Source: a virus (taxonomy: Duplodnaviria > Caudoviricetes). From it: a stretch of DNA of 64,000 nucleotides. Shown here piece by piece: positions 1 to 64,000 of this stretch. Both the position numbers and the translations under genes were made by a program. The notes beneath the pieces were generated by a model that was given only the letters and a program-made list of their open reading frames with translations, made no database searches and was not told the DNA's origin. How positions within the stretch are numbered: position 1 is the first letter of the stretch; each line of letters begins with the position of its first letter. Location of the stretch: IMG/VR virus record IMGVR_UViG_3300047550_002841, positions 869-64,868 of that record; one strand, given 5' to 3'.

Positions 1-840
1 GATGAGAACACCATGTAACTCGTTTAGCTCGTATCCGTTTTGAATCAGAATAACCAAACGACCTTGGGTAGGGTGAGACCGAGCGATATAGCCTATAAAG
101 ACCGTGTGATTGGGTTCAGCAGGAATTGTACTCGTATATGCCCCTGCTGTAGTTGCAGACAACCACACAGCATCACCTGCCGTAAATGCAGAGGTATCTA
201 AATCATGAAGAGTTCCATTTACCGCTACATAACCATCTGAGTTATTTGTAATATCAGCAACTACAATACCAATTGTTTTGGATGAAGTAGCTTCTGTGTG
301 TGCCTGAGATAAAAGAGCATTTGGTCTGTTTCCTGTAGCCCCACTGAGGTAAACTACTTGCCCTTTAGTTAAAGTAGAGCCAGTAGAGTTTCTTACAATA
401 ATTTCTATTCTTTCTGCAGAGTCTACCGTGCCGTCATTGTCCACATCATATGTGGATTTAAGCATATCTCCTCCACCACCACCGCCAGCAGGAGTTTGAT
501 TTTCCCACTGGCTAGTAGTAGAGTTGTATGTTAAAACTTGCCCATTTGCAGGGGCACTTAAAGTTACATCAGTTAAACCGTTTAGATTTGTAGGAGGCGT
601 ATACCCTAACGCAGTTGTGACATCAGCACTCGTTAATACGACTGCTCCAGTTCTGCCATTAAAAGAGTTTACTGAACTAGTACTAGTAGAACTAAGTAAA
701 AGTTTTACATTCTCAGCGATTCTTCTTAAACGCTGCTCTTTAACTTTATACTCGTTATTCTTAGTTTGATCGTAAAGTCTTTTATACTCAATTGCAGAAC
801 TAAGTATATTGGACGCTATGATTTCGGCCTCATTTGCCAT
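1..840 (-). CDS. Tail fibre / receptor-binding protein, N-terminal part (runs off window start)
   Basis: Not in ORF track. ATG at 840 reads MANEAEIIASN...; contains SVNSFNGRTGAVVLTSADVTTALGYTPP and GGGGGDMLKSTYD motifs typical of phage tail fibres; frame open to position 1. Confidence 0.75.
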   Translation of the reverse strand, partial: MANEAEIIASNILSSAIEYKRLYDQTKNNEYKVKEQRLRRIAENVKLLLSSTSTSSVNSFNGRTGAVVLTSADVTTALGYTPPTNLNGLTDVTLSAPANGQVLTYNSTTSQWENQTPAGGGGGGDMLKSTYDVDNDGTVDSAERIEIIVRNSTGSTLTKGQVVYLSGATGNRPNALLSQAHTEATSSKTIGIVVADITNNSDGYVAVNGTLHDLDTSAFTAGDAVWLSATTAGAYTSTIPAEPNHTVFIGYIARSHPTQGRLVILIQNGYELNELHGVLI

Positions 841-845
841 GCAAC

Positions 846-1433
846 TTATGCAATATCCTTAGACTCAATCAAAGTATAAGTAAATGAGTTTCCTTGGGCT
901 TTAGCAGCTGCCTTACAAATTTTCATGAACTCATCGAAATCTTTTACACGCTTGAACACTTGGCAACCATGTGACCAATGATCAATCCAAGTTGAGTCCA
1001 ACCCTGCCTTATGAATATTGATTCCGTATATCCCTTCAGTGATTTTGGTTTCGTCATAAGTCATGTCTTTGTTAGCATCACGATACACCTTGATGTTAGC
1101 TTTTTGTTTCAAAGCTTCGTACTTACCTTGGTGCAACCCTACATGGTGTGAGCCGGGGTATTGACCGGGAACAACACGTGCAGTACCTGTACCATTGTTA
1201 CCTTCAGCCATGGGTGCTTTACCGGGATCAGTTGTAGCCAACCAAATAAAAAACTTCCATGCTCCGTTTTCCTTGTACGATAAAGTCAACCAATCATCAA
1301 ACTTATTGGTTACCTCTTTGCCGGGTGCACTATTTCTAATGCCAATGATGTTTAGGTTCAAATCTCCGTTCTCGAAATATTTGTAACCTTTAGCTTTAAC
1401 AGCTTTTTCTACTTGTTCTCTAGTGAAGCTCAT
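846..1433 (-). CDS. Putative endolysin, L,D-transpeptidase (YkuD)-like Cys/His hydrolase
   Basis: GINIHKAG...WSHGCQV matches the YkuD His...SxGC catalytic arrangement; late-gene context. Confidence 0.7.
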   Translation of the reverse strand: MSFTREQVEKAVKAKGYKYFENGDLNLNIIGIRNSAPGKEVTNKFDDWLTLSYKENGAWKFFIWLATTDPGKAPMAEGNNGTGTARVVPGQYPGSHHVGLHQGKYEALKQKANIKVYRDANKDMTYDETKITEGIYGINIHKAGLDSTWIDHWSHGCQVFKRVKDFDEFMKICKAAAKAQGNSFTYTLIESKDIA

Positions 1434-1444
1434 ATGATTTTAAT

Positions 1445-2056
1445 TTAAGTTCCTGCTGGGTCTAAATAATCTGGTGTACCGTCACCATCGGTATCTTGTG
1501 GTATATTAGGATTGGGTCCTGCCTCCAATTGATCTGGTATGCCATCTCCATCTGCATCCCAATCTAAGTAGTTTGGAATAGTATCTCCATCTGCGTCACC
1601 AACCCCTTCAACTACGTCTGGGATTGTATCGCCATCTGTATCCTGCAATACTGGGCCTTCACCGCCACCGCCTCCACCTTCTCCCGGATCTATAATAACT
1701 TCACCTCCACCAGTTCCAATGTCGGGGTTTCCGTCACCATCTCCGTCTACTAAGTACTCCTGACCAGATAAACTATTAACAAATGCATAGTACTCAGCCA
1801 TGCTTACTGCAAAGTTAACTCCGCATACTCCAGCAGCCTTTGACAACAATATATCAACTTGGTCAGAAGTCAAATAACCTGCATGATCCACTGCAAACAA
1901 ATACTGTAACGCATGTTTCTGATCTTGCACTTTAGTAGAGCAAGGAATATCATACTGGGCAGCTGTTTGCAAAGCAGTCTCGCTCGTAGAAATAAACTTC
2001 CTGAGATAAATCTTAGCCTTAACTAAGTTCTGTATTTGAATTGAAGTTAATGCCAT
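1445..2056 (-). CDS. Virion protein with C-terminal thrombospondin type-3-like Ca-binding repeats
   Basis: Likely start MALTSIQ at 2056 (TAATG overlap with upstream stop); five DxDGDxxPD/N repeats around a Gly-rich linker. Confidence 0.65.
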
Positions 2057-2592
2057 TAGCAACCACAGCTTGAAGACAACCCAGTATTGCCGCAACCAGC
2101 AACAAGATCATTAAATTCACCCAACAAGGTTTGAGCCAAAGTGTAGTTTTCATACTCTTCCGCTAATACCATCTTGTCATAGATAAACTTAAGTTCCTCA
2201 AAATCAGAATTGTTTTGAATGGCCAACTGAGCTAGAGTCGCTTTAGCCGCTTCATATCGCAAAAAGTAAAAGGTTTCAACAATATCTCCGGGATCAAACT
2301 CAATAACTACTTCGTATAAACCATCAGGCGTTGTGGGCAACTGAGTGAAAATGTCGACTTGTCTATATGCTGCAGTCCAAAAGGTTGAAGTGTAAAGACC
2401 AGTCAAGTTATCGTAAGTGGTTTGACCGGGTCTCTTTACCTTTTGCTGAGGAATAGATGTTATAGAGGCTCTTGTCGTATTCGGAGTACCCCAACCTTCA
2501 GGATTGGTCGTAGCGTTGTAATCACCTGTCACATCACACAACAGCATCGTGTACTGACCGTTTACAACATCAAGTTTAACATTAAGTGCCAT
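2056..2592 (-). CDS. Putative tail hub/structural protein
   Basis: 178 aa; DVTGDY...NPEGWG motif and Cys-rich C-terminus (SSSCGC); lies between ejection and tail-fibre genes. Confidence 0.5.
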
Positions 2593-2596
2593 ATTT

Positions 2597-2604
2597 CAAA
2601 ATTA
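2597..2604 (-). promoter_or_regulatory. TAnnTTTG promoter element for the tail/lysin genes
   Basis: TAATTTTG 4 nt before the ATG at 2592. Confidence 0.55.
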
Positions 2605-2627
2605 ATAATTATTTTTCATAAAACGTG

Positions 2628-5600
2628 CTACAAAGGAACATCCTCGTACCCACTTTCCGCAGGTATATTTTTTTGAGTCTTTACTGCAGGTTCTTTTGTA
2701 GTAGTTTTTGGTTTACCCAATGGAATATCCTCGTACTGCTGTTCGGTAACTCCCTTTCCACTTGCATCACCTTGCATCATGCTCTTACCTTCTAAATCAA
2801 ACTGTTTTACTAGATCAATTGCACCTGTAGCAAACTTTTTAAAGCGTTTTGGATCTTGAATCAATTCTTTATCTACTCTGAAGAATTTGTTACCAGCCGC
2901 ATTTTCTGCATCTGCAACATTCATAAAGCCACCAACATACTCATTCAAGTTATTAGTTGCCTGATCTTCTAGCTCTTGACCACCGTAAAGAGTTTGTGCC
3001 AATCCTCGAGTTGCTGTCAGCATCTCACTTTGAACCATTTGCATATATCTTTCTGGGTCATCCCTATACAACTTTTCTCTTTCTTTATCAATGAATGTAT
3101 AGTTCGCAAACAAAGTCATTTGATTAGAAATGTTGTAAATATCAGACATGATTCTCGCCATCAATTCAAACCCAAATGGAGTCTTAGGATTATTGATACC
3201 CATAATCATAGTGCCATCTTCTCTCCTATTATAAGAGGATTGCAAATCAATCATTTCCTTGTAGCGACCTTGGTCAATCAAGATATCTTGAACCATTTGT
3301 CTACGAAGCATAGCGTTATACTCAAGAATATTATTGTACTCGTCAGGAGTCATTTTGTATGAGCCACTAGGAGTACTAACTTTTCTCGGCAATGCTTGCG
3401 GCAGTGCATTCCACGCCTCCATTTTACAACACAAATAAGTCAATGCTTCCCAATCCGGGATTTCATAACCTGCATACGCTTTAGTCGCCTTGGTGATGTC
3501 GAAAGTATTATACATGAACTCTCCCAACACACTTCCTTTAGGAGTCTGCAAAATACGCTTACCAAAAGGATCTACTTTTACTGGCAGCAAATCACGATCA
3601 GATTCTATAAATGGCAAGTTGACATACTTAGTCGGATCACCAAATGGCCATCTTTCAGATAACTTAGTTGCTAGTTTAGTGAAGAACAATGTTGCCGATT
3701 CGTTCTCTACCGTAATACCGAATGCCTTAAATGGTTCTGAGTCCCTAGAATCGTAATCTACAGCATAACCACGTCTCCATTTATCAATCCAAGACAAACT
3801 GTTTGGTACAATAGCACTTGCCATAGTCAATGTAATGTCCGCAAAGAAGTTAGGCAACTTGTTTTCGTCTTCGTCACTGATTGCTTTTGCTACACTTAGT
3901 ACCCCACGTACAAATGTTTGATCGATAATGTATTTGTACGCAGACTCATAGTTGCCAAACAGACTTGATGCAAACTCCTCGGAGATTTCTTCAAATGCCC
4001 CACGGTTTACAAACTTAGGGTCAGTTTGCATTCTGTGTTTGTTTTCTTTGTACTGGAAATACAACGCTGCACCTATAACACCAAAGCCTCTGTAGTCCGT
4101 AATAAGATCGTTTTCCCTATCCCATGCTTTACTTAAACGTGGGGATTTATATGGTTCTCCGATACCTAGTTCAGAAAGTCTTTCCTTCATGTGCTCTTTA
4201 ACTAGAGTCCAGTTGATTGAATAGGGTCTTTCAAACTGATAAGTGAAGTCAGCTGATTTGGTTTTATCATCTTCCTTTTCATCCTGAGGACCCCCAGACA
4301 AAGCACCTGCTTTCACAAATTCCAAAGCGATAAACTGCAAACCTGCTCCAACCATCGCCCGAGCCATTACACGATCCATGTTCCTAGCCTCTGTGCGTCT
4401 TTCATTTGCAAACGCTTCTTGAGTAGTACTGCCACTCTTTAACTTTTGACCACGGTCATAAGCTTTCTTACCTGCGTTCGCCACCTTGAACAATGCATAC
4501 TCGGGGACCAGAAACTCTGCTAATTCTACAGCGTAGTTACTAGGAATCTTTGTGAATGGAACAGTACTGGTTCCAAACAATCTTGCAATTTTACCTGTGA
4601 AACTACCTATTGAGCCGTCCGGTCCAAAATTACGTGTGCCCCTTTGCATACGTGCGAACTGTTCAGTTACCCAGTTATCGTTAGCATAAACGAATCTAAG
4701 TGCTTCTTCACTTGCTACAGGGTTTCCATAGTCTCGGTTAATTTCCAGAAAGGCTTTTCTCAGATCATTGTATTCTTTAATCAACCTTTTCTTTTCAGCT
4801 TTATCTGTAGTAGAATCAATCCGTTTTTCAAGTTGAATCGCTTGAACACTCTGTTTGAAATCTTCAGATACAGAAGTCATATAAGCAAAATCACGGAACA
4901 CCGCATCTGTTGCTGACATCACCCTAAAAATGATATCTGGAATAATACCAAAGGTGGCTTCCAATGCTCTCACGCTTTTTTGTTTGTCTGGAATCTTACC
5001 AAGTGCATTTATTCTGAAACCATGCTTGTAAGCCAATTCCTCGTCTGTCATAGATGAGATACCTGCCGCACGTTTCATTTGGTCTAGCTTTAAGCCAAAG
5101 TATGAACTAAATGCTTTGAACGAATTAAAGCCTTGTGCATAGTTGTTTGTATCTGCCAATCCTTGACTTACCGTGCCATCCTTTAGGATTTTCATTCCCT
5201 TCTTTACTCCCATTGGCATGCCATACTTAATACCTCGTACGATATCAGCCCATGTCACTTTGGTGTACTGCTTGTCAACTAAACCAGTTTTTGCTCCAAC
5301 ATAACTTACCATTGTTCTCAAAGGATCAGTAAAGAACCCTACAAACAACTTCACCACGTTACTTGTAGTGTTTACAGCTAACGACCCGGGAGTCATCAAC
5401 CCTCCTTTAATAAAGCTGCGGAACGCATCAGTTCTAGATTCAGATCCCTCGTATGGAGCACGTGCTGCAATGTATTTTTCTGTAGCCACATTCAACTTTT
5501 CATATAAGTCTTTGTGGTATTCCAAATTTGTCTTGGTTGGATCTGCGGCAGATTCTGCATAAGGATTTGCCATAGCCTGTTCACGACTCGCTTTGAACAA

Positions 5601-8600
5601 CTCTTTTAGTCTGTCTACCTCACGTGCCAAATCCATCATCTCTTCTTTCGCTTTTTCTGGAATTGACTCGCCTTTCTTCAACAACTTAGCAATCATAGCT
5701 TCAGTGCTAGTTGTATAGGTATCCTGAGTTAACTGACGGAACAATCTCAGCATTCTACCAACCTGTGTACCAGCTTTAAGAATAGATGCATACTGCTGAC
5801 GAATACTTGCTGGGTCTGCTCCGCTATGTTTTGCCTGAAGCAACAACTCTATTTCCTTTGCTAATAATACATCTCCAGATTCCAGTACATCAGATAAAGT
5901 TTTTAGCAGCATTGGGTATTCAGTAGGATCTATGTTTTCCATAGCATCCAAAAGTTCTTTCTTATCTCTGACTACCCTCATTGCATCTTCTTCATTCTCC
6001 ATCACAGTTGCTTCATCTTCAAAGAGACCCTTACCAGCTTTTTGTTTTTCAATATTTGCCCTTTGCTTCAAAGAGAAATAATCTTTAATGTCATCTGGCT
6101 CAAATCCACTCTTCATCAAAGCAGTATACAATTCCTCATCTGTGATACCTTTGAACTGAGGATTAGCTTTTAGATCCGCAAGGAAGTTTCCAATGTCATC
6201 AATAACATCACTATTTTTCTGCTGTTTTACATCGGCTACGGTGGTTCCATTCAACATAGCGTTGTAAATCTTACGCATTGGTTCACTTACTTGCATTTCG
6301 ATAGGCGTACCTACAATGCCACCATAGATTCTGAGAAGCCATGACTTAAAGTTTTCAAACGCTGATTTTACTACTGGGTTGTCAATCTTGCCATCCCCTA
6401 AGAATTTCTCAAAGCCTCTTGCAAACAACTCAGACGTATCTCTATTCCACTTCTTGTGACCTACTTGGTCCATAAATACTTGCTTTTCATGGGCAGTCAA
6501 ATAGTGCTCAAACATATGAGCCAACTCATGCATAGCAGTAGTTATGTTTGGATTAGTCAAGGCGAATATTAAATTTTTACCTGACTCAGTTTTCAAGAAT
6601 GCTCCATGTGCACCAGCCTTGTTTTGTTGGAACAATGCTTGACCTTCTGCGGCTTTTAATAACGTATCTTGAGATAGTTCAATAGAATTAAATTCTGCGT
6701 TAGGCAAATAATCTGGACCTACGTATTCACGCAAATAGGTCATCATCTCCTCTGAAGTCATGTCTTTCAATGCGATTTTTTTGCCTTTGAAATCAACTTC
6801 TTGATCTAAATCTATTCCTTGAAGATTTGGTATATCTCCAGATACTTGAGATGTTCCAATTGTAAATCCAAGTTTCTTTTGCAGATTTTTTAGCCTTGAT
6901 GGAATTTTCTCGTTGTATGTTTTATTAATGCCTGCTCTAGTACTAGCTTCAGATTGGTTCAATGGTGCTACAGCTGGGCCTATACGACTTCCTCCAGTAA
7001 AAATAATTTTATTTAATCCGCTGTCGCTTGCAACTTTGATTGCTTGCTTAATAAGCATATCCATAAAATTATCTGTCTGAATTAGTGGCGTATCTTTTTT
7101 AATCGCTCTAACCCTTTTATCCAATGCGGCTGTTTCATCAAATTTCTTAAATGCCTCCAAATTTTCATTACGCAATGTTGCCGCATACTGAGATGTTAAC
7201 TCAATGAGTTGATCAATGTCAAGCGGTGACCATTGAGTAGGCTTGCCATACCCAGAAGTATCAACCTGTCTTCCTGTAGCTTTTTCAATTTTATCCTTGT
7301 TATTATTTAAAAATTTACTCAGCTCAACTGCAAATCCTTGCGAATAGAAACTAGTGTTCTTGAAATTAAATAAATCCTTGAAAATAAACTCTGCAAACAG
7401 TTCGTTTTTAACTTTTTTAACTTGCTCTTGGCGTGCTTGCGACTTATCTGATTGCATTTCGTGAACAAACAATGCCAAGTTACCGTCACTATCAACTACG
7501 ATCTCAGTTCTCAAGTGACCAATTACCTCTAGAGGATTGCCAGAAAAATGCTTTGAGTTATATAGTTCTTTTCCTATGTCATCTCGTTTCTGTCTTGCCT
7601 GCTGTAGTTTGTCTTGCAGTATTGCAATCTGACCTCTATTTTTCGCTACATCTTCTGGGGTCTTTGCCAGATTATTTAATTCCTCTAGATAGTTTAGAAC
7701 CCTGTTGTTATATTCTTTATACAATGGGTTTTGAGTAACTGGAGTTGAAATTAAGTGCTCTTTATAAGTATTAGGTACTGCCCCAGAGCCTAAATCTGGC
7801 TTGAATGATTCATAGTTGTCAAACAAATTCATTACACCATCTAAACCAGTAGCTCCACGATATCTTTTAAGACGCAATAACTCATCTTCAGCGTTCATAT
7901 ATGTTTTAATATATGATTGCAAAAGCTCTTTGGTAGATGCATCTGTATCAATACTCTCTTTTATTTTTTCTATGTTACCTATGATATCAGCAAATTTTTG
8001 ATACTCATTAGTACCAATGTAGTTTTTAAACACTGCTAGATTATCAATAGTAATATCTTCTAAATTAATTACTCGAACTCTACCATCAGCAAAACGCACT
8101 ACAGCATTTGGACTTCCAGTAGTTCCACCATAATAATTTAAACTATCAAATCTATTTGAGTTTAGCGTAAAGGGTATGTTGGTGCCAAAAGCTGTCAATG
8201 CTCCCTGCTCTATTTCTGGGCTCGCTGATAATAAAACTACTGACTCTACAGTTGAAGTTTGGACTTCGTCAGCAGGGTTATACGAAATAACTGCCCTATG
8301 ACTATCTTCTAGCCAGTCTATTAACTGCTCCTTAGTGATGAATATTTCATTTGGGTTAAGTGCAGGGTTTTGACTTTGAGCATCAATTCTTACATTATCA
8401 ATAAATTCAGATAACCCCAGCCAATCTAGTTCGCCATCCTTTGCCCCCATGGTCTTCAACATGGATCGCAAATCTTTACTTGGATATCTCTTCGCTGATG
8501 TAACCAACCTAGCAACTGCTAAATCGACATTGTTATAAAACGATGTGCCATAGTTATCGAGTATTGATTTCTGAACTGTATTGAATTCAATCAATTCTTT

Positions 8601-11600
8601 TGTCTGCTCTTTGTTTAATTGACCTGTTGTTTCCAAAAAGTTAGATGCTACTGAACCTGTAAAAGTTCCAGTAGATTCGTACTCACCGTAAACTTCGTTA
8701 AATCTATTTTGAGAAATCAAACCGCCATCTACAAGTATTGACTTCAGTTCCTGTTTCGTGAAGTCTTTAATTGATTTAAATGGATCATAAATTCCATCCA
8801 TGTACTTGTCTATGCCCGGGAACATCTGATAATATACTTCCCTCGATTCTATTGCTGTAGTTGGTTCCGCTGCCCCATTCAAACTGCTTGAATTCAGCTT
8901 ACTATTTATTAGTGAAGACGCATCAAATAGCTGATCAGATAACTCTAGCATTTGGTCTAATAGTCTTCGACCATTAAAGCCAAACTGATCATTCACTAAA
9001 TAATCCGATCCTATTGAATTACCGTAATCATCATAACGATCAATAGCGTATTCATTACCTAAATTGTCGATGAACTCATACAAATCTTTACCTTCTCTAC
9101 TTCCTATATAACTTGCTATGTCATATACTGTTTTAGGATTTATTTTACCTTTTTTTATTTCCTCTTGCAATATAGCCAAAGACTCTCTCATCACTTGAGC
9201 TTGACCACTAACGTTATACCTAGCAAAATCAGGATGATTAATCAGCTTTTCTAAACTAGATAATAAAAATGGTATTTCACCTACAAAAGATCCATTCGGG
9301 AATATTTCATTAATTGTAAGTACATTTTCAGACTCCAAAGTGTAGTCTAATCGATTAGCAAAGGTTGAAGTAAAGTCGAAGTCTATTAACTTCTTGTCAG
9401 TCAAACTTCCCAACTTCATCGCAAAGTTAAAAGTATTGTTATACGCTTTACCTTCTGACTTTGTCTTAGCCACATAATCCATATATATACTTTTCAAAGT
9501 ATTTATATCGCTATCGCTAAGTGAATAAGATGCTCCTAGTTTCTCAAAGTGGTCATCTAGATTTTTATTGATTGGTGTTTTATATAAAATCTGTGCGATG
9601 TCTAAAAACAAACTCTGATAGCTACCGAACTGAAATACGCCTTTATCAATGTAAAAATTAAGAACTGAGTTCATGAAGTCAGTGGCATCCTTATCTAGAA
9701 CGTTAGCTTTTGTCGCCTCCATGATTTTAGCTCTGATCGTTGTGGGAGTCACAAAATCATTGATTGCACGTGGGTCATATTGTCCCTCCATGTGCTGAAC
9801 CGCTTGACGAATCGCATTCTCTAAACCTAGTTTATTCTTTCCTACCGCGTCTTGATTCAAATTAATTATAATGCTACCGGGAACACCCTGACTTTTGCCT
9901 TTGCCTGTATATAATTCATTTGGTCTAAATGAAAATGCCGCACTAGTATTGTCCATAACAAAACGGACTTTTACTTGAGTTAAATCTGGATACTCGGCTA
10001 AGAGTTCAGGACTTCCACCTAAAAACTCAGCCAAGCCCATCATAGTTTTCCGTGCACCTAACTGCTGATTTCTATCGACTTTACTAAAACTGAATCTGCC
10101 AAGGATTTTACCTACATTGGTTTTCTGTGCCAATGGATTAACAAACTCATTCTTTATAGCCTCTAAATCATTTAAAAATCCAAGAGGGTATTCAACATTA
10201 ATATTGTTCTGTGTAATAGTAGCTTCACCGTCTTCTCCGATAGTCAAACCAGTCATCACTTCAATTTGACGATCTGTAAATCCTTTGCTCTTTAAATCAT
10301 TAGCCTTTTCTATATTGGCAACCAAAAACTCGGGTGAGTAATTGGCAGACATTTGATACAACGGATTCAGCTTTGGTGTCATCTTCAAGAAATCCAAAAA
10401 CTGATCCTCTGTACGTTTAAGTACTCCGATTTGAGTCTCCATGAATGTTTGAAGAGTCATTTCAGCACGTGTAGCTGCTTCCTCTACTGCTGCGAGATAT
10501 CCTTCAATATATGCTTTTCTTTCCTTACGTGATCTACGTGCTCTAAATGGAGTTTTTAAACTTGGTCTGAAACCCCAAACTAAGCCTGCTTCTTGAAACA
10601 AATGTTTTCTGTAACGCTCTCTTGCTCGATCGTTCTGTTTGATAAGTTCTACTCCCTGCTCATACTTAGCTACATCCACCATATTTGCAACTTCAGCTTT
10701 TGCCATATCATTAATCTGCTGCTGAGTTGTACCTTGTGGAATATCTTTTCCCATGTTCTGTAAGAACTCGATTGCCGATATCTCTCCGTTGTTAAACCTA
10801 ATTGCATCTACTTGATCATCGGTTACAAACGCACCTTCTTTTTGTGTAGATTTCAGTACGCCTTTGATTGTTAATCGCCTTTGTTTATCTTTCTCTAAAT
10901 CCAACACCTGTTTCTTCAAATCAGACTTTCGGTTTTTAGCAGTCTGAGTAGACATAACCGTACCGTTTAAGAACTTTTCAGTTGTACCAAAAGTTGATGC
11001 TCCAGTGTATTTAACCGCAATAAAGTTGTTCAAGTCTTCTCTAAGCTTTACAAATGCATCTAAGCCAGCTTTATCATTACCTAAAACCTCTTTGACTTTA
11101 CTTCTACTGTTGATTAACAACATCCCAATAAAGTTATCAATTGCATCTTCTTTAGTGATTCGCCCATCGTTAATCATGTCTCCAAAAACCTCATTGAAGA
11201 AATTGTTGCGACTAACTGATTCTCGAACTTTATCAGTAACAGCATCTTTCTTACGAGTACGTATTGGCTGATCTGTGTTCAAGTCTTGATCTTCCGTATT
11301 GAATAGAGTGTCATCAAACTCTTTGAGCAAAGGAGCAATATAACTAGCTACCTTATTCAGTTTAGTTCGTGATGAACTAGCGATGTACGCAACTCCATCC
11401 TTAACAAAAGAAGTCATGTTTAACTTCAATTTGTTTCCTACCTTCCGACTAATATCGTTAAGATAAGTACGTACTGCATCATCATTTACATCTGCCTCTT
11501 TGGCCGTGTTTGTAAACAAACCTAAAATCTGCGATGCTGCCATATTGAATTGGCTTGCGTACCTAGTCTTTGTACTAGCAGCCGCCTTATCAATACGCTC

Positions 11601-14600
11601 CTTCTTGCTTCTTCCAGTACTCGTGTTGTTCTGAAATAAGACTTGGTCCTTGTCTACTTGACCAGTTGCTTCAGCTTCTGGATCAATACCAAGATTTGCT
11701 TTTGCAACATTTTCAACATTTGCTTTTGAAACGATTCCATATTCTTTTGATTGTTTGTCGATGAATTCGGCAGTTTTGTCGTTAACTTCTACAAATTCGT
11801 CTGTAACTGAAGTTAAACCTTTTGCCTCTAGTTTTGTAGTTTCTGGGTTGTAACGGTAAACCACTTTATTATCTACCACTCCGTTTTTAGAGGATACATA
11901 AAACTCTTCTCCCAAATTACCTGCACGCTGCTCTACTTTTACTCCTTCTGTTCCAACACCGCTACTAGCAGAACTTGAAGTCGTAGTACTTGTATTGTCG
12001 TCTACTGGACCTGATGTCATCACTGGGTTAAATGCAAATGACGGTGCATTAGTTGCATTCGGAACCCCTGCCATAGCCATTGCCGGAGCAGTCACTACTT
12101 CAGGTTTTGTAGTATTGTTTTCGTCATAGTCAGAGTTCTTTATTGTCTGATCCAACAATTTGAGAATTTCCACATCTACCGCATCAACATCTTCTCCATA
12201 AACTCTGTCTAAGTAATCTTGAAAGTTTTGCCGAGTCTTAAATAGTACACCTAAGTTTTCTAAATTCAAAGATGAAAAACTCATACACATCAAGGCAGTA
12301 GCTCTTAGATTAAATAATCTTTCATCCTCTGTCTTACCGTATGCATTCTCAGTAGCTGCTACAATATCAAAACCATTTGCTTTGAACTCAGACCAAATAT
12401 TTGAAAAAGTCTCTTCAGTCATTGAAGCTGTGGCACCAGAAAAAGATCGACCCATTATAGTAGCCATCTTACCAATTAAGTTAGTTGGAATAAATCTACC
12501 TAGGTTCATTACTCCAGTTGCTTTATCGTACATCTGACTACCCACTTTTTCAGCAACTCCCATACCTCCATCTTGTCCTGCTAATTCATAAGCCATAAAG
12601 TCAACTCCATAATTGACTGCTGCTTTTTCAAATAGTGTAAATACCCCTACTCCGGTGCGGCCATATTTATTAGCCATGTAACTTCTTGCAGCTACTGCGG
12701 CTTCTCCTGTAAATAATGCCTTTGTGCTATTGGCTACAGGCTTACGCATTAATCCAATCTGAAGCGCCATCCCTAAAGAAGTAAGAAACCCTTTGCCAAG
12801 CTGTGAATCTTCATTCAGAGTTTTTAAAGATTCGACAACATCAGGATTAACATACATTCCTTGCTCTGTCAAGAAGTTAGCTACCGTTAATACTTCTTCG
12901 GCAGGTGTCTGAAACTCTTCCTGCTCTACTAAATTAACAGTATTTGTAACTACAGTACTCAGCATGTTATTAACAATGCCATCTGCTTTTACTTTGGTTA
13001 AATCTGCATTTGTATAAATTACTCTGTTCAAGGCTTTGATTTGTGCCTTCTTCTCAAGAATGCGAGAGTTTAGTTTATAAAGATATATTGCGTTTGCTTT
13101 CTGTTGGTCGCTTATAACTGTGGTAGCTTCAAAAGATGAAAATGGTACGGCAATAGCATATAACTTCTGCAAGAAATTACCATTCTCTGCAACTAAAGTT
13201 TTGTACTCCGCATCTAGTTCTTCTGCGTTATAGTTCTCAGGCAAAACGACTTTCTTAGTCTGCATGTCCTTGAACCTTTGACTCATATAGTCCAACTGCT
13301 CATACAATACGTTTCGCTTTTCTTTGAGAATTGCTGCATCGGTTTTTTGTTCTGCCTGAGCTGTCTGTGTATAAACCTTAACAACCTTTTGCTGTTCTCT
13401 TCCCTCTAAACGATTTCCAAACGCATCGAAGAATTCTTCTTTCGGCAATGCATTCACGCCAAAAAATCCAACTTCTTGTTTTCGTTGACTGATCTGAGCT
13501 TTGAGTGATTGCAACTGTTTGAGTTTGTCTGCAGGAAGTTTTACTTGGTTTTTACCTTTAACTTTGACCCCAGACTTATAAATTTCTTGCACTTGTTCGT
13601 ACAAGGCAGCGATTTCTCTTTCTTCTTTTGTTAATTCTGCTTGTGCTCTATTTTCTTTTATTTGATCATAGTTGGATATCAACTGACCTTTTTCATTCTT
13701 GATAAAGCCTGCTTTCTTACGTTTATCTTGGTAGGTTTTGTCTACCATGTTGTTCAGATACTTTGACTTATACTCTTCAAGAATCTCTGATACTTCAAAA
13801 TCATCTAGGTTGTTTCTTCGTAGAATATTTTCAAACTCGTCACGATCTAACTTTTTAAATGAACCTCGATAATTAGGATCTTGATAATCAAATGAAATAT
13901 TATTACCTAACTCAGCTTCAAAAAGCATCTTACCGATTTGTTCTTCATTCAACGCTGGAACAGAAGATGAACGATCATTTTCATCAAATACTGTTGCAGC
14001 CTTATTCAAGAACTCGGTGCCCATGTCTTTTTCAGCATTTGACCTCCGAATCTCTTTCTGATCTTCGTATCTTGCTATGTCAATGCCAAGTTTACCCTTT
14101 TCATAATAACTGCCTGCAAACAAATCTTGTGCACTTGTAAAGCCTAGTTCATTCAGCTTTTTCTTGTGAACTCGGCCATAAGAATCTCTGTTGATCGGAT
14201 CTTTCAAGTATTCGTAAAAATCAGCCGCATTATCAATTGGTTGGCCATACGCATCAACATTTAAGTTGTTTTCACGAAGCGTGTTAAAGTTTCTGTCAGC
14301 TGCAATTCTCTTCTGCACTGACCCAAACTTTTCAGCTACTGGATCAGGAGCAAATTGGTCTAAACTTGTACTGTATCTCGGTGCGTTTGCTGCTAGAAAA
14401 GGTTTATTAAATCTAGGATCATATACACTTACTGCATCTTGGTTAGTATATACACTTTTTTCGTATTGAGTAAGACCGCCTTGAAGTTTATCTGTAAGTT
14501 CTTTCGCACTTGCAATTTTAAAGTATTGAGCTAATTGACCTCGATTAGCCAGAAAAAATTGATCTAGATTATATGGGTCCTGCAAGGCTTGACCTAACTC

Positions 14601-15074
14601 ATCAGCATTATTTACCTTTATTTCATATTTACCAGCACCAATACTCAAAGGTGTTGGAGATGCTGGATCATGAACAGCTGTATAGAGATTATTAAAAGTT
14701 AAATCTTTTCCTACAATATTATCTAACTCTTTCTCTCTTGCTATCTGATCGTCTATACTACGTAATGTAAAATTCTCATTGAAAACTGCCTGAGCTTGTT
14801 GAGAAGCTTTTACTAAAAGTTGTCTCTCTTTTGATGTAATCTGCTGGCTGCCTTGCCGAGGTGTCTGAAAACCGCCTGTTTTAGCTACTATTGGCTTGAT
14901 TATAGGTTGACCTACTTTAGTACCTCCACTTTTAGATGCAGCAGAAATTTGATCCCACTGTTCCTCAGAAGGAAGTCTAAAATCAACTAACGGTTTTGGA
15001 GCAGGCGTATCTTTTTTAACCGATCCAGTATTTATCCTAGGGGTAGGCTTTGAATCTTTTTTTTCTTCAGGCAT
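2628..15074 (-). CDS. Giant internal virion / DNA-ejection polyvalent protein (4148 aa) with zincin metallopeptidase domain
   Basis: Uninterrupted 12.4-kb ORF after the nozzle and pilot genes; TAMHELAH HExxH motif with downstream ELFARGFE; LPD-like segments (TGLTIGEDG, LLAEYPDL, FVHEMQSD). Confidence 0.75.
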   Translation of the reverse strand: MPEEKKDSKPTPRINTGSVKKDTPAPKPLVDFRLPSEEQWDQISAASKSGGTKVGQPIIKPIVAKTGGFQTPRQGSQQITSKERQLLVKASQQAQAVFNENFTLRSIDDQIAREKELDNIVGKDLTFNNLYTAVHDPASPTPLSIGAGKYEIKVNNADELGQALQDPYNLDQFFLANRGQLAQYFKIASAKELTDKLQGGLTQYEKSVYTNQDAVSVYDPRFNKPFLAANAPRYSTSLDQFAPDPVAEKFGSVQKRIAADRNFNTLRENNLNVDAYGQPIDNAADFYEYLKDPINRDSYGRVHKKKLNELGFTSAQDLFAGSYYEKGKLGIDIARYEDQKEIRRSNAEKDMGTEFLNKAATVFDENDRSSSVPALNEEQIGKMLFEAELGNNISFDYQDPNYRGSFKKLDRDEFENILRRNNLDDFEVSEILEEYKSKYLNNMVDKTYQDKRKKAGFIKNEKGQLISNYDQIKENRAQAELTKEEREIAALYEQVQEIYKSGVKVKGKNQVKLPADKLKQLQSLKAQISQRKQEVGFFGVNALPKEEFFDAFGNRLEGREQQKVVKVYTQTAQAEQKTDAAILKEKRNVLYEQLDYMSQRFKDMQTKKVVLPENYNAEELDAEYKTLVAENGNFLQKLYAIAVPFSSFEATTVISDQQKANAIYLYKLNSRILEKKAQIKALNRVIYTNADLTKVKADGIVNNMLSTVVTNTVNLVEQEEFQTPAEEVLTVANFLTEQGMYVNPDVVESLKTLNEDSQLGKGFLTSLGMALQIGLMRKPVANSTKALFTGEAAVAARSYMANKYGRTGVGVFTLFEKAAVNYGVDFMAYELAGQDGGMGVAEKVGSQMYDKATGVMNLGRFIPTNLIGKMATIMGRSFSGATASMTEETFSNIWSEFKANGFDIVAATENAYGKTEDERLFNLRATALMCMSFSSLNLENLGVLFKTRQNFQDYLDRVYGEDVDAVDVEILKLLDQTIKNSDYDENNTTKPEVVTAPAMAMAGVPNATNAPSFAFNPVMTSGPVDDNTSTTTSSSASSGVGTEGVKVEQRAGNLGEEFYVSSKNGVVDNKVVYRYNPETTKLEAKGLTSVTDEFVEVNDKTAEFIDKQSKEYGIVSKANVENVAKANLGIDPEAEATGQVDKDQVLFQNNTSTGRSKKERIDKAAASTKTRYASQFNMAASQILGLFTNTAKEADVNDDAVRTYLNDISRKVGNKLKLNMTSFVKDGVAYIASSSRTKLNKVASYIAPLLKEFDDTLFNTEDQDLNTDQPIRTRKKDAVTDKVRESVSRNNFFNEVFGDMINDGRITKEDAIDNFIGMLLINSRSKVKEVLGNDKAGLDAFVKLREDLNNFIAVKYTGASTFGTTEKFLNGTVMSTQTAKNRKSDLKKQVLDLEKDKQRRLTIKGVLKSTQKEGAFVTDDQVDAIRFNNGEISAIEFLQNMGKDIPQGTTQQQINDMAKAEVANMVDVAKYEQGVELIKQNDRARERYRKHLFQEAGLVWGFRPSLKTPFRARRSRKERKAYIEGYLAAVEEAATRAEMTLQTFMETQIGVLKRTEDQFLDFLKMTPKLNPLYQMSANYSPEFLVANIEKANDLKSKGFTDRQIEVMTGLTIGEDGEATITQNNINVEYPLGFLNDLEAIKNEFVNPLAQKTNVGKILGRFSFSKVDRNQQLGARKTMMGLAEFLGGSPELLAEYPDLTQVKVRFVMDNTSAAFSFRPNELYTGKGKSQGVPGSIIINLNQDAVGKNKLGLENAIRQAVQHMEGQYDPRAINDFVTPTTIRAKIMEATKANVLDKDATDFMNSVLNFYIDKGVFQFGSYQSLFLDIAQILYKTPINKNLDDHFEKLGASYSLSDSDINTLKSIYMDYVAKTKSEGKAYNNTFNFAMKLGSLTDKKLIDFDFTSTFANRLDYTLESENVLTINEIFPNGSFVGEIPFLLSSLEKLINHPDFARYNVSGQAQVMRESLAILQEEIKKGKINPKTVYDIASYIGSREGKDLYEFIDNLGNEYAIDRYDDYGNSIGSDYLVNDQFGFNGRRLLDQMLELSDQLFDASSLINSKLNSSSLNGAAEPTTAIESREVYYQMFPGIDKYMDGIYDPFKSIKDFTKQELKSILVDGGLISQNRFNEVYGEYESTGTFTGSVASNFLETTGQLNKEQTKELIEFNTVQKSILDNYGTSFYNNVDLAVARLVTSAKRYPSKDLRSMLKTMGAKDGELDWLGLSEFIDNVRIDAQSQNPALNPNEIFITKEQLIDWLEDSHRAVISYNPADEVQTSTVESVVLLSASPEIEQGALTAFGTNIPFTLNSNRFDSLNYYGGTTGSPNAVVRFADGRVRVINLEDITIDNLAVFKNYIGTNEYQKFADIIGNIEKIKESIDTDASTKELLQSYIKTYMNAEDELLRLKRYRGATGLDGVMNLFDNYESFKPDLGSGAVPNTYKEHLISTPVTQNPLYKEYNNRVLNYLEELNNLAKTPEDVAKNRGQIAILQDKLQQARQKRDDIGKELYNSKHFSGNPLEVIGHLRTEIVVDSDGNLALFVHEMQSDKSQARQEQVKKVKNELFAEFIFKDLFNFKNTSFYSQGFAVELSKFLNNNKDKIEKATGRQVDTSGYGKPTQWSPLDIDQLIELTSQYAATLRNENLEAFKKFDETAALDKRVRAIKKDTPLIQTDNFMDMLIKQAIKVASDSGLNKIIFTGGSRIGPAVAPLNQSEASTRAGINKTYNEKIPSRLKNLQKKLGFTIGTSQVSGDIPNLQGIDLDQEVDFKGKKIALKDMTSEEMMTYLREYVGPDYLPNAEFNSIELSQDTLLKAAEGQALFQQNKAGAHGAFLKTESGKNLIFALTNPNITTAMHELAHMFEHYLTAHEKQVFMDQVGHKKWNRDTSELFARGFEKFLGDGKIDNPVVKSAFENFKSWLLRIYGGIVGTPIEMQVSEPMRKIYNAMLNGTTVADVKQQKNSDVIDDIGNFLADLKANPQFKGITDEELYTALMKSGFEPDDIKDYFSLKQRANIEKQKAGKGLFEDEATVMENEEDAMRVVRDKKELLDAMENIDPTEYPMLLKTLSDVLESGDVLLAKEIELLLQAKHSGADPASIRQQYASILKAGTQVGRMLRLFRQLTQDTYTTSTEAMIAKLLKKGESIPEKAKEEMMDLAREVDRLKELFKASREQAMANPYAESAADPTKTNLEYHKDLYEKLNVATEKYIAARAPYEGSESRTDAFRSFIKGGLMTPGSLAVNTTSNVVKLFVGFFTDPLRTMVSYVGAKTGLVDKQYTKVTWADIVRGIKYGMPMGVKKGMKILKDGTVSQGLADTNNYAQGFNSFKAFSSYFGLKLDQMKRAAGISSMTDEELAYKHGFRINALGKIPDKQKSVRALEATFGIIPDIIFRVMSATDAVFRDFAYMTSVSEDFKQSVQAIQLEKRIDSTTDKAEKKRLIKEYNDLRKAFLEINRDYGNPVASEEALRFVYANDNWVTEQFARMQRGTRNFGPDGSIGSFTGKIARLFGTSTVPFTKIPSNYAVELAEFLVPEYALFKVANAGKKAYDRGQKLKSGSTTQEAFANERRTEARNMDRVMARAMVGAGLQFIALEFVKAGALSGGPQDEKEDDKTKSADFTYQFERPYSINWTLVKEHMKERLSELGIGEPYKSPRLSKAWDRENDLITDYRGFGVIGAALYFQYKENKHRMQTDPKFVNRGAFEEISEEFASSLFGNYESAYKYIIDQTFVRGVLSVAKAISDEDENKLPNFFADITLTMASAIVPNSLSWIDKWRRGYAVDYDSRDSEPFKAFGITVENESATLFFTKLATKLSERWPFGDPTKYVNLPFIESDRDLLPVKVDPFGKRILQTPKGSVLGEFMYNTFDITKATKAYAGYEIPDWEALTYLCCKMEAWNALPQALPRKVSTPSGSYKMTPDEYNNILEYNAMLRRQMVQDILIDQGRYKEMIDLQSSYNRREDGTMIMGINNPKTPFGFELMARIMSDIYNISNQMTLFANYTFIDKEREKLYRDDPERYMQMVQSEMLTATRGLAQTLYGGQELEDQATNNLNEYVGGFMNVADAENAAGNKFFRVDKELIQDPKRFKKFATGAIDLVKQFDLEGKSMMQGDASGKGVTEQQYEDIPLGKPKTTTKEPAVKTQKNIPAESGYEDVPL

Positions 15075-15078
15075 ATTA

Positions 15079-15086
15079 CAAATATA
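15079..15086 (-). promoter_or_regulatory. TAnnTTTG promoter element for the giant protein
   Basis: TATATTTG 4 nt before the ATG at 15074. Confidence 0.6.
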
Positions 15087-15117
15087 ATACCTAGAAGAAA
15101 ATTAAAACAGAAGTAAA

Positions 15118-16671
15118 TTATTTTATTGGGTTTGGTACTATTGCGTTGTTTTGATCTTTAACACCACCTTTAATACTAGCGTATGCTTTATTCCAGTTCT
15201 TTAAATCTGCCTCATTCCACTTTGCTCTACGTGTTAAATCATCTAGCACAACTGATTGTTTATCTGCTCCAATTATTACATCACCGTTTTCTTCTGGGTA
15301 ATACAAAGGAACTAAATATGATTCAACACCCACTTGAGGAGCTGCTGCTACTGCAAATTGGTTCTGACTCGCCAGTGCCCACGGTAAATACATAATTTTT
15401 TCCCCTGCCGCAGCTGCTTGATTTACTTCATCTGTCTCTAAAACACGTAAAAATATCTGACCTGTTTTTGCGTCCTTACTCTTTTTAGTTGGAAATACGC
15501 CAATGTGACTTGCGTAAAAGTTAGTCTCTGCCACATCGTTGAACGCAGGTAAACCAGTTTTCATACTCAAAATGCTACGGTTCTTAGGGATTCTAATTTG
15601 AGTACCTCCACTAGCAGAAGCAACTGATACCATTTTCTCAGTACGCAATGCATTAGGTTTATTTTTAAAGTTCAAAACCATAGATGCTACTTGGAAAGTA
15701 GTAGGTGCAGCGTTTTGTCCTGTATTATTAACTGTAATGTTTGTTCTGGTACCTAAAAATAAATTCTTATCAATTGACTTTTTAGGAACATTCGGTTTGA
15801 TTTTTTCGTTGTAGAAATACTCATATAAGCCTTCTGTTCCTTGTGCCAACAATTCATCTCGGGTTGCCGCGTCTGCACTTGACCAATATTTTTCACTAAA
15901 ATACTGAGCCCTGACATCGGGTGAACTTAAAAACCACTGCTTGCCAATTTCATAAGCATTGTCCTTTTCTGTCAATCTCAAACTAGGGTTATTCTTTTTT
16001 AATAACCTAGCCTCTTCAGCATTAAATGGAATACTAAATACTTTTTCTTGACTTAATGTTTTACCCTTTGTACCTGCAACCTGCTCAACTACTTCACTAA
16101 TCTCAACACCCTGCGTATTGATGTCAAACAATTTATTTTGAATGTAATCACTTATATCAATAAATGGTTTTGGCGAAAACTCTAAAAAGCCTGTCTCAGG
16201 AGATACATTAATATACCCATCGGCAAATACATCTGGATTTTCTTGAAATTTCTTGAGCATCTCAGATTCATTTTTAGCACCCTTAATAATGCTGTATGCT
16301 TTGTCAATTGAAGGTGACAGATAATTCTTTCCGGGCTGTTTAACAAAGTTTTCAATATCAAATAGAACTTTTGATTTGAGAACCATTCTGTCTGTCTCAG
16401 TATCCCAGTTAATAAGACCATAGTCAGCTTGCTCCACTATGTTAGGATCTTTTGACTTCTCTAAAGATGCTAATTTGGATATGTAATTTGTAGTCAAATC
16501 TTTTGCGTCATTCAAATATGCATTGTGATAAATCTTTTTATTCAATGCTATTTGTTGACGAATTCGATCTAAGTTTTTATCTATTCGCTGATCTGTATCT
16601 CCACTCGGAACTTTTAACCGAGGGGCTTTGCCTGTGGCACCAATTGCTGCTCCTAATGAAAATTCTGCCAT
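15118..16671 (-). CDS. Putative internal virion/ejection protein
   Basis: 517-aa ORF located between the pilot-like genes and the giant protein. Confidence 0.5.
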   Translation of the reverse strand: MAEFSLGAAIGATGKAPRLKVPSGDTDQRIDKNLDRIRQQIALNKKIYHNAYLNDAKDLTTNYISKLASLEKSKDPNIVEQADYGLINWDTETDRMVLKSKVLFDIENFVKQPGKNYLSPSIDKAYSIIKGAKNESEMLKKFQENPDVFADGYINVSPETGFLEFSPKPFIDISDYIQNKLFDINTQGVEISEVVEQVAGTKGKTLSQEKVFSIPFNAEEARLLKKNNPSLRLTEKDNAYEIGKQWFLSSPDVRAQYFSEKYWSSADAATRDELLAQGTEGLYEYFYNEKIKPNVPKKSIDKNLFLGTRTNITVNNTGQNAAPTTFQVASMVLNFKNKPNALRTEKMVSVASASGGTQIRIPKNRSILSMKTGLPAFNDVAETNFYASHIGVFPTKKSKDAKTGQIFLRVLETDEVNQAAAAGEKIMYLPWALASQNQFAVAAAPQVGVESYLVPLYYPEENGDVIIGADKQSVVLDDLTRRAKWNEADLKNWNKAYASIKGGVKDQNNAIVPNPIK

Positions 16672-16673
16672 GT

Positions 16674-17318
16674 TTATGCCTGTTTTTCTTCTGGTGTAGT
16701 GCCTGCCATCATATTTTCAGTACCAACTTTAATAGCAGTACCTGCAGCTTTTTCAGCCATAATTCTATACGAACGCTGTGCCGAAATATCTTTTTGAATG
16801 ATATTTGACATAGCTAAATTCATACGCTCTAGACCGCTCAACATCTCCTGTTTGTATCCTACATTCTGTTGCATGATATTCGCTTCTCCACTAACCCTAT
16901 CCATAGATGCTATTCTACCTACTAATGCCGAAGACTGTGGAGAAACTAGTCGAGCCTTATTTTCAAATTGTGCAAGTCTTGTGGCCAGATTTGATCTCAA
17001 TTGCCCTGTTACCTCACTAGGTAATCCAGCCTTTGCTCCCTGCTCATAAATACTTTTCATACCTGCGTATGGTCCCATTGCACTTCTAAAACTCGGCATG
17101 GGTAATCTTCTAGCTTTTTTCAACTGGTCTTGACCAACAATCATCTGGTAAATACCGCCCATAATAGAAGCTGACCCAGCTCCGTCTAAACCGTATGAAG
17201 GTGCAGAAGACCCACCCATGCCCAAATCAGGCCCAGTGGTCCCATAATCCATACTAGATTGCTTGGGATTTAGTTTTACTTCTCCAGATGGAAAACCGGG
17301 TGATCTCTGCACTGCCAT
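16674..17318 (-). CDS. Putative internal virion (pilot-like) protein, paralog 2
   Basis: Ala/Gly/Met/Gln-rich helical protein; clearly similar to 17320-17895. Confidence 0.55.
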   Translation of the reverse strand: MAVQRSPGFPSGEVKLNPKQSSMDYGTTGPDLGMGGSSAPSYGLDGAGSASIMGGIYQMIVGQDQLKKARRLPMPSFRSAMGPYAGMKSIYEQGAKAGLPSEVTGQLRSNLATRLAQFENKARLVSPQSSALVGRIASMDRVSGEANIMQQNVGYKQEMLSGLERMNLAMSNIIQKDISAQRSYRIMAEKAAGTAIKVGTENMMAGTTPEEKQA

Positions 17319-17319
17319 A

Positions 17320-17895
17320 TTATGCTATACCTCCTGTAGCTGCTTTACCAGCCATTTTACCTGTATACTCGATACCCATAACAAGGTTCTCAGAACCTTG
17401 CTTGATCGCTTCTCCTGCGGCTTCTTCAGCCATGATTCTATAGTCTCGTTGTGCTTGTACTGATCTCATCTTAATGCTTGATATTTCACTAGCTGTTCTA
17501 GCCATGCTATTCAATTGCATTTGACGATATTGTTGATCCATATTCGCCAATACACCTTCAGTTTTTATTCTGTCCATAGATGCAAGTCTACTTGAAACTT
17601 GTCCTCCGAACTGGGGTGAAGTTTCAGTTAGTGATCGCATCGTTTTAGCAGTCTGTGCTGCTGTTGCCGTACGCATGGCCTCCATTGTAGTTTGTCCTAA
17701 ACCAGTTTTAAAATTATCACGATACATGTTTTGATTTTCCCTTAAATATTGAAGTCCTTCGGTATAGTCTGGAAAAGGTAGCTTTCTTGCTTTACGTGCT
17801 TGGTTCATTCCTTTTGCGACCTGTATACCACCTTGAACAGTACGTGCCATCGCACCTGCTGCCATAATAAGTAATGAGATCGTAATTGGGTCCAT
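17320..17895 (-). CDS. Putative internal virion (pilot-like) protein, paralog 1
   Basis: MDPITISLLIMAAGA hydrophobic N-terminus typical of podovirus ejection proteins; follows the nozzle gene. Confidence 0.6.
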   Translation of the reverse strand: MDPITISLLIMAAGAMARTVQGGIQVAKGMNQARKARKLPFPDYTEGLQYLRENQNMYRDNFKTGLGQTTMEAMRTATAAQTAKTMRSLTETSPQFGGQVSSRLASMDRIKTEGVLANMDQQYRQMQLNSMARTASEISSIKMRSVQAQRDYRIMAEEAAGEAIKQGSENLVMGIEYTGKMAGKAATGGIA

Positions 17896-17899
17896 ATTA

Positions 17900-17907
17900 C
17901 AAATTTA
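17900..17907 (-). promoter_or_regulatory. TAnnTTTG promoter element for the ejection genes
   Basis: TAAATTTG 4 nt before the ATG at 17895. Confidence 0.6.
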
Positions 17908-17914
17908 ATTTATT

Positions 17915-20900
17915 TTATTTATTATACAACCTAGGGTTTGGTCTATATTTAACCACGTAGTTAATCAACTTTTGGAAAATATTGGGTGCAAATCTCAACT
18001 TGATTTTTAAGTATCTGCCCCACAATCTAGAGGTATCGTTAGAATTTACGCTAGTTCCTGTAGAGTCATTTTTAATCGGAGCATAGTAAAAGTCTTCCAA
18101 CTCTTCAAATTCTGCACTAGTCAAAAATGAAACATGATCTCTAGTAGCAAAATCTAACCGCTCAGGAGTAATATCACTTACTACCTGCACTGCCTCAAAG
18201 TTTTTACTCAAGTTCGGATCAATATTTACCACCCCTTCAATGTGACCATTATATTGAACTCCATAGAATGTACTATAGTTACCTGAGTTGGCTACATAAA
18301 TTTTGTTCTGGTCGTCTGGTTTACTTGTATAGTAAGTGTTCCCACGACTAGTAATGATATTCGGATACTCAGTCATGAACCCAATAAAACCACCTTTCAC
18401 TTCATCATAAACCAATGTAAATATTTTAAAGTACTGTGGATGTGTATCAGGTGTTAACTTTTGCCATCTATTTGCCCACGTTGCTCCAAACTGAGGTACT
18501 GAATTAATAGTATCTAGATTGTTTACTGTTTTCAAGTATACAAATGGTACACCAGAAATATGTCGATCAGCAACCTCGGGCTCTCCGTAGTAATTGAAAT
18601 CTAACACATCACCACTGTGACTATTAACAACCAATGAGTTTATCGGATATTGAACAAACGTAAGATAGCTCGTGTCCGTATATGTCTGAAACTCAGATAT
18701 GCTTGGGTCTACTGCTGTAAATGACATCACAACTTCATAAAATCTTTGGTTGTAGCCAATAACTACTCCCTGACCAGTAATTGGTTGATCTTGTCTAGTA
18801 TGCCAATCCGTATTATTCATCAAATAGGATATCAATCCTTTATCCGAAATAACTTGAACTCCATTACCTGCAAAGCGTATTAATTTCTTTGCCCTACTAT
18901 TCCACCAATACAAATTCTCATCTCCAGTAAAGGTTTTACCCTTGGCAATAGCAAATTTATTAGTTGCTCCAAAACTACTGAGCTGCTGCCCTTTGTTGTT
19001 CAGAACCCCACCTGTACCAATAATTAGTTCAGTACCTGAGTCACTATTAACCACTTGAGTATCACCTACATAATGTCTTATAAATGCATCTGGCTGTAAC
19101 GAGTATAAGTTACTATTTACAGTTACAATATCAACTATCTCACCTTGGTTAGTATCTAAATCAACAACATCAATAGGCTTAAATACTCTGTAGTTATCTC
19201 TCTCAGAGCCAGTGCTTTTGACTTGTGAAAATCTTATAGACGCTGGACGCTTACCATCCCATCTAGAGTTAGGGTCAAAACCAGTTTCAGTAAAGACATT
19301 ATCTATCACTGAAAACTGTGAATCATAATTATTCTGATTGTCTACTTCCGGCCATTGCTCCAGCCAGTAAAGTAATCCAGTTCCCCACGCTCCTTGCGGT
19401 AGCTCTGCATAAGTAACTACGTTTGAAGCCAATGTCGCTACACCTGTAAATGTAGGTGACCAATCTCGAATATACGCATTGCCTGCACGTTTGTAACCTG
19501 CTTCGTTGATACCGGTAATAAATTTTTCCATGTACTGCGGATAAACAAATCCGGGACCTTCCTGTTCATCATTGTGGTCTATTGTATAGAACATCTGCGT
19601 ATTAGAGATGTTCTGTGAATAGAATGAATACGCCAATCCGAAACCATAATTCAATGAGTTATAAGTACTCATACGCATTTTTAAATGCGACTTTTGAGTA
19701 AATACATCTCCTCCGAAAACAGATACATTTGATTGTATGCCCCTTTCGTTACCTGTCATTATATATAAATGATTGGTTGTTTCATACACACTCTGCTCTT
19801 TATTGGCTGGGTACTTTGCGGTGTTGCCCTTGTCACGGAAAATTTGAGCATATACTAATCCTTCTTTATTAAATGTGCCTGATCCAGTAGCATACAAACC
19901 AGTGTATCCGGGAATAGTACTTAGTTTTGTTGTCAACTTGAATACTGTACAGGCTTTCATATTGCTGAAAAATGGATTTACACTAGCATAAGTTCTACCC
20001 TCGGGTGGAACACTAATTCCATTTTTAACCTTATCCATTCCTCCAAACGGTCTTGCTTCACCTGTCTGAAACTTTTCCGCTTCAGCAATTGTAAAATCAG
20101 TATACGGTACTAATGTGTTTTTGAAATAGCCTGTGTACTCTTGATGTACAGACTCATAGTCACCTGTATTAAAACCTTGAAGCGTATACTCATCATATGG
20201 TACTGGCACGCTTAAAACTTTCATCTTGTCACCTGCAACATATGTATACTGTACTTGGTTGAAGTACATGTCGGGCGAGTGGAAATAACCAAACTCAGAG
20301 TTATCAGTATTGCCCAACATGATATCATTTTGATAGGATGATGTTCTAAATGCTAAACTATGATCTCTTCTACAATAATTTGACGGAAAAGTAGAAAACG
20401 TAAATGATGGCGTTCTAACTACATCCTTGTGGTAAGGAATCAAATTATCTACCCCTAGACCGGGATCTGTATCTTCTCTCACTCCTCCTACAAGAAGTCC
20501 AGTTGCCAATACCTCGGGTATCCGATCACATCTTACAATTCTATACGCTTTTATCAAACGATACAGAGGTTCTCCATCAACTTGATAATCTAAATTGATA
20601 TTGTGAAATTTAGGATAGTAGATGTTGACGTAATCAGAATCTAGATTTGTAAAGTTTGTAGTTGTAATGTTATTGGCTGATCTGCGTGTAGGTGATGTAC
20701 AGTTAGTTGCTGACAAGTCAAAACGAATATCATCTACCCAATATGGCGAAGACCATTTACCAGTTTTTTTCCACTGAACTTGTATACCAAAACGATAGGT
20801 ATCATTCATCATGTAACCAGTATAGTTCAATACATTCTGAGGATCTTGGTATTCACCAAAACGATAGTTAGGATAAGTCTTATTTGTATCTCCTTTACCA

Positions 20901-22636
20901 AAACGATTGCCACGCCAAACACTTGGTATTTGTTTAATTTCAAGACTGTGGGTAATTTGAGATGCCCACTGCGTCAAATCAGCATCGACCATTTCTTCAA
21001 TGTTTGAAATAAATAGTCGATTACTGTTGATTCGCAAACTCTTCACTTTTGTCACTTTTGCTGTAAGAGCTAGTATTTCTGCTGGGGACAATGGGAAATT
21101 GTCTTGACCATTGTTGCTGTGAACAACTTCAATTGATGTTTCGTTATTCAAACGATATCTCTGAACCATTGAAGCAGTAAAAGTATCTCCTTCATATTCA
21201 ATAGCAACCAATTCAAAATAAGCGTATTCTCCCGGGGGAATGTTATCTACTCTGAGTTTTATTGATTTGTTTGTCAGAGTCCCCGGCTGATCACCTTTTA
21301 CTAAAGAAGCACTAGTTGTGTTTGTGCTAAATACATTAATAAGACCACTAGGATACAAATAATCTGTACCCACAAAATCATCGGTCACAAAACGACCAGA
21401 ATATCTTTTGTTACCACACTTCAGTGATCCACCCCCTTCAGTACTTTCCAAGTAGGTAATTGTAGCAGATGGTGTATCTACGAACAGGGCTGTTTCTTTA
21501 TCTACTTTAGATATATCAATAGTGCCACCGTAAGCAGTCAATACTCCATCCTGCACATAAGGGTATGGTACACTCAGTGCTCGGGGTTTATTGTAGTTGT
21601 CAGTCCAATATATATTGACATCTTGCGTACGTTTTTCTACGTCAGCTTGTATCTGATAATCAACATTAAATCCTAATCTCTTAGATTTTAACAGCCTTGT
21701 ATATGTATACGAATCTGTTGCCGAGTTATATTGAACTACACCAATTTCACTTAAACTACGAAACGGTGTGATATAACTTGCTGATAGATAATTTGGAGTA
21801 GCCAAAAAGACAATGGTATCATCGCCCACACTTTCCATTCCGATAATTTTATACTTCGCCACTAACGAAGTAAAATCTACCCACTCAGAAAGTTGAACAA
21901 GTTTATCGATTATGTTTCCTGACTCAATAATCTCAAAATCATCCCATGTAGTGTGCGATACATCAAAATATCCGCTTTCACTATCGATGTAGGTAAATGA
22001 AGTATAAACAAATCCAGCACTAAACGCAGTAAGAATCGTCTGTATTTGTGTAGTAAGTGAATTCACAGGAGTCGATGTCAACTCTTGTGAGCCAGAACCT
22101 GCAGAAGTAATGTCTATAATTGAAGTTAACGCTGCATTAGAATACAACTCAATAACAGTTCCAGAAATAACTTTTACATAGTAAGATGACCCAGATACAA
22201 GTGGTGTCGCTGCCGAACCAAATAAATTCAAGTAAGTTACAAGCTGACCATTGGAAAATGAGTGAGCACCTCCAAACGTAATTCTATTTAAAACTGTATC
22301 AATACTAGAAATCAAAATGCTAGTGGGCGATAACGCGGCTGTATAAGTAGTAGGACCACTTAATACGTTGTTACGATAAATGCCAATAGATCCATTAATT
22401 AAATATGGGTAGGTGGCTTTTACATATACTCTCCAAACAGTTTCTGTAGAAGTAGGATCAGGTATAGTTACTTTTAGACTATTTCCCTTCATAGGAGAAA
22501 CAGCCTGCAAATTAGACGATGAATCATCTCTATGTCTAATATTTTGGGCATCTATATAATTACCACCAGATACACCCTGTGGGTCTGTATCCTTATCCAT
22601 GATACCATTCTGAAGTAATTTTACGTGTATTCCCAT
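17915..22636 (-). CDS. Tail nozzle / stabilization (tail tubular B-like) protein
   Basis: 1573 aa, beta-rich; N-terminal GIMDKDTDP...YIDAQNIRH, internal YWTDNYNKPR and GYMMNDTYRFGI, C-terminal RLWGRYLKIKL as in crAss-like stabilization proteins. Confidence 0.75.
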   Translation of the reverse strand: MGIHVKLLQNGIMDKDTDPQGVSGGNYIDAQNIRHRDDSSSNLQAVSPMKGNSLKVTIPDPTSTETVWRVYVKATYPYLINGSIGIYRNNVLSGPTTYTAALSPTSILISSIDTVLNRITFGGAHSFSNGQLVTYLNLFGSAATPLVSGSSYYVKVISGTVIELYSNAALTSIIDITSAGSGSQELTSTPVNSLTTQIQTILTAFSAGFVYTSFTYIDSESGYFDVSHTTWDDFEIIESGNIIDKLVQLSEWVDFTSLVAKYKIIGMESVGDDTIVFLATPNYLSASYITPFRSLSEIGVVQYNSATDSYTYTRLLKSKRLGFNVDYQIQADVEKRTQDVNIYWTDNYNKPRALSVPYPYVQDGVLTAYGGTIDISKVDKETALFVDTPSATITYLESTEGGGSLKCGNKRYSGRFVTDDFVGTDYLYPSGLINVFSTNTTSASLVKGDQPGTLTNKSIKLRVDNIPPGEYAYFELVAIEYEGDTFTASMVQRYRLNNETSIEVVHSNNGQDNFPLSPAEILALTAKVTKVKSLRINSNRLFISNIEEMVDADLTQWASQITHSLEIKQIPSVWRGNRFGKGDTNKTYPNYRFGEYQDPQNVLNYTGYMMNDTYRFGIQVQWKKTGKWSSPYWVDDIRFDLSATNCTSPTRRSANNITTTNFTNLDSDYVNIYYPKFHNINLDYQVDGEPLYRLIKAYRIVRCDRIPEVLATGLLVGGVREDTDPGLGVDNLIPYHKDVVRTPSFTFSTFPSNYCRRDHSLAFRTSSYQNDIMLGNTDNSEFGYFHSPDMYFNQVQYTYVAGDKMKVLSVPVPYDEYTLQGFNTGDYESVHQEYTGYFKNTLVPYTDFTIAEAEKFQTGEARPFGGMDKVKNGISVPPEGRTYASVNPFFSNMKACTVFKLTTKLSTIPGYTGLYATGSGTFNKEGLVYAQIFRDKGNTAKYPANKEQSVYETTNHLYIMTGNERGIQSNVSVFGGDVFTQKSHLKMRMSTYNSLNYGFGLAYSFYSQNISNTQMFYTIDHNDEQEGPGFVYPQYMEKFITGINEAGYKRAGNAYIRDWSPTFTGVATLASNVVTYAELPQGAWGTGLLYWLEQWPEVDNQNNYDSQFSVIDNVFTETGFDPNSRWDGKRPASIRFSQVKSTGSERDNYRVFKPIDVVDLDTNQGEIVDIVTVNSNLYSLQPDAFIRHYVGDTQVVNSDSGTELIIGTGGVLNNKGQQLSSFGATNKFAIAKGKTFTGDENLYWWNSRAKKLIRFAGNGVQVISDKGLISYLMNNTDWHTRQDQPITGQGVVIGYNQRFYEVVMSFTAVDPSISEFQTYTDTSYLTFVQYPINSLVVNSHSGDVLDFNYYGEPEVADRHISGVPFVYLKTVNNLDTINSVPQFGATWANRWQKLTPDTHPQYFKIFTLVYDEVKGGFIGFMTEYPNIITSRGNTYYTSKPDDQNKIYVANSGNYSTFYGVQYNGHIEGVVNIDPNLSKNFEAVQVVSDITPERLDFATRDHVSFLTSAEFEELEDFYYAPIKNDSTGTSVNSNDTSRLWGRYLKIKLRFAPNIFQKLINYVVKYRPNPRLYNK

Positions 22637-22638
22637 AG

Positions 22639-23130
22639 TTATAAATTAGCTGCTCTTTGCAGTTGATACTCCCTCTTGTAATTATCCATTACTGGTGCAT
22701 AACGATCAAAGTGTCTCCTACTGTATTTCCAACCAATATAAGCTACAAGCATACGCTCCCATTCATCCTTCAAATAAACTGTGCCATCTTCATCTACAGG
22801 ATAACCTTTGTACGATATGACGAACTTGGTACCATCTGCAATCTCTAATGCAGACATAAATATAGCGTAGTCGTTCTGAATTTCAAAATCATATGATTCA
22901 CAATATGTCTGCCCTTCGCAAGTAGATACACTTAGAATCTGATTCCAAGCGTTGGGCAATGGCAGACGAGAGTCTTCTATTTCGCTAATGTAGGTGTAAT
23001 TACGTAAATTACTACCGGATCTAAACGTCTTCAATACTTGGTTTACCAATATTTTAAACCAAAGTGCATTTTCAGAATAACTGATTTGCAATTCCTCACA
23101 GGCTGCTGCAATTACATCTTCAATTTTCAT
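22639..23130 (-). CDS. Head-tail ring/adaptor protein
   Basis: Size and position before the nozzle gene; ISYKGYPVDEDG motif. Confidence 0.6.
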   Translation of the reverse strand: MKIEDVIAAACEELQISYSENALWFKILVNQVLKTFRSGSNLRNYTYISEIEDSRLPLPNAWNQILSVSTCEGQTYCESYDFEIQNDYAIFMSALEIADGTKFVISYKGYPVDEDGTVYLKDEWERMLVAYIGWKYSRRHFDRYAPVMDNYKREYQLQRAANL

Positions 23131-23141
23131 CGGTAATCAGA

Positions 23142-23798
23142 TTAATTTTGTTTATTTGGAACAGTGTCTAACGAATCAGATATTACATCGGCTGTACGAA
23201 CCATCTTACGCATGAGTTCTACACTAATCTGCTCAACAATGTCATTCTCCATAGCCGCATCAATCGGATATTGATCGATGTCGGTACGATAGTTTGGAAC
23301 TTCGGTTGGATCGTTAAATAACGCTTTTACCAATAACTTTCTAAACTTGGGGTTTTTATAAATATGAATATAGAATTTGCCATCATAATCTGCTTGGTAA
23401 TCCCATACGATTCCTTTTTCCTTTTGAAACATTGAATGCATAGATAATGCAGTGTAGTTTGAACGAATCCGCATAAAAGGCTTTTGTGCATTCACATGAC
23501 CAACATAAATAAAACCATCATGACGATCATCCAATCTTATTACAGTCGGGCATGGAAACTTAACGACATCGCAACCTGCTTCAACTTGAGCTTCCAATAA
23601 TTCAACACTATAGGCTTGTACACACGCTTCGTTAATGCGATCACTCAACGATTGCTTAGTCAGTGCAGATAGTATAGATGCTCGAGCAGTATGTATTTTT
23701 GACTCGATATATGGTTCATCAAAGCGTGTTTCGTCAGTCGTATTTCCCCCACCAATATTAGATAGGATTCTATGTACTATTTCTCGTAGAGTACTCAT
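23142..23798 (-). CDS. Head-tail ring/adaptor protein
   Basis: MSTLREIV...KALFNDPTEV...YPID pattern of crAss-like ring proteins. Confidence 0.6.
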   Translation of the reverse strand: MSTLREIVHRILSNIGGGNTTDETRFDEPYIESKIHTARASILSALTKQSLSDRINEACVQAYSVELLEAQVEAGCDVVKFPCPTVIRLDDRHDGFIYVGHVNAQKPFMRIRSNYTALSMHSMFQKEKGIVWDYQADYDGKFYIHIYKNPKFRKLLVKALFNDPTEVPNYRTDIDQYPIDAAMENDIVEQISVELMRKMVRTADVISDSLDTVPNKQN

Positions 23799-23801
23799 CT
23801 A

Positions 23802-24626
23802 TTAAGGATTTATTGAGATGTCCGCAGCAGCATTCTGCCGAACTTCAGCATCTCGCACTTGTGCAGAATATGTCATTACACACTCATCAGCCAGACGATA
23901 CAAGAACTTTTCTGTGTATGCTGTGATCTGAGTGGCCCCAGTCGCTAAAAATATATGGCCAGTCGCACTAGTAGGTTGTGAAAAATAATCTATTGTGATT
24001 GATACTGGCTGTGGAAACAAATACAATGCTTTGTTATTGGCAGTTCCTACAATGCGGTTTTGTATTTGATACTTAGGTTGAAATATTGTAGCCGTATGAT
24101 ACACATCTTTTTTTCTGTCTGAAAACCTAGGTGTAGCTTCAAAAGTTCTGGTCAAGTATACAGCAGCTGCCGGATCTACAGGAGTAGCACTGCTAATAGT
24201 AAATGTTGTTTTAGTAGTTGCCGTAACTACTCCAGTAACTGCGATTACTTTGATTGTATCGCCAACCCTAACTGTATGACCAGTAGAAGTAAATACTGTA
24301 GTATACGGACCTGCACCTGTAGTAACACGAGTAAGAACGCCTAGCAACGTATCAAATGTACATGCCACTCGGAACAAGTGCATGTAAGTTCTATCCAAAC
24401 CTGTTAGATCAAAATAAGGATTTGATACAGTTTTAACCTCATCCTTAATTAAAAGACTCCAGAGTTCATCGTATTCTTTTTGAGCATCGAGATCCCTGTA
24501 AGTTCTTTCACACAAACGGTATATTGTTTCCTCAATAATACGATTAGCTTTGCCAGTGTCTATATAGGCACTGTAGGCTTTATCGATTTTTTGTTGAAGT
24601 AATGTGTAAAATTCAGCCCCGGTCAT
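23802..24626 (-). CDS. Head-tail ring/adaptor protein with inserted Thr-rich beta domain
   Basis: MTGAEF...KIDK N-terminus and IDYFSQP motif; first of three ring genes. Confidence 0.55.
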   Translation of the reverse strand: MTGAEFYTLLQQKIDKAYSAYIDTGKANRIIEETIYRLCERTYRDLDAQKEYDELWSLLIKDEVKTVSNPYFDLTGLDRTYMHLFRVACTFDTLLGVLTRVTTGAGPYTTVFTSTGHTVRVGDTIKVIAVTGVVTATTKTTFTISSATPVDPAAAVYLTRTFEATPRFSDRKKDVYHTATIFQPKYQIQNRIVGTANNKALYLFPQPVSITIDYFSQPTSATGHIFLATGATQITAYTEKFLYRLADECVMTYSAQVRDAEVRQNAAADISINP

Positions 24627-24632
24627 TTAACA

Positions 24633-24640
24633 CAAATATA
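24633..24640 (-). promoter_or_regulatory. TAnnTTTG promoter element for the ring genes
   Basis: TATATTTG 6 nt before the ATG at 24626. Confidence 0.6.
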
Positions 24641-24655
24641 CAAAAATTAATTATT

Positions 24656-25255
24656 TCAATCGAATATACTTTTTTGTCTCTTCAAATCCTCTACTTTGTT
24701 TTTGTAATGCTCTATCAGATCAAGCATTTCATCAGTCGTATACTTTTTCACTTGTTTTGAAAGTAGAACCATTTTGTCAGCCATGCCAGTACCGTATTTA
24801 ATATCCAGTCGCTTCCCGAATTCGTACTGCATACCACTTAATCCAACATTACACGCATAGCATTGGGGTGCACAATTGTGTTCATGAAACCGAGTGGACA
24901 TAAATCTTCTAGACTGAAAATGCCCATTCTGTATTGCTTTAAAATACTCTTGTCGGTCACAAGTAAAACATTTTACCCTGCCTTGATTATCTGAATTGAC
25001 CAATCTAATGTACAGTGAAAAAAAGATGTCTAGTTTTTTGGTCAGTTGAGATATACTGAGTCGTTTCTTTTCTCTTTTGACTGCTTTTCTCTCCTGAGCT
25101 TTTTCTTTAGCGTATTTTTTGTAGCACGTCAAGCAGAGTTTTTTCCTAAAATTCGCATACGGACGATCTCGTTTACAACCAGAACATACACTTTCTTTTA
25201 CTCGCTTTACGGCCTCTCCCTTAATTGGAGTTTTCTTTTCTTTTTTCTGAATCAT
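24656..25255 (-). CDS. NinG/Rap-like endonuclease
   Basis: LDIFFSLYIRL...CFTC...GHFQSRR...TRF...NCAPQCYACN matches the lambda NinG family pattern; extra N-terminal CxxC...CxxC. Confidence 0.8.
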   Translation of the reverse strand: MIQKKEKKTPIKGEAVKRVKESVCSGCKRDRPYANFRKKLCLTCYKKYAKEKAQERKAVKREKKRLSISQLTKKLDIFFSLYIRLVNSDNQGRVKCFTCDRQEYFKAIQNGHFQSRRFMSTRFHEHNCAPQCYACNVGLSGMQYEFGKRLDIKYGTGMADKMVLLSKQVKKYTTDEMLDLIEHYKNKVEDLKRQKSIFD

Positions 25256-25263
25256 GTGGCATC

Positions 25264-25293
25264 AAATAAAAAACCCCTCCTAAGAGGGGTTTC
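25264..25293 (-). terminator. Rho-independent terminator
   Basis: Minus strand AAACCCCTC-TTAG-GAGGGGTTT followed by a T-run. Confidence 0.75.
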
Positions 25294-25312
25294 ATGTGAA
25301 CGAATAAACTCC

Positions 25313-26176
25313 TTAGACGGTCAAACCATCAACAAGGGCGGTCTTCTTTTCTCGTGTTTTCTTAACCTCCTTGATCTTTTCGGCAACTACCTCAGTAATA
25401 TCTGATTTAGTCATGTCGTCAAGATTTTTAGCAGGTTGAGTAACAGCTTTATCTACTTCTGGAACAATAAAGCCATAAAATAAATCTTTGTCGCTATTAC
25501 ACATGTCGACTACGTCCCTCTCAGTAGGACCAAGAGTACGACCACCAACACGATAAAAACCACTTTCATACTTAATCAAGCCAAGCGTAATTGCCTTATT
25601 GGCATACACTTTAACCTTTTTGTCTGAATCTACTGCATTATAGAAATAATCAAATACGTTTTTACGTACGATAGCTTCCCCTGTTAAGTTTGGACCAACC
25701 AAACGAGAAATCAATTCCTTGTGCGACAAGCTTCTGGCATCGATTCCCAAAGCAAAGGCCAAATCATATTTTTCTTCAAATGACAATGACATGCATTTCA
25801 ATGCTGTGTCAAAGTTTTCTCCCAACTTTGCTACTTCATTGTCGATGATTTTGTGTTGCAAAACCAATGTAAACAAAGCATTTATCAAATTAGGATTGTC
25901 ATGTCCTTCAGATAAGACCAATGGGTGATTCATGTAAAAATCGACTACCGCTAGTTCATAAGGATTAGAATCCTCATATTCCAACGTGTAGATCGCACCG
26001 TCATTTAGCAGTACGTCAAATTGTTTAAATGAACCATCTTGTTCAAAGTCTGAAATAATACGTTTACCGTTTTCTACACAGTAAAGATGTTTACGACTCA
26101 CTTTGTCGTAGTAAGCTCCTTGCAAGGTATAGGTACCTTTGGGAGAGCGAGATGATAAGAGTATTTTACGTAACAT
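25313..26176 (-). CDS. Conserved head-module hypothetical protein
   Basis: 287-aa ORF downstream of the capsid genes. Confidence 0.5.
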   Translation of the reverse strand: MLRKILLSSRSPKGTYTLQGAYYDKVSRKHLYCVENGKRIISDFEQDGSFKQFDVLLNDGAIYTLEYEDSNPYELAVVDFYMNHPLVLSEGHDNPNLINALFTLVLQHKIIDNEVAKLGENFDTALKCMSLSFEEKYDLAFALGIDARSLSHKELISRLVGPNLTGEAIVRKNVFDYFYNAVDSDKKVKVYANKAITLGLIKYESGFYRVGGRTLGPTERDVVDMCNSDKDLFYGFIVPEVDKAVTQPAKNLDDMTKSDITEVVAEKIKEVKKTREKKTALVDGLTV

Positions 26177-26212
26177 ATAAATATTTGTCGAAGATAAAGA
26201 AATAAACCAAAT

Positions 26213-26240
26213 AAAAAAATGGGGGAGTCTCCCCCCCCAT
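26213..26240 (-). terminator. Rho-independent terminator after capsid/decoration genes
   Basis: Minus strand ATGGGGG...CCCCCAT stem followed by TTTTTT. Confidence 0.75.
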
Positions 26241-26257
26241 TAAAAGCACCAAATTAA

Positions 26258-26995
26258 TTACAAGTTGTAAGTTGCAGGTGAAGACAACGGAGCAGCAATG
26301 AATGCATCAATTGCTGTTACCAAAGTTGCGTTATTGGTAAAGATAACTTGCTCAAGGTATTCTTGTCCGGGGTTAACGTGACCAGAAGCATTACTTTGTT
26401 TTACTTTGAAGCAGTACTCAGTGTAAACTTGACCAGCTACTGCGTTGCTCAAGCCACGCAATGCCAAGTTAGCAGCCAAACCATAAGGCTTAGCAAAAGC
26501 TACAGTCTGAGCCACAGCCAAAGTACCTGCACCTACGCTAATACAGTTGATGTTCTGAGGAACAGTTGTATTAGAAGTTACAGTCACTAAGGTAGTACCG
26601 TCAGTCGCAGTTACACCGTAAGCTACACCGATTGCGTTGATAGCTGCAGTCAAACCTGCAGTAATCTCAGCAACAGTTGCAGTAGCATCAGAAGTGAAGC
26701 TAGCAGTGAAAGTCTGCAAGTTAGGACCGAAGTATCCCCAATCAGACTCTTTGTACACCTGAATAGTCACAGAGTAAACTGTGCTGTTCGTAGCGGTAGG
26801 AGTCAAAGTTTGGCTACGAGAAGTACCAGCAGCACCAGCTTGCTTAGTAACACTGTAGATACCCAAAACATCCATAGGGATAAAACGCTGAGCTTCAGGA
26901 GAAGTCAAGTCAGATCCAGAACGGTTGTTCACAAACAATTTGCCTTGGTCTACTGTCAAAGTAGTGGCGTTATTCAATAAAACTACGTTTTGCAT
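26258..26995 (-). CDS. Auxiliary capsid / decoration protein
   Basis: Directly after the MCP; Thr/Ala/Val-rich with high-expression codon usage; followed by a terminator. Confidence 0.6.
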   Translation of the reverse strand: MQNVVLLNNATTLTVDQGKLFVNNRSGSDLTSPEAQRFIPMDVLGIYSVTKQAGAAGTSRSQTLTPTATNSTVYSVTIQVYKESDWGYFGPNLQTFTASFTSDATATVAEITAGLTAAINAIGVAYGVTATDGTTLVTVTSNTTVPQNINCISVGAGTLAVAQTVAFAKPYGLAANLALRGLSNAVAGQVYTEYCFKVKQSNASGHVNPGQEYLEQVIFTNNATLVTAIDAFIAAPLSSPATYNL

Positions 26996-27006
26996 TTTCT
27001 TAAAAA

Positions 27007-28368
27007 TTAAGCGATTAATTCAACCAATCCGCAACGCTCAGCAGCGCAATACAGACCGCAATCAGAAAGAATGTGGAAATCCACACCATCAACATCGCTT
27101 GAAGCCATAGATCCGCTCATTCCGTTAGCAATTACTTGCTTCAAAGAAGAAGGATTAGAATCTTGCAAGCCGATCATACCGGGGACGTAAGCTGCCAACA
27201 TTTCATCATTGTTGAAGTGATACTTCTGCAAAGGAGAAATAGTTCCGCTACCATCAGCAGCAGGGATTGGAGTCAAATCCAATACATACATGCTGTGAGA
27301 CTGACGAGGCTTACCAGTAACACCAGACAAATCGCCTTTGAATGCATCGTCATCCAACAATGCCCAACGAACGAAGTCAATTTTGATACCAGCATAGCTG
27401 TAAGTCATTACATTCAAACCTTCAACTGATACACCACCCAAAGTGTTGGTATTACCAGCGTACTGAATGTAAGCAGACAACAAAGTTTGCAAACGAGCCA
27501 TCATAGCAGTACCCATCAAAGCGACAAGGTTACGACCATTTTCAGCACTCTTACGAACCAAAGTTTCCAAGAAATCATTAAACTGAGTTTGAGTGATTTC
27601 AGCAGTCAAAGGCAAGTATACACCGCCATTGTTGATGATAGACCAACGCAAACCAGCAGTAGTGTATGATTCACCTTGAGGACCGCTGATGATAGCACGC
27701 TCAGAGAATGCATATTTGAATTCCAAACTCTTAGAGAATTTACGGAGAGTCAAATCATCATATGAACGGTACCAGAAATCACCCTGCCACTTAACGAAAG
27801 AAGAAGCACGATCTCTACGAGCTTGGCTTGAGCTTTCACGAGTGATAGCAGTGTAAGTGTAATCAGTTTGTGGAACAAAGTTCAAAGGAGTTTTACCATT
27901 GCTGTAGCGGTTAGCAGAAGAGTCAAACAATACTTTTGCCATACTACCAGCCAAGAAGTGGGTAGCAGTAGCGAAAGTGGTGCTCACTCGCTTAACAATG
28001 ATCAAGTTTCCACCGCCAGAAGGCTTGTCAACGATGATACCTTGTACCATGTTGTTATCAGCAATAATATCACCGACACGGAAGTTAGATGCATCATCAA
28101 GAGTAACCTGCAAAGCTTCACCAGTGGCATAGCCAGTTGGAGTGGTAGAAGCAGCAGCCACACGAGAATAAACAGAAAGATTTCCAAGTGCACTGATTTC
28201 TACTTTAGGCTGAGGGCTTGAAATAGAAGCAGACAATTTGGAAGTCAACTGAGTCAAAACATTGTACCCATAATCTTGGGCGTAAACCATAGCCATTTTA
28301 TTAGGCAGGCTCAACCCCCTAAGGAGGAGCGACTGGTTTAAATCGAGGTTAGTAACTGGACTTGCCAT
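27007..28368 (-). CDS. Major capsid protein
   Basis: 453 aa in portal-scaffold-MCP order; strongly biased codon usage; LEFKYAFSER...TTAGLRWSI segment consistent with HK97-fold MCPs. Confidence 0.8.
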   Translation of the reverse strand: MASPVTNLDLNQSLLLRGLSLPNKMAMVYAQDYGYNVLTQLTSKLSASISSPQPKVEISALGNLSVYSRVAAASTTPTGYATGEALQVTLDDASNFRVGDIIADNNMVQGIIVDKPSGGGNLIIVKRVSTTFATATHFLAGSMAKVLFDSSANRYSNGKTPLNFVPQTDYTYTAITRESSSQARRDRASSFVKWQGDFWYRSYDDLTLRKFSKSLEFKYAFSERAIISGPQGESYTTAGLRWSIINNGGVYLPLTAEITQTQFNDFLETLVRKSAENGRNLVALMGTAMMARLQTLLSAYIQYAGNTNTLGGVSVEGLNVMTYSYAGIKIDFVRWALLDDDAFKGDLSGVTGKPRQSHSMYVLDLTPIPAADGSGTISPLQKYHFNNDEMLAAYVPGMIGLQDSNPSSLKQVIANGMSGSMASSDVDGVDFHILSDCGLYCAAERCGLVELIA

Positions 28369-28380
28369 TTTCTTTTTTTA

Positions 28381-29361
28381 TTATATTTTTTTGGCGGTTA
28401 GGTAGGCATTAAACGCATCATCTGCATTCGTAGCTTTGAAGCCACCTGTTGCATTTGAAGGTCCTTTGCCACTGCTAGGATTTGTTGTCGCCATCAACAT
28501 TTCTTTCCTACCAGCGTTTTTGGCTGCTGTAACATTAGTACGGACGATATCCTTTCCATACAAACGCCACAAAGCAAAATCAGCCATTAATTCTGTGTCA
28601 AGTGAACCGTCTGCACGATTTAATGAAATCTCTTTTTTCAAAAAGTTCTTGATTTTAGCCGACATTTCGTCCGTCACTTTCAAACCGTAAACTTCTTTAC
28701 CTGAAATTTCTTTCGCCAATTGATCCACTTCACTTTCAAAACGCTCAACAGTCTGACGGTACTTATCTTCTTGGACAGCATTTTTCTTAGTCAGTTGTTT
28801 CAACTTCGACTCAGATTGCTGCAAAAAGGTATTACGGTACTCCTGTATGAGTTTTTTTCTTTGGAAAAGCGACATGCCGTTGAACTCTTCAACTGCTTGT
28901 GCATAGTCATCACCATCGAATCCTTCCAACTGTTTGAGCCCTAGCTCAACAATACTGGCATCATCGAGGGTGTTATAATCCGGCAAATTAAACTCAGAGA
29001 CAAAGTCTTTGAGCGTCTTACCAGATTTTTTAAATTCACGAAGCAACTGAATGTCTTCGTCTTCATCTTGAACCTCTTGGGTTTCAGTGGGTTTAGCAGA
29101 GTTAGCGTCAGTGGTGTTAATACTTGCTGCTTCTGTCTTTTCATACCATGGGGTTTCTTCTACTTCTACAGGATCTTCTGTATTAATAACTGGTTCAGAA
29201 ACCTCAGGCGAGGGTTTAACTTGTGTAACCGAATCTGTAATTTGATCATTTACAGTGGTAGGTTCAGCTGCAACAGGTTGAACTGGCTCAACTTCCACCT
29301 TGGGCTGCTGAGGTTCTTTTTGTTGTTGCTGCAAAATTTGTTGTTCGATAGTATCGTACAT
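28381..29361 (-). CDS. Capsid scaffolding protein
   Basis: Acidic, low-complexity N-terminus and coiled coil between portal and MCP; likely start MYDTIEQ at 29361. Confidence 0.7.
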   Translation of the reverse strand: MYDTIEQQILQQQQKEPQQPKVEVEPVQPVAAEPTTVNDQITDSVTQVKPSPEVSEPVINTEDPVEVEETPWYEKTEAASINTTDANSAKPTETQEVQDEDEDIQLLREFKKSGKTLKDFVSEFNLPDYNTLDDASIVELGLKQLEGFDGDDYAQAVEEFNGMSLFQRKKLIQEYRNTFLQQSESKLKQLTKKNAVQEDKYRQTVERFESEVDQLAKEISGKEVYGLKVTDEMSAKIKNFLKKEISLNRADGSLDTELMADFALWRLYGKDIVRTNVTAAKNAGRKEMLMATTNPSSGKGPSNATGGFKATNADDAFNAYLTAKKI

Positions 29362-29367
29362 ATAGTG

Positions 29368-29375
29368 CAAAATTA
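29368..29375 (-). promoter_or_regulatory. TAnnTTTG promoter element for the scaffold/capsid genes
   Basis: TAATTTTG 6 nt before the ATG at 29361. Confidence 0.6.
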
Positions 29376-29423
29376 ATTAAATTTCCTAGAAAGCAAAGTG
29401 TTTAATAAAATATACATTTTTTA

Positions 29424-31655
29424 TTATTCTGGTACAGTAGCTTGTTCAGTTGGTTGTGCTTCTGCTGCCATTTCTTCAGATGGGGCAGCAGGTGCCTCTT
29501 CTACGGTAGGTTCTTCGTTTGCTTGAGCTGGCATGTTCTTCGCCATGTTACCAGCAACTTGCAACTCAGCTCTATAGTTGTTACCGTCTTGAGCCATTTG
29601 TGCTTGTTCCTTCTGCATGGCCATTTGTGCTTCCATCTGAGCAGCTTGCATCATCTGAGCTCTTTGTGCTTCTAGCTTACGCTCACGATCTTTTTTGTCC
29701 ATGGCATATTCAAGTTCTTTTAACAACTCAGTGTAGGTTTTTGCAGTTTCGATACGGATATAATCACGCATATCAATCATTTGATTCTGCATGGCCGCCT
29801 GTGCAATAGCCAATAGACGCTCACGAGCTGCTTCGTCAACGAAATCTTTGATCTTAATGTATACGCCAAAATCTTCAAACTGAAACTCTTCGGTCAATTC
29901 CAAGTATTCAATGCCTCGGTTATCAACCAAGCCAATGGTATCTGTTTCCAAATCCATTAACGAAATCTTGTATTGATTCAAAGAGTACTGTAGATCCTTT
30001 TCCAAAAATTGAATGAAGCCTTGATATAGGTAAGCGGTTCCCAAGTTAGATTGAGCAATTGTACCTGCCTGTGTCTTAGCCCCCAAGTAGCCAGCCTGTT
30101 GACCCATTGCGACCTTTGGTACGTTGACGATTTCTTCCATGATACGCTCTTCCTCACGTTTCAAAGCAATGATTTGTTGTACGTTAGGATCCAATGTCAT
30201 ATCAACAACTTCTACAACTTTATTGTAATCTGCGTTGTTGAAGTCTTCACCTGTCATGTTGCCATCGGTGATGTGAATCCCCATTCTTTGGAAATCGTTT
30301 AACACATCCTGTGCTGTAGCAGATCCCAATTTATGTTTATTTAAAATGAAGACTTTGCCTTTAGCACGGTCTGTCATTTTGGTAATCTCATGGTTAAGGT
30401 AATCGATTCGATCTTGGTGTTTATGCAAACGAGATGCGATAGATCGAGTTTCACCCATCACCATATTTGGCAAAAAGATTTGAATTGGCAACTGAACATC
30501 AGTAGGATCATCTGTTCTACGAACAATGTTATTTGCTTCTCCGTAATCAACTACATATTTATTGGCAATCAAGGTTCCTTTGTAGATTGTCTTTATAAAG
30601 TATTTTGAATTGGTACGTGTTCTCATTTTGGCAAAGTGTTCGTTGCCATATTGATCTTTCACTTGTTCGTATCTCAATTCTTTGTAGCCAACCCAATAAC
30701 CCGTAACGCATGCCATCTTTGGGACACCGCTATAGTTATACCACCAACGCAATTTGTTTGAGGTTATGTATTCCTCTCCCAACATTTTATCCATGGTCTG
30801 GGTATTTACTGTTTTGATTTCGTCAATCTCTTGGGGTGTCAGATGCTGAATAAATTCAGGCTTAGCAAGAATTTCACCGGGAGTAAGCCAATCAATCTTA
30901 CCGCAGTAGTGTGCTCTATTATTAAAGTCATCATCTACTGAGTTATCCCAGATCAAGTTATAAGGTAGAATGATTTCTTTAAACTGCCGTCCGTTCTTAA
31001 TTGAGTTCTCGATACCACAAACGCCACCCAACAATAGATACAAGAATGCTTGTTTGTATTTTTCAATAAACTTGTTTCTATGTAGAATATCTTCAGCAAG
31101 TCTTTGAGCGACAACTTCAGAATACTCCTTGTAGTCGTACATCATGAACTTCCGAAGATCCTCAGGCATTTCAAACTCATCCATGCCAGTAGGAGTAAAC
31201 TCAACTCCCTTCTGTGACATGATATCAAAAATCTCTTGGTACTTGATCTTCAGCATTCCAAGAGCCAGTATTTCATTCTTTTTAGAGACTAGGGCTTCAG
31301 ATGTAGCACGAACAGATGGTTCAATGTTTTCAATCATCTTAATCGCATTGCCAATCATAAAGTCAATCATTGAGGTCAACTTCTGTCCATTAATCCATAC
31401 ACTAGGCAGATCGCAGTTGTCTTCGTCTTTAGTCTTGTAGTAATAGTCTCGGTTTTCTTGTTTGCCAAGGTAGTAAGTGAACATGCGGAGCATTTCATCT
31501 ACAGGCTTTTCAAAAGTTGCTGTGCTTTGATACCCCAACATATTCTGCTGCGTATTGTATTTTTCTGCAACATACCGCAGCGAATCCATATACCACTTTA
31601 CATCTTTCTGTATCTCTGGTATAAACTGATTGGGTTGATCTCTTAAAGCAATCAT
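29424..31655 (-). CDS. Portal protein
   Basis: 743 aa; Q/M/A-rich C-terminal barrel helix and acidic tail; first gene of the head operon. Confidence 0.85.
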   Translation of the reverse strand: MIALRDQPNQFIPEIQKDVKWYMDSLRYVAEKYNTQQNMLGYQSTATFEKPVDEMLRMFTYYLGKQENRDYYYKTKDEDNCDLPSVWINGQKLTSMIDFMIGNAIKMIENIEPSVRATSEALVSKKNEILALGMLKIKYQEIFDIMSQKGVEFTPTGMDEFEMPEDLRKFMMYDYKEYSEVVAQRLAEDILHRNKFIEKYKQAFLYLLLGGVCGIENSIKNGRQFKEIILPYNLIWDNSVDDDFNNRAHYCGKIDWLTPGEILAKPEFIQHLTPQEIDEIKTVNTQTMDKMLGEEYITSNKLRWWYNYSGVPKMACVTGYWVGYKELRYEQVKDQYGNEHFAKMRTRTNSKYFIKTIYKGTLIANKYVVDYGEANNIVRRTDDPTDVQLPIQIFLPNMVMGETRSIASRLHKHQDRIDYLNHEITKMTDRAKGKVFILNKHKLGSATAQDVLNDFQRMGIHITDGNMTGEDFNNADYNKVVEVVDMTLDPNVQQIIALKREEERIMEEIVNVPKVAMGQQAGYLGAKTQAGTIAQSNLGTAYLYQGFIQFLEKDLQYSLNQYKISLMDLETDTIGLVDNRGIEYLELTEEFQFEDFGVYIKIKDFVDEAARERLLAIAQAAMQNQMIDMRDYIRIETAKTYTELLKELEYAMDKKDRERKLEAQRAQMMQAAQMEAQMAMQKEQAQMAQDGNNYRAELQVAGNMAKNMPAQANEEPTVEEAPAAPSEEMAAEAQPTEQATVPE

Positions 31656-31661
31656 TTATTA

Positions 31662-31679
31662 CAAATTTACACAAATATA
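31662..31679 (-). promoter_or_regulatory. Tandem TAnnTTTG promoter elements upstream of the portal
   Basis: Minus strand TATATTTG-TG-TAAATTTG-TAATAA-ATG. Confidence 0.65.
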
Positions 31680-31744
31680 GAAAAGTAAAACAAGATTTCT
31701 CTTATTTTACTATTAGAGTACTAGTATAACATATTTGCTTGGTA

Positions 31745-31989
31745 CAGGACCAATGAGTGAGTTATCCCTTAAAAGGGTTATCACATTGGTCATACTGTGA
31801 CTTGCTCGTACACAGTCCCAATATCAATGAGGCATGCAAGCTCATTAACTTGGAATCAACTGTCGAAGGTTGCATCCTCCGTCCGGTCCTGCGACTCATT
31901 CCTTAGTGCCATCGCTGTGCTGTGCCGGAATCCCATGGTAGCACACTACCCTAAACCGCCACCGTGTTCTCACCGACCGATTTAGGGGG
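31745..31989 (-). ncRNA. Candidate structured non-coding RNA (~245 nt)
   Basis: GC-richer intergenic stretch directly after a TAAATTTG promoter; at least four hairpins; no convincing ORF. Confidence 0.5.
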
Positions 31990-31992
31990 ATA

Positions 31993-32000
31993 CAAATTTA
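31993..32000 (-). promoter_or_regulatory. Bacteroidota sigma-A -7 element (TAAATTTG) upstream of the ncRNA candidate
   Basis: Matches the TAnnTTTG consensus. Confidence 0.6.
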
Positions 32001-32017
32001 TACTACTTTTCGAGAAA

Positions 32018-32437
32018 TCAAAACGTACTCAACAAATTTTTTGAAGAAAGATATTCCATATCGTGAAACATCATATCCCACGGGCTCACATTAAAAGTAA
32101 AAGCCAATACGATTGTAGTATGCAAGATGTTTTCATCGATGTAGTAATCTTCTGACACCAGCAGTTGACTCTTGAACATATAGTTATCTTGTCCAGTTTT
32201 GCGTTTGACTTCTTCGTATAGCTTTGCGAAATTCATATTCCGCTCACGCATGATATACTTGATGTTCTTGGTAATGTTCTTGATGATGTGATTTACTTTT
32301 AATTCTTTCTGCTGAAAGAAGTACGTTTTGATTAGATCCTTGACTTTGATGTCTTCAATTACTTGTGAGTGTCCTTCTTGTTTGATCGCAATTATTTCCT
32401 GATCAATTTCATCCATGGTTAGTTTTTTTCTTGGCAT
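32018..32437 (-). CDS. Putative XRE/Cro-C1-like HTH protein
   Basis: KNIKYIMRERNMNFAKL...IVLAFTFNVSPWDMM resembles an XRE HTH; divergent from the recombination operon. Confidence 0.45.
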   Translation of the reverse strand: MPRKKLTMDEIDQEIIAIKQEGHSQVIEDIKVKDLIKTYFFQQKELKVNHIIKNITKNIKYIMRERNMNFAKLYEEVKRKTGQDNYMFKSQLLVSEDYYIDENILHTTIVLAFTFNVSPWDMMFHDMEYLSSKNLLSTF

Positions 32438-32442
32438 TTTTA

Positions 32443-32450
32443 TATATTTG
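32443..32450 (+). promoter_or_regulatory. TAnnTTTG promoter element for the SSB/recombination operon
   Basis: TATATTTG about 50 nt upstream of the ATG at 32501. Confidence 0.55.
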
Positions 32451-32500
32451 TGTTAACGTCTCTCGGACACAAAAATAGGAAACCTTTATTACTTATATAT

Positions 32501-33166
32501 ATGGCACTCGGAAACAACTCGTCCTCAATTTACTTGGACTTAAGAAACGGTAAAGTTTATCGTTACAGCAAAACAAACGAACCCGGCACAACAGCAATTC
32601 AAACTGCAAAGGGCGAAACACGGTACTTCTACATCTACGATTTTGTAGAGGGGCATGTCACAAACTTCTCAACTCGACAGGAGGACATTCAAGGAAAACT
32701 TAAACTGAAGTTTCAGATCCATTTGAAAGATGGCAATGATGACTACATAGTTAAGATGGATGTAGACTCATCTTACTTCAGAATGTTCTGCAGCGTAATC
32801 CCCAACATTGATTGGAATTTCCCTGTAAGATTAATACCACGGATCAAGGAAGAGCAAGGCGTAAAGAAGTCCTCTTTAATTACAGTAAACAATGGTAAGC
32901 CATGTAAGTTTGCTTTCACCAGAGAGAATCCTAACGGCAAGCCGGAAGTAACCTTTACTAAAAACAAAAAGGGTGAAGTAATTGACATTGATCGTGAGGA
33001 GGAGCAACAGTTCTTCTTCAACTTGATTGCAGATGCCAAAACCAAATTGGTACATCCAGCTGTGGCACAACCTGCTCCTACAAGTGACCGTGTTGCAACA
33101 AACGTAAAGCCTGCTCAAAACTTTTCAGAGGATGAAGCCTTTGAAGATGATGACTTACCATTTTAA
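32501..33166 (+). CDS. Single-stranded DNA-binding-like protein
   Basis: Likely start MALGNN at 32501; beta-rich body, flexible linker and acidic C-terminus EDDDLPF. Confidence 0.65.
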   Translation: MALGNNSSSIYLDLRNGKVYRYSKTNEPGTTAIQTAKGETRYFYIYDFVEGHVTNFSTRQEDIQGKLKLKFQIHLKDGNDDYIVKMDVDSSYFRMFCSVIPNIDWNFPVRLIPRIKEEQGVKKSSLITVNNGKPCKFAFTRENPNGKPEVTFTKNKKGEVIDIDREEEQQFFFNLIADAKTKLVHPAVAQPAPTSDRVATNVKPAQNFSEDEAFEDDDLPF

Positions 33167-33175
33167 TATTATTGA

Positions 33176-33514
33176 ATGAAAAGCTCATCAAAGATTGCTA
33201 ACCCCATGTTAGCAGAAGCCATCAGCAATACCATTGTCAAACCATCTAAACGCCCTCGTATTAAAAAGGATGAGGCTGCTCCTGAAAATGAAGTAGCCTC
33301 CCTCCCCGGGGGAGAAGCTCTACAGAAAGTAGAGAAGAAGGTTTTTGATCATATACAACATCATTACGACAAGGATGCTAAGATCCAGAAGCAATCGTGC
33401 ATGAAAGCCGCAGCTTCCGTTTATAATCCACCTTTTGGCGAGGAACCAGAAATCATAGCCAACAAGGTAATTCAAATCGCAGAAAAACTATACCAATGGG
33501 TGAACTCAAACTAA
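33176..33514 (+). CDS. Hypothetical protein (recombination module)
   Basis: 112-aa ORF with C-terminal KQSCMKAA...AEKLYQWV. Confidence 0.5.
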   Translation: MKSSSKIANPMLAEAISNTIVKPSKRPRIKKDEAAPENEVASLPGGEALQKVEKKVFDHIQHHYDKDAKIQKQSCMKAAASVYNPPFGEEPEIIANKVIQIAEKLYQWVNSN

Positions 33515-34497
33515 TCAACATCGACAAAGAAACCAACTATGACGAATGGCTAGCATTTCGTCAAAATGGTCTCGGGGCTTCAGACATAGGCACACTTATG
33601 GGTCTGAACCCCTACAAATCTAAAATTGAACTATTCTACCAAAAGGTAGGAGTCATACCCATCAAACAAGATGAAAACATTCCCATGTTCTATGGCAATC
33701 GTCTAGAAGACTTTGTAGCCAATATGTGGGAGTATTTCGATGGAGAAGATCCCGAATCTGTAATCACCAACTACAACGCAGGAAATAAACTAAAACACTG
33801 CAAACCAGTAACAGGTTACATCGTCAATAGCGACTATCCCAATTTGTTCCTTTCTCCAGACCGCATCATCGTAAACAAAGAAACTGATAAACTAGTTTAC
33901 GGTGGTCGCCTAATTGAAAAAAATTTCAAGGGCGTTCTAGAAGTTAAAACCATTAACGGTTTCGCATCCAAACAATGGGACGGTGGTATACCCCCATCCT
34001 ACGTTACTCAACTCCAAACCTACCTCTTCGGTCTGAATCTTACCTACGGTGAAATTGTTCTCTTTGAAGATGGTCGTAAACTCTCCTCCATCCACATGGA
34101 TCTTAACCCTACACTCAAACAACAAATCCTTGAAGCAATGGAAGACTTCTGGGAACGTGTAGATGCCGCTAAAGCTGATCCCGAAAACATTCAACTCTAT
34201 GAACCTGAACCCGATGGTACAGAAGCATTTGAAAAGTTCCTCAACGACAAATACGCAAACTCAGAAATTAAAACCCTACAAGGTACTCCCGAACTTCTAC
34301 AAATAGCTGTCACCCACAAAGTAATCGCAGCCGAAATAAAAGAACTAGAAGCCAAAAGTCGTGAATGCTCTAACCTCCTTAAAAATACCCTCAAAGAACA
34401 TGAAGCACTAGACTTCGGTCAAAGCGGTAAAGTAATATGGCGTACAGACTCTAGAGGCATTAGATCACTCCGTAATAACATTATTATCAATGAATAA
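33496..34497 (+). CDS. YqaJ/lambda-exonuclease-like 5'-3' exonuclease
   Basis: EWLAFRQNGLGASD, GNRLE, SPDR, LEVKT, YVTQLQTY motifs. Confidence 0.9.
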   Translation: MGELKLINIDKETNYDEWLAFRQNGLGASDIGTLMGLNPYKSKIELFYQKVGVIPIKQDENIPMFYGNRLEDFVANMWEYFDGEDPESVITNYNAGNKLKHCKPVTGYIVNSDYPNLFLSPDRIIVNKETDKLVYGGRLIEKNFKGVLEVKTINGFASKQWDGGIPPSYVTQLQTYLFGLNLTYGEIVLFEDGRKLSSIHMDLNPTLKQQILEAMEDFWERVDAAKADPENIQLYEPEPDGTEAFEKFLNDKYANSEIKTLQGTPELLQIAVTHKVIAAEIKELEAKSRECSNLLKNTLKEHEALDFGQSGKVIWRTDSRGIRSLRNNIIINE

Positions 34498-34714
34498 CAA
34501 AAATGTTCCCCCTGTAGTCCGTAGAATACTATCCAATAGAGACGAAATACTCTACCACCTGTCTCGTGAAAATCGTACAATAGAACAAGAATATAACCTC
34601 GTCCTTAACAAACAATCTAAACTGCCTAAACGTCTACGTGACTTTATTATCCAATACTACGAAGTTCAATCAACTCAACTGCCAAATGAAACTGACTCCC
34701 CTATCCCCCAGTGA
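34490..34714 (+). CDS. Hypothetical protein
   Basis: 74-aa ORF overlapping both neighbours. Confidence 0.5.
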   Translation: MNNKNVPPVVRRILSNRDEILYHLSRENRTIEQEYNLVLNKQSKLPKRLRDFIIQYYEVQSTQLPNETDSPIPQ

Positions 34715-35237
34715 AAAATCCTTCCTAGATCAAATTAGATCCTACTTCCAAGACTCTATCGGTGAAATACCTTGGGAAAAAGACTACATAATCCTACGCC
34801 TTACCCAAAAATCATCCAAAGACTTCTCCGATATCATCTACATCCCCACCCTACAGCCTGACCCAAACGAATACTACTACCAGACATTTAAATGTAACTC
34901 CTTTAAACACGACCAAACCAAAATTATTACAGGCTCTTTCACCTACCGCCTAGCATCTAGGTTCAACTGCGTCTACGCACAACAAATATGCCCGGTGTTC
35001 TACGAAAATACACTCTCCCACTCTATCCTCTCTGATCACTATCAACCCAAACTGAACGGTCTAAACATCCTATTTCACCCAATACACTCCATTCTGCCCA
35101 TTATGAGCCCCATTTCAGCATCCTCCAAAGGCTCAATCATCGTAGAACCCAAAGCTTACCCCACTATCAAAGAACACTACCGCAAAGGACAAACAGAAAT
35201 TAAACTCTTCGTTGTCGATATGCACCTTTTACTCTGA
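34686..35237 (+). CDS. Degenerate YkuD-like lysin paralog (catalytic Cys replaced by Ser)
   Basis: Likely start MKLTPL; colinear motif similarity to 846-1433 (see findings). Confidence 0.45.
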   Translation: MKLTPLSPSEKSFLDQIRSYFQDSIGEIPWEKDYIILRLTQKSSKDFSDIIYIPTLQPDPNEYYYQTFKCNSFKHDQTKIITGSFTYRLASRFNCVYAQQICPVFYENTLSHSILSDHYQPKLNGLNILFHPIHSILPIMSPISASSKGSIIVEPKAYPTIKEHYRKGQTEIKLFVVDMHLLL

Positions 35238-35324
35238 TTTTGCGTTTTGTCTAACTTTTGAAAGTCTCAACCCGGGAAATCGGCAGACAAAAGTTAAACA
35301 AAACACCATTTTACCCCCAAATAC

Positions 35325-35358
35325 AAGGCCCAGTACTACCCTATACCGGGCCTTTTTT
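35325..35358 (+). terminator. Rho-independent terminator ending the recombination operon
   Basis: AAGGCCC...GGGCCTT stem followed by a T-run. Confidence 0.65.
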
Positions 35359-35701
35359 ATATCCCCCCCCCACCCTAAATCAAAAAATACAAGTTTGTGT
35401 GAGCGGTGGAGGTTATACGTAAAAAAAATCAGAGCAATACGCCAAAAAAAACATCCCCTCCCTTTCGTGCCTACGCCCATACGCAAAACAGCGTGTTTGT
35501 CTTGCGGATGGTTTCGGTCGCGAATTAAAAATCAAACTGACCTTTGGTCAACCTAGGTTTTAAAATGCGTAACCAACATTTGTTGGTGTCGGACTGAGGC
35601 AATTTCAGTGGCTTTAAAGGGTTTCAACCTTAAGGTTGGCTTGCCTTAAATAAAAAGTTTGTGTCTCTCTTCAAATCAAACCCTTGGTTTGCCTCAGAAA
35701 A

Positions 35702-35728
35702 AGTGTCCAATTTTGAGTGTCCAATTTT
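35702..35728 (+). repeat. Tandem direct repeat AGTGTCCAATTTT x2
   Basis: Copies at 35702-35714 and 35716-35728. Confidence 0.9.
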
Positions 35729-36040
35729 CTATACGAAGTATAGGTTTATATATTTAACAGAGTTTCAAACTCTTAAGAGTTTGGTAGGACCTTAAAGAGA
35801 TAGTTGAAGAGCCTCGTGCCGGGGTGTGCAAGCGTGACTTTGGCGTGTAGAACTGTGGATCAAAGTGACGAGGCTGGATGTATGCTTGAGGATGTATGTT
35901 TGGATGCTTGATGGTGTGTGTATGACGCAAGATTAAACGAAGTTTAGATGAATTGTGGACAACTAATTTTATCCTTTAGGATAAGAGGTGTGGATAAGGT
36001 GGTTTGGTGAACTGAGGGAGGGAAGCCCTAATTACTTTGG

Positions 36041-36106
36041 GTTTTTATAGAGTTATTTACTCACCCTTTTTAGGGTGAGGTAAGTAAATAACTCTTATAT
36101 AAAAAC
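36041..36106. repeat. 66-bp imperfect inverted repeat (hairpin 1)
   Basis: GTTTTTATA-GAGTTATTTAC-TCACCCT-TTTT-AGGGTGA-ggtaa-GTAAATAACTC-...TATAAAAAC. Confidence 0.85.
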
Positions 36107-36119
36107 ACAAAGTAAAATT

Positions 36120-37058
36120 ATGAAAACTGCAAAAAACACCAAGACAATGCAAAGCATCACTGCCAACATCACTGAGTCAATGAAACAGAGTTTCGTTGAA
36201 AGTAGCAAGACAATGAGTAAGGATGAAATCCTTAGCCATTTGAGTTCATTCGCTAACCGTAAGGTTAAGAAAGCGTGGTTAACAAAGCGGATTAACGACA
36301 GAGTCGTTTACCTTACATTCTTAAAGCAAGCATCAACCGAAGGTTGGAAGCACTTTTATGGTCAGCCTATTCATCAGAAGTTTGTAGAACTTCAGATGTC
36401 TACTCTTCAATCTATGATTGATGTTCGTTTAAAACTTTCTCCTGAAGGAGAACGAGAGGCACTGTATGAGACTTATGTAAGTCCTTTAACTAAAGTTCAA
36501 CCAAAGGTTGTTCAGAAGCCCCAAGCCAAAGTTCAACCGAAGGTTGTCAAGGAAGTTCCTCAGCCAAAGGTTGCCAAGGTAGTCAAGATTACCAAGCCAC
36601 AACCGAAGGTTGTTGAGCAAGACGAAATGACAAGAGTCATTGATCTTCTTTCAGAAGTGACCAAGCAAGTTACAACTTGTCTCAACAAGTTGGTTGAACA
36701 CAGCAATGCAATTGCTGAATTGCAAAAGGTTGTCAACCAACCGAAGGTTGTAGAGAAGCCTAAGGCAGTTAAACAACCAAAGGTTGTAGCCAAGGGACCG
36801 AAGTTGACTGAGTTGCTTAGCAAAGACAAGCCAACCAAACAACCAAAGGTTGCCAAGGCTGAGCCAACAACTCCTAAAGGAGTCAAGGCTAAGAAACAAC
36901 CAAAGGTTGGTCCTGCAGTAAGCCTCATGACGGCTTTTTGGAATGCTGCTCAGCCAAAGCAAGACAAGAAATCTAAGATTTCTCACGAAGATGCTTTCCA
37001 ACATCGTTCCGATGTAGAAAAAGGTCAGTACAAGAAGTTTCGCATGGAGGTTTTTTAA
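36120..37058 (+). CDS. Basic early protein with QPKV repeats
   Basis: 312 aa, Lys-rich; QPKV repeats encoded by the palindrome CAACCRAAGGTTG. Confidence 0.7.
   Translation: MKTAKNTKTMQSITANITESMKQSFVESSKTMSKDEILSHLSSFANRKVKKAWLTKRINDRVVYLTFLKQASTEGWKHFYGQPIHQKFVELQMSTLQSMIDVRLKLSPEGEREALYETYVSPLTKVQPKVVQKPQAKVQPKVVKEVPQPKVAKVVKITKPQPKVVEQDEMTRVIDLLSEVTKQVTTCLNKLVEHSNAIAELQKVVNQPKVVEKPKAVKQPKVVAKGPKLTELLSKDKPTKQPKVAKAEPTTPKGVKAKKQPKVGPAVSLMTAFWNAAQPKQDKKSKISHEDAFQHRSDVEKGQYKKFRMEVF
36334..36909. repeat. Dispersed 13-bp palindromic repeats CAACC-RAA-GGTTG
   Basis: Copies at 36334, 36498, 36534, 36600, 36738, 36774, 36840 and 36897; variant at 36561; another copy at 37677. Confidence 0.9.
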
Positions 37059-37070
37059 CCTCCATGTTTT
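37043..37070 (+). terminator. Rho-independent terminator
   Basis: CATGGAGGTT-TTTT-AACCTCCATG-TTTT. Confidence 0.7.
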
Positions 37071-37108
37071 ACAAAAGTTTCACCAATTAACCATTCAAAG
37101 AAAAAATC

Positions 37109-37207
37109 ATGCAGTTATTAAAAGAAATCACCATCGGAATCGCTTTGCTTTCCCTAATTGCCTACGGCATCTATTGGATGCTTGACATCAAAAATCTTAA
37201 AAACTAA
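37109..37207 (+). CDS. Small membrane protein (32 aa)
   Basis: MQLLKEITIGIALLSLIAYGIYWMLDIKNLKN; A-rich leader; below the ORF-track cutoff. Confidence 0.55.
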   Translation: MQLLKEITIGIALLSLIAYGIYWMLDIKNLKN

Positions 37208-37211
37208 ATCT

Positions 37212-37379
37212 ATGAAAAAAGACTCACAAACCATCGTCCTCCTTCTATTTGCATTGGCTTTCTACACAAACGCAGTTTGGTCTGCCTTTTCTAATGACTT
37301 GCCTGCTCTCGTAATCAGTGGCATTATGTGCCTACTATTCGCTGGGATTGCAACCTTTTCAGTTCTCAAAAATAATTAA
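37212..37379 (+). CDS. Small two-TM membrane protein
   Basis: Likely start MKKDSQ; two hydrophobic helices. Confidence 0.6.
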   Translation: MKKDSQTIVLLLFALAFYTNAVWSAFSNDLPALVISGIMCLLFAGIATFSVLKNN

Positions 37380-37388
37380 TCTACGATT

Positions 37389-37880
37389 ATGGAAAACAAT
37401 ATGCTAAACAACTTTCAACAAATTGACAAAGTCAAACTCTACAATGTAGAAACTTACATTCATGGTGATCAACTAGAAGTTGAAACCTTTGTCAAAGAAT
37501 TGAACACTCTTGCCAAACAAACAAAGTTTGAATACGAACTGACCGAAGCAGTCCCATCGTTAGATGGCGAGGAAATTGACCCTAATCAATCTGTCTATCT
37601 TGTGTATGGTATAGTCACAGAAAAAGATATCAAAGACTTGAACTTGCATTTGGACTTTCTCATCAGCGACTACCAACAACCAAAGGTTGAATTCATTCCT
37701 ATTGCTGAAGACTTTTGTCTTATGATTGACGGCAAATCCGATGGCTATGTTTATCATTATACAACTATAGTTGATATGATAAATGACGGCTTTACTTGGA
37801 AATCTAATGAAAAGTTCAAGAGGATGACTCGCATGAATCACGATGAGTTGCAACACTTCCTCAACAACCGAAAATACTAA
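37389..37880 (+). CDS. Hypothetical early protein
   Basis: 163-aa acidic ORF in the gene run. Confidence 0.6.
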   Translation: MENNMLNNFQQIDKVKLYNVETYIHGDQLEVETFVKELNTLAKQTKFEYELTEAVPSLDGEEIDPNQSVYLVYGIVTEKDIKDLNLHLDFLISDYQQPKVEFIPIAEDFCLMIDGKSDGYVYHYTTIVDMINDGFTWKSNEKFKRMTRMNHDELQHFLNNRKY

Positions 37881-37888
37881 TGTTCTTT

Positions 37889-37953
37889 ACTCTCTCTTCT
37901 TTTGTATATACCCTGAGTTCTTACGAAGGGTTATACAAAAGATTAGAGAGAGT
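37889..37953. repeat. 65-bp imperfect inverted repeat (hairpin 2)
   Basis: ACTCTCTCT-TCTTTTGTATA-t-ACCCT-[GAGTTCTTACGA]-AGGGT-TATACAAAAGA-tt-AGAGAGAGT. Confidence 0.85.
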
Positions 37954-38013
37954 TAATAAGGCTCTGAGACCCCAACCAAAACCACAAACCAAACCACACA
38001 TCAAAGAAAAATC

Positions 38014-38220
38014 ATGTCTACCAACTTCGTTTACCTCGTATTTCAAGTAATGCCATTTGACGACTATCGCCATGAATTTGAAGGTGCTTTCAGCACTAAA
38101 GAATTGGCTGAAAACTACAAGCAATATCTTATTGCTTTAGAGACAGAAAAAGACTCTCAAACCGACCCTAATGACTTTTATGTAACTCAAGTTACACTTG
38201 ACAGAACCAAATCACACTAA
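38014..38220 (+). CDS. Hypothetical early protein
   Basis: 68 aa; VYLV...GAFSTKELAE motif common in small phage proteins. Confidence 0.6.
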   Translation: MSTNFVYLVFQVMPFDDYRHEFEGAFSTKELAENYKQYLIALETEKDSQTDPNDFYVTQVTLDRTKSH

Positions 38221-38232
38221 TCACAGAAAAAT

Positions 38233-38544
38233 ATGAAAAAGAAAACATCATCATCAATCCTCATCAACGGAATCAAAGATTTACATCCAATGTACCAAGG
38301 TTATCTTATAGATAGACTGAAACACGACATTGAACACATCAAAGATGCATTGCCCGATCTCTATGAACAAGATAAAATAGACACTGCCAATGGCAAAATC
38401 AGTATGTTTCACCCCAATTTCTATGTTACTTATGTAAATCAAATCACCGACATCATTGATGCAATTGATAGGAACTATCATGACAATTGGAAATCTGACG
38501 AAGTATTTATACCAACCCCAAAAGTGCCTTACTTTGAAAATTAA
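38233..38544 (+). CDS. Hypothetical early protein
   Basis: 103-aa ORF between junction repeats. Confidence 0.6.
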   Translation: MKKKTSSSILINGIKDLHPMYQGYLIDRLKHDIEHIKDALPDLYEQDKIDTANGKISMFHPNFYVTYVNQITDIIDAIDRNYHDNWKSDEVFIPTPKVPYFEN

Positions 38545-38558
38545 TCACAGAAAAACCT

Positions 38559-38801
38559 ATGTACATCTTTATTGAAACCAAGTTTACACTTGAAATTAGA
38601 CCATGTTACCATTGTACCTCGATTTATCGGGGTACAATTACCAAACTCTACGCCATTACTCTCAAAGATCAGAGATCAAAGAAAGAATTGACTCATCGGC
38701 TTGTTCACGAAGATGAAATCTTAACCACAATTGAAGACATTCTACCACTTTACTCACAGCAAATTGCAAACCAAATCAAAGCAGAATTTAATCTAATCTA
38801 A
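38559..38801 (+). CDS. Hypothetical early protein
   Basis: 80-aa ORF after a junction repeat. Confidence 0.55.
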   Translation: MYIFIETKFTLEIRPCYHCTSIYRGTITKLYAITLKDQRSKKELTHRLVHEDEILTTIEDILPLYSQQIANQIKAEFNLI

Positions 38802-38803
38802 TC

Positions 38804-39367
38804 ATGAAACTACAAACCATTACCTCTGGTAACATCACCGTTGAACTCTATCTTGACGATAGTCCCGAAAATCCAAGAATGAACGACAATGAAACTAAGT
38901 TCGTTATGTTCCATAAACTTTACAAACTACCAAACGAAACAGGTATCCCAAATTACTCTGAGTTCTTTAACTCATGGCAAGAAATGCAACTTGACTTGCA
39001 GTCAAAATTCAAGTATGTAACTTCGGTTTACATGCTAAGTCATGGCTCTATTCACTTTTCTTTGACTGACTTCAATGATAGATGGGATTCGGGACAAGTT
39101 GGTTTTATCGTATCTAATAATGGAACATTAGACCAATTCAAAATGCATGCTCAAATTGAACTCATGGAATATGGCTATTATGCTAATGGAGATTGCTTCG
39201 GCTACACAGTCAATCACTCAGAGATAGAAGATACAGAGTCAGGATGGAACTTCCTTGGTGGTGACCATCACGAAAGTGGATTGGTAGATTGTTTAAGCGA
39301 TACTTTAGAGTATAGTTTTAATCAGAGCCCCGAGACTATTAACGAAATCATCAAACAATTAAACTAA
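38804..39367 (+). CDS. Hypothetical early protein
   Basis: 187 aa; HGSI...RWDSGQVGF motif. Confidence 0.65.
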   Translation: MKLQTITSGNITVELYLDDSPENPRMNDNETKFVMFHKLYKLPNETGIPNYSEFFNSWQEMQLDLQSKFKYVTSVYMLSHGSIHFSLTDFNDRWDSGQVGFIVSNNGTLDQFKMHAQIELMEYGYYANGDCFGYTVNHSEIEDTESGWNFLGGDHHESGLVDCLSDTLEYSFNQSPETINEIIKQLN

Positions 39368-39394
39368 TCAAAGAAAAACTAAATCACAGAAATT

Positions 39395-39754
39395 ATGGGA
39401 CGCTATTATTCAGGAGACATCGAAGGCAAATTTTGGTTTGCTTTACAATCATCAGATTGTGCCGACAGATTCGGCAGAACTGGGCTAACGCCAAATTACA
39501 TTGAGTACTATTTTGAAGCAGAAGACTTAGCCGAAGTTGAAGCAGAAATCCAAAGGATTGAAACTACACTTGGAGAGTTCAAAGAAAAAATAGATAAATT
39601 CTTTGAGGTCAACAATGGTTGGAACGACCAAATGCTTGCCGATAACGGCATTTCAAGATACCTTTTGTCTGAGTACGCTGATCTGTACCTTGGCTACAAG
39701 ATACGAGATGCAATCAAGGAAAACGGAAGTTGCCAATTTACGGCTGAATGGTAA
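39395..39754 (+). CDS. Hypothetical early protein
   Basis: 119 aa; N-terminus MGRYYSGDIEGKFWF. Confidence 0.65.
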   Translation: MGRYYSGDIEGKFWFALQSSDCADRFGRTGLTPNYIEYYFEAEDLAEVEAEIQRIETTLGEFKEKIDKFFEVNNGWNDQMLADNGISRYLLSEYADLYLGYKIRDAIKENGSCQFTAEW

Positions 39755-39769
39755 CAAAAACCACTTAAA

Positions 39770-39833
39770 TTACCTTATCCCTCTCATATAACTCTGAGTT
39801 TATGAAGAGTTATCTGAGAGGTAGATAAGGTAA
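39770..39833. repeat. 64-bp imperfect inverted repeat (hairpin 3)
   Basis: TTACCTTATC-CCTCTCA-t-ATAACTCT-[GAGTTTATGA]-AGAGTTAT-c-TGAGAGG-ta-GATAAGGTAA. Confidence 0.85.
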
Positions 39834-39865
39834 ACTAAATTAATCCAATCAACAAAGAAAACACC

Positions 39866-40609
39866 ATGAAAACACAAATCGAATTCACAGTACCTGCACA
39901 TCTTTTGTCTGATGGCAAAAGTAATGCAAAAACCAAGAAAAACCATCGCCCTACCAAGATTTTATATCTTGCTCCTGCGGAACAAAATGCCCTTGGCGTT
40001 AATCTATGTCCCTTTGCATCCAAAGGATGTACTAAATCTTGCTTGTTTACTGCAGGAATGGGGGTGTATGCCAATGTCAAGCAATCACGAATGAACCGAA
40101 CTCACTACTATCTACAAGATAGGTTCAACTTTCTTAATCAAATGGCTCACGAAATCACCAATACCGCAAAGCGGTTGCAAAAACTCGATAAGCCTTTGGC
40201 TGTTCGTCTTAATGGTACTTCAGATGTCAAGTTGGTTGAGCAACTTGTTGCTTCTTATGGCAACGACATCCCATCCAATGTTATCTTCTACGACTACACA
40301 AAAATCCCGAAAAAAGCTGGCGAGTATACACTCAAAAGTGGTCACCGCTATGTTGTCACCTTTAGTTTATCGGAAGATAATTGGGAAAACTTTGAGTGGC
40401 TTGTAGGTAACAAGTTAGCAGTCGGTGCGGCAGTCTTCGCAGTCAAGAAAGATCAACCTTTGCCTGAGTTTTACAAAGGTATGCCTGTCGTTGACGGTGA
40501 CTCTCGAGATGACTTGATGCTTGATGTACCTAAAGGTACTATTTTGGGACTCAGAGCCAAAGGCAAAGCCTTAAAAGACCAATCAGGATTTGTTATACAA
40601 AACTTTTAA
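39866..40609 (+). CDS. Gp88-like protein (Cys-cluster, radical-SAM-like)
   Basis: NLCPFASKGCTKSCL, VRLNGTSD, FYDYTK, DGDSRD and GLRAKG motifs. Confidence 0.7.
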   Translation: MKTQIEFTVPAHLLSDGKSNAKTKKNHRPTKILYLAPAEQNALGVNLCPFASKGCTKSCLFTAGMGVYANVKQSRMNRTHYYLQDRFNFLNQMAHEITNTAKRLQKLDKPLAVRLNGTSDVKLVEQLVASYGNDIPSNVIFYDYTKIPKKAGEYTLKSGHRYVVTFSLSEDNWENFEWLVGNKLAVGAAVFAVKKDQPLPEFYKGMPVVDGDSRDDLMLDVPKGTILGLRAKGKALKDQSGFVIQNF

Positions 40610-40620
40610 TCACAACAACT

Positions 40621-40815
40621 ATGATACTTCAAAAAGAATTAACCGAAGAAACCCTTGACAATGCAAGAGCATGGTTTGAATCACTTGGCTACTCAGTCGA
40701 AATCTCATGTAGTACTTTGTACCTTGAACTTGACTGCTGTTCAGTTGAACTATCTCAATCAGAGATTGAATGCAGAGCAGAATTATGGATAAATCACCTC
40801 AATCGCAAAGACTAA
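40621..40815 (+). CDS. Hypothetical protein, paralog A
   Basis: WF...G...TLY...EI..RAELW pattern shared with the next gene. Confidence 0.65.
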   Translation: MILQKELTEETLDNARAWFESLGYSVEISCSTLYLELDCCSVELSQSEIECRAELWINHLNRKD

Positions 40816-40827
40816 TCACAGAAAAAC

Positions 40828-41016
40828 ATGAGCAATTTAGAAAAAGCATTCCGTTGGTTCCAAGAAAATGGTCATGAAGTGACCATGGATGACAACACTT
40901 TGTACATTGTAGTATGGAATACTACTTTGGAAGAGTCAATCGATGTACAAGTCAGCACTGCGGAAATTGACTACCGAGCAGAACTATGGCAAAGCCTACA
41001 AACCAATCAAAACTAA
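40828..41016 (+). CDS. Hypothetical protein, paralog B
   Basis: WF...G...TLY...EI..RAELW pattern shared with the previous gene. Confidence 0.65.
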   Translation: MSNLEKAFRWFQENGHEVTMDDNTLYIVVWNTTLEESIDVQVSTAEIDYRAELWQSLQTNQN

Positions 41017-41029
41017 TCACAGAAAAACT

Positions 41030-41245
41030 ATGGACATTAATCAAAAATCATCAGCAGACCACATCATCGAGCATTTAATTGCCATCGATGTAGACGGAGA
41101 AACTATGCACTACATCATTGAAAAAACAGGTTTGAGTTATCAAATGCTTCATCAACTAATCATGTTGGCAGGTGACAATGAACTCAACTATGTTCTTTCA
41201 GAACGAAACGAAATTCACGACCAAGGAAAAAACACACATTTATGA
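41030..41245 (+). CDS. Hypothetical early protein
   Basis: Likely start MDINQK directly after a junction repeat. Confidence 0.55.
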   Translation: MDINQKSSADHIIEHLIAIDVDGETMHYIIEKTGLSYQMLHQLIMLAGDNELNYVLSERNEIHDQGKNTHL

Positions 41246-41544
41246 TAACAAAAACGAAAGCACTCGAAATTATTGACTCAGGCAAGTTCTTTTCTTGCAA
41301 GTTTGTAAAACAAAACGGAGAGGTTAGAACCCTCCGTGGCAGAACTGGTGTACGAAAGTACACTGACAAAAACGGCAATTGCCAAACCATTAAAAATGTT
41401 GGCATGAAATACAAGCCAAAAGACATGGGCTATCGTGTGGTTTTGGATCTTGACAAGAGAGAATACCGCATGATAAACACCATCACAATCGTAGAATTCA
41501 ACAACCAACCAATCGGAAACTTTAACCTATCAAAATCAATCTAA
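41242..41544 (+). CDS. Sm-like/SH3 (WYL_2-like) beta-barrel protein
   Basis: FFSCKFVKQNGEVR...GV...VLDLDKREYRMIN pattern. Confidence 0.55.
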   Translation: MITKTKALEIIDSGKFFSCKFVKQNGEVRTLRGRTGVRKYTDKNGNCQTIKNVGMKYKPKDMGYRVVLDLDKREYRMINTITIVEFNNQPIGNFNLSKSI

Positions 41545-41547
41545 GAC

Positions 41548-41799
41548 ATGAAAGCACCTGCAGGACACTACCGCAAACTAATCAGCAATCCTCACATCAG
41601 AATTGCCTTTACTCACACTCCAATTTATGGCTGTATCAAAGTTAATAGTGATTCAGTCATAGAAGAACTTAAACAAAGTAACGATGAGTATGCTCAGTAT
41701 TACATCGATGGTCTTACAAGTGGTAACATGGTTACCATTGTAGAACAATCAGTTGAACACTACTATCGTAACAACGGAGAACTTTTCTTTACAACTTAA
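41548..41799 (+). CDS. Hypothetical early protein
   Basis: 83-aa ORF in a tight gene run. Confidence 0.55.
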   Translation: MKAPAGHYRKLISNPHIRIAFTHTPIYGCIKVNSDSVIEELKQSNDEYAQYYIDGLTSGNMVTIVEQSVEHYYRNNGELFFTT

Positions 41800-41802
41800 T
41801 CT

Positions 41803-42069
41803 ATGATAAAAGTATATTTTCAATCAGAGATTGGTAGCCACTCAGAGTTAGTGGCTACCTTTAAATCAGACGAAATGTATCAACACTTCATCCCAATGCT
41901 TGAGCATCTTGCCTCTAAACAACGCTGTTTTGTCACTGAGACTATGTCTGAGTTTGACATTGCAGAAGTAATCCCCAATCAATTGACGCAGGTACTAACC
42001 TCACTTGAGGAAGGTGATTTCAATGGGGCAACAATGGAACTTGAAGATTTAATCGACCGCCTAAAATAA
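41803..42069 (+). CDS. Hypothetical early protein
   Basis: 88-aa ORF in a tight gene run. Confidence 0.6.
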   Translation: MIKVYFQSEIGSHSELVATFKSDEMYQHFIPMLEHLASKQRCFVTETMSEFDIAEVIPNQLTQVLTSLEEGDFNGATMELEDLIDRLK

Positions 42070-42075
42070 ACTAAA

Positions 42076-42141
42076 TTATCTATGTCATCTTTGAGTATAC
42101 CCCATATTTATGGGGGGTATACTCAAAGAGACAATAGATAA
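42076..42141. repeat. 66-bp imperfect inverted repeat (hairpin 4)
   Basis: TTATCTAT-GTC-a-TCTTTGAGTATACCCC-loop-GGGGTATACTCAAAGA-GAC-a-ATAGATAA. Confidence 0.85.
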
Positions 42142-42155
42142 AACCAACAAAAATT

Positions 42156-42380
42156 ATGAACAAAACACAACAAATCGAACACAGAATGGCTATGATTTTG
42201 GATGACCTCCGAGTTATTAGACAACACATTTACACCGAAAACCTCGGGGAATCTTTTGAAAAGCCTACAACGGTGGCTGATGAGTGTTGGACTCACTTCA
42301 ACAACATCGAGATTGCTTGCGACTTAAACTCTGAAGAGAGTTTATCTTGGACATTGTTTGACCAATCAAAGAAAAAATAA
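42156..42380 (+). CDS. Hypothetical early protein
   Basis: 74-aa ORF. Confidence 0.55.
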   Translation: MNKTQQIEHRMAMILDDLRVIRQHIYTENLGESFEKPTTVADECWTHFNNIEIACDLNSEESLSWTLFDQSKKK

Positions 42381-42382
42381 TC

Positions 42383-42886
42383 ATGACACAATTAGATTTA
42401 CAATCACTGGACCGCCATTACTTTTGGAATGAACGACCCAAAGCAGTTCTACAAGATTTATCAAACAACTTTGATAAAGTTGAAGACATGACCTATCTCA
42501 ATGACACTTGTCCCTCATTAGTAATCAACGATTACATTCGTTTGTTTCTGCCCAATTCCATTTTTGACAATGGTGAAACAAGCACCAACAAATATGCGGT
42601 AGTCATTGACGAAACACACACCTTTGCAGGATCTAAGTTTTACACCTTTGATGAATTACATCATGCCGTTGAAAAAATCGATGAGTTATTGGCTGAAAAA
42701 CCATCACGACCACCCCTCTACGAAGTGGGTATTGACAGGGGTGAAACAGGTACCGAAACTCTGGCTAAATTCCCTACCATTTACGATGCTGATACATTTA
42801 TGTATGGCTACCAAATGGCAGATCCCAATGCAAAATTATTTATCGATACGATAACTTTTGATTATGTTTCAACTCTAAATAAATAA
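42383..42886 (+). CDS. Hypothetical early protein
   Basis: 167 aa; YLNDTCPS motif. Confidence 0.6.
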   Translation: MTQLDLQSLDRHYFWNERPKAVLQDLSNNFDKVEDMTYLNDTCPSLVINDYIRLFLPNSIFDNGETSTNKYAVVIDETHTFAGSKFYTFDELHHAVEKIDELLAEKPSRPPLYEVGIDRGETGTETLAKFPTIYDADTFMYGYQMADPNAKLFIDTITFDYVSTLNK

Positions 42887-42890
42887 CACT

Positions 42891-43097
42891 ATGAATTTAC
42901 TTCACCTATCTACTCTACTTGACGATGGTACCATCTATGAATCTGAAGCCGAAGCAAAACTTCGTTTTAAATACTTACTAAACCAAATCAGTAAGATTTA
43001 TGACGAACTTGAAGAAAGTGGTGGAAGTGAAGAGCAGTATGCTCTTGGCGATGTAATGAATATGCTTTACCATTTAAGTAACTATGAAAAAATATAA
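42891..43097 (+). CDS. Hypothetical early protein
   Basis: 68-aa acidic ORF. Confidence 0.55.
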   Translation: MNLLHLSTLLDDGTIYESEAEAKLRFKYLLNQISKIYDELEESGGSEEQYALGDVMNMLYHLSNYEKI

Positions 43098-43464
43098 GAT
43101 ATATCGAAACCTCCATCGTAACTGCTTCAGTGTACTAAAGTACAATCCTGAAAAGAAAGGCTATCGGTTGCACGAATACATTACACATGGTATCTTGCAT
43201 GATGTTGTAGCAAAAGTTTCTCAGGCTGGTCGACAAAGAGTTATCAAAGAAAAACAAAAGAATGTACATGCATATCTTCTCTGTGAAAAGTATGATAAAC
43301 TCGATCGATTTTCCTTTGACTCATTGGATTTCCATGAAATCTCTTACAACCCTTACATACATGATTCCTTTGTAGTCGGTCTCACTAAAACCTTTACATC
43401 AGCCACCAAAGTCGGATTAACTATTGATAGTTACACCGCCAAAGCATTACTCTTAGAAAAATAA
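43084..43464 (+). CDS. Conserved phage hypothetical protein
   Basis: YRNLH...GRQRVIKEKQKNVHA...SYNPY motifs. Confidence 0.65.
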   Translation: MKKYKIYRNLHRNCFSVLKYNPEKKGYRLHEYITHGILHDVVAKVSQAGRQRVIKEKQKNVHAYLLCEKYDKLDRFSFDSLDFHEISYNPYIHDSFVVGLTKTFTSATKVGLTIDSYTAKALLLEK

Positions 43465-43542
43465 ATTTTGAAATTACACAAACATCCTTTTTATTTGCAA
43501 AACCAATCACCAAACTTTACACAACTTAAACCAAAACAAATT

Positions 43543-44502
43543 ATGAAAAACACAAACCAAATCAACAACGAATTCACAATGAACACACCTGCCTTGTCTA
43601 TCGAAAACTTTGAGAAGACTATGAATCTTCTTGAAAGTACTGGTCTTAACTGGGAAGTTAAGAAAGAACAATTCTCACATCCTTCGGGATTGACTACTCC
43701 ATTTTATGGTATCTTCCGATACGATCAAAATGCTAACACTCCAACCCAATGCTTGGGGTCTGTAAAAGAAAGGTATACACCTTTCCAAAACTGGGAACTT
43801 GCCGACACCATTGTTCGTGCTACTGAGGGAATTGGTATTACTACCAACCGGGGCGGTCAACTTAACAACGGCAACAAGGTTTACCTTCAAGCACAATTGC
43901 CCGATGAATATGTGGGTAAGTCTGACATTAAACGCTGGGTTACAGTCTTGAACTCACACGATGGTTCATCATCCATTGGCTTTGGTTCTACCAATACTGT
44001 GGTTGTATGTCAAAATACTTTCCACAGAGCCTTCAAAGAAACTGATAAGTTTCGCCACACTGCCAGTGCAAAAGAGCGTATTGAAATTGCCATCCGTCAG
44101 TTCCAAGACACGATCAATGCAGACAAGAATCTATTCGATTCCTTCAAGCGTATGGCAGAACTGAAACCCGATGAGAGTTTGGTACAAGCGGTCATAAACA
44201 AAATGTTTAAGGTCGATGTAGTCAAGAACTCACAAGAAGATATTTCTACTCGTAGAATGAATCAAATCCAATCGTTTGCACAAGCCTACAACATCGAGCG
44301 TGACCTTGAGGGTGACAATGTTTGGGGATTGTTCAATGCCGTAACTCGTTACACCAACCACATGGCTGCTCCTTCAGAGCAATCACGCAAGACTAACTAT
44401 CTAATGACAGGTGGTGGTTACGACATTAACAACACAGCTTATGATACAATCATGGGTTGGCTTGAGGAACGCACCGCTAAGACTGTGTTTTCGTTTTCAT
44501 AA
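43543..44502 (+). CDS. DUF932-family phage/plasmid protein
   Basis: GLNWEV, LGSVKERYTPFQN, NSHDGS, VVCQNT, HT and WGLFNAVT motifs; likely start MKNTNQ. Confidence 0.85.
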   Translation: MKNTNQINNEFTMNTPALSIENFEKTMNLLESTGLNWEVKKEQFSHPSGLTTPFYGIFRYDQNANTPTQCLGSVKERYTPFQNWELADTIVRATEGIGITTNRGGQLNNGNKVYLQAQLPDEYVGKSDIKRWVTVLNSHDGSSSIGFGSTNTVVVCQNTFHRAFKETDKFRHTASAKERIEIAIRQFQDTINADKNLFDSFKRMAELKPDESLVQAVINKMFKVDVVKNSQEDISTRRMNQIQSFAQAYNIERDLEGDNVWGLFNAVTRYTNHMAAPSEQSRKTNYLMTGGGYDINNTAYDTIMGWLEERTAKTVFSFS

Positions 44503-44518
44503 TTATCAATTGTTGGTT

Positions 44519-44547
44519 GCCCCTCACCATTAGGTGGGGGGCTTTTT
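44519..44547 (+). terminator. Rho-independent terminator
   Basis: GCCCCTCACC-ATTA-GGTGGGGGGC-TTTTT. Confidence 0.75.
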
Positions 44548-44559
44548 AAAAACACTACT

Positions 44560-44772
44560 ATGGCTAAAAAAATAAACAAAGAAGTATCATTAGAAAAATC
44601 TTTTAAGGACATGGATGACATGGAGCGTAGAATCTTCTTGACTTATGTCTCCGAACACCTATTACATTACGACACCCATTTCAAAGAAATGGTAGATATA
44701 CTAACTAAATGGGAAACCACAAACCCTATACCATCAAGACTTGAATACACTATCCACGAAACACTCAACTAA
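44560..44772 (+). CDS. Hypothetical protein
   Basis: 70-aa ORF. Confidence 0.55.
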   Translation: MAKKINKEVSLEKSFKDMDDMERRIFLTYVSEHLLHYDTHFKEMVDILTKWETTNPIPSRLEYTIHETLN

Positions 44773-44776
44773 GATC

Positions 44777-45418
44777 ATGAAAAAACAAAAACGCACACTA
44801 GTAATTCATCCTAAGGATGTAACAACCGATTTCTTAATTCCTATTTACAAATCACTGAATCCAAATACTACCACCATCCTCACTACTTACGAAGAAGTAG
44901 AAAAGAATTCACTTGCCACCCAAATCAAAAAGCATGATCGCATTATCATGCTGGGTCACGGATTCCCCGGGGGTCTGTGGGGTTTCGATCGACTGCTGAT
45001 AAACGACTCAAACGCAGAATTACTTCGTAACAAAGAATTAGTTGGTATTTGGTGCCATGCAAATCAGTTCTTTGAAAAGCATGGTTTGCTCGGAGTCTAC
45101 TCCGGCATGATAATATCAGAGCCTCTAGAAGCTATATTCTATAGTGTTCCTTACACCGACAGCATGATTCATGAGTCAAACACTTTGTTTACTAAAGCCG
45201 TAACTCAGTCAATTACTTCGACTACTCCAATTGAAGTCTTCCGTAGTATGTACCGAAGTGAAAGCAATCCAGTTATGATTTACAATCAAGACAATTTCTT
45301 TCATGCTTATGAAGTACATCAATTAGAAGACAATGAGCAAGCAATGGTTGACTACAATGCGATGGAGGAGGAATGGGAAATGGATAACTATAACGAAATA
45401 GCACATGAGCAACAATAA
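44777..45418 (+). CDS. Putative caspase/gingipain-fold (clan CD) cysteine peptidase
   Basis: Strand-His-Gly (IIMLGHG) and strand-Cys (VGIWCHA) dyad arrangement; likely start MKKQKR. Confidence 0.5.
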   Translation: MKKQKRTLVIHPKDVTTDFLIPIYKSLNPNTTTILTTYEEVEKNSLATQIKKHDRIIMLGHGFPGGLWGFDRLLINDSNAELLRNKELVGIWCHANQFFEKHGLLGVYSGMIISEPLEAIFYSVPYTDSMIHESNTLFTKAVTQSITSTTPIEVFRSMYRSESNPVMIYNQDNFFHAYEVHQLEDNEQAMVDYNAMEEEWEMDNYNEIAHEQQ

Positions 45419-45665
45419 ACAAAGTATGAAACTATACACAGAAGAACAAGTAAAGCATATGTTAATTGGATTAATTGGTTCAGCAAAAACTGTAGATGAT
45501 TTTTTGCATAGGTATTATACCCCCATCGAACTACCAACCCCCATCGAACTACCTAATGATGATGAGATACATAAACAGGCAATTAATTACTCGGGTTTTG
45601 ACAATGAATTTAAGGCAGGCGCAAAATGGATGCGTGATAAAATACAAGGAGGTAACAATGAGTAA
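45405..45665 (+). CDS. MSNNKQ cassette protein 1
   Basis: MSNNKQSMKLYTEEQ...TPIELPTPIELP...FKAGAKWMRDKIQGGNNE. Confidence 0.7.
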   Translation: MSNNKQSMKLYTEEQVKHMLIGLIGSAKTVDDFLHRYYTPIELPTPIELPNDDEIHKQAINYSGFDNEFKAGAKWMRDKIQGGNNE

Positions 45666-45888
45666 TAAACAAATAATAGCAACACGCAAATGGATAGTTG
45701 AACACATCACATATAGTGATGGAACAACTGCAATTAGCAGAACAAACGATGGATTTAATTCTTTTGAATTAATGGGTATACTTGAATTATCTAAAGACGA
45801 CATAATTAATCAAATAAAAGGAAATGTCAAGCCCGAAGTAGTTAAAAGAAAAGTAATTTTAGAGAAAAAGTCAAACCAAAAACAATGA
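45658..45888 (+). CDS. MSNNKQ cassette protein 2
   Basis: Start MSNKQII lies within the repeat. Confidence 0.7.
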   Translation: MSNKQIIATRKWIVEHITYSDGTTAISRTNDGFNSFELMGILELSKDDIINQIKGNVKPEVVKRKVILEKKSNQKQ

Positions 45889-45971
45889 GCAACAATAAAC
45901 AAAGTATGCCAATTTCAGTTAAAATATTTTTATTTTTTTTATTAATTGCTTACATACACAGAAAGAGTTAA
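45885..45971 (+). CDS. MSNNKQ cassette micro-protein 3 (28 aa, hydrophobic)
   Basis: MSNNKQSMPISVKIFLFFLLIAYIHRKS. Confidence 0.5.
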   Translation: MSNNKQSMPISVKIFLFFLLIAYIHRKS

Positions 45972-45973
45972 TT

Positions 45974-46129
45974 ATGATTAAATACACAGAAAGAGAAATA
46001 GAACACGAAAGAAAATATCACTATTACAAGGGTTATTCTAAAGGTGTATTGACTACATTTATTTTAATGAGTTTATATTATATTTTTATTGTAGTATTTG
46101 ATTATTATTTAAATGGAGGTAACAAATGA
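45974..46129 (+). CDS. Small membrane protein ending in the repeat (GGNK)
   Basis: MIKYTEREIEHERKYHYYKGYSKGVLTTFILMSLYYIFIVVFDYYLNGGNK. Confidence 0.6.
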   Translation: MIKYTEREIEHERKYHYYKGYSKGVLTTFILMSLYYIFIVVFDYYLNGGNK

Positions 46130-46461
46130 GCAACAATAAACAAAACGAAAACAATAACGCTAAACATCAATTTAGCAACACAGAACCTTTGACACACGCA
46201 CAGAAAATCGCTGTTGCAAATAAAATGAGCAACAATAAACAAGGTAGTGTAAAGTGGTTATTTGAACAAGTGTGTAATTTAGATTGGAAAAATATTCAAG
46301 GAGAAAAAAAGTTGGAAATTCTTGAACAAGCCAAAGCAATGCACAAGGAGGAAGTGACATCATTTACTGCAGATTGGAGTATTCAGTATAAATATGAAAA
46401 TGGCAAAAACATTAATCAATTTTACTACGAAACATTTGGAGGTAACAATGAGCAACAATAA
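46126..46461 (+). CDS. MSNNKQ cassette protein 4 (two fused cassettes)
   Basis: Second in-frame MSNNKQ at 46225; W...EQAK.M...YYETFGGNNEQQ. Confidence 0.7.
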   Translation: MSNNKQNENNNAKHQFSNTEPLTHAQKIAVANKMSNNKQGSVKWLFEQVCNLDWKNIQGEKKLEILEQAKAMHKEEVTSFTADWSIQYKYENGKNINQFYYETFGGNNEQQ

Positions 46462-46678
46462 ACAACAAACGGCAGTGGAGTGGTTTGCGGAACGCATACA
46501 AAGTGATAAAATATTCAACTTTGAAAAAGTTTTAGAACAAGCCAAAGAAATGGAGAAGGAAAGAATTGAAACTGCATACAACAAAGGAACAGTTCATGGA
46601 ATTGATTATCCTGAAAGTACACTACCAATAACTGGTGAACAATACTACAACGAAACCTACGGAGGAGGTGAGCAATGA
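46448..46678 (+). CDS. MSNNKQ cassette protein 5
   Basis: MSNNKQQTAVEWF...EQAKEMEKERI...EQYYNETYGGGEQ. Confidence 0.75.
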   Translation: MSNNKQQTAVEWFAERIQSDKIFNFEKVLEQAKEMEKERIETAYNKGTVHGIDYPESTLPITGEQYYNETYGGGEQ

Positions 46679-46902
46679 CAAACAATAAACAACAAACGGA
46701 AGCCGATGTTTTAGAATTGGCGATGAAACTTTATCCATTTAGTAATTCTGAAAGGAATGCCTTTATTGATGGGTATAACAAAGCAAATGAAATAGACAAG
46801 GAAGAAATAGTCAAAGCATTTGACCGTGGGCGAGTTTGGAATATGTCTTGGGATGGAGAATCTTATTATGAGGAAATTATAATTAAAGGTAATAATGAAT
46901 AA
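46675..46902 (+). CDS. MSNNKQ cassette protein 6
   Basis: MTNNKQQTE...AFIDGYNKA...ESYYEE...GNNE. Confidence 0.7.
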   Translation: MTNNKQQTEADVLELAMKLYPFSNSERNAFIDGYNKANEIDKEEIVKAFDRGRVWNMSWDGESYYEEIIIKGNNE

Positions 46903-46915
46903 TTCGGAGGTAACA

Positions 46916-47194
46916 ATGAGCAACAATAAACAAATAAAAAACGGAGATGTATTTGACATAGGTCAAACAGTAAATGGCGTAAGCAGGTTTCTTTGGTTCA
47001 ATAATGCATGGTATTACTTTGAAGAAAGGTTATCAAGGGAATACGAATACGACCAAGATGAATTAACAAAAACTGTACAAAACTGGAATGACCTTGAAGA
47101 AATTACATTTATTAAAAACATATTTGATACAACAAATATAAAAATATTAGCAGTTAATCACTTGCCGTTAGGTAGCACTTTAGAAGGGAGGTAA
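46916..47194 (+). CDS. MSNNKQ cassette protein 7
   Basis: MSNNKQIKNGDVFDIGQTVNG. Confidence 0.7.
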   Translation: MSNNKQIKNGDVFDIGQTVNGVSRFLWFNNAWYYFEERLSREYEYDQDELTKTVQNWNDLEEITFIKNIFDTTNIKILAVNHLPLGSTLEGR

Positions 47195-47196
47195 CA

Positions 47197-47391
47197 ATGA
47201 GCAACAATAAACAAATCATGAAAAACTTTATTATCGTACTCTCAACAATCCTTAGCGGATTGCTCTACGGATGGTGCATTGTGCACTATCCCATCACTGC
47301 ACAGATCATCGCTGGAGGCATGGGCTTGTCCTTTCTCTTCGTGATAATGATCGCCTTTTACTCACTGGAAAATAAAAATGAAAATGACTAA
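47197..47391 (+). CDS. MSNNKQ cassette protein 8 (two TM helices)
   Basis: MSNNKQIMKNFIIVLST; two hydrophobic segments. Confidence 0.7.
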   Translation: MSNNKQIMKNFIIVLSTILSGLLYGWCIVHYPITAQIIAGGMGLSFLFVIMIAFYSLENKNEND

Positions 47392-47950
47392 TAACAATCA
47401 ACAACTTGACCTATTCGATGGTATCGAGAACAAAGATTTCTTGGAATACCACAAGACCAATCCACACCTTTACGATGCATTTAAAGCAGTAGCTTTTGAT
47501 GCAATGAAAATGGGCTTTAAAACTTATGGTGCCAACGGCATTTTTGAAATCATTCGCTGGAAGCGTGCTGAGCGTGGTGACGGTGAGTTCAAAATCAACA
47601 ACAACTTCGCTCCGCTTTTTGCTCGACTCTTTGCCAATGAGTTCCCTCAGTATTCTAGTTTTTTCAGATACCGCAAATCAAAGTTTTCGGAGTATCTCAA
47701 ATCACTACCCATGCAAGAAAAACGCATGCATGAGTTAGTATTCTTCTATGAAAACGCCTCGTTTGTTTTGACCATAGCTCCCACTGAAGATGATTGGTGG
47801 ACTACCGTAAATGTAACTGAAAATGGGCGAACTTTTTTCTTTGATGTCCACTATTGTGAAGACTACAACGAAATCTGCGTTTATCCTTACAACGGCAAAC
47901 ACACCACAGAAAGTTATATCAAAGCAATTTATACTCAAAAGATCATATGA
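47378..47950 (+). CDS. Hypothetical two-domain protein with QLDLF motif
   Basis: MTNNNQQLDLF...YHKTNPHLY...IFEIIRW...FKINNNF...ARL domain followed by a second domain. Confidence 0.65.
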   Translation: MKMTNNNQQLDLFDGIENKDFLEYHKTNPHLYDAFKAVAFDAMKMGFKTYGANGIFEIIRWKRAERGDGEFKINNNFAPLFARLFANEFPQYSSFFRYRKSKFSEYLKSLPMQEKRMHELVFFYENASFVLTIAPTEDDWWTTVNVTENGRTFFFDVHYCEDYNEICVYPYNGKHTTESYIKAIYTQKII

Positions 47951-48028
47951 ACATAGCATATCGGTTTGCCATTCCTACAGATTACTGCCTTTATCAAGGC
48001 AATGTAACACTACCAATACGAATTAAAT

Positions 48029-48160
48029 ATGTTTACAATTTTGCGGTATATCTTCAGGAATAAACCTCACAAGGAGTTTCTTGTCCTTGAGACTGCTATG
48101 ATTATCTATTACAGTCTTTGGGCAATAGGCATCTATGTGCTATACAGATTAATTCTATGA
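48029..48160 (+). CDS. Small membrane protein (43 aa)
   Basis: MFTILRYIF...YSLWAIGIYVLYRLIL; ATGA overlap with the next gene. Confidence 0.4.
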   Translation: MFTILRYIFRNKPHKEFLVLETAMIIYYSLWAIGIYVLYRLIL

Positions 48161-48489
48161 CTCAACTTAAGATTAGAAAAAAGAATGTTGAAGTAATCAA
48201 CATTGTCTTGAGTAGTGAGCAGTACACAAAGTTAAAGAAGCTGGCTGATGAGAATGGTTTTTCATCGCCAGCTAATTTAATTGATGATATCGTTCACTCT
48301 TATTTTAATAAGCACCGAACTAGAATTCGCAAAACCGTGGAGGAGTACGAGAAATCCATTAAAATGCCAGTGCAGATATCACAGAATAACTGGCACATGC
48401 TATCACGCTACTCTGAATCTACCAAAATATCAAAGGGAACCTTTATACATTTAATACTACGAGAGATAATTAAAAAAATACCAAAATGA
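48157..48489 (+). CDS. Tandem ribbon-helix-helix DNA-binding protein
   Basis: Two strand-helix-helix units (INIVLSSEQYTKLKKLA..; MPVQISQNNWHMLSRYS..); coupled to the recombinase. Confidence 0.55.
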   Translation: MTQLKIRKKNVEVINIVLSSEQYTKLKKLADENGFSSPANLIDDIVHSYFNKHRTRIRKTVEEYEKSIKMPVQISQNNWHMLSRYSESTKISKGTFIHLILREIIKKIPK

Positions 48490-49175
48490 AACGAGCCGCT
48501 TTTTATACGCGTGTGAGCCACGACAATCAAGTCGAAGATGGATCATCATTAGAAAACCAAAAAGATCGCATAGAAGCGTTCTGTAAGCTAAATAACTACT
48601 CTATAGTAGCATCATTCTCTGACCCCGGAGTCTCTGGTCGTAAGTTTGAAAACAGACCAGAGTTTATGAAGATGATGAAACTCGTAGAGAAAAAACAAAT
48701 CGATGTAATTGTAGTCTATAGTCTATCTCGTTTCGGTAGAAACCTAAAGGATACTTTGAAATGGATATCTTTTCTAGAAAGTAAGGGCGTTTCGTTCTAC
48801 ACATTAGACTTTCAAATAGACACATCTACTTCTCATGGTAAACTTATGCTTCAGATGATGGGAGCCTTTGCTGAATTTGAAAGCAACCAGCGTGGGGAAT
48901 TGATTTCATCTGTGATGAAGTACCTGAAAAAAGAACAGAAAGTTTATTGCGGTCCTACACCTTTAGGGTTTCACAAGAAAAATGGATCTTTGATTGTGGA
49001 TGAAGAAGAAATGAAAATAGTTAAAACTATCTTCAGCTGGAAGAATACTATGCCACACTCTACCATTGCTAGACTTTGCAATGATATGGGGTTTCAGACC
49101 AAGAAAGGCAAGAAGTTCTATCACACCACCATTGATAAAATCGTAAACAATAATATCTATGAACAACATCTTTGA
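48486..49175 (+). CDS. Serine recombinase (resolvase/invertase catalytic domain with short C-terminal DNA-binding domain)
   Basis: YTRVS (catalytic Ser), D.GVSGR..NRP, SRFGRN and AEFE motifs; 229 aa, lacks the Zn-ribbon/coiled-coil of large serine integrases. Confidence 0.92.
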   Translation: MKRAAFYTRVSHDNQVEDGSSLENQKDRIEAFCKLNNYSIVASFSDPGVSGRKFENRPEFMKMMKLVEKKQIDVIVVYSLSRFGRNLKDTLKWISFLESKGVSFYTLDFQIDTSTSHGKLMLQMMGAFAEFESNQRGELISSVMKYLKKEQKVYCGPTPLGFHKKNGSLIVDEEEMKIVKTIFSWKNTMPHSTIARLCNDMGFQTKKGKKFYHTTIDKIVNNNIYEQHL

Positions 49176-49365
49176 GATTTATGATGCTCGTATTGTACAA
49201 GGAGTTACAAACGAGAAACGAGATTATCGTTTGTATGTAAATCAAACCCTAATCGAAAAGCATAGCACCATGGAAGAGGCTATCAAACAACTATATCAAA
49301 TTCAAGAACAGATCAATGAAAAAAGAAACAATAAGAATATATTCAACTTCCGGTTTTGTTTTTGA
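49159..49365 (+). CDS. Hypothetical protein
   Basis: 68-aa ORF overlapping both neighbours. Confidence 0.5.
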   Translation: MNNIFEIYDARIVQGVTNEKRDYRLYVNQTLIEKHSTMEEAIKQLYQIQEQINEKRNNKNIFNFRFCF

Positions 49366-49612
49366 TATCAGTTACCAATGGGTCATGGAGCACATGGGTA
49401 TAAAAGACCATAGCAAAACAAAAACTCTCGAGGTAATTGAATATCTTCGCAGACTCTCTTGGTATGAAATCCTACCAGTTCTTAAACTAGTAGCAGTTAT
49501 TGAGGAAGACTGTGCCGATACTTTGAATGCTTGTGTATTCGATGTTGTCGAAGACCCATTTAATTATCCCATCACCAAAAAGAAAGCACTGCAATTAAAA
49601 CTAAACTCATGA
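49316..49612 (+). CDS. Hypothetical protein
   Basis: 98-aa ORF. Confidence 0.5.
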   Translation: MKKETIRIYSTSGFVFDISYQWVMEHMGIKDHSKTKTLEVIEYLRRLSWYEILPVLKLVAVIEEDCADTLNACVFDVVEDPFNYPITKKKALQLKLNS

Positions 49613-49971
49613 ATGACGATCAAATTTTACTCTACACAATCGCTGAAATTTTACTAGAAGTAAACTTATCAGAAGAAAAGAAACAACGCATACGAGATGC
49701 TATGTGCGGTGTATACGCACGCACGCCTGAACCGCAACCCAAAACCAAAAGGTTTGAAGTACCAGCAATCTCCGATGTTAAAGCTCACATGGACACCCTA
49801 CAGGTGGCTAATGCCGAAAAACACTCAGCTGAGTTTTGGCATTTTTATGAGTCCAAGGGATGGATGGTTGGCAAAAATAAAATGAAAAACTGGAAGTCAG
49901 CAGCCAGTAGATGGTGTATTGAGTTACCAAGAACCTCAGGTGATAATCAAAAGAAAAGAATTGTGGTATGA
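49609..49971 (+). CDS. Replication initiator/helicase-loader-like protein
   Basis: FWHFYESKGWMVGKNKMKNWKSAA motif seen at the C-terminus of phage replication proteins; directly precedes the primase-helicase. Confidence 0.6.
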   Translation: MNDDQILLYTIAEILLEVNLSEEKKQRIRDAMCGVYARTPEPQPKTKRFEVPAISDVKAHMDTLQVANAEKHSAEFWHFYESKGWMVGKNKMKNWKSAASRWCIELPRTSGDNQKKRIVV

Positions 49972-51668
49972 GTTATGCATCGGAGTTCAGCAGATTAAAT
50001 ATTGATTTAAAAGGTAAGTTCTCGGGGGTTCTGAAAACCCAGTGCCCAAGATGTTCATCTACTAGAAAGAAAACTGGAGATCCATCGTTGTCAGTGAACA
50101 TCGATGAAGGGTTGTATAAATGCCACCACTGTCAGTGGAAAGGAACTGTGGTCGAGCAAAAGTACAACCGCCCCGAAAAGGTTGGAGATAAAGTCGATGA
50201 AAGCATTTACAAGTACTTCTTGGACCGTGGCTTAAGCCAAGCAACAGTCGACCATTTCAAAGTCACTCAGAGCATTGAGAGGATGGCTGATGGCAAACAG
50301 CACAAAGTAATTAACTTTAATTATTTTGATGGTTCCATTCTAGTGAATGTCAAGTACAAGAGTAGAGACAAACAATTTAAAATGGTACAGGGAGCAAAGA
50401 AGATCCCTTACAATCTCAATTCCATTAAAGAATCGCCACAAATTATTATTTGCGAAGGTGAGGAAGAGGCTATGGTATGGCATGAAGCAGGCTATCCTTT
50501 TGCGGTCAGCTGTCCTGCTGGAGCCAATGTTGGTAACAACAACTTAGAATGGCTCGACAACACTTACAGTTTCTTTGAGAACAAAAAGATTTATCTAGCC
50601 ACTGACAACGACACGCCCGGGAAGAAACTGAAGGAGGATTTGTCAAGACGGTTTGATGCAGACAATGTTTACATCATTGAGTTTGGTGAGGTTAAAGATG
50701 CCAACGATTATTTAAAAGCGTACGGCAAGGAATCTTTGATTCTTATATTTGAAAATGCAAAACCACTACCCATCCCAGAGATTTCTACTGTTGACAATTT
50801 CATGGATGAACTCATCAGTATATACGACAATGGTTACCCAGTCGGAGACTCTGTTGGTTATCCTGAGTTTGATGATCTTTTAACTTGGAAACGAGGTCAG
50901 TTTGTAGTTGTATCGGGAGTCCCCGGCTCAGGAAAATCTACATTTGTAGATCAAGTATGCATTCGTTTAGCCTTGCGAAAAAACTGGAAGTTTGCAATGT
51001 TTTCCCCTGAAAACGACAATGTCCTCAAAAGTATACGCATGGCTGAACAAATTGTGGGCAAGCCTATCGCAGGTGACATACAACGCAGGATGTCTAAGGA
51101 CATATACATGCGTGCTCTCACCTATATAAATCGTCACTTTTCTTTCTATGATACTGCCAACTTGGATGATTTTAAAATCGACAACTTATTACGCATTGCT
51201 AAATCTTTGATTAGACAAAAAGGTGTTGATGCTATCATTCTTGATCCATTCAATTACATTGAGCAAGACTCGAATAATGATATCATGAATGAAAAGATTG
51301 GTCGCATGCTGGTGAAAATGAAAAAGTTTGCCTTGACTAACAAAGTTCTAGTTTTACTAGTGGCTCACCCAAAGAAGATGCAAAAGAATAAAAACAATGG
51401 GCAGTATGAAATACCACGACTCTATGACATTAGCGGATCGCACCACTTCTTTAATGTTACTGACAATGGATTTGTAGTACATCGTGACTTTGACACTGGA
51501 CTTGTAGATGTCTATGTGCAGAAAGTTAAGCATTACTTCATGGGCAAACTTGGCTACGCAACTTTTGATTTTGATCCGCAGACAGGCAGATACAAAGAAC
51601 AAACACAGTATTGGGAAAACGAATTAGAAAACAATGATCAAGCCGAATTCTTTACTGGCCTTACTTAA
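49968..51668 (+). CDS. Bifunctional primase-helicase (T7 gp4/Twinkle-like)
   Basis: Zn finger CPRC...CHHC; TOPRIM CEGE...DND.PG, KDAND; Walker A GVPGSGKS; ILDP; VAHP; SGS. Confidence 0.95.
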   Translation: MSYASEFSRLNIDLKGKFSGVLKTQCPRCSSTRKKTGDPSLSVNIDEGLYKCHHCQWKGTVVEQKYNRPEKVGDKVDESIYKYFLDRGLSQATVDHFKVTQSIERMADGKQHKVINFNYFDGSILVNVKYKSRDKQFKMVQGAKKIPYNLNSIKESPQIIICEGEEEAMVWHEAGYPFAVSCPAGANVGNNNLEWLDNTYSFFENKKIYLATDNDTPGKKLKEDLSRRFDADNVYIIEFGEVKDANDYLKAYGKESLILIFENAKPLPIPEISTVDNFMDELISIYDNGYPVGDSVGYPEFDDLLTWKRGQFVVVSGVPGSGKSTFVDQVCIRLALRKNWKFAMFSPENDNVLKSIRMAEQIVGKPIAGDIQRRMSKDIYMRALTYINRHFSFYDTANLDDFKIDNLLRIAKSLIRQKGVDAIILDPFNYIEQDSNNDIMNEKIGRMLVKMKKFALTNKVLVLLVAHPKKMQKNKNNGQYEIPRLYDISGSHHFFNVTDNGFVVHRDFDTGLVDVYVQKVKHYFMGKLGYATFDFDPQTGRYKEQTQYWENELENNDQAEFFTGLT

Positions 51669-51942
51669 ACACCTAGTAAAGCAGAAATATGACATAGATC
51701 ACATAAATGTGAATCCTGTTCTGATGCCAAAGATTCAAGTACTCTTTCAGCGTATCAAAGCGTACGAGGTTCGCTCCTTCAAAGACTATGTGATTATTTA
51801 TATTGACACAAAACCAATCGTCATAAAAAGCTATGGCTGGTTGCGTGCTCATGGTTCTTATGAACCCATCTTGATAGATCCGGTGACCCGAACTATTTAT
51901 ACCCAAATGATAATTAAATACAATGAGAACAGTAGTTTATGA
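51634..51942 (+). CDS. Hypothetical protein
   Basis: 102-aa ORF between the helicase and polymerase. Confidence 0.5.
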   Translation: MIKPNSLLALLKHLVKQKYDIDHINVNPVLMPKIQVLFQRIKAYEVRSFKDYVIIYIDTKPIVIKSYGWLRAHGSYEPILIDPVTRTIYTQMIIKYNENSSL

Positions 51943-53776
51943 TATAGAAATATTCCAAAACTTTTTTTCGTACACGGACATTGATGTTAAAACATTAGAG
52001 ACAAATGTGTTTGTTGTTCACGAAAGCCAAAATATGATAGACAAACTCTACGAGTATCTAGTAGAGCCCAAGTACCGAATTGGTTACAACAATGTACATT
52101 TTGATAGGGTGGTTTGTGATTTTATCACTGACAACTATGAAAAGTGGAAGAAGATTCCCATTCGTTCTGCACTTTTGAATTTGTATCAAATGACTCAGTC
52201 ATTGATCAAGAGTGAAACCAAAGAGTTCTATCGAGGTAATACTGAGATTGATTTATTCTTATTGAACCACTACAACAATAAGAACAGGTCCACATCGCTA
52301 AAAGCATTACAGTGCAGTATCTTTTGGGAGAATGTTCAAGACATGCCCTTCGAGCACAGCGTAGAAGTTACTGAGGACATGATTGAAGAGATCCTCAGCT
52401 ACAACATGAATGATGTGCTAAGTACCAAAAAGTTCTATGAATTGAATCTTGACAAGCTATCCTTCAGAAGAGAGCTGGGTAAGAAGTACAAAAAGTTCAT
52501 GCTCAACATGCCAGACATTGCAATCGGTGAGGAGATTTTCTTGCACGAGATCCGAAAGCAATCAGGCATTCGTAAGAATGAGCTGAAAGAAAAGGTATCA
52601 TACGATAAAACAGTTGATTTAGGTAAATGTATTCTGCCTTATGTACAGTTTGAAAGTGAGCCGTTTAAGCAGTTGCTAGAAAAGATTAAGTGGACTGTAG
52701 TGTCTGACACCCAAAAATTAAAATACAATGTCAAGTACAAAGGCTTTCACTTTTTTTATGGCGTAGGTGGGATTCATGGTTGCATTCCTCCCGGCATTTA
52801 CGTTCGTGATGACAACTATGTCATCCTTGACTTTGATGTGAAGTCTTACTATCCCAACTTAGCCATACAAAATAATCTGTATCCCAAGCATATCCCTCGG
52901 GAGGTATTCATTACTACCTACAACTCGATCTTTGAAAAGCGTGTGCTTGCTCAAAAACAAAAAGACTCTACGCAAGATGCAGGTTTAAAACTAGCGTTGA
53001 ATGGTGTGTTCGGTAAAACTGGTGAAGTTAACTCAGCATTCTTTGATCGTTACTACTTTTATAGTATCACCTTGAATGGTCAGCTCTCACTTACTATGTT
53101 GTCTGAGAAGTATATGAATCATATACAGGGGCTTCAGATTCTACAGATCAATACAGATGGTGTGACTGTGCGTGTTCCCAAAAAGGCTTTAGCCTTGCTA
53201 GACAAAATCAACGAAGACTTTATGGCACAGACTGGGTTGATCCTTGAGTCTTCAGAATACGAAAAGATAATTATCCGTGATGTAAACAATTATTTAGCGA
53301 TCTCAGTAGATGGAAAAATCAAAAAGAAAGGTATCTTTGAAACCCAAAAGGAATTTCATAAAGACAATTCTTTTCTAATTGTACCAAAAGCTTTAGAACA
53401 ATACTACGTTAATAATATCCCAGTCCAAGAAACAATTAAAGCATCTAAAAACATTTATGATTTTTGTGGCAGATATAAAGCGTATAAAGGCTGGTCAGCA
53501 GTTTTCAATTCGTCCGAAGAGGGAGAGGTTACTCAGAAAAATTACGGTAAAGTTCTGCGATATTATCCGTGCACCCAAGGCGGTGGAACGAGTTGGAAAG
53601 TAAACGTAGACGGTCGCATACACAATCTTCTAGCCAATCAAGCCACTGTTTTATTCAATCACTATTTCCCTGTAGATGACTTTGAACTTTACCATGTAAA
53701 CTACGAATTCTTTGTTAACGAATGCTATAAAATTATCAACGAAGTTGAACCTAAACAATTATCCTTTAACTTTTAA
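51923..53776 (+). CDS. DNA polymerase, family B, with 3'-5' exonuclease
   Basis: Exo motifs YDIE, GYNNVHFD, YNMNDV; polymerase motifs DVKSYYPN, KLALNGVFGK, NTDG, VNNY. Confidence 0.95.
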   Translation: MRTVVYDIEIFQNFFSYTDIDVKTLETNVFVVHESQNMIDKLYEYLVEPKYRIGYNNVHFDRVVCDFITDNYEKWKKIPIRSALLNLYQMTQSLIKSETKEFYRGNTEIDLFLLNHYNNKNRSTSLKALQCSIFWENVQDMPFEHSVEVTEDMIEEILSYNMNDVLSTKKFYELNLDKLSFRRELGKKYKKFMLNMPDIAIGEEIFLHEIRKQSGIRKNELKEKVSYDKTVDLGKCILPYVQFESEPFKQLLEKIKWTVVSDTQKLKYNVKYKGFHFFYGVGGIHGCIPPGIYVRDDNYVILDFDVKSYYPNLAIQNNLYPKHIPREVFITTYNSIFEKRVLAQKQKDSTQDAGLKLALNGVFGKTGEVNSAFFDRYYFYSITLNGQLSLTMLSEKYMNHIQGLQILQINTDGVTVRVPKKALALLDKINEDFMAQTGLILESSEYEKIIIRDVNNYLAISVDGKIKKKGIFETQKEFHKDNSFLIVPKALEQYYVNNIPVQETIKASKNIYDFCGRYKAYKGWSAVFNSSEEGEVTQKNYGKVLRYYPCTQGGGTSWKVNVDGRIHNLLANQATVLFNHYFPVDDFELYHVNYEFFVNECYKIINEVEPKQLSFNF

Positions 53777-53779
53777 ATT

Positions 53780-54280
53780 ATGACTATTCACGATTACACT
53801 CACGAAATGATCGAAGCTATTGTAAATACAGCGAAACTGGACTCATTAACCAAACATAAAATCGTCAGAAAAATTCATTCGATGAAAATCTACAAGGATT
53901 TTAGAACCAGAAAGTTAGAAGAAGTGAAACCTCAAAAACGCAAACGACCTTCGGCACCAATGAGTTACAACATATTGCCACCTTCGGTCAAGGAAGTAAT
54001 AAAACTAGCCTGTGAAAAACATGAAATTGATCTGCATGAATTCTGCAGTAACCGAAGACTAACCGATATAACTGATTGCCAAAGGCAAGTAATCTACTTA
54101 TTGCATAAGGAGTTTAAGTACAGCTGTACCAAAGTAGCATCATGGTTCATTAAAGATCATAGCACTATTCTCTACGCATGCAAGAAGCACAACGACCTAG
54201 TTGATACGAACCGCATGTATGCACGGTTGTATCAAGTCATTGTAGATCAGACCAGAGAGAAATCTATCTTTGTAATTTAA
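53780..54280 (+). CDS. DnaA domain-IV (C-terminal HTH)-like DNA-binding protein
   Basis: RQVIYLL...SCTKVASWFIKDHSTILYACKK resembles DnaA RQ.AMYL...G..FG.RDHTTV.HA. Confidence 0.8.
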   Translation: MTIHDYTHEMIEAIVNTAKLDSLTKHKIVRKIHSMKIYKDFRTRKLEEVKPQKRKRPSAPMSYNILPPSVKEVIKLACEKHEIDLHEFCSNRRLTDITDCQRQVIYLLHKEFKYSCTKVASWFIKDHSTILYACKKHNDLVDTNRMYARLYQVIVDQTREKSIFVI

Positions 54281-56102
54281 CATCGACCCATGTCTTAACA
54301 GCTTTGCCGTTAATCATCTGAATCATGGGGATCTTCTTGCTCATCAACTCAGGACCTCGATCTCGCTTTTTCTTTTCAAGAATCTGCTTATGAAATATCT
54401 CGCATGATACCATGGCATCTATGATGTCAGTGTTGTCTGCGAGATAATTCTTGGCTTCTTCAATAATCTCTGTGAAGAAAATACAGTCCCAGAATTTTCT
54501 CAAGTAATCGATGATGTATGAGTTACCTCTTTCAGTTGTCGCATCGCTCTTGTACCAACCGAATGTTCTGTCGCCACTATTAAATGCCTTGCCTAACAAT
54601 GTTTGTCTTGTAGCTAAGAGATCCAAACGGTTATGCTGTTTGTATTGATCTAGGATCACACCGCCTCGGTTGACCTCTATGTTGACTTTCGCTTTGCCAT
54701 AGTAATCCTGCAACAACATTGTGTTCTTCATAATGATATCTGGATCTAAAGCTCGCTCCTTATAGATCGCCACATATCTGTCAGTCTCTAAATCTTTGAT
54801 TACAGTACAGTTATCAGAACCATCATTTAGTTTTGCTGATACGAATGGAATCGGGTCCATACCGCCAATGTACTTATGCTCTGGGTTAAAGCGTTCGAGC
54901 ATTAAAATCTTTCCACTCTTACTAGGTTTGATTTCAATCTTACCCTCTAGCGTAGCAATTAGATCACACCTTTCGATAGGTGCTGGACTTGCCAAAAGAA
55001 TACGCTCTCTTTCCGTCAACTTGGACATTACATCTTGAGGCAATGCACCTTTTGCATTAGAAGTAAATACTTCTTGTATACTCAGTGGGTATTGCTTGAT
55101 AAATGATTCCAGATAACTTTTATCCTCTAACTTGTCTAGTTGATCCCTAGTCTTTACAATCCACTCTGTGGCGGCTTGCTCATCACTATGACCATTAGGG
55201 CAAAAGTTTAGTATCTTTCCAGTCTCTCTACCTTTTGAATCCAGTTCTGGGGCTCTCTGAATCCCCATCCACCCCGGTAGAAATACCGTAAGCATTTTAA
55301 TTACTTCAGCATTTTTCCAAAGTTCTGCTCCTTTTTTCTGTCCTTCTACAGAAGATTCCCCTGCACTACCTCCCATTACAATTGGGGCTACCTTTACAAA
55401 ACCGTCTTTTGTAGACGCTTGTGCTGATCGATAAACCTTATCTGCATAAGGATGCAAAAAGAACTCATCGAGAAAAACGTGCATTGCACGAAATGCTTCA
55501 AGTGAAGTAGGTTGTTCTACCGTATCACGAGTCACGATTTTAGAATCCAAACCAGCAATCTCTCCAGTAGCTTTGTCTAGCCTACCCATGTGAAGATAAC
55601 CAGTTTGTCTTGTACTGATAACCCCCGGTCTAAAGTACGAATCTATACCATCGAAAACTACACGGAGCTTATCTTTATACATCTCCTCCAATCGAGATTT
55701 ATCAGCAGATGTCAACAATGATGTTGAGCCGGGGTGAGTAAATGCAATCCAAATCGGTATCACACCGCCAAATGTCAATGACAAACCAGCTTCTCGTCTT
55801 TTAGTCACCATCAGGTCCCAGAAAGTATTTCTGGCTTCGTGATATGAACCATAGATTAGATCATCAAGATCACGCCAAACAGGTCGAATTCGTGTACCCA
55901 TGGCCGTCTTGATGTTAGCCTGAGTCAGCATGAAATAATGTGCCGCTTGTAAACCAAACCTACCTTCTGTCCAGTATTCTTTTTCTTTGCCCCACCACAG
56001 ATCCTTCTCCTTGTTGGTTGCATTTGGGTTTAACCCATACTTACTATACCATTTGTCGTAGACAAACTTAGATGCCTTTGGTTTTAAATTTACAATTTCC
56101 AT
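54264..56102 (-). CDS. terL: Terminase large subunit
   Basis: Walker A-like TKRREAGLS, Walker B VFLDE, nuclease GGMDP, IEVNRG and DIIDA. Confidence 0.85.
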   Translation of the reverse strand: MEIVNLKPKASKFVYDKWYSKYGLNPNATNKEKDLWWGKEKEYWTEGRFGLQAAHYFMLTQANIKTAMGTRIRPVWRDLDDLIYGSYHEARNTFWDLMVTKRREAGLSLTFGGVIPIWIAFTHPGSTSLLTSADKSRLEEMYKDKLRVVFDGIDSYFRPGVISTRQTGYLHMGRLDKATGEIAGLDSKIVTRDTVEQPTSLEAFRAMHVFLDEFFLHPYADKVYRSAQASTKDGFVKVAPIVMGGSAGESSVEGQKKGAELWKNAEVIKMLTVFLPGWMGIQRAPELDSKGRETGKILNFCPNGHSDEQAATEWIVKTRDQLDKLEDKSYLESFIKQYPLSIQEVFTSNAKGALPQDVMSKLTERERILLASPAPIERCDLIATLEGKIEIKPSKSGKILMLERFNPEHKYIGGMDPIPFVSAKLNDGSDNCTVIKDLETDRYVAIYKERALDPDIIMKNTMLLQDYYGKAKVNIEVNRGGVILDQYKQHNRLDLLATRQTLLGKAFNSGDRTFGWYKSDATTERGNSYIIDYLRKFWDCIFFTEIIEEAKNYLADNTDIIDAMVSCEIFHKQILEKKKRDRGPELMSKKIPMIQMINGKAVKTWVDVKLQR

Positions 56103-56105
56103 GTG

Positions 56106-56435
56106 TTACTTCTTTTTACTAGACGCTAATCGATCTGCAAGAGAACCTTCAGTTTCTGCAGGATCTTCCTCTTGCGATGGATATGCTTCTAGTTGTGCTA
56201 GTTTAAGACTCTTGTTAATCTTATCGCCAGCTTGCAACAACTGAAATAGTGCTTTAAAATATGGATCATCTAAATCAATAGTCTTAGATTTGACTCCATC
56301 CATTAACTGCCGTGAGGCAGATACTAATGTCGCATAAAAATCCTTCGCAGGATCAAACATTTGTGCTTGCAATCTTTCAATTGCTTCTTGTTCTGTAAGA
56401 TTCTCACTTGCCAGAAATTTCTTTAATTTGTCCAT
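56106..56435 (-). CDS. Putative terminase small subunit
   Basis: 109-aa helical protein immediately upstream of terL. Confidence 0.45.
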   Translation of the reverse strand: MDKLKKFLASENLTEQEAIERLQAQMFDPAKDFYATLVSASRQLMDGVKSKTIDLDDPYFKALFQLLQAGDKINKSLKLAQLEAYPSQEEDPAETEGSLADRLASSKKK

Positions 56436-56586
56436 TCTTCAAGTCTTTCACCAATTTTTTTTGTACTTCTATATCTTTTTGAACCCTGTTTGCTTCGATA
56501 GGGTTATCAATACTACTATAGTATTCATACCAGCAAATAAGTTCCTCAAGTTTCTTAAATGCTTGTTCTATTTCTTTTTTGCTCAT
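56404..56586 (-). CDS. Hypothetical protein
   Basis: 60-aa ORF overlapping both neighbours. Confidence 0.5.
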   Translation of the reverse strand: MSKKEIEQAFKKLEELICWYEYYSSIDNPIEANRVQKDIEVQKKLVKDLKNGQIKEISGK

Positions 56587-56857
56587 TGTGCTTAATTAAC
56601 TTATCAAGATACCATTGTGCTTTTTTCAAGTCTTCTAAACCATTTTTATTTTCGCACCTCCAAATATACTTAATAATATTTGCTGTACAAACAGCATCTA
56701 AGCCAGTCTTATTGACTGTGGCTGATTCTATAGCGTCAATGCATTCGACTTTACCTTGAGTATAGTGAGTCGGGTGATTAACATTATCTTTTACTTCCTT
56801 CTGATGAACATCCCGATCATCAGACCCACTACCAAAATAATCCAAGTTATACTCCAT
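56555..56857 (-). CDS. DUF3310 (SaV-like) protein
   Basis: VNHPTHYTQGKVECIDAI...NIIKYIWR...KNGLEDLKKAQWYL. Confidence 0.9.
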   Translation of the reverse strand: MEYNLDYFGSGSDDRDVHQKEVKDNVNHPTHYTQGKVECIDAIESATVNKTGLDAVCTANIIKYIWRCENKNGLEDLKKAQWYLDKLIKHNEQKRNRTSI

Positions 56858-57216
56858 TTAGTTTCTTTTAATGTTACGATTCGTCCCGGTACTTTAACTT
56901 CACGATGTATTGTATCTCTCACAGTAAGAGTATCTGGTTTTACTGTTACCCCGAAAAAATCTCCACGCCTTTCAATAATCAAGCGTTCTGTTTCAATGAT
57001 AGTGTCGTGGCTAATAATAAAAGAATCCTTGTGCTCTGGCACCGGAACTTTTATTTCTCTGATAATCGTATCCTTTACTGTAACTGTATCAGTTTCAATA
57101 AGTTCTGGATGTTTCTTTATCAGCCTCTGATATCTTTTCTGAGCAGAACAACTCATCAACACCATTGTACAAACAATGGCTATCGCCACTGAACTACTCT
57201 TTAATGTCTTCGACAT
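56791..57216 (-). CDS. Lipoprotein, possible unimolecular spanin
   Basis: Lipobox-like VLMSC, repeated DT.T/DTI beta segments and a C-terminal TM helix. Confidence 0.55.
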   Translation of the reverse strand: MSKTLKSSSVAIAIVCTMVLMSCSAQKRYQRLIKKHPELIETDTVTVKDTIIREIKVPVPEHKDSFIISHDTIIETERLIIERRGDFFGVTVKPDTLTVRDTIHREVKVPGRIVTLKETKWSITWIILVVGLMIGMFIRRK

Positions 57217-57445
57217 AAATATCTATAATGTTGTTTTGCTTTAGGTAGTCAAAGGTTGCCATAATGTACTCTCTAGTCACACATACATGACATCCACAAA
57301 AAATGTCGTAGGGTTCAAACAGAGCACCCTCCTCTGTTACAAATTCTTCATCTCGATCAATAGATTCCATGCAATTGTCCAAATGACTTTCTACGAATTG
57401 CTGTAATCCTACAGCTTGGTCCGGTGTTAATGCTATTTCGTTCAT
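57194..57445 (-). CDS. Hypothetical protein (CxCxxC)
   Basis: FCGCHVC motif; upstream TATATTTG at 57459-57466. Confidence 0.55.
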   Translation of the reverse strand: MNEIALTPDQAVGLQQFVESHLDNCMESIDRDEEFVTEEGALFEPYDIFCGCHVCVTREYIMATFDYLKQNNIIDIYVEDIKE

Positions 57446-57561
57446 GTTTTTAAGTGAACAAATATACTATTTTTTCTTATTTCGCAAATGGCGATCAATA
57501 AAATACCAAAACGCAAATAGAAAAGTGAAATAAATTACTAGGAATATGGCGACTTCACGCA

Positions 57562-57951
57562 TTACTTACGGAAAGGAACTACTTTTTTAGCAATACTCTT
57601 AGGTTGAGCCACAAACTGTTTACCCTTTGCGTTACCCTGTGCCTTTGCTTTATTAGTAGCTGCTTTCTCTCCTGAACTCAAAGATTTCCATGCCGCATCT
57701 GGCAGATATCTTTTTTTGCCTTTTGATGGCGTACCATCTGAAGTTCTCCACTTCTGATCACCCCACTTCTTCAAAGAATTATCTGAACTCTTTGGGCCTA
57801 CATATCCACCGCCAGATTTCTTATATCGCTGTGTGGCAAGCTGAGCTTTGCGAGCAGACCATTCCCCGGGGTCACCACCCTTACTGCCAGCTTTTACACT
57901 AGCAACAATGGCTTTCCATTTACTGGGATTGGTCTTTTTCGCAGTAGCCAT
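57562..57951 (-). CDS. Basic conserved protein (DUF5872-like)
   Basis: GGDPGEWSARKAQL...GGGY...RYLP...GKQFV motifs. Confidence 0.65.
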   Translation of the reverse strand: MATAKKTNPSKWKAIVASVKAGSKGGDPGEWSARKAQLATQRYKKSGGGYVGPKSSDNSLKKWGDQKWRTSDGTPSKGKKRYLPDAAWKSLSSGEKAATNKAKAQGNAKGKQFVAQPKSIAKKVVPFRK

Positions 57952-58100
57952 TACTTAGTAGATTTTCCCATTGAGGAGTTTTTACTAACCACTTTTTTTG
58001 TAACCTTAGTTAGTTTGCCAACAGGTTTCATTGTAACCTTAGTCAGTTTACCAACTGGCTTCATAGTGGATTTCATCGGGGTTGGTTTTTTGCCGTACAT
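57951..58100 (-). CDS. Small basic protein (49 aa) with tandem MKPVGKLTKVT repeat
   Basis: MYGKKPTPMKSTMKPVGKLTKVTMKPVGKLTKVTKK...; TATATTTG 6 nt upstream. Confidence 0.6.
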   Translation of the reverse strand: MYGKKPTPMKSTMKPVGKLTKVTMKPVGKLTKVTKKVVSKNSSMGKSTK

Positions 58101-58121
58101 GATATTCAAATATAATTATTT

Positions 58122-58268
58122 TTAACCTTGACCTCTATAAGCTTTCCGATAATTTTTACTAGATTTCAAAGAAGAATTCTTCTTTTTTGAAACTACTCCC
58201 GGACGCTTAATCTTTGGCTTGGGTTTCCACTTAGCCAGTTCTTTAGAGGATTTTACTTTGGCTGCCAT
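58122..58268 (-). CDS. Small basic protein (48 aa) ending YRGQG
   Basis: MAAKVKSSKELAKWKPKPKIKRPG...KAYRGQG. Confidence 0.65.
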   Translation of the reverse strand: MAAKVKSSKELAKWKPKPKIKRPGVVSKKKNSSLKSSKNYRKAYRGQG

Positions 58269-58699
58269 AAGTATAAACGAAAATAACCGAAATCTTCAGT
58301 ACCACCTTCTTCAACGTAATTCAAATACGCTTCGTAGATTGGACCTTTGAACTCTACTTGCTCAAAAGATGTATCAATACCTTTACTGATCATTTTTACT
58401 TGATACAGTTCCATCTTATCTTCCATCACGTTTACTACTTTGCTGATTGCTTCTACCTTCTCCTCAGCCTTTACTACTGCCTCTTTGAGTTCAGCCTTCT
58501 CTTCTACTTTTGTTTTTACCAGTTTCTCGCTAGTCTTCTGTGCTACTTTAGTGACTTCAGAAGCCATCGCCAAATTCTTTTGGACTTTCGCCAGCATCAT
58601 GTCGATCTCATCCACTGGAGGAGATGTCACCGCTCCAACTGGAAATGCTATTTCAATCATAATCAGAAAGACACAGCATACAACAATTAACGCTCTCAT
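58253..58699 (-). CDS. Membrane-anchored coiled-coil protein (spanin-like candidate)
   Basis: N-terminal hydrophobic helix followed by a long coiled coil. Confidence 0.5.
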   Translation of the reverse strand: MRALIVVCCVFLIMIEIAFPVGAVTSPPVDEIDMMLAKVQKNLAMASEVTKVAQKTSEKLVKTKVEEKAELKEAVVKAEEKVEAISKVVNVMEDKMELYQVKMISKGIDTSFEQVEFKGPIYEAYLNYVEEGGTEDFGYFRLYLWQPK

Positions 58700-58977
58700 A
58701 GCTTTTTAACTGTGTTGATAATTCTTAACTCCGTTATAGCTGCAGCAAGTGCACTATCACTTTTCTTTAAAGCAGCATTCATGCGATCAACTTTAATTTC
58801 CAAAGCCTTAATCTTTTCATTAGAGACTTGGATCTGATCCGCATAACCTGTTTTAACGTCATAATACAGATAGCTAACAGCCACCAACATACAAAAAGCC
58901 ACTGCAGCAACAGGATTCTTTTTGAATTGATCAAAAGAAACTGGCAGCGGATTCGTTTTAACTTTTGCAACAGCCAT
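58696..58977 (-). CDS. Single-TM coiled-coil protein (holin-like candidate)
   Basis: KNPVAAVAFCMLVAVSYLY TM segment plus coiled coil; TATTTTTG 5 nt upstream. Confidence 0.5.
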   Translation of the reverse strand: MAVAKVKTNPLPVSFDQFKKNPVAAVAFCMLVAVSYLYYDVKTGYADQIQVSNEKIKALEIKVDRMNAALKKSDSALAAAITELRIINTVKKL

Positions 58978-58995
58978 GATAACAAAAATACAAAA

Positions 58996-59313
58996 TTAAT
59001 TTTTATTTTTTTCATCTAAAAAATCTAGCAAACGAACTTTTTTTCTGTCTCGTTTTGCTTTCTCTGAGTCAGTTAGCGTAATTATCCCAAAGATCAACAA
59101 GGATAAAATGATAACAAAAAATGCTGGAACTACATAGTTTTGTGCTTCCGTATACCAATTGTATTCGGTATCCAATGGCTCAACAATACTTGACGTGACT
59201 TCATTGGTATCAATCTTATCACGATCATCGCGGTAACTCTTGAGCATTGCATCAGCCATGCTGTCTGCAGCTCGATTCATGCTGTCAATCCATTCTATAC
59301 TACCTCTTTTCAC
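58996..59313 (-). CDS. Single-TM membrane protein
   Basis: VVPAFFVIILSLLIFGIITL; overlaps the upstream gene by 14 nt. Confidence 0.55.
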   Translation of the reverse strand: MKRGSIEWIDSMNRAADSMADAMLKSYRDDRDKIDTNEVTSSIVEPLDTEYNWYTEAQNYVVPAFFVIILSLLIFGIITLTDSEKAKRDRKKVRLLDFLDEKNKN

Positions 59314-59848
59314 CTGATGCGTATTTAACTCCCATGATGGTTCCTATAATAGAAAATGAATTCGTCAACAATATACCAAACAGATTAGACCAAGTACTCT
59401 CTATAATCTTGGCATCCAACCCCTTGGATATAACGTAAAAGTACAAGAGAGATGTCAGAAATGCAACAGTTCCGATGATTCCTAACGCCACTTTAACAAT
59501 GAGCCCAACTAATTCAAACTGGGTTCTCTTCTGTAAGGTTTCTAAATCCTCTACCGCAGCATCTCGTAACTTAACAGACTCCGACAAAGCAACCTGTAGC
59601 TCGCCCATGAGCTTCTCTCTTTCTGCTTGGCTATCTATTAAATCCTTATTTTGTTGTTGGACTTGCTTGGTTATTTCTAATCGCTTCCTTCTAGTTTCGT
59701 TATCTCTTTGTTTTGCCTCATCTATGTATTGCTGAAACTCCTTATTTGTAGTCTTAATTACTTTCAGTAAGTTTCCCTCTAGTGCAACTTTTTTAGATTT
59801 GTACAGAGAGATTAAGTCGGACTCAATATCTTTACCAAAGGATATCAC
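59300..59848 (-). CDS. Coiled-coil protein with two C-terminal TM helices
   Basis: Long N-terminal coiled coil and two hydrophobic helices; 4-nt overlap with the receiver gene. Confidence 0.65.
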   Translation of the reverse strand: MISFGKDIESDLISLYKSKKVALEGNLLKVIKTTNKEFQQYIDEAKQRDNETRRKRLEITKQVQQQNKDLIDSQAEREKLMGELQVALSESVKLRDAAVEDLETLQKRTQFELVGLIVKVALGIIGTVAFLTSLLYFYVISKGLDAKIIESTWSNLFGILLTNSFSIIGTIMGVKYASGEKR

Positions 59849-60282
59849 TTATACACTTTAAAGGGAGCAGTTTTATTTTTATAGCCATCGTAGTCCTTAC
59901 GGAAAGCTTCTAAGCGTGGCTCAATCTCATCACTCTTAATAATCCAAAACTGTGCTCCAACCTTTTTAGCTTTCTCTATCTCTTGTTTATCATCAGACGA
60001 AGAGATGATACCTATGACTACACCGTTTCCGTATTCGCCATTGATCTTACGAATCAGCTCAATGCCATCAAAAGAAGAACCTATAATATTTAAATCTACG
60101 AATACACACTCGGGTTTATCTTCTTCTGGGCCCTCATCAAACCATTTTTTAAATAGGCGATCAGCTTCGTCAGAAGAAGTCAAACTTTGTAAACTTAGAG
60201 TTATATCTAAAAGACTGCAAGAATCTTCAAACACAAGATGAAACAAATCTTCATCGTCAACCAATAGTATAGAATCAATCAT
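59845..60282 (-). CDS. Single-domain response regulator (CheY-like receiver)
   Basis: ILLVDDE, phospho-acceptor FVDLN, DGIELI, ISSS and GA..WIIK. Confidence 0.92.
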   Translation of the reverse strand: MIDSILLVDDEDLFHLVFEDSCSLLDITLSLQSLTSSDEADRLFKKWFDEGPEEDKPECVFVDLNIIGSSFDGIELIRKINGEYGNGVVIGIISSSDDKQEIEKAKKVGAQFWIIKSDEIEPRLEAFRKDYDGYKNKTAPFKVYK

Positions 60283-61505
60283 AATCTTATTTTAATTTTT
60301 GTACCCACATCAAGTTTTTCTACCTCTATTTTGAAGTCATGTTCTTCCATAATAGCCGTACATATATTCAAACCTAAACCAGATCCGGCTTCTGCTTGAC
60401 CTTCTTTACGAATATATGGCTGAGACCATGTTTCAAAATCTTTCTGAGACATCCCTCTTCCGTTATCTTGGATAACAAAATAGTTATTTTCCACAAAGAT
60501 ATGGACTAATTTTGTTGCCGAATCGTTGTATTTTAAACCGTTTCGGATCAAATTATCCACTGCTGTACAGAATAAACTTTCATTGACTAAAATAGTGGGC
60601 ATATCATCTATAACCACTTGCTTTTCATATGATGTACTAGACAAATAAGATTGTAAAATTTCTTTTAAGTTGCACTCAGTCCTCTCTAACTGAGCATCTT
60701 TTTTTACCAGATTCGTAAACTCCTTAACCCCACGATACACCTTTTGTGTGTGTACCAAACCTTCCTCAATCATTCTTAGAGGTGCATCCACCTTCAATGT
60801 TTTAATTTGCTCCTGAGTCAATCTTCGTTTCAATGAACTCAAGCCTCTGGGTATGTACGTATTAATACCAGAGTGCATATCATGACGCAATATTTTTGCC
60901 GCATGCTCTAAGTAAGAATTCTTCTTTGCGATTTCAACCTCAATGTTCTTCTTAGCGGTTATATCTGTTGCTATCTTAAGCACCCTATATACCTCACCAT
61001 AAGGATCCATAATTGGGTTGTAGTTCCCGTAAATCCAAACTGCCTCACCTTTTTTATTTCTTCTTTTAAATTCACCTGAAACAGACCGTCCTGCTCTAAG
61101 ATTTCTCCATAAACTCACATGTTCCTCCTGCGAAAAATCATGAATTAAATCACGATGATTCATTTGCTTCAGTTCACTGTTGCGATACCCAGTGATGTCT
61201 GAAAATATATCATTAGCATTTAAAATACTCCCATCTGTATCTAGTTCTACTAATGCGTTAGATAAATTAATAGCCAGTAGCGTATCGTCAACTGACTGTG
61301 CTTTGTATTGTGCTTTTCTTACAAACTCAACTGCCCCTATAAAAAAGAAAGGTATGAATGCAATAATACATCCATACCCAAACTCTATAATTAATAACGA
61401 TGGTTTAAAATATCCAAATACTACTGCACTCTGAACCCCGAAGAAAGTCATCATGATTGCAATCGCAATCAATAGGGAGCACTTAGCCAGTAGTGATAGT
61501 TTCAC
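60279..61505 (-). CDS. Membrane PAS-domain sensor histidine kinase
   Basis: Two TM helices, PAS/PAC domain, H-box LRHDMHS, N-box NLIRNGLKY, G1 DNGRGM, G2 GSGLGL; GTG start. Confidence 0.93.
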   Translation of the reverse strand: MKLSLLAKCSLLIAIAIMMTFFGVQSAVVFGYFKPSLLIIEFGYGCIIAFIPFFFIGAVEFVRKAQYKAQSVDDTLLAINLSNALVELDTDGSILNANDIFSDITGYRNSELKQMNHRDLIHDFSQEEHVSLWRNLRAGRSVSGEFKRRNKKGEAVWIYGNYNPIMDPYGEVYRVLKIATDITAKKNIEVEIAKKNSYLEHAAKILRHDMHSGINTYIPRGLSSLKRRLTQEQIKTLKVDAPLRMIEEGLVHTQKVYRGVKEFTNLVKKDAQLERTECNLKEILQSYLSSTSYEKQVVIDDMPTILVNESLFCTAVDNLIRNGLKYNDSATKLVHIFVENNYFVIQDNGRGMSQKDFETWSQPYIRKEGQAEAGSGLGLNICTAIMEEHDFKIEVEKLDVGTKIKIRL

Positions 61506-61648
61506 TTTTTCGTTTTTTTAGACGCACTTATGGCAATAGCGATCACCTGCTTTTTACTCCGTGGGTTTTTACCTCCGGGCTTAGCGTACGCTTTGTTTTT
61601 CTTCATAAGCTCGCTAATATTTTTAGATACGCTTTTTCCTAGTGGCAT
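61502..61648 (-). CDS. Small basic protein (48 aa; QxIAIA motif, DUF6496-like)
   Basis: MPLGKSVSKNISELM...SKKQVIAIAISAS; GTGA overlap with the kinase start. Confidence 0.65.
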   Translation of the reverse strand: MPLGKSVSKNISELMKKNKAYAKPGGKNPRSKKQVIAIAISASKKTKK

Positions 61649-61806
61649 TACTTTTTCATTTTCATTTTAGATATTGAAGATCCAGCCATTTTACTTTTGA
61701 TGTTTGACTTGCTCTTAGCCATCTGCATTGCAGAATCTATTTTCTTTTTTTCGGACATGGCTGAGACTTTCTTCGCAGGTCCATACATTGGTTTTGGTTG
61801 TTTCAT
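61648..61806 (-). CDS. Small basic Lys/Met-rich protein (52 aa)
   Basis: MKQPKPMYGPAKK...KMKMKK; TAATG overlap. Confidence 0.6.
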   Translation of the reverse strand: MKQPKPMYGPAKKVSAMSEKKKIDSAMQMAKSKSNIKSKMAGSSISKMKMKK

Positions 61807-61811
61807 AGCCT

Positions 61812-61976
61812 TTATTTTTTCTTTTTCATTTTGCCGAACATCATCTTCTCTTTGGCTTCAACTTTCTTACCCTCTTTCTTTTCGTGCTTCATTTCAGCCT
61901 TTTTAGAAGTGTACTTTTCCATACCACCGTACTCAGAAATCTTCTTACCTACGGCTTTCTTTATTGGTTTTTTCAT
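61812..61976 (-). CDS. Small basic protein (54 aa)
   Basis: MKKPIKKAVGKKISEYGGMEKYTSKKAEMKHEKKEGKK... Confidence 0.65.
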   Translation of the reverse strand: MKKPIKKAVGKKISEYGGMEKYTSKKAEMKHEKKEGKKVEAKEKMMFGKMKKKK

Positions 61977-62362
61977 TTCTTTGTTGATTTCATCATTGGT
62001 TTCTTGGTAGCAACAGTCTTCTTAGATGGAGCAGCAGTTGCTTTCTTTGGTGCAGACTTAGTACCCTTTAGTCCACCGCTTTTTGCCTTATTGAATCTTT
62101 CCTTGGCTGTATCGTGATATGGGTTTCTCATCATACTATCCGCCTGCTTTCTTATTGTTCCTTGTAAGTCATATGGAAGACCCGCTTTGGTTTGAATAGT
62201 TTGATCACCTGATCTCAATGTTCTTGTGGGAGCACTAGTGAATTTTTTCACATTTGTATCAAATCGTTTTCCGATTGCTTCATATTGAGCAGAATCCTTT
62301 GCAGTATATGTTCTTTTCGGAGGACTTGGCTGCATTTTTTTGGTTGATTTCTTTATAGCCAT
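61973..62362 (-). CDS. Basic histone-H1-like-tailed protein
   Basis: 129 aa; Lys/Ala/Pro-rich termini. Confidence 0.6.
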   Translation of the reverse strand: MAIKKSTKKMQPSPPKRTYTAKDSAQYEAIGKRFDTNVKKFTSAPTRTLRSGDQTIQTKAGLPYDLQGTIRKQADSMMRNPYHDTAKERFNKAKSGGLKGTKSAPKKATAAPSKKTVATKKPMMKSTKK

Positions 62363-62366
62363 GATA

Positions 62367-62471
62367 TTATTTCTTTGGTTTATTTTTTGATACTTTCACC
62401 TTACCACTTGGCTTGGTGGGTTTTGAGTTGTTGTGTTCTAGCTTCTTAGCTACAAAATTACAGTTAAACAT
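62367..62471 (-). CDS. Small basic protein (34 aa)
   Basis: MFNCNFVAKKLEHNNSKPTKPSGKVKVSKNKPKK; TAATG overlap. Confidence 0.4.
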   Translation of the reverse strand: MFNCNFVAKKLEHNNSKPTKPSGKVKVSKNKPKK

Positions 62472-62767
62472 TAGCACTTCCATCTTTTACGAGCCTGCCT
62501 CAAACGTGAGTTTGGATCTGAAGCCGCCTTCGGGAACATTTTCATTTGACCAGCACTACGAGCACAAAATGATTTGCGTCTCTTCGCATCTGCACTACCT
62601 GCTTTCACTTCACCAGTGACAGCTGTCTTTAATTTAGATCCGGGGTTTGCTCTGCGATATGCAGCCACACCTTTAGCCGTCATACCTGCACCCTTCTTAG
62701 TGGGCAGGTAATTAGCATTTTTTCCTCTAGTGGTTTTCGGAATGGGATTATCCCTCTTGGTTGCCAT
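62471..62767 (-). CDS. Basic conserved phage protein (DUF6321-like)
   Basis: NPGSKLK...RRKSFCARS...DPNSRL...RWKC; likely start MATKRD. Confidence 0.7.
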   Translation of the reverse strand: MATKRDNPIPKTTRGKNANYLPTKKGAGMTAKGVAAYRRANPGSKLKTAVTGEVKAGSADAKRRKSFCARSAGQMKMFPKAASDPNSRLRQARKRWKC

Positions 62768-62984
62768 CTTTCTTCTTAAATATCTTATTGGCAGCTCCGA
62801 GGCCCAGAGCACCAAAAGCGAGTGCAGCCACTGCTTCTACCAAAATGGCAGATGGAGCCACATGCTCTTCTGAAAAAGAATTGTGATACATGGTCACACA
62901 CAACGCGATTGAACATAGAATGCCCACGAATCGATTCGCAGAAAATTTATCATGCTCATCTTTGAAAATTTGAAAGAATTTCAT
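62748..62984 (-). CDS. Two-TM holin-like protein
   Basis: 78 aa, two TM helices, basic C-terminus. Confidence 0.5.
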   Translation of the reverse strand: MKFFQIFKDEHDKFSANRFVGILCSIALCVTMYHNSFSEEHVAPSAILVEAVAALAFGALGLGAANKIFKKKDGNQEG

Positions 62985-63007
62985 ATGGCTAATTTATTTA
63001 ATTTAAT

Positions 63008-63253
63008 TTAATTTTCCAATGGTGGAAATGGTGGTGTTACAACTTCAAACTCACTCGGTGTTCCAAGAACAGGGGTTAATGATTCATCGAAAACAATATA
63101 CCAAAATTGTGGTGTGTTCAATTCTGCAAACTGATAGTCCACCCAATTCTGCGTAACATCATCGGGCGAAACTGGGATGCCATAGTAAGCATCACACGCC
63201 TCACGAGCGTTGATTGCTTCTTGTTCGGTGTTATATTGGTAACCAATTGTCAT
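63008..63253 (-). CDS. Tail-fibre-associated small protein
   Basis: 81-aa acidic ORF (GYQYNTEQEA) downstream of the tail fibre and endonuclease. Confidence 0.55.
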   Translation of the reverse strand: MTIGYQYNTEQEAINAREACDAYYGIPVSPDDVTQNWVDYQFAELNTPQFWYIVFDESLTPVLGTPSEFEVVTPPFPPLEN

Positions 63254-63873
63254 AGTATTAAGTATTGTTTATTAGACTTTCTTTTTAAGCCCTGCAATGC
63301 AGTTTGATAATTAATGCAATATAGTGAAGCAAATTGCATAATGCTTTCATGAAACACTCCAGTATATAAATCAAGAACTTGTCTTGAAACACCGCTTTTT
63401 AACCCTCTTGCAGACTTCTCTTTGTTTTTTGGTATTCCCTTTTGGATAATACTCAAGTGTGTTTTTTGTTCTTCAGTCAAACTCCAATCTCTACCGCTTT
63501 CTCTTAGTTTTTTACGATGTTCGTCAGACAACTTTCTACCTTTATGCGCTTGTGCTATTTTTTGCTTATGTTCATCGCTAAACACTTGCCCCGAAGTTCC
63601 ATCGCCACCATCTGTTAAATTACAAAGAGTTCCAGTGCTTAAATTAATTCTTCCATATAATGATATGAATTCCTTCTCCTTAACCTTTGCTTCTTCAAAT
63701 GTAATATCGTCACACATAATCTGAACTTTGTAATCTGTCCTTGACACTATGCCTTTCCATATTTTGCTTCTATGGGATTTGGCCGTTGCTCTGTAATAAT
63801 GCTCATCACTTCCAATACCAATATAGAATGGTTGGTTTTTGTCTAATCTAATATGTCGGTAAACGTAAGCCAT
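63250..63873 (-). mobile_element. Free-standing GIY-YIG-like homing endonuclease with NUMOD3 repeats
   Basis: YVYRH...PFYIGIG, E..FI..YGR, NLTDGGDG; two S.EH..K NUMOD3-like repeats. Confidence 0.85.
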
Positions 63874-63885
63874 TATTGATAGCCG

Positions 63886-64000
63886 TTAATAGATGCCATA
63901 GTAAGTATTTGTGTTAGTTGAAATACCTGTTCTATCAGAACTTTTATCGCTTGTATAAATTATTATTTCTTGCAAAACACCTGCAAAATTATAATTAGAA
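63886..64000 (-). CDS. C-terminus of tail fibre / LamG-like domain protein (partial)
   Basis: ...FAGVLQEIIIYTSDKSSDRTGISTNTNTYYGIY* runs in from the window end. Confidence 0.65.
   Translation of the reverse strand, partial: SNYNFAGVLQEIIIYTSDKSSDRTGISTNTNTYYGIY

Follow-up and report, generated by a model that had tools for sequence, protein, structure and literature searches.

Few stand-alone structured RNAs of phages have, to our knowledge, a known role. In the c4 RNA of phages P1 and P7 and in the CI RNA of P4, the RNA lying between two repeats carries the complement of both flanking repeats, the element-specific (hetero-immune) specificity being determined by sequence changes in these repeats. 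HK022 put and EAR are cis-acting antitermination RNAs, whereas the pRNA of phi29 serves in packaging and is encoded by a gene that is not next to the phi29 portal gene. The noncoding RNA (ncRNA) described here was found in the window, i.e., the whole 64,000-nt stretch of DNA that was analyzed (positions 869 to 64,868 of the IMG/VR virus record IMGVR_UViG_3300047550_002841), and it resembles each of these systems in part. It shares with the c4 and CI RNAs the arrangement of a small structured RNA between two direct repeats of its own transcript, with the phi29 pRNA the fact of being a phage-encoded structured RNA with a covarying loop-loop pairing (possibly intramolecular in our case), and with put and EAR the position at the start of a long operon, where a folded RNA is preceded by a promoter and followed by a terminator. 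However, only the first part of the repeat in the window RNA complements the 5' strand of the hairpin that it flanks (P8); no sequence or Rfam match to the pRNA exists, and the relatives of the window RNA occur in non-phage mobile contexts; finally, the portal gene downstream has its own promoter, some relatives have no co-oriented next gene, and there is no Rfam match to put or EAR. The C4/CI antisense type was considered and rejected, since the variable segment has no complement in the RNA or its flanks and Rfam returned no C4 match at E <= 10.

The ncRNA (Table 1) lies in a 362-nt gap that separates a 139-aa ORF (32018-32437, minus strand) from the portal ORF (29424-31655, minus strand), at the strand switch between a minus-strand and a plus-strand gene block. 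The first-pass annotation had described a GC-richer noncoding stretch upstream of the portal gene, and the core of the gap (31800-31999) has indeed a GC content of 0.49-0.55 vs. 0.23-0.38 in the flanks. The same annotation had assigned to the RNA a promoter of its own and to the portal gene separate tandem promoters, from which it argued that the RNA is not just the 5' UTR of the portal gene; both sets of boxes are present, and the argument stands. The box adjoining the RNA start, TAAATTTG, is of the Bacteroidota promoter type TAnnTTTG, and such a box adjoins the model start in 16 of the 25 homologs (in one further homolog it lies 20 nt off). A TTTG is also found about 20 nt upstream of the -7 box of the window RNA, at about 32017-32020. 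The TAnnTTTG box preceding the portal ATG is kept in every aligned relative. At the other end, the RNA is followed by a hairpin with a U-tract, a likely terminator whose stem covaries in four relatives (L001, L003, L004, and L005; alignment inspected by eye) and which is missing from the terminator scan list because it holds fewer than three G-C pairs. This layout of a terminator and then a promoter-like box recurs between other genes of the late region (26241-26218 and 25293-25270). In the homolog L047 the downstream gene is convergent, not co-oriented. No coding signature was found in the ncRNA homologs: stops occur in all three sense frames of the 17 homologs checked (17/17), and the window RNA is likewise closed. 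ARAGORN found no tRNA or tmRNA gene in the window and in 27 loci, and Rfam gave no tRNA or tmRNA match in 31000-33000. On the basis of the abutting box, the covarying end hairpin with its U-tract, the separate portal box, the convergent ORF of L047, and the closed frames, we regard it as nearly certain that the minus strand from about 31685 to 31990 is an independent transcription unit and a real structured RNA gene. Weak evidence of expression comes from a single 174-nt contig (depth 3) of one lake metatranscriptome, which falls within the RNA and for which DNA carry-over is possible; the evidence from sequencing runs consists of contigs at depths of 3-8.5, and the RNA label of the wastewater runs is a guess.

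Table 1. Elements of the ncRNA and of its surroundings, with their positions in the window.
Feature	Position	Strand	Sequence or pairing	Remarks
ncRNA promoter, -7 box	31993..32000	-	TAAATTTG	TAnnTTTG type; adjoins RNA start
ncRNA, conserved body	31733..31990	-		~258 nt; alignments A3, A7
P1 hairpin	31949..31987	-	CCCUAAAUCG/CGGUUUAGGG (31978-31987 with 31949-31958), loop GGUCGG...ACGGUGGC	9/11 pairs changed on both sides
PK1 (kissing loops)	31933..31964	-	CGGUGG (P1 loop, 31959-31964) with CCAUGG (P2 loop, 31933-31938)	
P2 hairpin	31917..31944	-	GUGCU/AGCAC	100% paired; 4/6 pairs changed on both sides
PK3	31882..31929	-	UCCGG (P2 loop, 31925-31929) with CCGGA (31882-31886)	
P3 hairpin	31891..31915	-	GCGAU/GUCGC	98.3% paired; 3/5 pairs changed on both sides
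PK2	31852..31902	-	GGAAU (P3 loop, 31898-31902) with AUUCC (31852-31856)	100% paired
P5 hairpin	31865..31880	-	GGAGG/CCUUC	99.3% paired
P6 hairpin	31824..31848	-	UUAAUGAG/CUCAUUGA (31841-31848 with 31824-31831)	
P7 hairpin, window	31794..31816	-	ACUGUG/CACAGU (31811-31816 with 31794-31799)	loop holds first twin copy
DR1b, first twin-segment copy	31800..31809	-	ACGAGCAAGU	
P8 hairpin domain	31748..31791	-	GACCAAUG/CAUUGGUC (31784-31791 with 31748-31755), then GUGA/UCAC, then CCCUU/AAGGG	
DR2b, second twin-segment copy	31733..31742	-	CCAAGCAAAU	single-stranded 3' tail
Likely ncRNA terminator	31685..31710	-	GUAAAAUAAGA/UCUUGUUUUAC, then UUUU	AT-rich hairpin
Portal tandem promoter boxes	31662..31679	-	TATATTTG + TAAATTTG	6 nt before ATG (31653-31655)

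The homologs of the window RNA comprise 25 distinct sequences from 40 matching loci (phage and metagenome contigs), and all 25 are matched by model R1 at E <= 8.5e-17; on the window itself, this model gives 70.7 bits (E = 2e-19) at 31851-31991. A 16-nt pattern occurred in 32 stretches of viral contigs, 12 of which carry the RNA as judged by eye, the other 20 being dropped as chance matches. A two-part DNA pattern returned 0 stretches in genome contigs, and nothing matched when the 362-nt gap was compared by distant-mode blastn with 50,697 phage records. Among the papers listed for Betaproteobacteria-1 and for crAss-like/Crassvirales ncRNA, no title or abstract opening indicated the RNA described here. 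In 22 of the 25 loci examined, the ncRNA lies directly before the portal gene; L047 has no portal homolog inside its 3-kb locus.

The covariation alignment resolves the 5' half of the RNA (31851-31990) into five helices and three pseudoknots. The fold was tested on 23 distinct rows and 42 pairs, with slid alignments as controls: 96.5% of the cells are paired vs. 38-44% in the controls, both sides have changed in 23 of the 42 pairs, and the covariation score was reached by none of 500 shuffles. Since the folding of the single sequence only mildly beats that of shuffled ones (z = -2.0; 7 of 200 shuffles fold equally well), the case for a structure rests on covariation and not on folding energy. 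The compensatory changes, which extend to all three pseudoknots, show that an RNA fold is under selection. The kissing of the P1 and P2 loops (PK1) is 98.3% paired, with changes on both sides in 3/5 pairs (GUGG/CCAU to ACAG/CUGU), and is found by RNAalifold too; in PK3, 91.3% of the cells are paired vs. 15-49% in slid controls, and 5/6 pairs have changed on both sides; the single variable pair of PK2 is A-U and C-G in 11 rows each, and U-A in one. P3 closes a near-invariant 15-nt loop, GGCACUAAGGAAUGA, whose columns are invariant in the alignments, and the core loops hold many invariant unpaired bases. The 3' part (31733-31850) is also structured, its helices being paired at 87.5% in group B vs. 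36-55% in slid controls. In this group P8 is 95.7% paired and P6 is moderately kept (76.6%, in an alignment whose register is imperfect); close relatives have AAGAC/GUCUU in the place of P7. Four of the stems that had been proposed from the window alone exist at the places given for them: CCCTAAATCG/CGGTTTAGGG is P1, with compensatory changes in relatives, AATGAG/CTCATT falls within P6 and is moderately kept in group B, ACTGTG/CACAGT is P7, and GACCAATG/CATTGGTC is P8, with compensatory changes in group B. The suspected TCCGG/CCGGA pseudoknot is PK3. By contrast, inspection by eye shows that relatives do not conserve the TAGTG/CACTA pairing which this pseudoknot was thought to cross, P2 and P3 occupying its place.

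When the region 31000-33000 was compared with Rfam at E <= 10, the orphan family Betaproteobacteria-1 (RF02932) was the sole credible match, four others having E-values of 0.67-8. The match scores 34.4 bits in the window, 31.0 in L001, and 30.3 in L005, all below the gathering cut-off of the family (49.4 bits), and two further homologs (L017 and L020) have no match to it at E <= 1. Full membership of RF02932 was rejected on account of these scores and because the virus record has Bacteroidota-type boxes and does not belong to the Betaproteobacteria. In the opposite direction, the phage-only model R1 matches a true member of the family, L084, with E = 0.011 at the exact Rfam position. The phage-only model R2, run on eight true members, matches L084 (3e-4), L085 (0.024), and L093 (0.27), with E-values that are rough, and each match agrees with Rfam in position and strand; the other five Burkholderiaceae loci have no match at the Rfam place, and the one in L096 (E = 1.3) falls elsewhere. 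The window aligns to the loop GGuCGG...ACggCAGC of RF02932 hairpin 1 and to the loop CUGuGGGaaA of hairpin 2, and these two hairpins, which correspond to P1 and P2, both covary within the phage family. Inspected by eye, the matched Burkholderiaceae members share the kissing P1 and P2 loops, P3 with the loop GGCGAAGG, and PK3. The likeness includes neighboring hairpins with loops (GGUCGG...ACGGCAGC and CUGUGGGAA) able to kiss, a third hairpin whose loop is rich in purines (GGCGAAGG against GGCACUAAGGA), a pseudoknot between the second loop and a stretch past the third hairpin, a mobile-element setting, and twin variable segments around a downstream hairpin. The differences concern the host, i.e., phages with Bacteroidota-type promoters vs. 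Burkholderiaceae chromosomes, the extra PK2, P5, and P6 of the phage RNA, and the Rfam model, which covers only 120 nt without the downstream hairpin and the twin segments. As judged from sequence and predicted fold, the 5' core is a distant, sub-threshold relative of Betaproteobacteria-1.

A screen of 151 genomes of the order (Burkholderiales) gave true members of Betaproteobacteria-1 in 2 of them, and a screen of 151 from the family gave such members in 8. The settings of the Burkholderiaceae members are transposon cargo, prophage-like regions, and defence-like islands; the copies in transposon cargo and in the islands have no portal gene nearby, and the next gene of L084 is convergent. One Burkholderiaceae copy has an AAA_13 protein on one side and a HAD_SAK_2 RNA-repair protein on the other. 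The mobile and defence-like settings of these relatives would fit a possible role in the conflict between mobile elements and their hosts. The more specific roles named by the first-pass annotation, a packaging RNA, a ribozyme, or an anti-defence RNA, stay conjectural.

The conserved hairpin domain P8 is flanked, one on each side, by the two copies of a short single-stranded twin segment (DR1b and DR2b). In the RNA type of the window, positions 2-6 are equal in both copies in 11/11 haplotypes, in spite of their variation between AACAA, AGCAA, UUCAA, AUCAA, UUCAG, and AGAAA; close RNAs (173.6-180.7 bits with model R1) differ by single segment bases, altered identically in both copies. In relatives whose portals are about 53-56% identical, the place before the portal gene is taken by a second RNA type, which also has the twin motif. 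This type (L008-type) keeps the motif without the 5' core, and L008-type and L015-type portal loci gave no match with models R1 and R2; positions 2-6 are equal in 6/6 scored copies (AGAAA, AGGAA, and AGCAA). Four Burkholderiaceae RNAs also have a segment that occurs twice after conserved flanks, namely CUGCA, CGUAGCA, GGGCAUCC, or GGCA. Those differences between twin copies that last inside the motif are G vs. A, two bases that are both able to pair with U, and the spacing between copies ranges from about 60 to 121 nt. The direct repeat taken within single sequences is mostly non-significant (0-118 of 200 shuffles score equally); the signal lies in the parallel change across lineages. Such parallel-changing twin segments are new, and they are present in the window RNA, in the second RNA type, and in the Burkholderiaceae RNAs. 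L094 and L095 have a third copy, ACCCGUAGCAG, at about 770 nt downstream (about 0.03 expected by chance, by a rough estimate); none was seen in L084, L093, and L097, and we treat this copy as a lead.

The reading that we favor, which we hold tentatively and put somewhat short of an even chance, is that of a trans-acting RNA with a specificity given by the twin segments, trans action, base-pairing, and partner all being part of what we infer. The phage is crAss-like and has a Bacteroidota host, and according to this reading its ncRNA, of about 260-300 nt, would act in trans; the conserved core might hold a factor or supply a fixed fold, and the twin segments might give element-specific recognition by pairing with a U-containing nucleic acid, in a way resembling duplicated seeds or immunity-type antisense determinants. 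The search for a partner gave no complement inside the RNA or in the flanks of +-1.5 kb, and none positionally conserved in the flanks. Within the window, the twin complement shows no enrichment (68 matches vs. 66.6 expected, and 20 vs. 16.0), and the duplexes that exist with the mRNA of the divergent neighbor gene include none covarying with the twin segment. One related virus record of 13.8 kb contains the motif 10 times vs. 2.65 +- 1.6 in shuffles, in unrelated contexts, and we judged this excess too weak to rely on. Against a trans mechanism speak the shortness of the twin segments (5-10 nt) and the location of the RNA before the portal gene, which suits a cis role.

A broader form of the same idea, which we deem possible and on balance doubtful, is that the window RNA represents, on the phage side, a broad class of mobile-element RNAs that has escaped recognition until now and that extends over Bacteroidota phages and the transposons, prophages, and islands of Burkholderiaceae. 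In this class a pseudoknotted scaffold would be combined with a duplicated, fast-evolving address of 5-10 nt. Such an RNA would be programmable, guide- or immunity-like, without a dedicated neighboring protein gene, and the address might pick the nucleic acid acted on, which could be that of a rival element, an RNA of the host, or a tRNA.

A role in cis is rather unlikely in our opinion. A leader of the portal-first late genes would control, through its fold, how RNA polymerase that started at the ncRNA promoter reads through the hairpin at 31685-31710, either by processive antitermination, as in HK022 put and EAR, or as an attenuator or riboswitch with alternative pairings around P8. The locus suits it, since the RNA stands directly before the portal gene in 22/25 loci and the second RNA type, which shares the twin motif, is found at that very position in relatives; moreover, a hairpin with a U-tract separates RNA and portal gene. 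The 5' strand of P8 may have an alternative partner in a copy of the opposite strand that lies upstream (81% paired vs. 60-73% in slid controls). The portal gene has, however, its own box 6 nt before the ATG in all aligned relatives, other late genes also have their own pairs of terminator and promoter-like box, and the downstream gene is convergent in both L047 and the Burkholderiaceae relative L084, whereas a riboswitch or leader would always be followed by a co-oriented promoterless gene.

Clearly less probable is a self-processing RNA, whose core would be catalytic or would recruit an RNase and whose twin segments would be processing sites, so that the P8 domain would be freed as a small and perhaps circular RNA with a length of about 70-120 nt. 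The many invariant unpaired bases of the knotted core would agree with a ribozyme, as would the like sequences flanking one conserved hairpin domain in all three groups; yet no Rfam ribozyme family matched at E <= 10, the second RNA type has the twin motif without the 5' core, and sites read by a fixed core or enzyme are not expected to vary so fast.

We consider it improbable that the RNA is directed at tRNAs, with the twin segments acting as codon-like specifiers (NNA + purine) for U34 tRNA anticodon loops and the RNA shielding, sensing, or sequestering tRNAs in anticodon-nuclease conflicts. In the phage RNAs the variable core can be read as GCA, GAA, GGA, ACA, or UCA, whereas the four Burkholderiaceae RNAs with clear twin segments have GCA, and AAA_13 proteins, one of which adjoins the Burkholderiaceae copy next to the HAD_SAK_2 RNA-repair protein, include anticodon nucleases. 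The register of this reading is nevertheless the analyst's choice, bases beyond the triplet also change in parallel, no element binding the tRNA elbow or 3' end was identified, and the window and the 27 loci hold no tRNA genes.

Two further explanations appear very improbable. A packaging RNA like that of phi29, multimerizing via the PK1 loop-loop pairing and docking on the portal, would account for the adjoining portal gene and for the covariation of PK1; but the kissing loops belong to neighboring hairpins of one molecule, the Burkholderiaceae relatives in transposon cargo and defence-like islands have no portal gene nearby, L047 has no portal homolog within its 3-kb locus, and crAss-like phages package DNA by terminase. 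The repeats might instead act as DNA, as an origin, a pac site, or a regulator site at the early/late divergence, the fold being secondary. The element does lie at a strand switch between gene blocks, and short tandem repeats of another kind occur between the RNA and the portal promoter in four homologs (L010, L012, L014, and L017); against this, the compensatory pairs show selection on the RNA fold, the copy spacing varies, and the copy differences that are kept are G vs. A, as wobble pairing in RNA predicts. A template RNA of a reverse transcriptase with twin segments for template jumping is the least probable of all: although the direct repeats flank a structured segment, like the short repeats around the template of DRT2 RNAs, and the relatives are on mobile or defence-linked elements, there is no reverse transcriptase among the 58 window ORFs examined with Pfam or the 55 examined with PADLOC (whose sole DRT-labelled match covers only the Toprim part of the primase-helicase), nor beside the eight Burkholderiaceae copies.

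The ncRNA is thus large and knotted, and it is conserved across lineages whose portal proteins are about 55% identical. It links an orphan Rfam motif of the Burkholderiaceae to phages of another phylum, and the orphan family gains in this way an extended architecture and a placement on mobile elements. The co-changing twin segments also offer an experimental handle, in that swapping them should reprogram the target of the RNA. If this is the case, the RNA would represent a new kind of sequence-addressed RNA in the conflict between mobile elements and their hosts; if it is a cis leader instead, it would be a new device for the control of late genes in crAss-like phages.

The gap directly upstream of the portal gene contains a genuine RNA gene, conserved and knotted, that has a promoter and an end of its own. 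Genes of the window, which derives from a 64.9-kb virus record carrying crAss-type virion genes (Table), occupy the minus strand as far as position 32437 and, from 32450 onward, the plus strand; because of this strand switch, the gap, 362 nt long and bounded by a 139-aa ORF and the portal gene, falls just inside the minus-strand block, beside the divergence point. The GC content of the gap core is 0.49-0.55, versus 0.23-0.38 in its surroundings. On the other side of the switch, the 238-aa ORF is listed with a GTG start at 32450 that is probably too early, the alignment of its relatives beginning at about residue 13-18 and an ATG occurring at about 32501-32503 after a TATATTTG box (plus strand).

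Table. Features of the window with their coordinates and strand
Feature	Coordinates	Strand	Remark
Non-coding RNA gene	31733-31990	minus	directly upstream of portal gene
Twin segment, copy 1	31800-31809		ACGAGCAAGU
Twin segment, copy 2	31733-31742		CCAAGCAAAU
Portal	29424-31655		phrog_6547
Muzzle protein	17915-22636		crAss-type virion gene
Ring proteins			crAss-type virion genes
crAss major capsid protein			weak match
4148-aa ORF
Strong intrinsic terminator	26218-26241	minus	inside structural gene block; promoter-like box and next ORF at once
Strong intrinsic terminator	25270-25293	minus	inside structural gene block; promoter-like box, ATG directly after
Serine recombinase (Resolvase and Recombinase domains)	48486-49175	plus
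Response-regulator receiver protein	59845-60282	minus	two-component-like pair with next row
PAS-domain histidine kinase	60279-61505	minus	two-component-like pair with previous row
ORF with homing-endonuclease match	63250-63873	minus

A search of viral contigs with the portal protein yielded 25 loci. Upstream of the portal gene in seven of them (L001-L007, with portals 72-83% identical) the gap is 80-85% conserved according to blastn, and the same position gave two weak blastn matches, in L017 and L020 (portals about 55% identical). A 16-nt core motif occurs in 32 stretches of the viral contigs; inspection by eye assigned the element to 12 and dismissed the other 20 as chance matches. A two-part pattern retrieved 21 metagenome loci and none in 185,579 prokaryote species (one representative genome each), and the gap matched none of 50,697 deposited phage records. 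Altogether, 40 loci were reduced to 25 distinct sequences, to which a further two were added manually. A portal homolog is located directly downstream of the RNA in 22 of 25 loci; the exceptions are a locus that ends too early (L034, whose close relative L073 does possess the portal), a contig of just 1.3 kb (L071) and a locus where a convergent gene comes next after the RNA (L047).

In 16 of the 25 homologs the RNA start is immediately preceded by a TAnnTTTG box, the Bacteroidota -7 consensus, and in one more the box lies 20 nt away. An AT-rich hairpin with a U-tract is present 3' of the conserved RNA end, and its stem exhibits compensatory changes in L001, L003, L004 and L005. In the window the portal gene is served by a separate promoter box placed 6 nt ahead of its ATG, and every aligned relative retains a TAnnTTTG box before the ATG; these boxes are in agreement with the proposal of the first-pass annotation that the element has a promoter of its own and is not just the portal 5' UTR. 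The layout of a terminator followed by a promoter-like box is also shared by other late genes (Table) which, since the terminators directly precede such boxes, look like separate transcription units. The conserved coding signature that the same annotation had named as the opposing outcome is absent, stops being present in all three sense frames of every homolog checked (17 of 17); the antisense ORFs, 26-80 aa long, vary between homologs in both position and size, and the homolog groups are also set apart by indels that are not multiples of three.

Two other features of these loci were observed. Tandem direct repeats of 9-12 nt (e.g., GGACUCGGA, CCAGAGACUA and AAGUCUAGA, each twice), differing between phages, are found downstream of the RNA and ahead of the portal promoter in L010, L012, L014 and L017, and look like operators of that promoter. 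On the minus strand of locus L005 (1903-2027) lies a tRNA-like gene to which the Rfam tRNA model gives 36.6 bits (cut-off 29), with normal acceptor, D and T arms and 69 nt in place of the anticodon arm; it is not called by ARAGORN, has hairpin and U-tract sites on its flanks, and its counterpart is missing from the window.

Concerning the fold, the 256-nt stretch alone gave a z-score of -2.0, equalled by 7 of 200 shuffles. Since folding only slightly beats shuffles, the single sequence is weak evidence, and the reality of the structure was therefore judged from the relatives. RNAalifold on a MAFFT alignment recovered hairpin helices P3 and P5, part of P8 and one loop-loop pairing. R1, a covariance model of the 5' half constructed from the 13 best-aligned sequences, recognizes all 25 of the family sources with E <= 8.5e-17 (70.7 bits for the window). 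On the R1-guided alignment (23 distinct rows; 42 pairs in five nested helices and two pseudoknots), which is fitted to the nested helices and so biased in their favour, 96.5% of the cells are paired, versus 38-44% in controls with partners slid by 1-3 columns; 23 of the 42 pairs changed on both sides, and the covariation score was reached by none of 500 shuffles. The two pseudoknots lie outside the R1 model, yet they are 98.3% and 100% paired. Four stems drawn by the first-pass annotation are present at the coordinates it gave. The third pseudoknot, TCCGG/CCGGA, was likewise proposed by it: on the MAFFT alignment this is 91.3% paired, versus 15-49% in slid controls, with both-sided change in five of six pairs, whereas the TAGTG/CACTA pairing that had been set against it is, by eye, not conserved in relatives. 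In the 3' half, analyzed in a 13-sequence group, P8 is 95.7% and P6 76.6% paired, and the whole helix set 87.5%, versus 36-55% in slid controls.

A short segment just upstream of the P8 domain is repeated just downstream of it. Positions 2-6 are identical between the two copies in all 11 haplotypes of this RNA type and read, by lineage, AACAA, AGCAA, UUCAA, AUCAA, UUCAG or AGAAA; in the close relatives L038, L064 and L066 (173.6-180.7 bits with R1) single-base differences appear as the same change in both copies. Inside the motif, the lasting differences between copies fall at positions 1 and 7 and are of G against A, two bases that both pair with U. Pairing of the copies with each other is excluded as the cause, because both have the same sense and change in parallel. 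The parallel change points to a putative third partner common to both, or to one copy having been overwritten from the other time and again; simple copying is disfavoured because the stable G/A differences adjoin the changing bases. No partner of the twin segments was found in searches of the RNA, its flanks, the window and the mRNA of the divergent neighbour gene, and a possible alternative helix (P8 5' strand with the upstream copy) performed no better than controls.

The Rfam search suggested by the first-pass annotation did give, at a relaxed threshold, a single credible match, though below the cut-off of 49.4 bits: the orphan RNA Betaproteobacteria-1 (RF02932; 34.4 bits, E = 2.8e-4, 31894-31987), which scores 31.0 bits in L001 and 30.3 bits in L005. 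A consensus-derived pattern found one Burkholderiaceae MAG whose RNA, at 100.8 bits, is a true member of this family, and the Rfam model was positive in 2 of 151 genomes of the order and 8 of 151 of the family. In the reverse direction, R1 matches the true member L084 (E = 0.011) exactly at the Rfam position, and R2, a second model built from phage RNAs only, does so in L084 (3e-4), L085 (0.024) and L093 (0.27); the other five of the eight loci have no R2 match at the Rfam place, that of L096 (E = 1.3) lying elsewhere. By eye, bacterial and phage RNAs share the P1/P2 kissing loops, P3 with loop GGCGAAGG, and a pseudoknot linking the P2 loop with the bases that follow P3. From these likenesses we read the phage 5' core as distantly related to Betaproteobacteria-1, not as a member.

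The Burkholderiaceae RNAs continue past the 120-nt Rfam model, and four of them carry twin segments, conserved flanks GGCUCCAUAC and CCUCACCAC each preceding the same variable string (CUGCA, CGUAGCA, GGGCAUCC or GGCA); three others have no clear match. The eight bacterial copies occupy varied mobile contexts: beside a Tn7-like set of a transposase-sized ORF without Pfam match, tniB and tniQ (L084, L094 and L095, in genomes G001, G233 and G283); near NinB (L092), RdgC and a crAss001_48-like domain (L096), or HTH and ImmA-like genes (L093); between an AAA_13 protein and a HAD_SAK_2 RNA-repair protein (L085); and beside DUF6361 and a helicase (L097). No neighbouring protein gene is constant across the eight. 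In the three Tn7-like cases (3/8 genomes) the RNA sits just past tniQ and convergent with it, the usual cargo position. The local variable segment and its flank (ACCCGUAGCAG) occur a third time about 770 nt downstream of the RNA in L094 (7431-7441) and L095 (7850-7860), between tniQ and a 167-aa ORF, where an opposite-strand transcript would complement the twin segments; this further copy was not seen in the other loci.

Relatives without this RNA (portals about 53-56% identical) harbor in the same place a different RNA of about 215 nt, missed by R1 and R2, with the same motif pair, which here too changes in parallel (GAGAAAG/AAGAAAA, GAGGAAG/AAGGAAA, GAGCAAG/AAGCAAG). All six script-scored copies match between motifs, and a seventh, in L009, is by eye a poorer match (GAGAAAGUGC versus AAGAAGAGUGC). 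This second, conserved RNA-like element reads CACCGCAGUCC...GGAAAGGGGGGAAAGGGGGGUAUGG...CCAAGAAAAU, has its own TAnnTTTG box and precedes the portal start by about 60-300 nt in L008, L009, L010, L011, L012, L014, L018, L021 and L022.

As for expression, a lake metatranscriptome contains an isolated 174-nt contig wholly inside the RNA (31781-31954; four differences; depth 3), other contigs of that study covering neighbouring genes at depths of 5-8.5, and in a wastewater run, whose labelling as RNA is conjectural, a 393-nt contig spans the whole element. Both are compatible with transcription of the RNA, short of proof.

How the RNA works is inferred. Tentatively, we place first a trans-acting RNA whose twin segments would provide base-pairing specificity, because the RNA gene is autonomous, its relatives are untied to any downstream gene or neighbouring protein, and the segments are single-stranded and change in step with each other, their differences being compatible with wobble pairing. 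A cis role at the start of the late gene block ranks second, and we consider it unlikely; in its favour are the strict position ahead of the portal and a second RNA type bearing the same motif at the same place. Ribozyme, tRNA-directed, packaging, DNA-level and template readings all follow, the last facing a window that encodes no reverse transcriptase. The titles and abstract openings consulted gave no pointer to the phage RNA, to the extension of Betaproteobacteria-1 or to the twin segments. The phage RNA is distantly kin to an orphan RNA of mobile elements, and its twin segments co-vary.

Follow-up and report, generated by a model that had tools for sequence, protein, structure and literature searches.

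A field of small perfect palindromes over the leader and presumably early genes of an uncultured aquatic phage, translated in part as a QPKV repeat

The window, a 64-kb stretch of an uncultured aquatic phage (full record 64,868 bp), contains a 312-aa ORF with two arrays of the peptide word QPKV, preceded by a non-coding leader of ~880 bp. The features of this region are as follows.

35486..46000, unstranded: hairpin-dense zone of perfect 5-bp-stem/3-nt-loop palindromes, ~6 per kb
35538..35550, unstranded: TGACC-TTT-GGTCA (helix 1), non-coding, R-N-A loop on the minus strand
35572..35587, unstranded: ACCAAC-ATTT-GTTGGT (helix 2)
35625..35638, unstranded: CAACC-TTAA-GGTTG (helix 3)
35677..35691, unstranded: CAAACC-CTT-GGTTTG (helix 4)
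35729..35743, unstranded: CTATAC-GAA-GTATAG (helix 5)
35766..35783, unstranded: CAAACTC-TTAA-GAGTTTG, 7-bp stem
35934..35946, unstranded: TAAAC-GAA-GTTTA (helix 7)
35954..35997, minus strand: DnaA-box-like sites, TTGTCCACA at 35954 and a perfect TTATCCACA at 35989
36060..36079, unstranded: CTCACCCT-TTTT-AGGGTGAG, 8-bp core of a longer imperfect hairpin, 41 nt before the ATG
36120..37058, plus strand: 312-aa ORF (N-terminal helical domain, QPKV array 1, long central helix, QPKV array 2, short C-terminal part)
36334..36346, plus strand: CAACC-GAA-GGTTG, read S-T-E-G-W in phase 1 of ORF 36120-37058
36498..36510, plus strand: CAACC-AAA-GGTTG, QPKV, exact 13-mer
36534..36546, plus strand: CAACC-GAA-GGTTG, QPKV, exact 13-mer
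36558..36570, plus strand: CAGCC-AAA-GGTTG, QPKV, degenerate copy with one arm mismatch, eighth QPKV of the ORF
36600..36612, plus strand: CAACC-GAA-GGTTG, QPKV, exact 13-mer
36738..36750, plus strand: CAACC-GAA-GGTTG, QPKV, exact 13-mer
36774..36786, plus strand: CAACC-AAA-GGTTG, QPKV, exact 13-mer
36840..36852, plus strand: CAACC-AAA-GGTTG, QPKV, exact 13-mer
36897..36909, plus strand: CAACC-AAA-GGTTG, QPKV, exact 13-mer
37043..37066, plus strand: CATGGAGGTT-TTTT-AACCTCCATG, 10-bp stem spanning the stop codon, then TTTT
37677..37689, plus strand: CAACC-AAA-GGTTG, QPKV, exact 13-mer in ORF 37389-37880

None of the 63 homologs of the 312-aa protein carries a functional name, and comparisons with Pfam, PHROG and PDB folds yielded no match. 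In the structure prediction, pLDDT fell below 50 at residues 125-146, 150-158, 160-163 and 207-263, and both QPKV arrays correspond to predicted disordered segments. The ORF contains about 25 small hairpins, ~19-70 nt apart (mostly 27-43). The stem at 37043..37066 is likely to be the intrinsic terminator of the gene, although a scan for terminator-like sites did not have it among those it listed. Environmental contigs break at this stem.

The exact 13-mer CAACCRAAGGTTG (CAACC-RAA-GGTTG) occurs nine times in the 64 kb and never in 100 dinucleotide shuffles; all nine copies (starts 36334, 36498, 36534, 36600, 36738, 36774, 36840, 36897 and 37677) lie within 36334-37689, and the whole 64,868-bp record holds no others. 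Eight are in frame as Q-P-K-V, seven in ORF 36120-37058 and one (37677) in ORF 37389-37880. Looser forms were also in excess, with 11 occurrences of AACCNNNGGTT against 0.72 expected (10 of the 11 within 35679-37688) and 22 of ACCNNNGGT against 6.9 expected (shuffle maximum 14). Spacings between sites are multiples of 3 (18-147 bp) and show no helical phasing; those of 36 and 66 bp occur twice each (36498/36534/36600 and 36738/36774/36840). A sequence-only reading of this DNA had described the palindromic coding of the QPKV repeats, the presence of the 13-mer in another frame (36334) and in a later gene (37677), the recurrence of the two spacings and the upstream palindromes at 35538, 35625 and 35677. 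All of these were found as described, and the genome-wide count against expectation that it proposed gave the nine copies against none reported above. Folding prediction for the 36534 site gave the hairpin expected from its sequence, at -3.2 kcal/mol for DNA and -3.8 kcal/mol for RNA, and loop positions 36503 (site 36498; A or G) and 36605 (site 36600; G or A) vary in an environmental strain.

The QPKV gene is rich overall in AAG (38/52) and GTT (22/36); in the genome, codon usage is 0.65-0.77 for CAA, 0.41-0.49 for CCR, 0.34-0.37 for AAG and 0.33-0.37 for GTT. Codon usage does not explain the palindromic coding of QPKV, and the two QPKV words in genes 27007-28368 and 28381-29370 are not palindromic.

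Hairpin-forming palindromes of different sequence lie densely around the 13-mer, which is repeated more often than any other of them; the sequence-only reading overlooked this wider 5-3-5 population of unrelated stems. The zone begins abruptly in non-coding DNA at ~35.5 kb and decays rightward over ~10 kb: densities per 2 kb are 2 in the preceding bin, 23 and 18 across ~35.1-39.1 kb and 6-11 beyond, on a baseline of 2-3, and the peak of 23 corresponds to gene 36120-37058. Between 34000 and 46000 we found 73 such palindromes, against 16.6 in dinucleotide shuffles. The early genes contain 54, against 13.3 (sd 3.9) after synonymous-codon shuffling, or 37 against 10.1 if the QPKV gene is left out, and upstream and late genes had no excess under this shuffling. 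It is the gene order that suggests that the region is early and the first to enter.

Seventeen non-redundant homologous genes, the most distant only ~30% identical, supplied 145 x-P-K-V/A-y words. The Lys codon was AAG in 142 of the 145, the Val codon GTT in 126 of 126 and the Gln codon CAA in 100 of 103; Pro was encoded by CCA (92), CCG (49) or CCT (4), never by CCC (0), and the wobble base of the fifth codon varied freely. The sequence-only reading had proposed this examination of synonymous sites, on the grounds that homologs keeping QPKV in palindrome-breaking codons would speak against it; in the relatives, the AAG and GTT codons keep the palindrome. The arms covary, position 3 with position 11 (counts 124, 3 / 1, 16; Fisher p = 2e-17; p = 5e-5 for the 41 distinct 15-mers), and a C at position 1 is paired with a G at position 13 in 100 of 103 words, an A with a T in 18 of 37. 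Compensatory arms include KPKVS (AAACC-AAA-GGTTT), KPKAS (AAGCC-AAA-GGCTT) and QPKAV (CAGCC-AAA-GGCTG). The word also recurs outside the QPKV frame, as STEGW/TTKGW, within non-coding sequence and in further genes of relatives: the 36334-type site was found in all 11 loci examined, reading T-T-K-G-W from CAACC-AAA-GGTTG in a distant subfamily (protein alignment), and the 37677 word is retained at the homologous QPKV(E/D)F of relatives (L001 at 5451, L003 at 2959). Across 11 loci, 5-3-5 palindromes number 44-52 per 6-7 kb or 32-46 per 3.7-4.7 kb, against 3.9-7.8 in shuffled sequence.

Selection acts on perfect pairing. In a seven-sequence alignment, both bases had changed in 21 pairs, compared with 9.7 in shuffles (none of 500 reached 21) and 1-7 in slid controls, and one-sided (wobble) variation affected 6 pairs. 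The 10 variants in the region from environmental run X9 fall in loops, in outermost stem pairs or outside hairpins, and none (0) in an inner stem. The claim of the sequence-only reading that the palindrome is selected at the DNA level is borne out for the nucleic-acid level, by the synonymous sites fixed across relatives and by the recurrence of the site in a second reading phase, in further genes and outside coding sequence. Its view of the peptide repeat as a by-product is plausible, given that the arrays lie in predicted disordered segments and that QPKV repeats of other viruses are not palindromic in their coding; these sequence comparisons support DNA-level selection with the peptide as a probable by-product.

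Conserved palindromes number about 10 in the leader, which also has 2-3 DnaA-box-like sites. Helix 1 is kept in 7/7 aligned relatives, with 100% pairing and 1 pair altered on both sides, and one compensatory variant was found (TAACC-TTC-GGTTA); helix 2 is also 100% paired, with a compensatory C-G to A-T change in 2/7. At the place of helix 3 (35625), relatives have AAACC-TTC-GGTTT, AAATC-GAA-GATTT, GAATC-GTA-GATTC or GAATC-GGA-GATTC. Helix 5 covaries strongly (4/5 pairs altered on both sides in relatives), the 35766 stem is Watson-Crick in 49/49 alignment cells, with at least 2 pair types at 5/7 pairs, and the 36060 hairpin differs in sequence among relatives with its pairing maintained. The DnaA-box-like sites flank a further palindrome, TTATCC-TTTA-GGATAA (35969-35984); TGTGGATAA occupies the first in 5/7 sequences and the second in 4/7 (alignment A2). 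The neighbourhood of the 13-mer, which includes these sites at 35954-35997, may have an origin or entry-related role.

Three contigs (G004, G007 and G006) that share 0, 0 and 2 ORFs with the present phage (blastp 1e-5) each have one sharp zone, located where a gene block begins (30; 15 and 16; 10 and 13 per 2 kb), with CCGAAGG as the commonest core and with QPKV, KPKAS and QPKAE words coded as palindromes. They were retrieved by searching for the 13-mer DNA word and are therefore a biased sample; hairpin density was outside that query. We also retrieved 80 loci that encode QPKV-type words in tandem; all-palindromic coding with at least 4 words was found in 3 only, which had 24-34 palindromes per 1.2-1.6 kb, against 0-9 in the others. 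Baseline densities are 1.28 per kb in T7 (at most 5 per 2 kb) and 1.77 per kb in N4 (at most 10).

The loops of the rich zones are biased towards R-N-A. On the sense strand they account for 52-57% in three related genomes (26-60% over six zones; expected 13-19%), and on the other strand for 22-27% (15-27% over six zones; expected 12-15%). A C-G pair closes 43-74% of the hairpins in rich zones and 7-15% of those in late regions. Roughly two in three QPKV loops have AAA instead of the classic G-N-A (CCA 92 versus CCG 49). Stable mini-hairpins at replication and transcription start sites are described as having GC-GC or CC-GG stems and GAA or GAAA loops, and CCGAAGG is itself the mini-hairpin of RSF1010 ssiA (PMC13037366).

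On balance, although with modest confidence, we believe that the 13-mers are small intrastrand-hairpin or cruciform elements of DNA, within an array over the leader and the first ~10 kb of presumably early genes, and that QPKV is their by-product; such elements are favoured over classical iterons or operators. The site design (5-bp stem, 3-nt R-N-A loop, C-G closing pair, CC-GAA-GG core) matches that of the unusually stable DNA mini-hairpin, and the array, with its many different stems, overlies the leader and ~10 kb of rightward, presumably early, genes. In coding DNA, hairpins would arise through synonymous-codon choice; in disordered linkers the CC-RAA-GG frame giving a harmless x-Pro-Lys-Val/Ala-x would be used, so that QPKV would be the translation of a hairpin, and duplication of the word would multiply hairpins. 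Hairpins or small cruciforms could form once unwinding or negative supercoiling affects this first region, through the physics that also underlies N4 early-promoter hairpins and primase 'ssi' signals. A factor or process that reads structure would make use of them at an early stage of infection. We infer that DNA, not RNA, is the molecule that folds, and that the hairpins are functional. The factor may read sequence as well as shape, since the exact 13-mer is far more repeated than any other stem and is also present in unrelated phages. Searches turned up no polymerase that would read hairpins, and the virion-size ORF of 4148 aa showed no detectable similarity to N4 vRNAP.

The hairpins might instead act in early mRNA, where small stem-loops packed every 30-40 nt in the first transcripts could block Rho loading or R-loops, protect the RNA from nucleases, conceal it from RNA-guided defence, or capture an RNA-binding protein by binding or sponging it. 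This seems to us unlikely, even though in each of the six rich zones R-N-A loops are about twice as frequent on the sense strand as on the opposite one: the ~2:1 bias and the co-oriented gene block that the zone tracks fit an mRNA role, but coding constraints or A-richness could explain the bias. Also consistent with mRNA are the minus-strand block 54264-64000, in which the commonest loop flips to TTC (5, versus 2 for GAA), the terminator-like hairpin closing the first gene, and the predicted RNA folding of the 13-mer (-3.8 kcal/mol, 96% of the ensemble) and of the 312-aa gene (z = -4.8 against shuffles). However, folding is stronger still for the antisense strand (z = -7.5), and energetics do not discriminate DNA from RNA, since the nearest-neighbour energies of the 13-mer are similar in both and both strands fold well. 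G.U pairs are not favoured: of 790 alignment cells 11 are G.T and 16 A.C, one-sided changes affect 6 pairs against 21 changed on both sides, and in 34000-46000 single-mismatch palindromes with G.T (37 versus 27.7 expected) or A.C (42 versus 39.9) contrast with the 73 perfect ones (versus 16.6). The excess is confined to perfect Watson-Crick stems. Antisense R-N-A loops, with no obvious RNA use, are also enriched (22-27% of a 4-6-fold excess in three related genomes), and C-G-closed R-N-A triloops match the DNA mini-hairpin design described in PMC13037366.

Binding of the 13-mers by a sequence-specific dimeric protein, as iteron-, operator- or centromere-like sites, is improbable in our judgement; candidate binders would be the 312-aa protein, a phage RHH or HTH protein, or a host factor. 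There are nine identical dyad-symmetric sites in 1.35 kb (12-13 in the gene of one relative), the inner AACC-N3-GGTT is by far the most repeated stem, with 10/11 genome copies clustered, and DnaA-box-like sites and a possibly origin-like leader adjoin them. Among the phage gene products are an RHH protein (48118-48489) and an HTH protein with a DnaA-C domain (53780-54280), and 13-mer pairs 44-45 bp apart, which have an operator-like look, recur in actinobacterial genomes with no fixed reading frame. Nevertheless, compensatory arms within one gene (AAGCC/GGCTT, CAGCC/GGCTG, AAACC/GGTTT) keep pairing rather than a recognition sequence, spacings of 18, 21, 27, 30, 36, 39, 57 and 66 bp lack helical phasing, the word is embedded among many palindromes of the same geometry and unrelated sequence, and its use by phages without a shared ORF (blastp 1e-5) makes a phage-encoded specific binder unlikely. 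These observations do not support the proposal of the sequence-only reading that the sites are iteron- or operator-like, as in lambda O. We find it very improbable that the pattern is non-functional, produced by template switching (copy-back correction of quasi-palindromes in often single-stranded DNA) or by duplication, concerted evolution and codon bias. Template switching yields perfect stems, short spacers, apparent compensation and no G.T tolerance, as observed, the 36/66 spacing common to both arrays suggests duplication, and the whole gene is AAG- and GTT-rich. Against this, the same codons are used in genes down to ~30% protein identity with adjacent wobble sites randomised, hairpins keep their positions within the strongly conserved N-terminal domain, the excess is limited to one zone per genome in six genomes and absent from neighbouring genes, and QPKV words elsewhere in the genome and in the 80 control loci are mostly not palindromic. 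In environmental run X3, moreover, 35200-37087 is nearly invariant (1 difference in 1888 nt, versus 19 in 2039 nt downstream).

The lambda ori consists of repeated dyad-symmetric sites within gene O, in the linker between two domains, and its repeats are translated. The present phage likewise has translated dyad-symmetric repeats in an interdomain linker, but its sites show compensatory arms, no phasing, a minimal spacing of 18 bp and recurrence without shared proteins, and they belong to a field of unrelated palindromes that extends over 10 kb, with replication genes 13 kb away. The injection-stop (iss) region of T5 first-step-transfer DNA, at the head of the DNA that enters first, is large and untranslated and contains numerous inverted repeats and palindromes together with DnaA boxes (bioRxiv 10.1101/866236). 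The ~880-bp leader resembles it in its ~10 conserved palindromes and 2-3 DnaA-box-like sites; T5 differs in having 8 ordered DnaA boxes, and its palindromes are not reported to continue through coding genes. The PeSL cassettes of the T4-type phages RB49 and phi1 also comprise many small stem-loops across early, hyperplastic gene regions (PMC2839356), but are described there as intergenic promoter-plus-terminator shuffling cassettes, whereas the present 13-mers are mostly intragenic and without promoter motifs.

The N4 early promoters P1-P3 share the 5-bp stem, the 3-nt purine-N-A loop (GAA/GGA), the C-G closing pair and the position at the head of the early region. N4 promoters are described as having a 5-bp stem and a 3-nt GGA or GAA loop, with stem bases variable if pairing is retained (PMC4496689, PMC13037366), and we found the three hairpins in the N4 record as GTTGC-TTC-GCAAC, GAAGC-TCC-GCTTC and GCTGC-TCC-GCAGC. 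The order of structural genes (giant ORF, capsid-size ORFs, portal), judged by eye, is also N4-like. However, N4 has three sites and the present zone ~70, mostly inside coding sequence; the R-N-A loop is on the template strand in N4 and on the sense strand at QPKV sites. No conserved TTTTGG-like start motif was found downstream of the sites, nor any similarity to vRNAP or a T7-like RNAP in the phage. Among DNA mini-hairpins (GCGAAGC family, G4-type origins), the CC-GAA-GG core is the RSF1010 ssiA sequence given in PMC13037366; AAA takes the place of GAA in two thirds of the QPKV loops, and mini-hairpins there are single elements in non-coding origins, whereas those of the present phage occur by the dozen and overlap genes.

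The palindrome CAACC-RAA-GGTTG occurs nine times in the window, always within 36334-37689, and in none of 100 shuffled sequences, which bears out the repeat described in the sequence-only reading. Seven copies encode an in-frame QPKV peptide in the 312-aa ORF 36120-37058 (+) (the QPKV gene), one encodes STEGW in another phase, and one encodes QPKV in ORF 37389-37880; the eighth QPKV of the 312-aa ORF has one arm mismatch. The central heptamer is CCGAAGG in 4/9 copies and CCAAAGG in 5/9. The palindromes upstream, and the spacings of 36 and 66 bp that each occur twice, were as that reading had described them. Genome codon usage predicts palindromic coding of QPKV plus a following G in just a few percent of cases, and the two QPKV words present in late genes are coded differently from the palindromic form. 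A nearest-neighbour model, which is not known to include the special loop terms, predicts a folding energy of -3.2 kcal/mol for the 13-mer; DNA mini-hairpins of the C-GNA-G class are marked by exceptional stability of the folded single strand to heat or nucleases.

The 312-aa protein has 63 homologs, none functionally named, all with the same layout: a helical N-domain, a repeat array, a long helix, a second repeat array and a short C-terminal part. The arrays fall in segments predicted to be disordered, and the AlphaFold model (mean pLDDT 59) is confident only for the N-terminal helical domain and the central helix. The protein had no match in Pfam, in PHROGs or, by Foldseek against PDB, at E <= 0.001. 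In 17 non-redundant homologous genes (identity down to about 30%), the 145 x-P-K-V/A-y words use AAG for K in 142/145, GTT for V in 126/126, CAA for Q in 100/103 and CCA or CCG for P in 141, and the wobble base of the codon after the x-P-K-V/A word is free. The arms covary: KPKVS is coded AAACC-AAA-GGTTT, KPKAS AAGCC-AAA-GGCTT, QPKAV CAGCC-AAA-GGCTG and EPKVL GAACC-AAA-GGTTC. Positions 3 and 11 are associated (2 x 2 counts 124, 3 and 1, 16; Fisher p = 2e-17, and p = 5e-5 for distinct 15-mers; the counts are phylogenetically non-independent), and a C at position 1 pairs with a G at position 13 in 100/103 words. Because the arms covary, Q-PKV is followed at the protein level by V, A, E, D or G, residues sharing only a G-initial codon. 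The out-of-frame site is kept in 11/11 loci examined; a distant subfamily has AAA instead of GAA in the loop and TTKGW instead of STEGW as the peptide. A relative with 58% identity has the motif in non-coding DNA and two more genes as well (18 AACCN3GGTT versus 0.13 expected), and genome-wide 18/20 and 11/15 copies are clustered within 3 kb in the related genomes G001 and G002, respectively. The fixed synonymous sites across the 17 homologous genes uphold the earlier suggestion that the 13-mer is selected at the DNA level and that the peptide may be a by-product.

The source record is linear, 64,868 bp long and without a terminal repeat, and the window covers almost all of it. Structural genes occupy the minus strand (1-32437), and the rightward genes (32450-54280) include those for a YqaJ exonuclease, a serine recombinase, a T7-type primase-helicase (49968-51668), a family-A DNA polymerase and a 166-aa protein whose C-terminal HTH domain is of the DnaA type (53780-54280), besides many small ORFs without assigned function. 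The genes that follow an 880-bp non-coding stretch, the leader, are presumed early from gene order.

Main features referred to in the text

2628-15074, minus strand: 4148-aa ORF, structural block
29424-31655, minus strand: portal, structural block
35238-36119: non-coding stretch of 880 bp between ORF 34638-35237 and the first presumed-early gene

No cultured-phage relative was found for the 312-aa protein by tblastn or blastn, and the portal protein likewise returned none; near-identical DNA is present in 20 runs (13 studies), chiefly of freshwater or other aquatic metagenomes. The window also contains an ORF with PAS and HATPase_c domains (60279-61505, minus), histidine-kinase-like and unusual in a phage. 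An Arc/CopG-like RHH protein (48118-48489) is followed directly by a 229-aa serine recombinase/invertase (the pair spans 48118-49175); the two may form a module for inversion or integration, although the genome otherwise looks lytic. Consensus scans, which also covered terminators, gave 7 sigma-70 promoter matches versus 5.9 in shuffles, not above the shuffled level, and Rfam (E <= 1, 33000-47000) returned chance-level rows only.

The 13-mers are a minority among all perfect palindromes with a 5-bp stem and a 3-nt spacer (5-3-5 palindromes). Eleven loci contain 32-52 of these each, whereas shuffling leaves 3.9-7.8; the stems mostly differ from that of the 13-mer (e.g. GAAAC-AGA-GTTTC, AGGAT-GAA-ATCCT, ACGAC-AGA-GTCGT, CAATC-TAT-GATTG and TAAAC-GAA-GTTTA), and many occupy conserved positions.

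5-3-5 palindromes by region of the window, with the mean of mononucleotide shuffles

1-32000: 39 observed, shuffle mean 38
32450-54280: 99 observed, shuffle mean 26.6
54264-64000: 27 observed, shuffle mean 11

Dinucleotide shuffles of 34000-46000 gave 16.6 palindromes versus 73 observed. With synonymous-codon shuffling within genes, the early genes had 54 versus 13.3 (sd 3.9), or 37 versus 10.1 when the QPKV gene was removed, and the replication block 20 versus 10.8; the upstream and late genes showed no excess under this shuffling. Density per 2 kb is ~1-6 before the bin of the QPKV gene, reaches 23 in that bin in this phage (38 in G001 and 31 in G002), and decays across the following ~10 kb in all three; the corresponding maxima are 5 in T7 and 10 in N4. 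Within the QPKV gene itself, about 25 hairpins follow one another at intervals of 19-70 nt, in most cases 27-43 nt, and a terminator-like hairpin with a 10-bp stem ends the gene. Several early genes are preceded by longer hairpins (40868-40925, 42325-42344, 43030-43046 and 44676-44692; 7-8 bp stems; loops GGA, GAAG, GTA and AAA), 18-57 nt before the start; these distances are like those from N4 promoters to their genes, but the purine loop is on the sense strand.

Searching viral sequences for paired 13-mers no more than 35 nt apart returned 12 stretches; the search word biases this sample, but the surrounding hairpin density was not part of the query. Three of the phage contigs (G004, G006 and G007) have 0, 2 and 0 ORFs in common with this phage, respectively. 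Each has one sharp hairpin-dense zone heading a gene block, with CCGAAGG as the commonest core, and QPKV runs in linkers that belong to very different proteins, where the compensatory KPKAS and QPKAE words are again found. In a control scan, the first word had Q fixed as CAA but free K and V codons, and in the second word Q, K and V could take any codon; more than 115 stretches were returned. Among the 80 fetched, the QPKV repeats mostly used GTA, GTC, GTG or AAA; only three loci, in G004, G001 and G002, had at least four words with every word palindromic, and all three are hairpin-dense. Two further loci had 2/2 words palindromic and three were partly palindromic. A scan of genome contigs for 13-mer pairs gave 101 stretches, of which 80 were fetched; most were pairs from actinobacteria, separated by 44-45 bp, or tandem arrays, and a few were Saprospiraceae, Bacteroidota and Ignavibacteria MAG contigs. 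The pairs and arrays keep to no one reading frame and are unrelated to this phage; the actinobacterial pairs, seen in dozens of genomes of Streptomyces, Micromonospora, Kitasatospora and others, probably represent an unrelated conserved paired palindrome or operator.

The same word is thus present in phages sharing 0-2 ORFs, and a common phage-encoded sequence-specific binder is therefore unlikely. What is kept appears to be pairing. An alignment of seven sequences spanning the leader and the N-domain contained 111 pairs in 18 helices, 88.9% of them paired, a percentage favoured by deriving the structure from the same seven sequences. Double-sided changes were found at 21 pairs, versus 9.7 in shuffles (none of 500 was as high) and 1-7 in slid controls, and one-sided variation at 6 pairs only. 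These hairpins could act as RNA, in the mRNA, rather than as DNA. An mRNA role would suit both the match between the zone and a gene block and the 2:1 bias of loops towards the sense strand: R-N-A loops make up 52-57% on the sense strand and 22-27% on the other strand in the rich zones (~35.5-46 kb here) of this phage, G001 and G002, and 26-60% and 15-27% in all six zones, including those of the three protein-unrelated contigs (expected 13-19% sense, 12-15% other strand). Most QPKV loops are AAA, which also tells against the DNA reading, and energy models for both strands with DNA and RNA parameters were similar and do not discriminate. However, G.T pairs, which RNA would lead one to expect, are not favoured: the excess is confined to perfect Watson-Crick stems (single G.T mismatch 37 vs 27.7 expected, A.C 42 vs 39.9), and the alignment has 11 G.T and 16 A.C mismatch cells. 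C-G closes 43-74% of the hairpins in the rich zones versus 7-15% in late regions, and C-G-closed R-N-A loops are the design of the stable DNA mini-hairpin. We consider action as DNA to be appreciably more probable than action as RNA.

The leader and QPKV gene (35200-37087) are nearly invariant in four environmental DNA runs. One run (X3) had 1 difference in 1888 nt there, versus 19 in 2039 nt downstream (37163-39200; ~1%), and every difference listed for a second (X5) lay at or beyond 37802. In a third (X9), a small sample of 10 counted variants, three fell in loops (35683, 36503 and 36605), three on outermost stem pairs (36452, 36626 and 36692), none on inner stems, and the remainder outside hairpins. 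This low strain diversity points to strong constraint, a recent sweep or recombination. A ~59-nt inverted repeat (TTTTGTCTAACTTTT ... AAAAGTTAAACAAAA, 35245-35303) directly after the stop of ORF 34638-35237 is conserved in relatives; environmental contigs break or double in depth at this position, probably as an assembly artefact of the palindrome.

In the best-supported interpretation, mini-hairpin or cruciform-prone elements form an array that marks the head of the early region and constrains its coding. Such an array might serve hairpin-dependent transcription or priming, the handling of unwound DNA or SSB, or evasion of host defence. A broader proposal, to which we give slightly less than an even chance, is that several protein-unrelated aquatic phage lineages have converged on a C-(R-N-A)-G mini-hairpin array over the head of the early region (leader and genes, ~30-40 nt spacing), strong enough to dictate QPKV, KPKAS and STEGW and serving a structure-reading step at the start of infection. 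If so, two codes would be superimposed in one phage region, with the DNA-structure code prevailing over the protein code, fixing synonymous sites, choosing linker amino acids and yielding the peptide repeat incidentally. As a caution for annotation, selection may not be acting on the peptide itself where a phage protein has low-complexity repeats. Palindrome-coded x-P-K-V/A-x words together with C-G-closed R-N-A 5-3-5 palindromes at more than ~5 per kb would locate such zones in metagenomic contigs, and this signature may also mark the early or first-entering end. No published description of hairpin-dense early regions was found in the literature searched, and in a preprint on viral inverted repeats the words 'early', 'spacer' and 'enrich' are absent. 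To our knowledge, transcription start by hairpin reading has been studied well mainly for the N4 virion RNA polymerase, and hairpin reading by a primase for the ssi signals; an array that is dense, conserved and convergent suggests that phage infection involves such steps more often than is known. The array offers a defined 1.6-kb fragment (35.4-37.1 kb).

The sequence-only reading had proposed iteron- or operator-like sites, comparable to the origin inside lambda O. As in that type of origin, near-identical repeats are clustered here (eight 13-mers in 36334-36909). However, lambda O-type origins have a conserved, non-compensatory recognition sequence, regular or helically phased spacing and an AT-rich unwinding element alongside, whereas here the arms covary in compensatory pairs, the sites are 18-147 bp apart at multiples of 3 without helical phasing, and GC content is 0.39-0.41 in 2-kb windows, with no AT-rich block defined. 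We therefore do not favour this model. Origins of that type also lie in the gene for the initiator that binds the repeats; the 312-aa protein has no family or fold match. Cooperative protein binding on one face was rejected on the same lack of phasing, and a restriction/modification site was rejected since phages avoid rather than accumulate such sites. In T5-like phages, the untranslated terminal injection-stop region carries a series of ordered DnaA boxes interspersed with palindromes; here three boxes, one perfect and two with one mismatch, lie at 35854-35997, ~130-270 nt upstream of the first gene. In the seven-sequence alignment, TGTGGATAA is present at the first box in 5/7 sequences and at the second in 4/7, and DnaA boxes across the window are not above chance (17 vs 21.2 expected). 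The cluster may be an origin or a T5-iss-like element.

The sites also resemble the hairpin promoters of N4, the three of which were recovered by the same scan. The order of the structural block, with a giant ORF, capsid-size ORFs and then the portal (2628-15074, 15118-31655, minus), resembles the N4 late module. No hairpin-reading polymerase was identified by comparing the 4148-aa ORF with PHROGs, Pfam, PDB sequences and the N4 vRNAP: it had no PHROG, Pfam or PDB-sequence match, a regular-expression search did not find a T7-type motif B, and its best BLASTP hit to the N4 vRNAP (E = 0.53) indicates no sequence similarity; PF00940 had no match in five records and was uninformative, since the positive control was equally silent. 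In N4 1-12000, a mild short-spacer excess of 5-bp palindromes was observed (3-nt 30 vs 14.3, 5-nt 42 vs 13.8, 8-nt 17 vs 14.2). An N4-like promoter at each 13-mer was rejected for the wrong strand and the lack of a start motif: N4 promoters carry the purine loop on the template strand and TT(A/T)TGG after each hairpin, whereas RAA is on the sense strand at the QPKV sites, a purine loop on the template strand is confined to the leader sites at 35538 and 35677, and 14 window sites share no such motif. The N4 features of a 5-7 bp stem, a 3-nt loop and a C-(purine-N-A)-G cap are nevertheless found here. A review describes N4 promoters as 5-bp stems with a GGA or GAA loop (PMC13037366; also PMC4496689) and CCGAAGG as a mini-hairpin in the ssiA signal of RSF1010 (PMC13037366). 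The DNA mini-hairpin C-GNA-G, in which two G-C pairs close a G-N-A loop, is matched here by the CCGAAGG copies.

Follow-up and report, generated by a model that had tools for sequence, protein, structure and literature searches.

The window, i.e., the whole 64,000-nt stretch of viral DNA that was analysed, contains an array of small genes with nine copies of an 18-nt core. The best explanation, which we hold at a probability of about 0.6 from sequence comparison, is that the core is a recombinase-independent short-homology linker that also serves as a stop/start translation module and bounds cassettes in an early accessory-gene hot spot. The array would then be a hyperplastic hot spot in which a portable module with a stop and a start forms the boundaries of small early accessory genes.

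The core, ATGAGCAACAATAAACAA, is present in seven exact copies (45405, 45885, 46126, 46225, 46448, 46916, and 47197), accompanied by a variant with 2 mismatches, ATGACAAACAATAAACAA (MTNNKQ), at 46675 and by ATGAGTAATAAACAA (MSNKQ), one codon shorter, at 45658. All nine copies lie within 45405–47214 and on the + strand only, which is also the strand of every other feature described below. Distances between successive copies are 253, 227, 241, 99, 223, 227, 241, and 281 nt. The number of matches expected by chance is 0.21, and 8 copies were reached in 0 of 100 shuffles; in the rest of the 64,868-base record no core was found (8 forward and 0 reverse matches overall, 0 and 0 for the reversed control). 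An earlier note on this DNA had counted about ten copies of a 28-mer, taken as the junction unit and said to hold an SD-like GGAGG. Nine copies indeed exist, but the tenth candidate, at 47378, has 5 mismatches to the 18-nt core. It is this core that recurs, whereas the full 28-mer occurs only 3 times (46438, 46906, and 47187) even when up to 3 mismatches are allowed. A GGAGG-type motif stands before 6 of the copies and is missing at the other three, 45405, 45885, and 46225. On the upstream side the core is frequently extended by (A)AGGAGGTAAC(A)A, as well as by conserved C-terminal tails of the preceding gene. The block is, as claimed, more A/G-rich than the flanking early genes, with GC content of 0.27–0.35, GC skew of +0.07 to +0.24, and AT skew of 0.21–0.29, compared with GC content of 0.36–0.43 and negative GC skew upstream of the array.

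The 3′ tail module of gene U225 (45318–45404, ending in MEEEWEMDNYNEIAHEQQ and a stop) is array-associated rather than part of the backbone. This tail of ~100 nt is found before the core in 8 other loci (L017, L090, L013, L042, L100, L026, L039, and L041) with 80–90% nucleotide identity; in L174, a relative with no array, the U225 homologue (178 aa) lacks it. Core copy 1 (45405–45422), an exact 18-mer with no GGAGG upstream, contains the U225 stop (..EQQ) and opens cassette A1 (45405–45665, 86 aa), which begins with MSNNKQ-S-MKLYTEEQV and belongs to the second largest payload family. The A1 stop (GGNNE) falls within GGAGGTAACA joined to the MSNKQ variant core (45648–45672, family D4), followed by cassette A2 (45658–45888, 76 aa), whose payload is unrelated to the others. 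Core copy 3 (45885–45902) opens a 28-aa ORF (45885–45971), behind which lies A3b (45974–46129), an untagged membrane-like ORF of 51 aa that stops at the A-TGA overlap (GGNK) of GGAGGTAACAA and core copy 4 with its extra A (46116–46143). Core copy 5 (46225–46242), which opens cassette A4b (VKWL..YYETFGG family), is entered in frame from copy 4, and 46126–46461 is therefore a fusion ORF with two tags. A4b stops (GGNNEQQ) within the full 28-mer of core copy 6 (46438–46465), which opens cassette A5 (46448–46678, 76 aa), a member of the largest payload family; its structure model has three helices, with tag residues 1–8 lacking secondary structure. Cassette A6 (46675–46902) is opened by GGAGGAGGTGAGCA with the MTNNKQ allele of the core (46662–46692), and cassette A7 (46916–47194, 92 aa) by the full 28-mer of core copy 8 (46906–46933). 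The segment just before copy 8, 46886–46902, is possibly a decayed junction. The full 28-mer of core copy 9 (47187–47214) marks the right edge of the variable block and opens A8 (47197–47391), a membrane-like cassette of 64 aa. The right boundary of the hot spot is the backbone gene D190 (phrog_13625, 47378–47950), which has no tag here and carries one (MSNNKQNIMTNNNLQ..) only in relative G001. After tag removal, A4b is paralogous to A5 (32% identity, E 1e-3) and A5 to A6 (33%, E 6e-4), while the other cassettes are mutually unrelated. Most of what had been read from the junctions thus holds: upstream genes end inside the repeat (..HEQQ, ..GGNNE, ..GGNK, ..GGNNEQQ, and ..EGR), in-frame arrival produces a fusion (46126/46225), several payloads keep their own Met after the tag (S-MK, S-MP, and I-MK), and unrelated and paralogous ORFs are mixed.

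An ORF that enters the module in either of the two other frames is stopped there, by the A-TGA overlap or by a TAA 11 nt into the core, and the following ORF starts in A-rich surroundings free of structure. Among 126 unique core copies, the upstream ORF terminates within the core in 102 (51 at TGA and 51 at TAA), the remaining ones being 10 in-frame fusions, 10 with stops just upstream, and 4 without an upstream ORF.

Evidence for exchange comes from comparison of loci and from contigs throughout, and contigs cannot display minority variants. Flanks were compared for 139 unique core copies (9,591 pairs). Identity of at least 80% upstream combined with less than 50% downstream is seen in 65 pairs, the opposite pattern in 46, and likeness of both flanks in 16; where one flank is shared, homology breaks 0–12 nt from the core edges. 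The lineage has the synteny DUF932-g70-U225-[array]-D190-RHH-SerRec-PriHel. Flanked by the same backbone genes are 9 tagged starts in the window and 5 in G001, four of which differ; L174 and L175 have one untagged ORF in the array position and L176–L179 have no array. Cassette number therefore varies within the lineage (0, about 5, or 9), and homology breaks fall at the repeat, the two features that the earlier note had proposed to look for. In the close relative L171, homology with the window starts at 47195. In four runs of four other studies, contigs whose flanks are nearly identical to those here break off at 45397/45434 and begin at 47187–47219, and Logan contigs X5 and X6 (the latter 10,416 nt) are unlike the window upstream of 47205. 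The G001 contig opens with 82 nt that copy the tail of the last cassette and lead, through the 18-mer, into the beginning of the first variable cassette. A 1,041-bp block that had formed a circle or been duplicated in tandem would give such a junction; an assembly artefact may also explain it. From 46533–46535 on, the 3′ half of A5 recurs with 94–98% nucleotide identity behind unrelated 5′ halves in five loci (L098, L036, L020, L026, and L049; in L093 and L018 it begins at 46546 and 46558). This break falls in a conserved EQAKEMEKE block, and comparison of these loci indicates that exchange extends beyond the core to other conserved blocks. An 18-nt stretch is short for homologous exchange; homology often reaches into conserved tails and heads.

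As for the payloads, grouping of the 115 unique tagged ORFs gives 24 clusters (55, 26, 3, and 3 members, eight pairs, and 12 singletons). Since 81 of the 115 belong to two families, the spread is partly family expansion and not tagging of new genes. Among 83 unique members of the MKLYTEE (A1) family in the fetched loci, the tag is exact in 27, nearly so in 21, and missing in 35, most of which begin directly at MKLYTEE. In L171 the core in front of the A8 homologue is decayed and lacks an ATG, and this gene starts at its own Met. A payload can be tagged, untagged, or preceded by a decayed tag.

The exact 18-mer is found in at least 118 IMG/VR stretches of uncultured phages, compared with 7 for the reversed control. 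A much larger genome collection yields 37 stretches from 36 contigs (L143 and L164 being one contig), of which 5 contigs read as true junction context and the others resemble chance matches; GenBank phages have no full-length core match. Carrier records, defined as 18-mer holders of at least 20 kb, number 41 (21–233 kb, 13 of them at least 90% complete), and the window capsid protein has a homologue in 1 of the 41. By its letters, the module is identical across phages of unrelated lineages. After removal of one exact copy per source (119 sources), canonical codons are used in 41 of 60 MSNNKQ-coding 18-mers, compared with 1.6% predicted from codon usage. Among 41 one-mismatch variants, 16 are synonymous (11–17% would be so by chance, according to our own estimate) and none alters the ATG. 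This synonymous excess and the intact ATG argue for some constraint beyond copying, on the peptide, the start codon, or an overlapping frame.

Under the linker explanation, core copies would act as short-homology patches for general recombination, by way of annealing or strand exchange encoded by phage or host, or by template switching in replication. Exchange within one genome would give deletions, tandem duplications, or circles, and exchange between co-infecting phages would give cassette swaps. Having stop-start modules on both sides, an inserted cassette would be terminated and re-initiated automatically. Repeated exchange would homogenise the module, and such concerted evolution would explain why it is identical while payloads diverge to about 32% amino acid identity. 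No dedicated site-specific recombinase would be involved. The carriers have no recombination gene in common, which counts against this explanation.

The earlier note had favoured an integron-like array, with the serine recombinase as one possible enzyme. In one such system, the serine recombinase and the RHH protein would act on the repeats as attC-like sites. Only position favours it: the 229-aa enzyme (48486–49175; PF00239, E 8e-42) does lie 1.1 kb downstream of the array, both in the window and in G001. The RHH gene is present in the synteny, but its matches are weak (PF16777 with E 4e-4, below the cut-off, and Arc-like phrog_582 with E 2e-5). However, 1 of the 41 carrier records has a resolvase domain (1 of 13 among those near completion), and both genes are conserved, the recombinase with 71–79% amino acid identity, in five same-lineage loci without a core-like 18-mer (L174, L175, L176, L177, and L179). 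Moreover, the junction has no dyad symmetry, hairpin, or inverted repeats (as ssDNA, 0 to −0.3 kcal/mol), no tyrosine integrase is encoded in the record, other conserved blocks hold breakpoints too, and comparison of six complete small carrier genomes with the window revealed no shared recombinase. The serine recombinase, a backbone gene, is judged from these distributions not to belong to the cassette system, and the integron-like reading is scarcely credible and largely refuted. The alternative SSB/YqaJ system fares no better, since the YqaJ/RecE-like recombination exonuclease (33496–34497), a candidate general recombination function that is not module-specific, occurs in 8 of 41 carriers (5 of 13 near-complete ones) and is thus not a dedicated partner, and no SSB was found by Pfam or PHROGs. 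The plug-and-play array with the repeat as its junction is supported by variable cassette content among relatives, breakpoints at the repeat, and payloads with or without the tag, whereas a site-specific, integron-like mechanism is not supported.

The module might instead be primarily a translational control element with mosaicism as a by-product, which we regard as unlikely; it is also compatible with the linker explanation rather than exclusive of it. One version is a common operator of an RNA-binding regulator, and another is a strong true-SD start in a putative host with SD-ignoring ribosomes, through coupling or a special ribosome pool. Genes of this phage otherwise lack an SD (among 68 candidate starts, only a tag junction and 17318 match at least 6 letters), and in the same loci SD-like 5-mers precede 56 of 143 tag-start ORFs, compared with 19 of 405 other ORFs with 150 aa or more. 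Structure is as scarce at tag starts as at the remaining starts (mean predicted folding −1.7 and −2.1 kcal/mol, respectively; −5.5 for random 50-mers), and the frequent stop-start overlap and the untouched ATG point the same way. No match to the Bacteroidota-type promoter consensus was found in the array, which fits polycistronic expression. Bacteroidia ribosomes are described as SD-blind except those without bS21 (PMC13000453, PMC13000457), and the start-linked repeats of Cluster K phages described in PMC3203893 offer a precedent. A functional motif, however, should be a degenerate consensus, whereas the fetched loci have two discrete exact alleles (160 canonical copies and 44 MTNNKQ copies). 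GGAGG is missing from 3 of 9 copies here and about 60% elsewhere, and doubles as coding sequence for the Gly-Gly tails in both main families. In L171 the tag has decayed while the payload stays, and the record has 0 antisense copies and no bS21 gene. It is rather improbable that MSNNKQ is just the conserved N-terminus of one or two fast-expanding paralogous families of small proteins, spread by tandem duplications and illegitimate joins with no role. The dominance of two families, the tandem paralogues A4b, A5, and A6, and other nucleotide-conserved blocks in these families would fit. Against this stand 22 further unrelated payload clusters, 16 short leader-like peptides among 145 complete tagged ORFs, tags both present and absent inside one family, canonical codons retained while paralogous payloads are about 32% identical, and identity that falls off 0–12 nt from the core. 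Ordinary tandem-duplication debris, named earlier as the default, fails on the unrelated capsids of the carriers and on the 24 payload clusters. Finally, a functional peptide tag for targeting, packaging, or degradation, modelled on the capsid-targeting sequence of T4 internal proteins, for which PMC2839356 cites Repoila 1994, is very doubtful. The synonymous excess and the nearly invariant N3, N4, and K5 in the family alignment speak for it, but canonical codons are retained far past any protein-level need, the tag is dispensable in three payload families, 7 copies encode just MSNNKQSMK and a stop, residues 1–4 are predicted to be disordered (pLDDT <50), and payloads include both membrane-like and soluble proteins.

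Among known systems, integrons (attC/IntI) share with the array promoterless single-gene cassettes in one orientation, a recurring site, and content that varies between relatives. In contrast to them, the array lacks a tyrosine integrase, hairpin, inverted repeats, and co-occurring recombinase, and its site belongs to both neighbouring ORFs. Like the repeat here, the SAS (start-associated sequences; Pope et al. 2011, PMC3203893) of Cluster K mycobacteriophages are described as an asymmetric short repeat in one orientation, confined to the non-structural genome half, at starts of genes from many families, with an SD core and sometimes the upstream stop inside, and nearly absent from host genomes. 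SAS, however, are a different 13-bp sequence 3–7 bp upstream of the start, outside the ORF, in one phage cluster, and their description claims no role in mosaicism, whereas in the window the repeat includes the start codon plus the next five and sits at mosaic breakpoints.

The linker module resembles the promoter-early stem-loops (PeSLs) of T4-type phages (Arbiol et al. 2010, PMC2839356; Comeau et al. 2014, PMC4122927) and the linkers of Botstein. PeSLs are presented as short conserved regulatory cassettes that bound small ORFan genes in hyperplastic early regions, with insertions, deletions, and replacements among relatives mapping to them. The account in PMC2839356 describes PeSL-mediated shuffling and mini-circles, a precedent for the exchange proposed here, with circles between neighbouring copies; it invokes homologous recombination and no dedicated recombinase, and its authors draw the integron analogy themselves. 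As described, PeSLs are intergenic, transcriptional promoter-plus-terminator units with a stable stem-loop, conserved within T4-likes. The module here, in contrast, has no stem-loop or promoter motif, lies within coding sequence as one gene's stop and the next gene's first six codons, would act, if at all, on translation, and is kept letter for letter across unrelated lineages. The 'boundary sequences' of lambdoid phages are an idea related to linkers. The 'linker' sequences of modular phage evolution proposed by Botstein and Campbell, as summarised in PMC2839356, are short conserved sequences between exchangeable modules that target recombination to viable products; they are mostly inferred, weakly conserved, and lineage-bound, whereas here an exact 18-mer is found with unrelated capsids. 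Read from its letters, the module is set apart from earlier linkers by being an exact 18-mer with a built-in stop/start grammar.

The earlier note had described a repeat at the gene junctions; it is indeed present in the window, but its unit is shorter than the 28-mer proposed there. With up to 3 mismatches allowed, the 28-mer matches only at 46438, 46906, and 47187 in the window, and the recurring unit is an 18-nt core, ATGAGCAACAATAAACAA, which encodes MSNNKQ. According to sequence matching, exact copies lie on the plus strand at 45405, 45885, 46126, 46225, 46448, 46916, and 47197, with, in addition, a variant with two mismatches that reads MTNNKQ (46675, plus strand) and a ninth copy, one codon shorter than the core, at 45658. 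The chance expectation for the 8 core copies is 0.21, none of 100 shuffles reaches 8, and no copies are found elsewhere in the 64,868-base virus record (reversed control, 0). Reading of the ORFs bears out that upstream ORFs terminate within the module, that two tags are fused in frame at 46126-46461, and that several payloads (the ORFs behind the tag) have their own Met one residue past it. The SD-like GGAGG, claimed for the junctions in general, is upstream of 6 of the 9 copies, but not at the other 3; GGAGGT doubles as the Gly-Gly codons of the conserved tails GGNNE(QQ) and GGNK. The payloads are a mix of unrelated and paralogous ORFs as proposed, with only A4b/A5 and A5/A6 detectably paralogous (~32-33% amino acid identity) and the rest unrelated, and the block is purine-rich, with GC below that of the flanks. 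At 46886-46902, 3 nt ahead of the full junction at 46906, stands AAGGTAATAATGAATAA, 13 of whose 17 letters match GAGGTAACAATGAGCAA; it resembles a decayed second junction and may have been left behind by a cassette now lost, or be a chance match in A-rich DNA. Cassette A1 carries a 17-nt exact tandem duplication at 45519-45553 (ACCCCCATCGAACTACC twice, spacing 18), which is translated as PIELPTPIELP.

In IMG/VR, the exact 18-mer is found in at least 118 contig stretches with at least 153 occurrences, while a control 18-mer with reversed letters gives 7 stretches, one copy in each. Among the matches listed, 41 carrier records are at least 20 kb long (21-233 kb), and a homologue of the window capsid protein is present in 1 of these 41, the same-lineage relative G001, with 90% amino acid identity. 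Comparison of the window with six complete small carrier genomes, which uses all ORFs of at least 50 aa and is noisy, separates two unrelated groups and the window; among the families in common with the window are both cassette families, one of 202-aa proteins, and small proteins that look membrane-like, and a shared recombinase did not turn up. As for GenBank phages, a 33-nt junction query gives 11 weak partial matches in unrelated phages, none of which spans the full core, and tblastn with A5 and A1, representing the two main payload families, gives no match. A full-text literature search, with supplementary files outside it, returns no paper with MSNNKQ and no account of the module. Contigs of L010, L011, L031, L058, L063, L081, and other loci have their beginning or end within a few tens of bases of a core. 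The many carrier contigs with a terminus near one suggest that assemblies break at these arrays.

Junction anatomy was counted in 119 sources among the matches listed. The upstream ORF ends within the core in 102 of 126 unique copies, half of the stops (51) being at an A-TGA overlap and the other 51 at a TAA 11 nt in (..EQQ*). The remaining 24 copies comprise 10 in-frame fusions, 10 stops just ahead of the ATG, and 4 cases without an upstream ORF. Tagged ORFs have a median length of 80 aa, and 16 of the 145 complete ones are peptides of fewer than 20 aa, 7 of them being MSNNKQSMK*, which overlaps the next start. The 115 unique tagged payloads, again among the matches listed, form 24 clusters, with the largest families being '..VEWL..EQAKEMEKE..QYYNETYGG' (55 members) and 'MKLYTEE..AKWMRDKIQGG' (26 members), followed by 22 small clusters or singletons. 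The tag is facultative: among 83 unique members of the MKLYTEE family in the loci, the core is exact in 27, departs by 1-4 mismatches in 21, and is missing from 35, most of the latter beginning at MKLYTEE. D190, the backbone gene to the right of the array, has no tag in the window and is tagged in G001, and in L171 the core ahead of the A8 homologue is decayed and no longer contains the ATG, the homologue being initiated from a Met of its own. Searches of the cassette ORFs against Pfam and PHROGs give no match except phrog_13625 for D190, and ESM Atlas reports only unnamed virus-only clusters (0.97 and 2,280 members for A5; 0.93 and 66 members for A1). The AlphaFold model of A5 consists of three helices (pLDDT 78.5), for which Foldseek against PDB gives no match below E 5.7.

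The earlier note had also suggested comparing genomes for breakpoints. Among the matches listed, 139 unique copies yield 9,591 core pairs, in which the core itself is identical by construction, the copies having been collected through an exact match. Both flanks are <50% identical in 8,913 of these pairs. In 65 pairs the upstream 60 nt are at least 80% identical and the downstream 60 nt <50%, in 46 pairs the reverse holds, and 16 pairs are alike on both sides. Flank similarity stops 0-12 nt off the core edges; homology breaks do map to the repeat, and cassette content varies. Hybrid heads, such as MSNNKQ-QTAV-KLYTEE, exist as well. Judging from sequence matches, exchange also takes place outside the core: beginning at 46533-46535, the 3' half of A5 has 94-98% nucleotide identity to copies with unrelated 5' halves in five loci (L098, L036, L020, L026, and L049), and in L093 and L018 the match begins at 46546 and 46558. 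The left break of this shared half falls in the conserved EQAKEMEKE block, and the swapping of half-cassettes at this middle block indicates that cassette genes are mosaics themselves. In many loci, and at 46316-46349, 46527-46560, and 46637-46678 in the window, the main payload family shows nucleotide-conserved blocks (EQAKEMEKE and QYYNETYGG), with hypervariable stretches between them.

A search with D190 recovers same-lineage loci with the synteny DUF932, g70, U225 (the backbone gene left of the array), variable slot, D190, RHH gene, serine recombinase and, further on, primase/helicase. The slot holds nine tagged starts in the window and five tagged or near-tagged starts in G001 (72-87% nucleotide identity in the flanks, 90% amino acid identity in the capsid), with only the first cassette shared. 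L171 (84% nucleotide identity over 5.76 kb) aligns to the window only from 47195, at the last core, and its upstream genes differ. In L174/L175 the slot contains one untagged 65-aa ORF, behind a 178-aa U225 without the acidic tail, and there are 0 core-like 18-mers in 10.5 kb; in L176-L179, g70 leads directly to D190. According to this series, the array is an insertion hot spot with its left edge within the 3' end of U225 and its right edge at the last core.

Contig ends hint at ongoing exchange. In the G001 contig, the opening 82 nt duplicate positions 1042-1123 (the tail of the last cassette) and run through the 18-mer into the head of its first variable cassette; the closing 115 nt give that head once more, after the MKLYTEE gene. 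A circle or tandem duplication of the 1,041-bp inter-core block would be expected to leave this junction; an assembly artefact may also account for it. Among Logan contigs from four runs of four other studies (X3-X6), long contigs with near-identical flanks stop at 45397/45434 and start at 47187-47219, and upstream of 47205, a point within the last core, one contig from X6 (10,416 nt; 4 differences over 896 nt) and one from X5 carry unlike sequence. Such contigs are blind to minority forms, and several inner parts of the array have little or no contig cover in X3-X6 (e.g., 46706-46822 in all four), a gap that is not evidence of absence; no listed contig piece spans the array. Skip joints in Logan contigs were rejected as evidence, their sides being <35 nt and probably belonging to conserved blocks of other phages. 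Another carrier record, G003 (L011, L019, and L027), has a direct terminal repeat with a 127-nt end overlap that begins at the 18-mer, and in it the upstream tail plus core (170 nt, 97%) and the core plus MKLYTKEDF head (160 nt, 99%) recur ~31 kb off with one extra cassette between; this duplicate would represent either a converted patch or a within-record pair with and without the cassette.

The preferred reading, to which we assign a probability of roughly 0.6, is that the module is a short-homology linker doubling as a stop/start translation module. What the comparisons show directly is the stop/start grammar, one and the same sequence in different lineages, placement where mosaics join, cassette numbers that vary, a tag that is facultative and decays, and the lack of a linked recombinase. 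Exchange within the module would proceed via general recombination or template switching, the grammar would get the recombinants expressed, and repeated exchange would keep the module homogeneous. The main rival, not exclusive of the linker, holds that the core is conserved primarily because translation is under selection, be it for coupling, for an operator, or for use of the SD by special ribosomes in an SD-blind host. SD-like 5-mers stand ahead of 56 of 143 ORFs that start with the tag, compared with 19 of 405 among the remaining long ORFs of these loci, and the one-mismatch variants (n = 41) include 16 synonymous and 25 non-synonymous changes and 0 in the ATG, which indicates that the start codon, and also the peptide or the overlapping frame, is under some constraint. 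As for the DNA itself, 179 18-mers in 1.05 Mb of loci encode MSNNKQ, 160 of them as the canonical string; after removal of one ascertaining copy per source the canonical string still accounts for 41 of 60, where the codons that long ORFs use in these loci predict 1.6%. A second discrete allele, ATGACAAACAATAAACAA, occurs 44 times in these loci. Two exact alleles and no fuzzy consensus suggest that the core has been copied and is identical by descent, and speak less for a motif shaped by convergent selection. Translation as the primary cause is considered rather unlikely. Plain debris of gene families appears slightly less likely still; paralogous payloads do occur in the array, and identical cores front paralogues that are only ~32% identical. 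That MSNNKQ acts as a functional peptide tag is improbable.

The least probable explanation, to which we give almost no weight, is the serine-recombinase integron of the earlier note. The 229-aa serine recombinase is where that note placed it, downstream of the array at 48486-49175 (+), but the link fails on co-occurrence, with a resolvase domain (PF00239) in 1 of the 41 carriers listed and 1 of the 13 with a completeness of 90% or more. Five array-less same-lineage loci (L174, L175, L176, L177, and L179), all without any core-like 18-mer, still carry the recombinase (71-79% amino acid identity) together with the RHH gene, which marks the recombinase as a backbone gene. It matches the N-terminal part alone of the large-serine-integrase profile phrog_95 (positions 87-313 of 651). 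The protein is 229 aa long in every relative seen, and the phage looks lytic. An integron-like mechanism is likewise contradicted by the lack of a tyrosine integrase (PF00589) in the phage's own record, 95% complete (0 of 1; the control was found in 14 of 14 genomes), and by junctions with neither an inverted repeat nor an ssDNA fold: the 28-mer contains a direct repeat, AACAAT..AACAAT, and no inverted arms, and the folding energies of four ssDNA junctions, 0 to -0.3 kcal/mol, do not improve on those of shuffles. The window phage does encode a YqaJ/RecE-like exonuclease, the other partner suggested, and its role as a dedicated partner is not sustained, YqaJ domains being present in only 8 of the 41 carriers listed and 5 of the 13 near-complete ones. 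A search for a single-strand annealing protein or SSB near the exonuclease gives no Pfam or PHROG match for 32450-33166, 33176-33514, and 34638-35237. No recombinase is linked to the module.

The window covers nearly the whole IMG/VR record, and its 44500-49500 region has no nucleotide relative among GenBank phages. The closest matches of the primase-helicase are unannotated faecal phage fragments and Riemerella, Tenacibaculum, and Flavobacterium phages (32-35% identity). The probable major capsid protein (453 aa, 27007-28368, minus strand) has a sub-threshold match to the crAss-type family PF23898 (E 2.9e-4, 19.8 bits versus a 27-bit cut-off), and the phage is possibly a distant crAss-like virus. 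Shine-Dalgarno sequences are missing from its genes, whose leaders are A-rich, a pattern reported for Bacteroidia in PMC13000457 and PMC13000453. In a 596-Gb genome collection the exact 18-mer occurs in 37 stretches; a true junction context was read in five contigs, four of them in MAG bins labelled Bacteroidales, Bacteroidia, Chitinophagaceae, or Lishizhenia. The SD-less genes and Bacteroidota-type bins make a Bacteroidota host likely. No tRNA and no bS21 gene are found in the window. Other features of this 65-kb phage are giant ORFs of 4,148 aa (2628-15074, minus strand) and 1,573 aa (17915-22636, minus strand) in the structural half, a 408-aa sensor-histidine-kinase-like protein with PAS and HATPase_c domains (60279-61505, minus strand), which is unusual in a phage, and a 166-aa protein with a DnaA C-terminal helix-turn-helix domain (53780-54280, plus strand; PF08299, E 1e-10).

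Phage mosaicism is usually ascribed to rare illegitimate joins and a selection filter, and Botstein's alternative is that conserved linkers target exchange, with PeSLs as one example. To our knowledge, concrete examples of such linkers are few. Here, an exact, searchable 18-nt candidate with stop/start grammar is found in >100 uncultured phage contigs with unrelated capsids and sizes of 21-233 kb. As a linker, it would be a tractable marker for mapping gene flow in environmental phages, would predict insertion points of accessory genes, possibly for anti-defence or host takeover, and would be a natural adaptor that can be tested as a gene-insertion tool in such phages. If the host belongs to Bacteroidia, a strong SD-like element in an otherwise SD-less genome bears on the role of SD in SD-blind bacteria. 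A tentative wider reading, possible rather than probable, is a pan-phage cassette adaptor with which unrelated lineages in SD-blind (probably Bacteroidota) hosts would trade small host-takeover genes recombinase-free; any ORF between copies would be terminated, re-initiated, and expressed, and the strong GGAGG would steer translation to terminating 70S or bS21-free ribosomes. The module would then open a route of expression that the other phage genes do not use and that the host hardly uses.

The array resembles integrons in that cassette content varies among relatives and boundaries lie at a recurring site; in contrast to them, it has no adjacent IntI-type tyrosine recombinase and no attC-type folding hairpin. 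Crossover sites of serine recombinases have dyad symmetry around a central dinucleotide, whereas the module has none and the recombinase does not co-occur with it. The module thus fails the defining tests of both systems. The Bacteroidota-type promoter consensus is TTTG..TAnnTTTG; it occurs 7 times in the window and 0 times within 45.4-47.4 kb. As described in PMC2839356 and PMC4122927, T4-type PeSLs and Botstein linkers work in a similar way. PeSLs too lie upstream of ORFans in hyperplastic regions, and indels between relatives map there. Mini-circles arise from PeSLs by exchange between neighbouring copies; the junction at the G001 contig end is of the circle or tandem-duplication type, but it is seen in a contig, not in reads. 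Unlike PeSLs, the module has no early-promoter match (to the Bacteroidota-type motif) and no stable terminator stem-loop. Its placement is like that of the Cluster K start-associated sequences (SAS), given in PMC3203893 as a 13-bp consensus 3-7 bp upstream of the start. The positional logic is alike, while sequence and position differ, since the repeat here takes in the ATG and five codons. It best fits the short-homology linker, a working model with no curated family, in which an identical short sequence joins unrelated modules in different genomes. The module is a member of none of PeSLs, Botstein linkers, and SAS: it lies inside both ORFs, has another sequence, and is common to unrelated phages.
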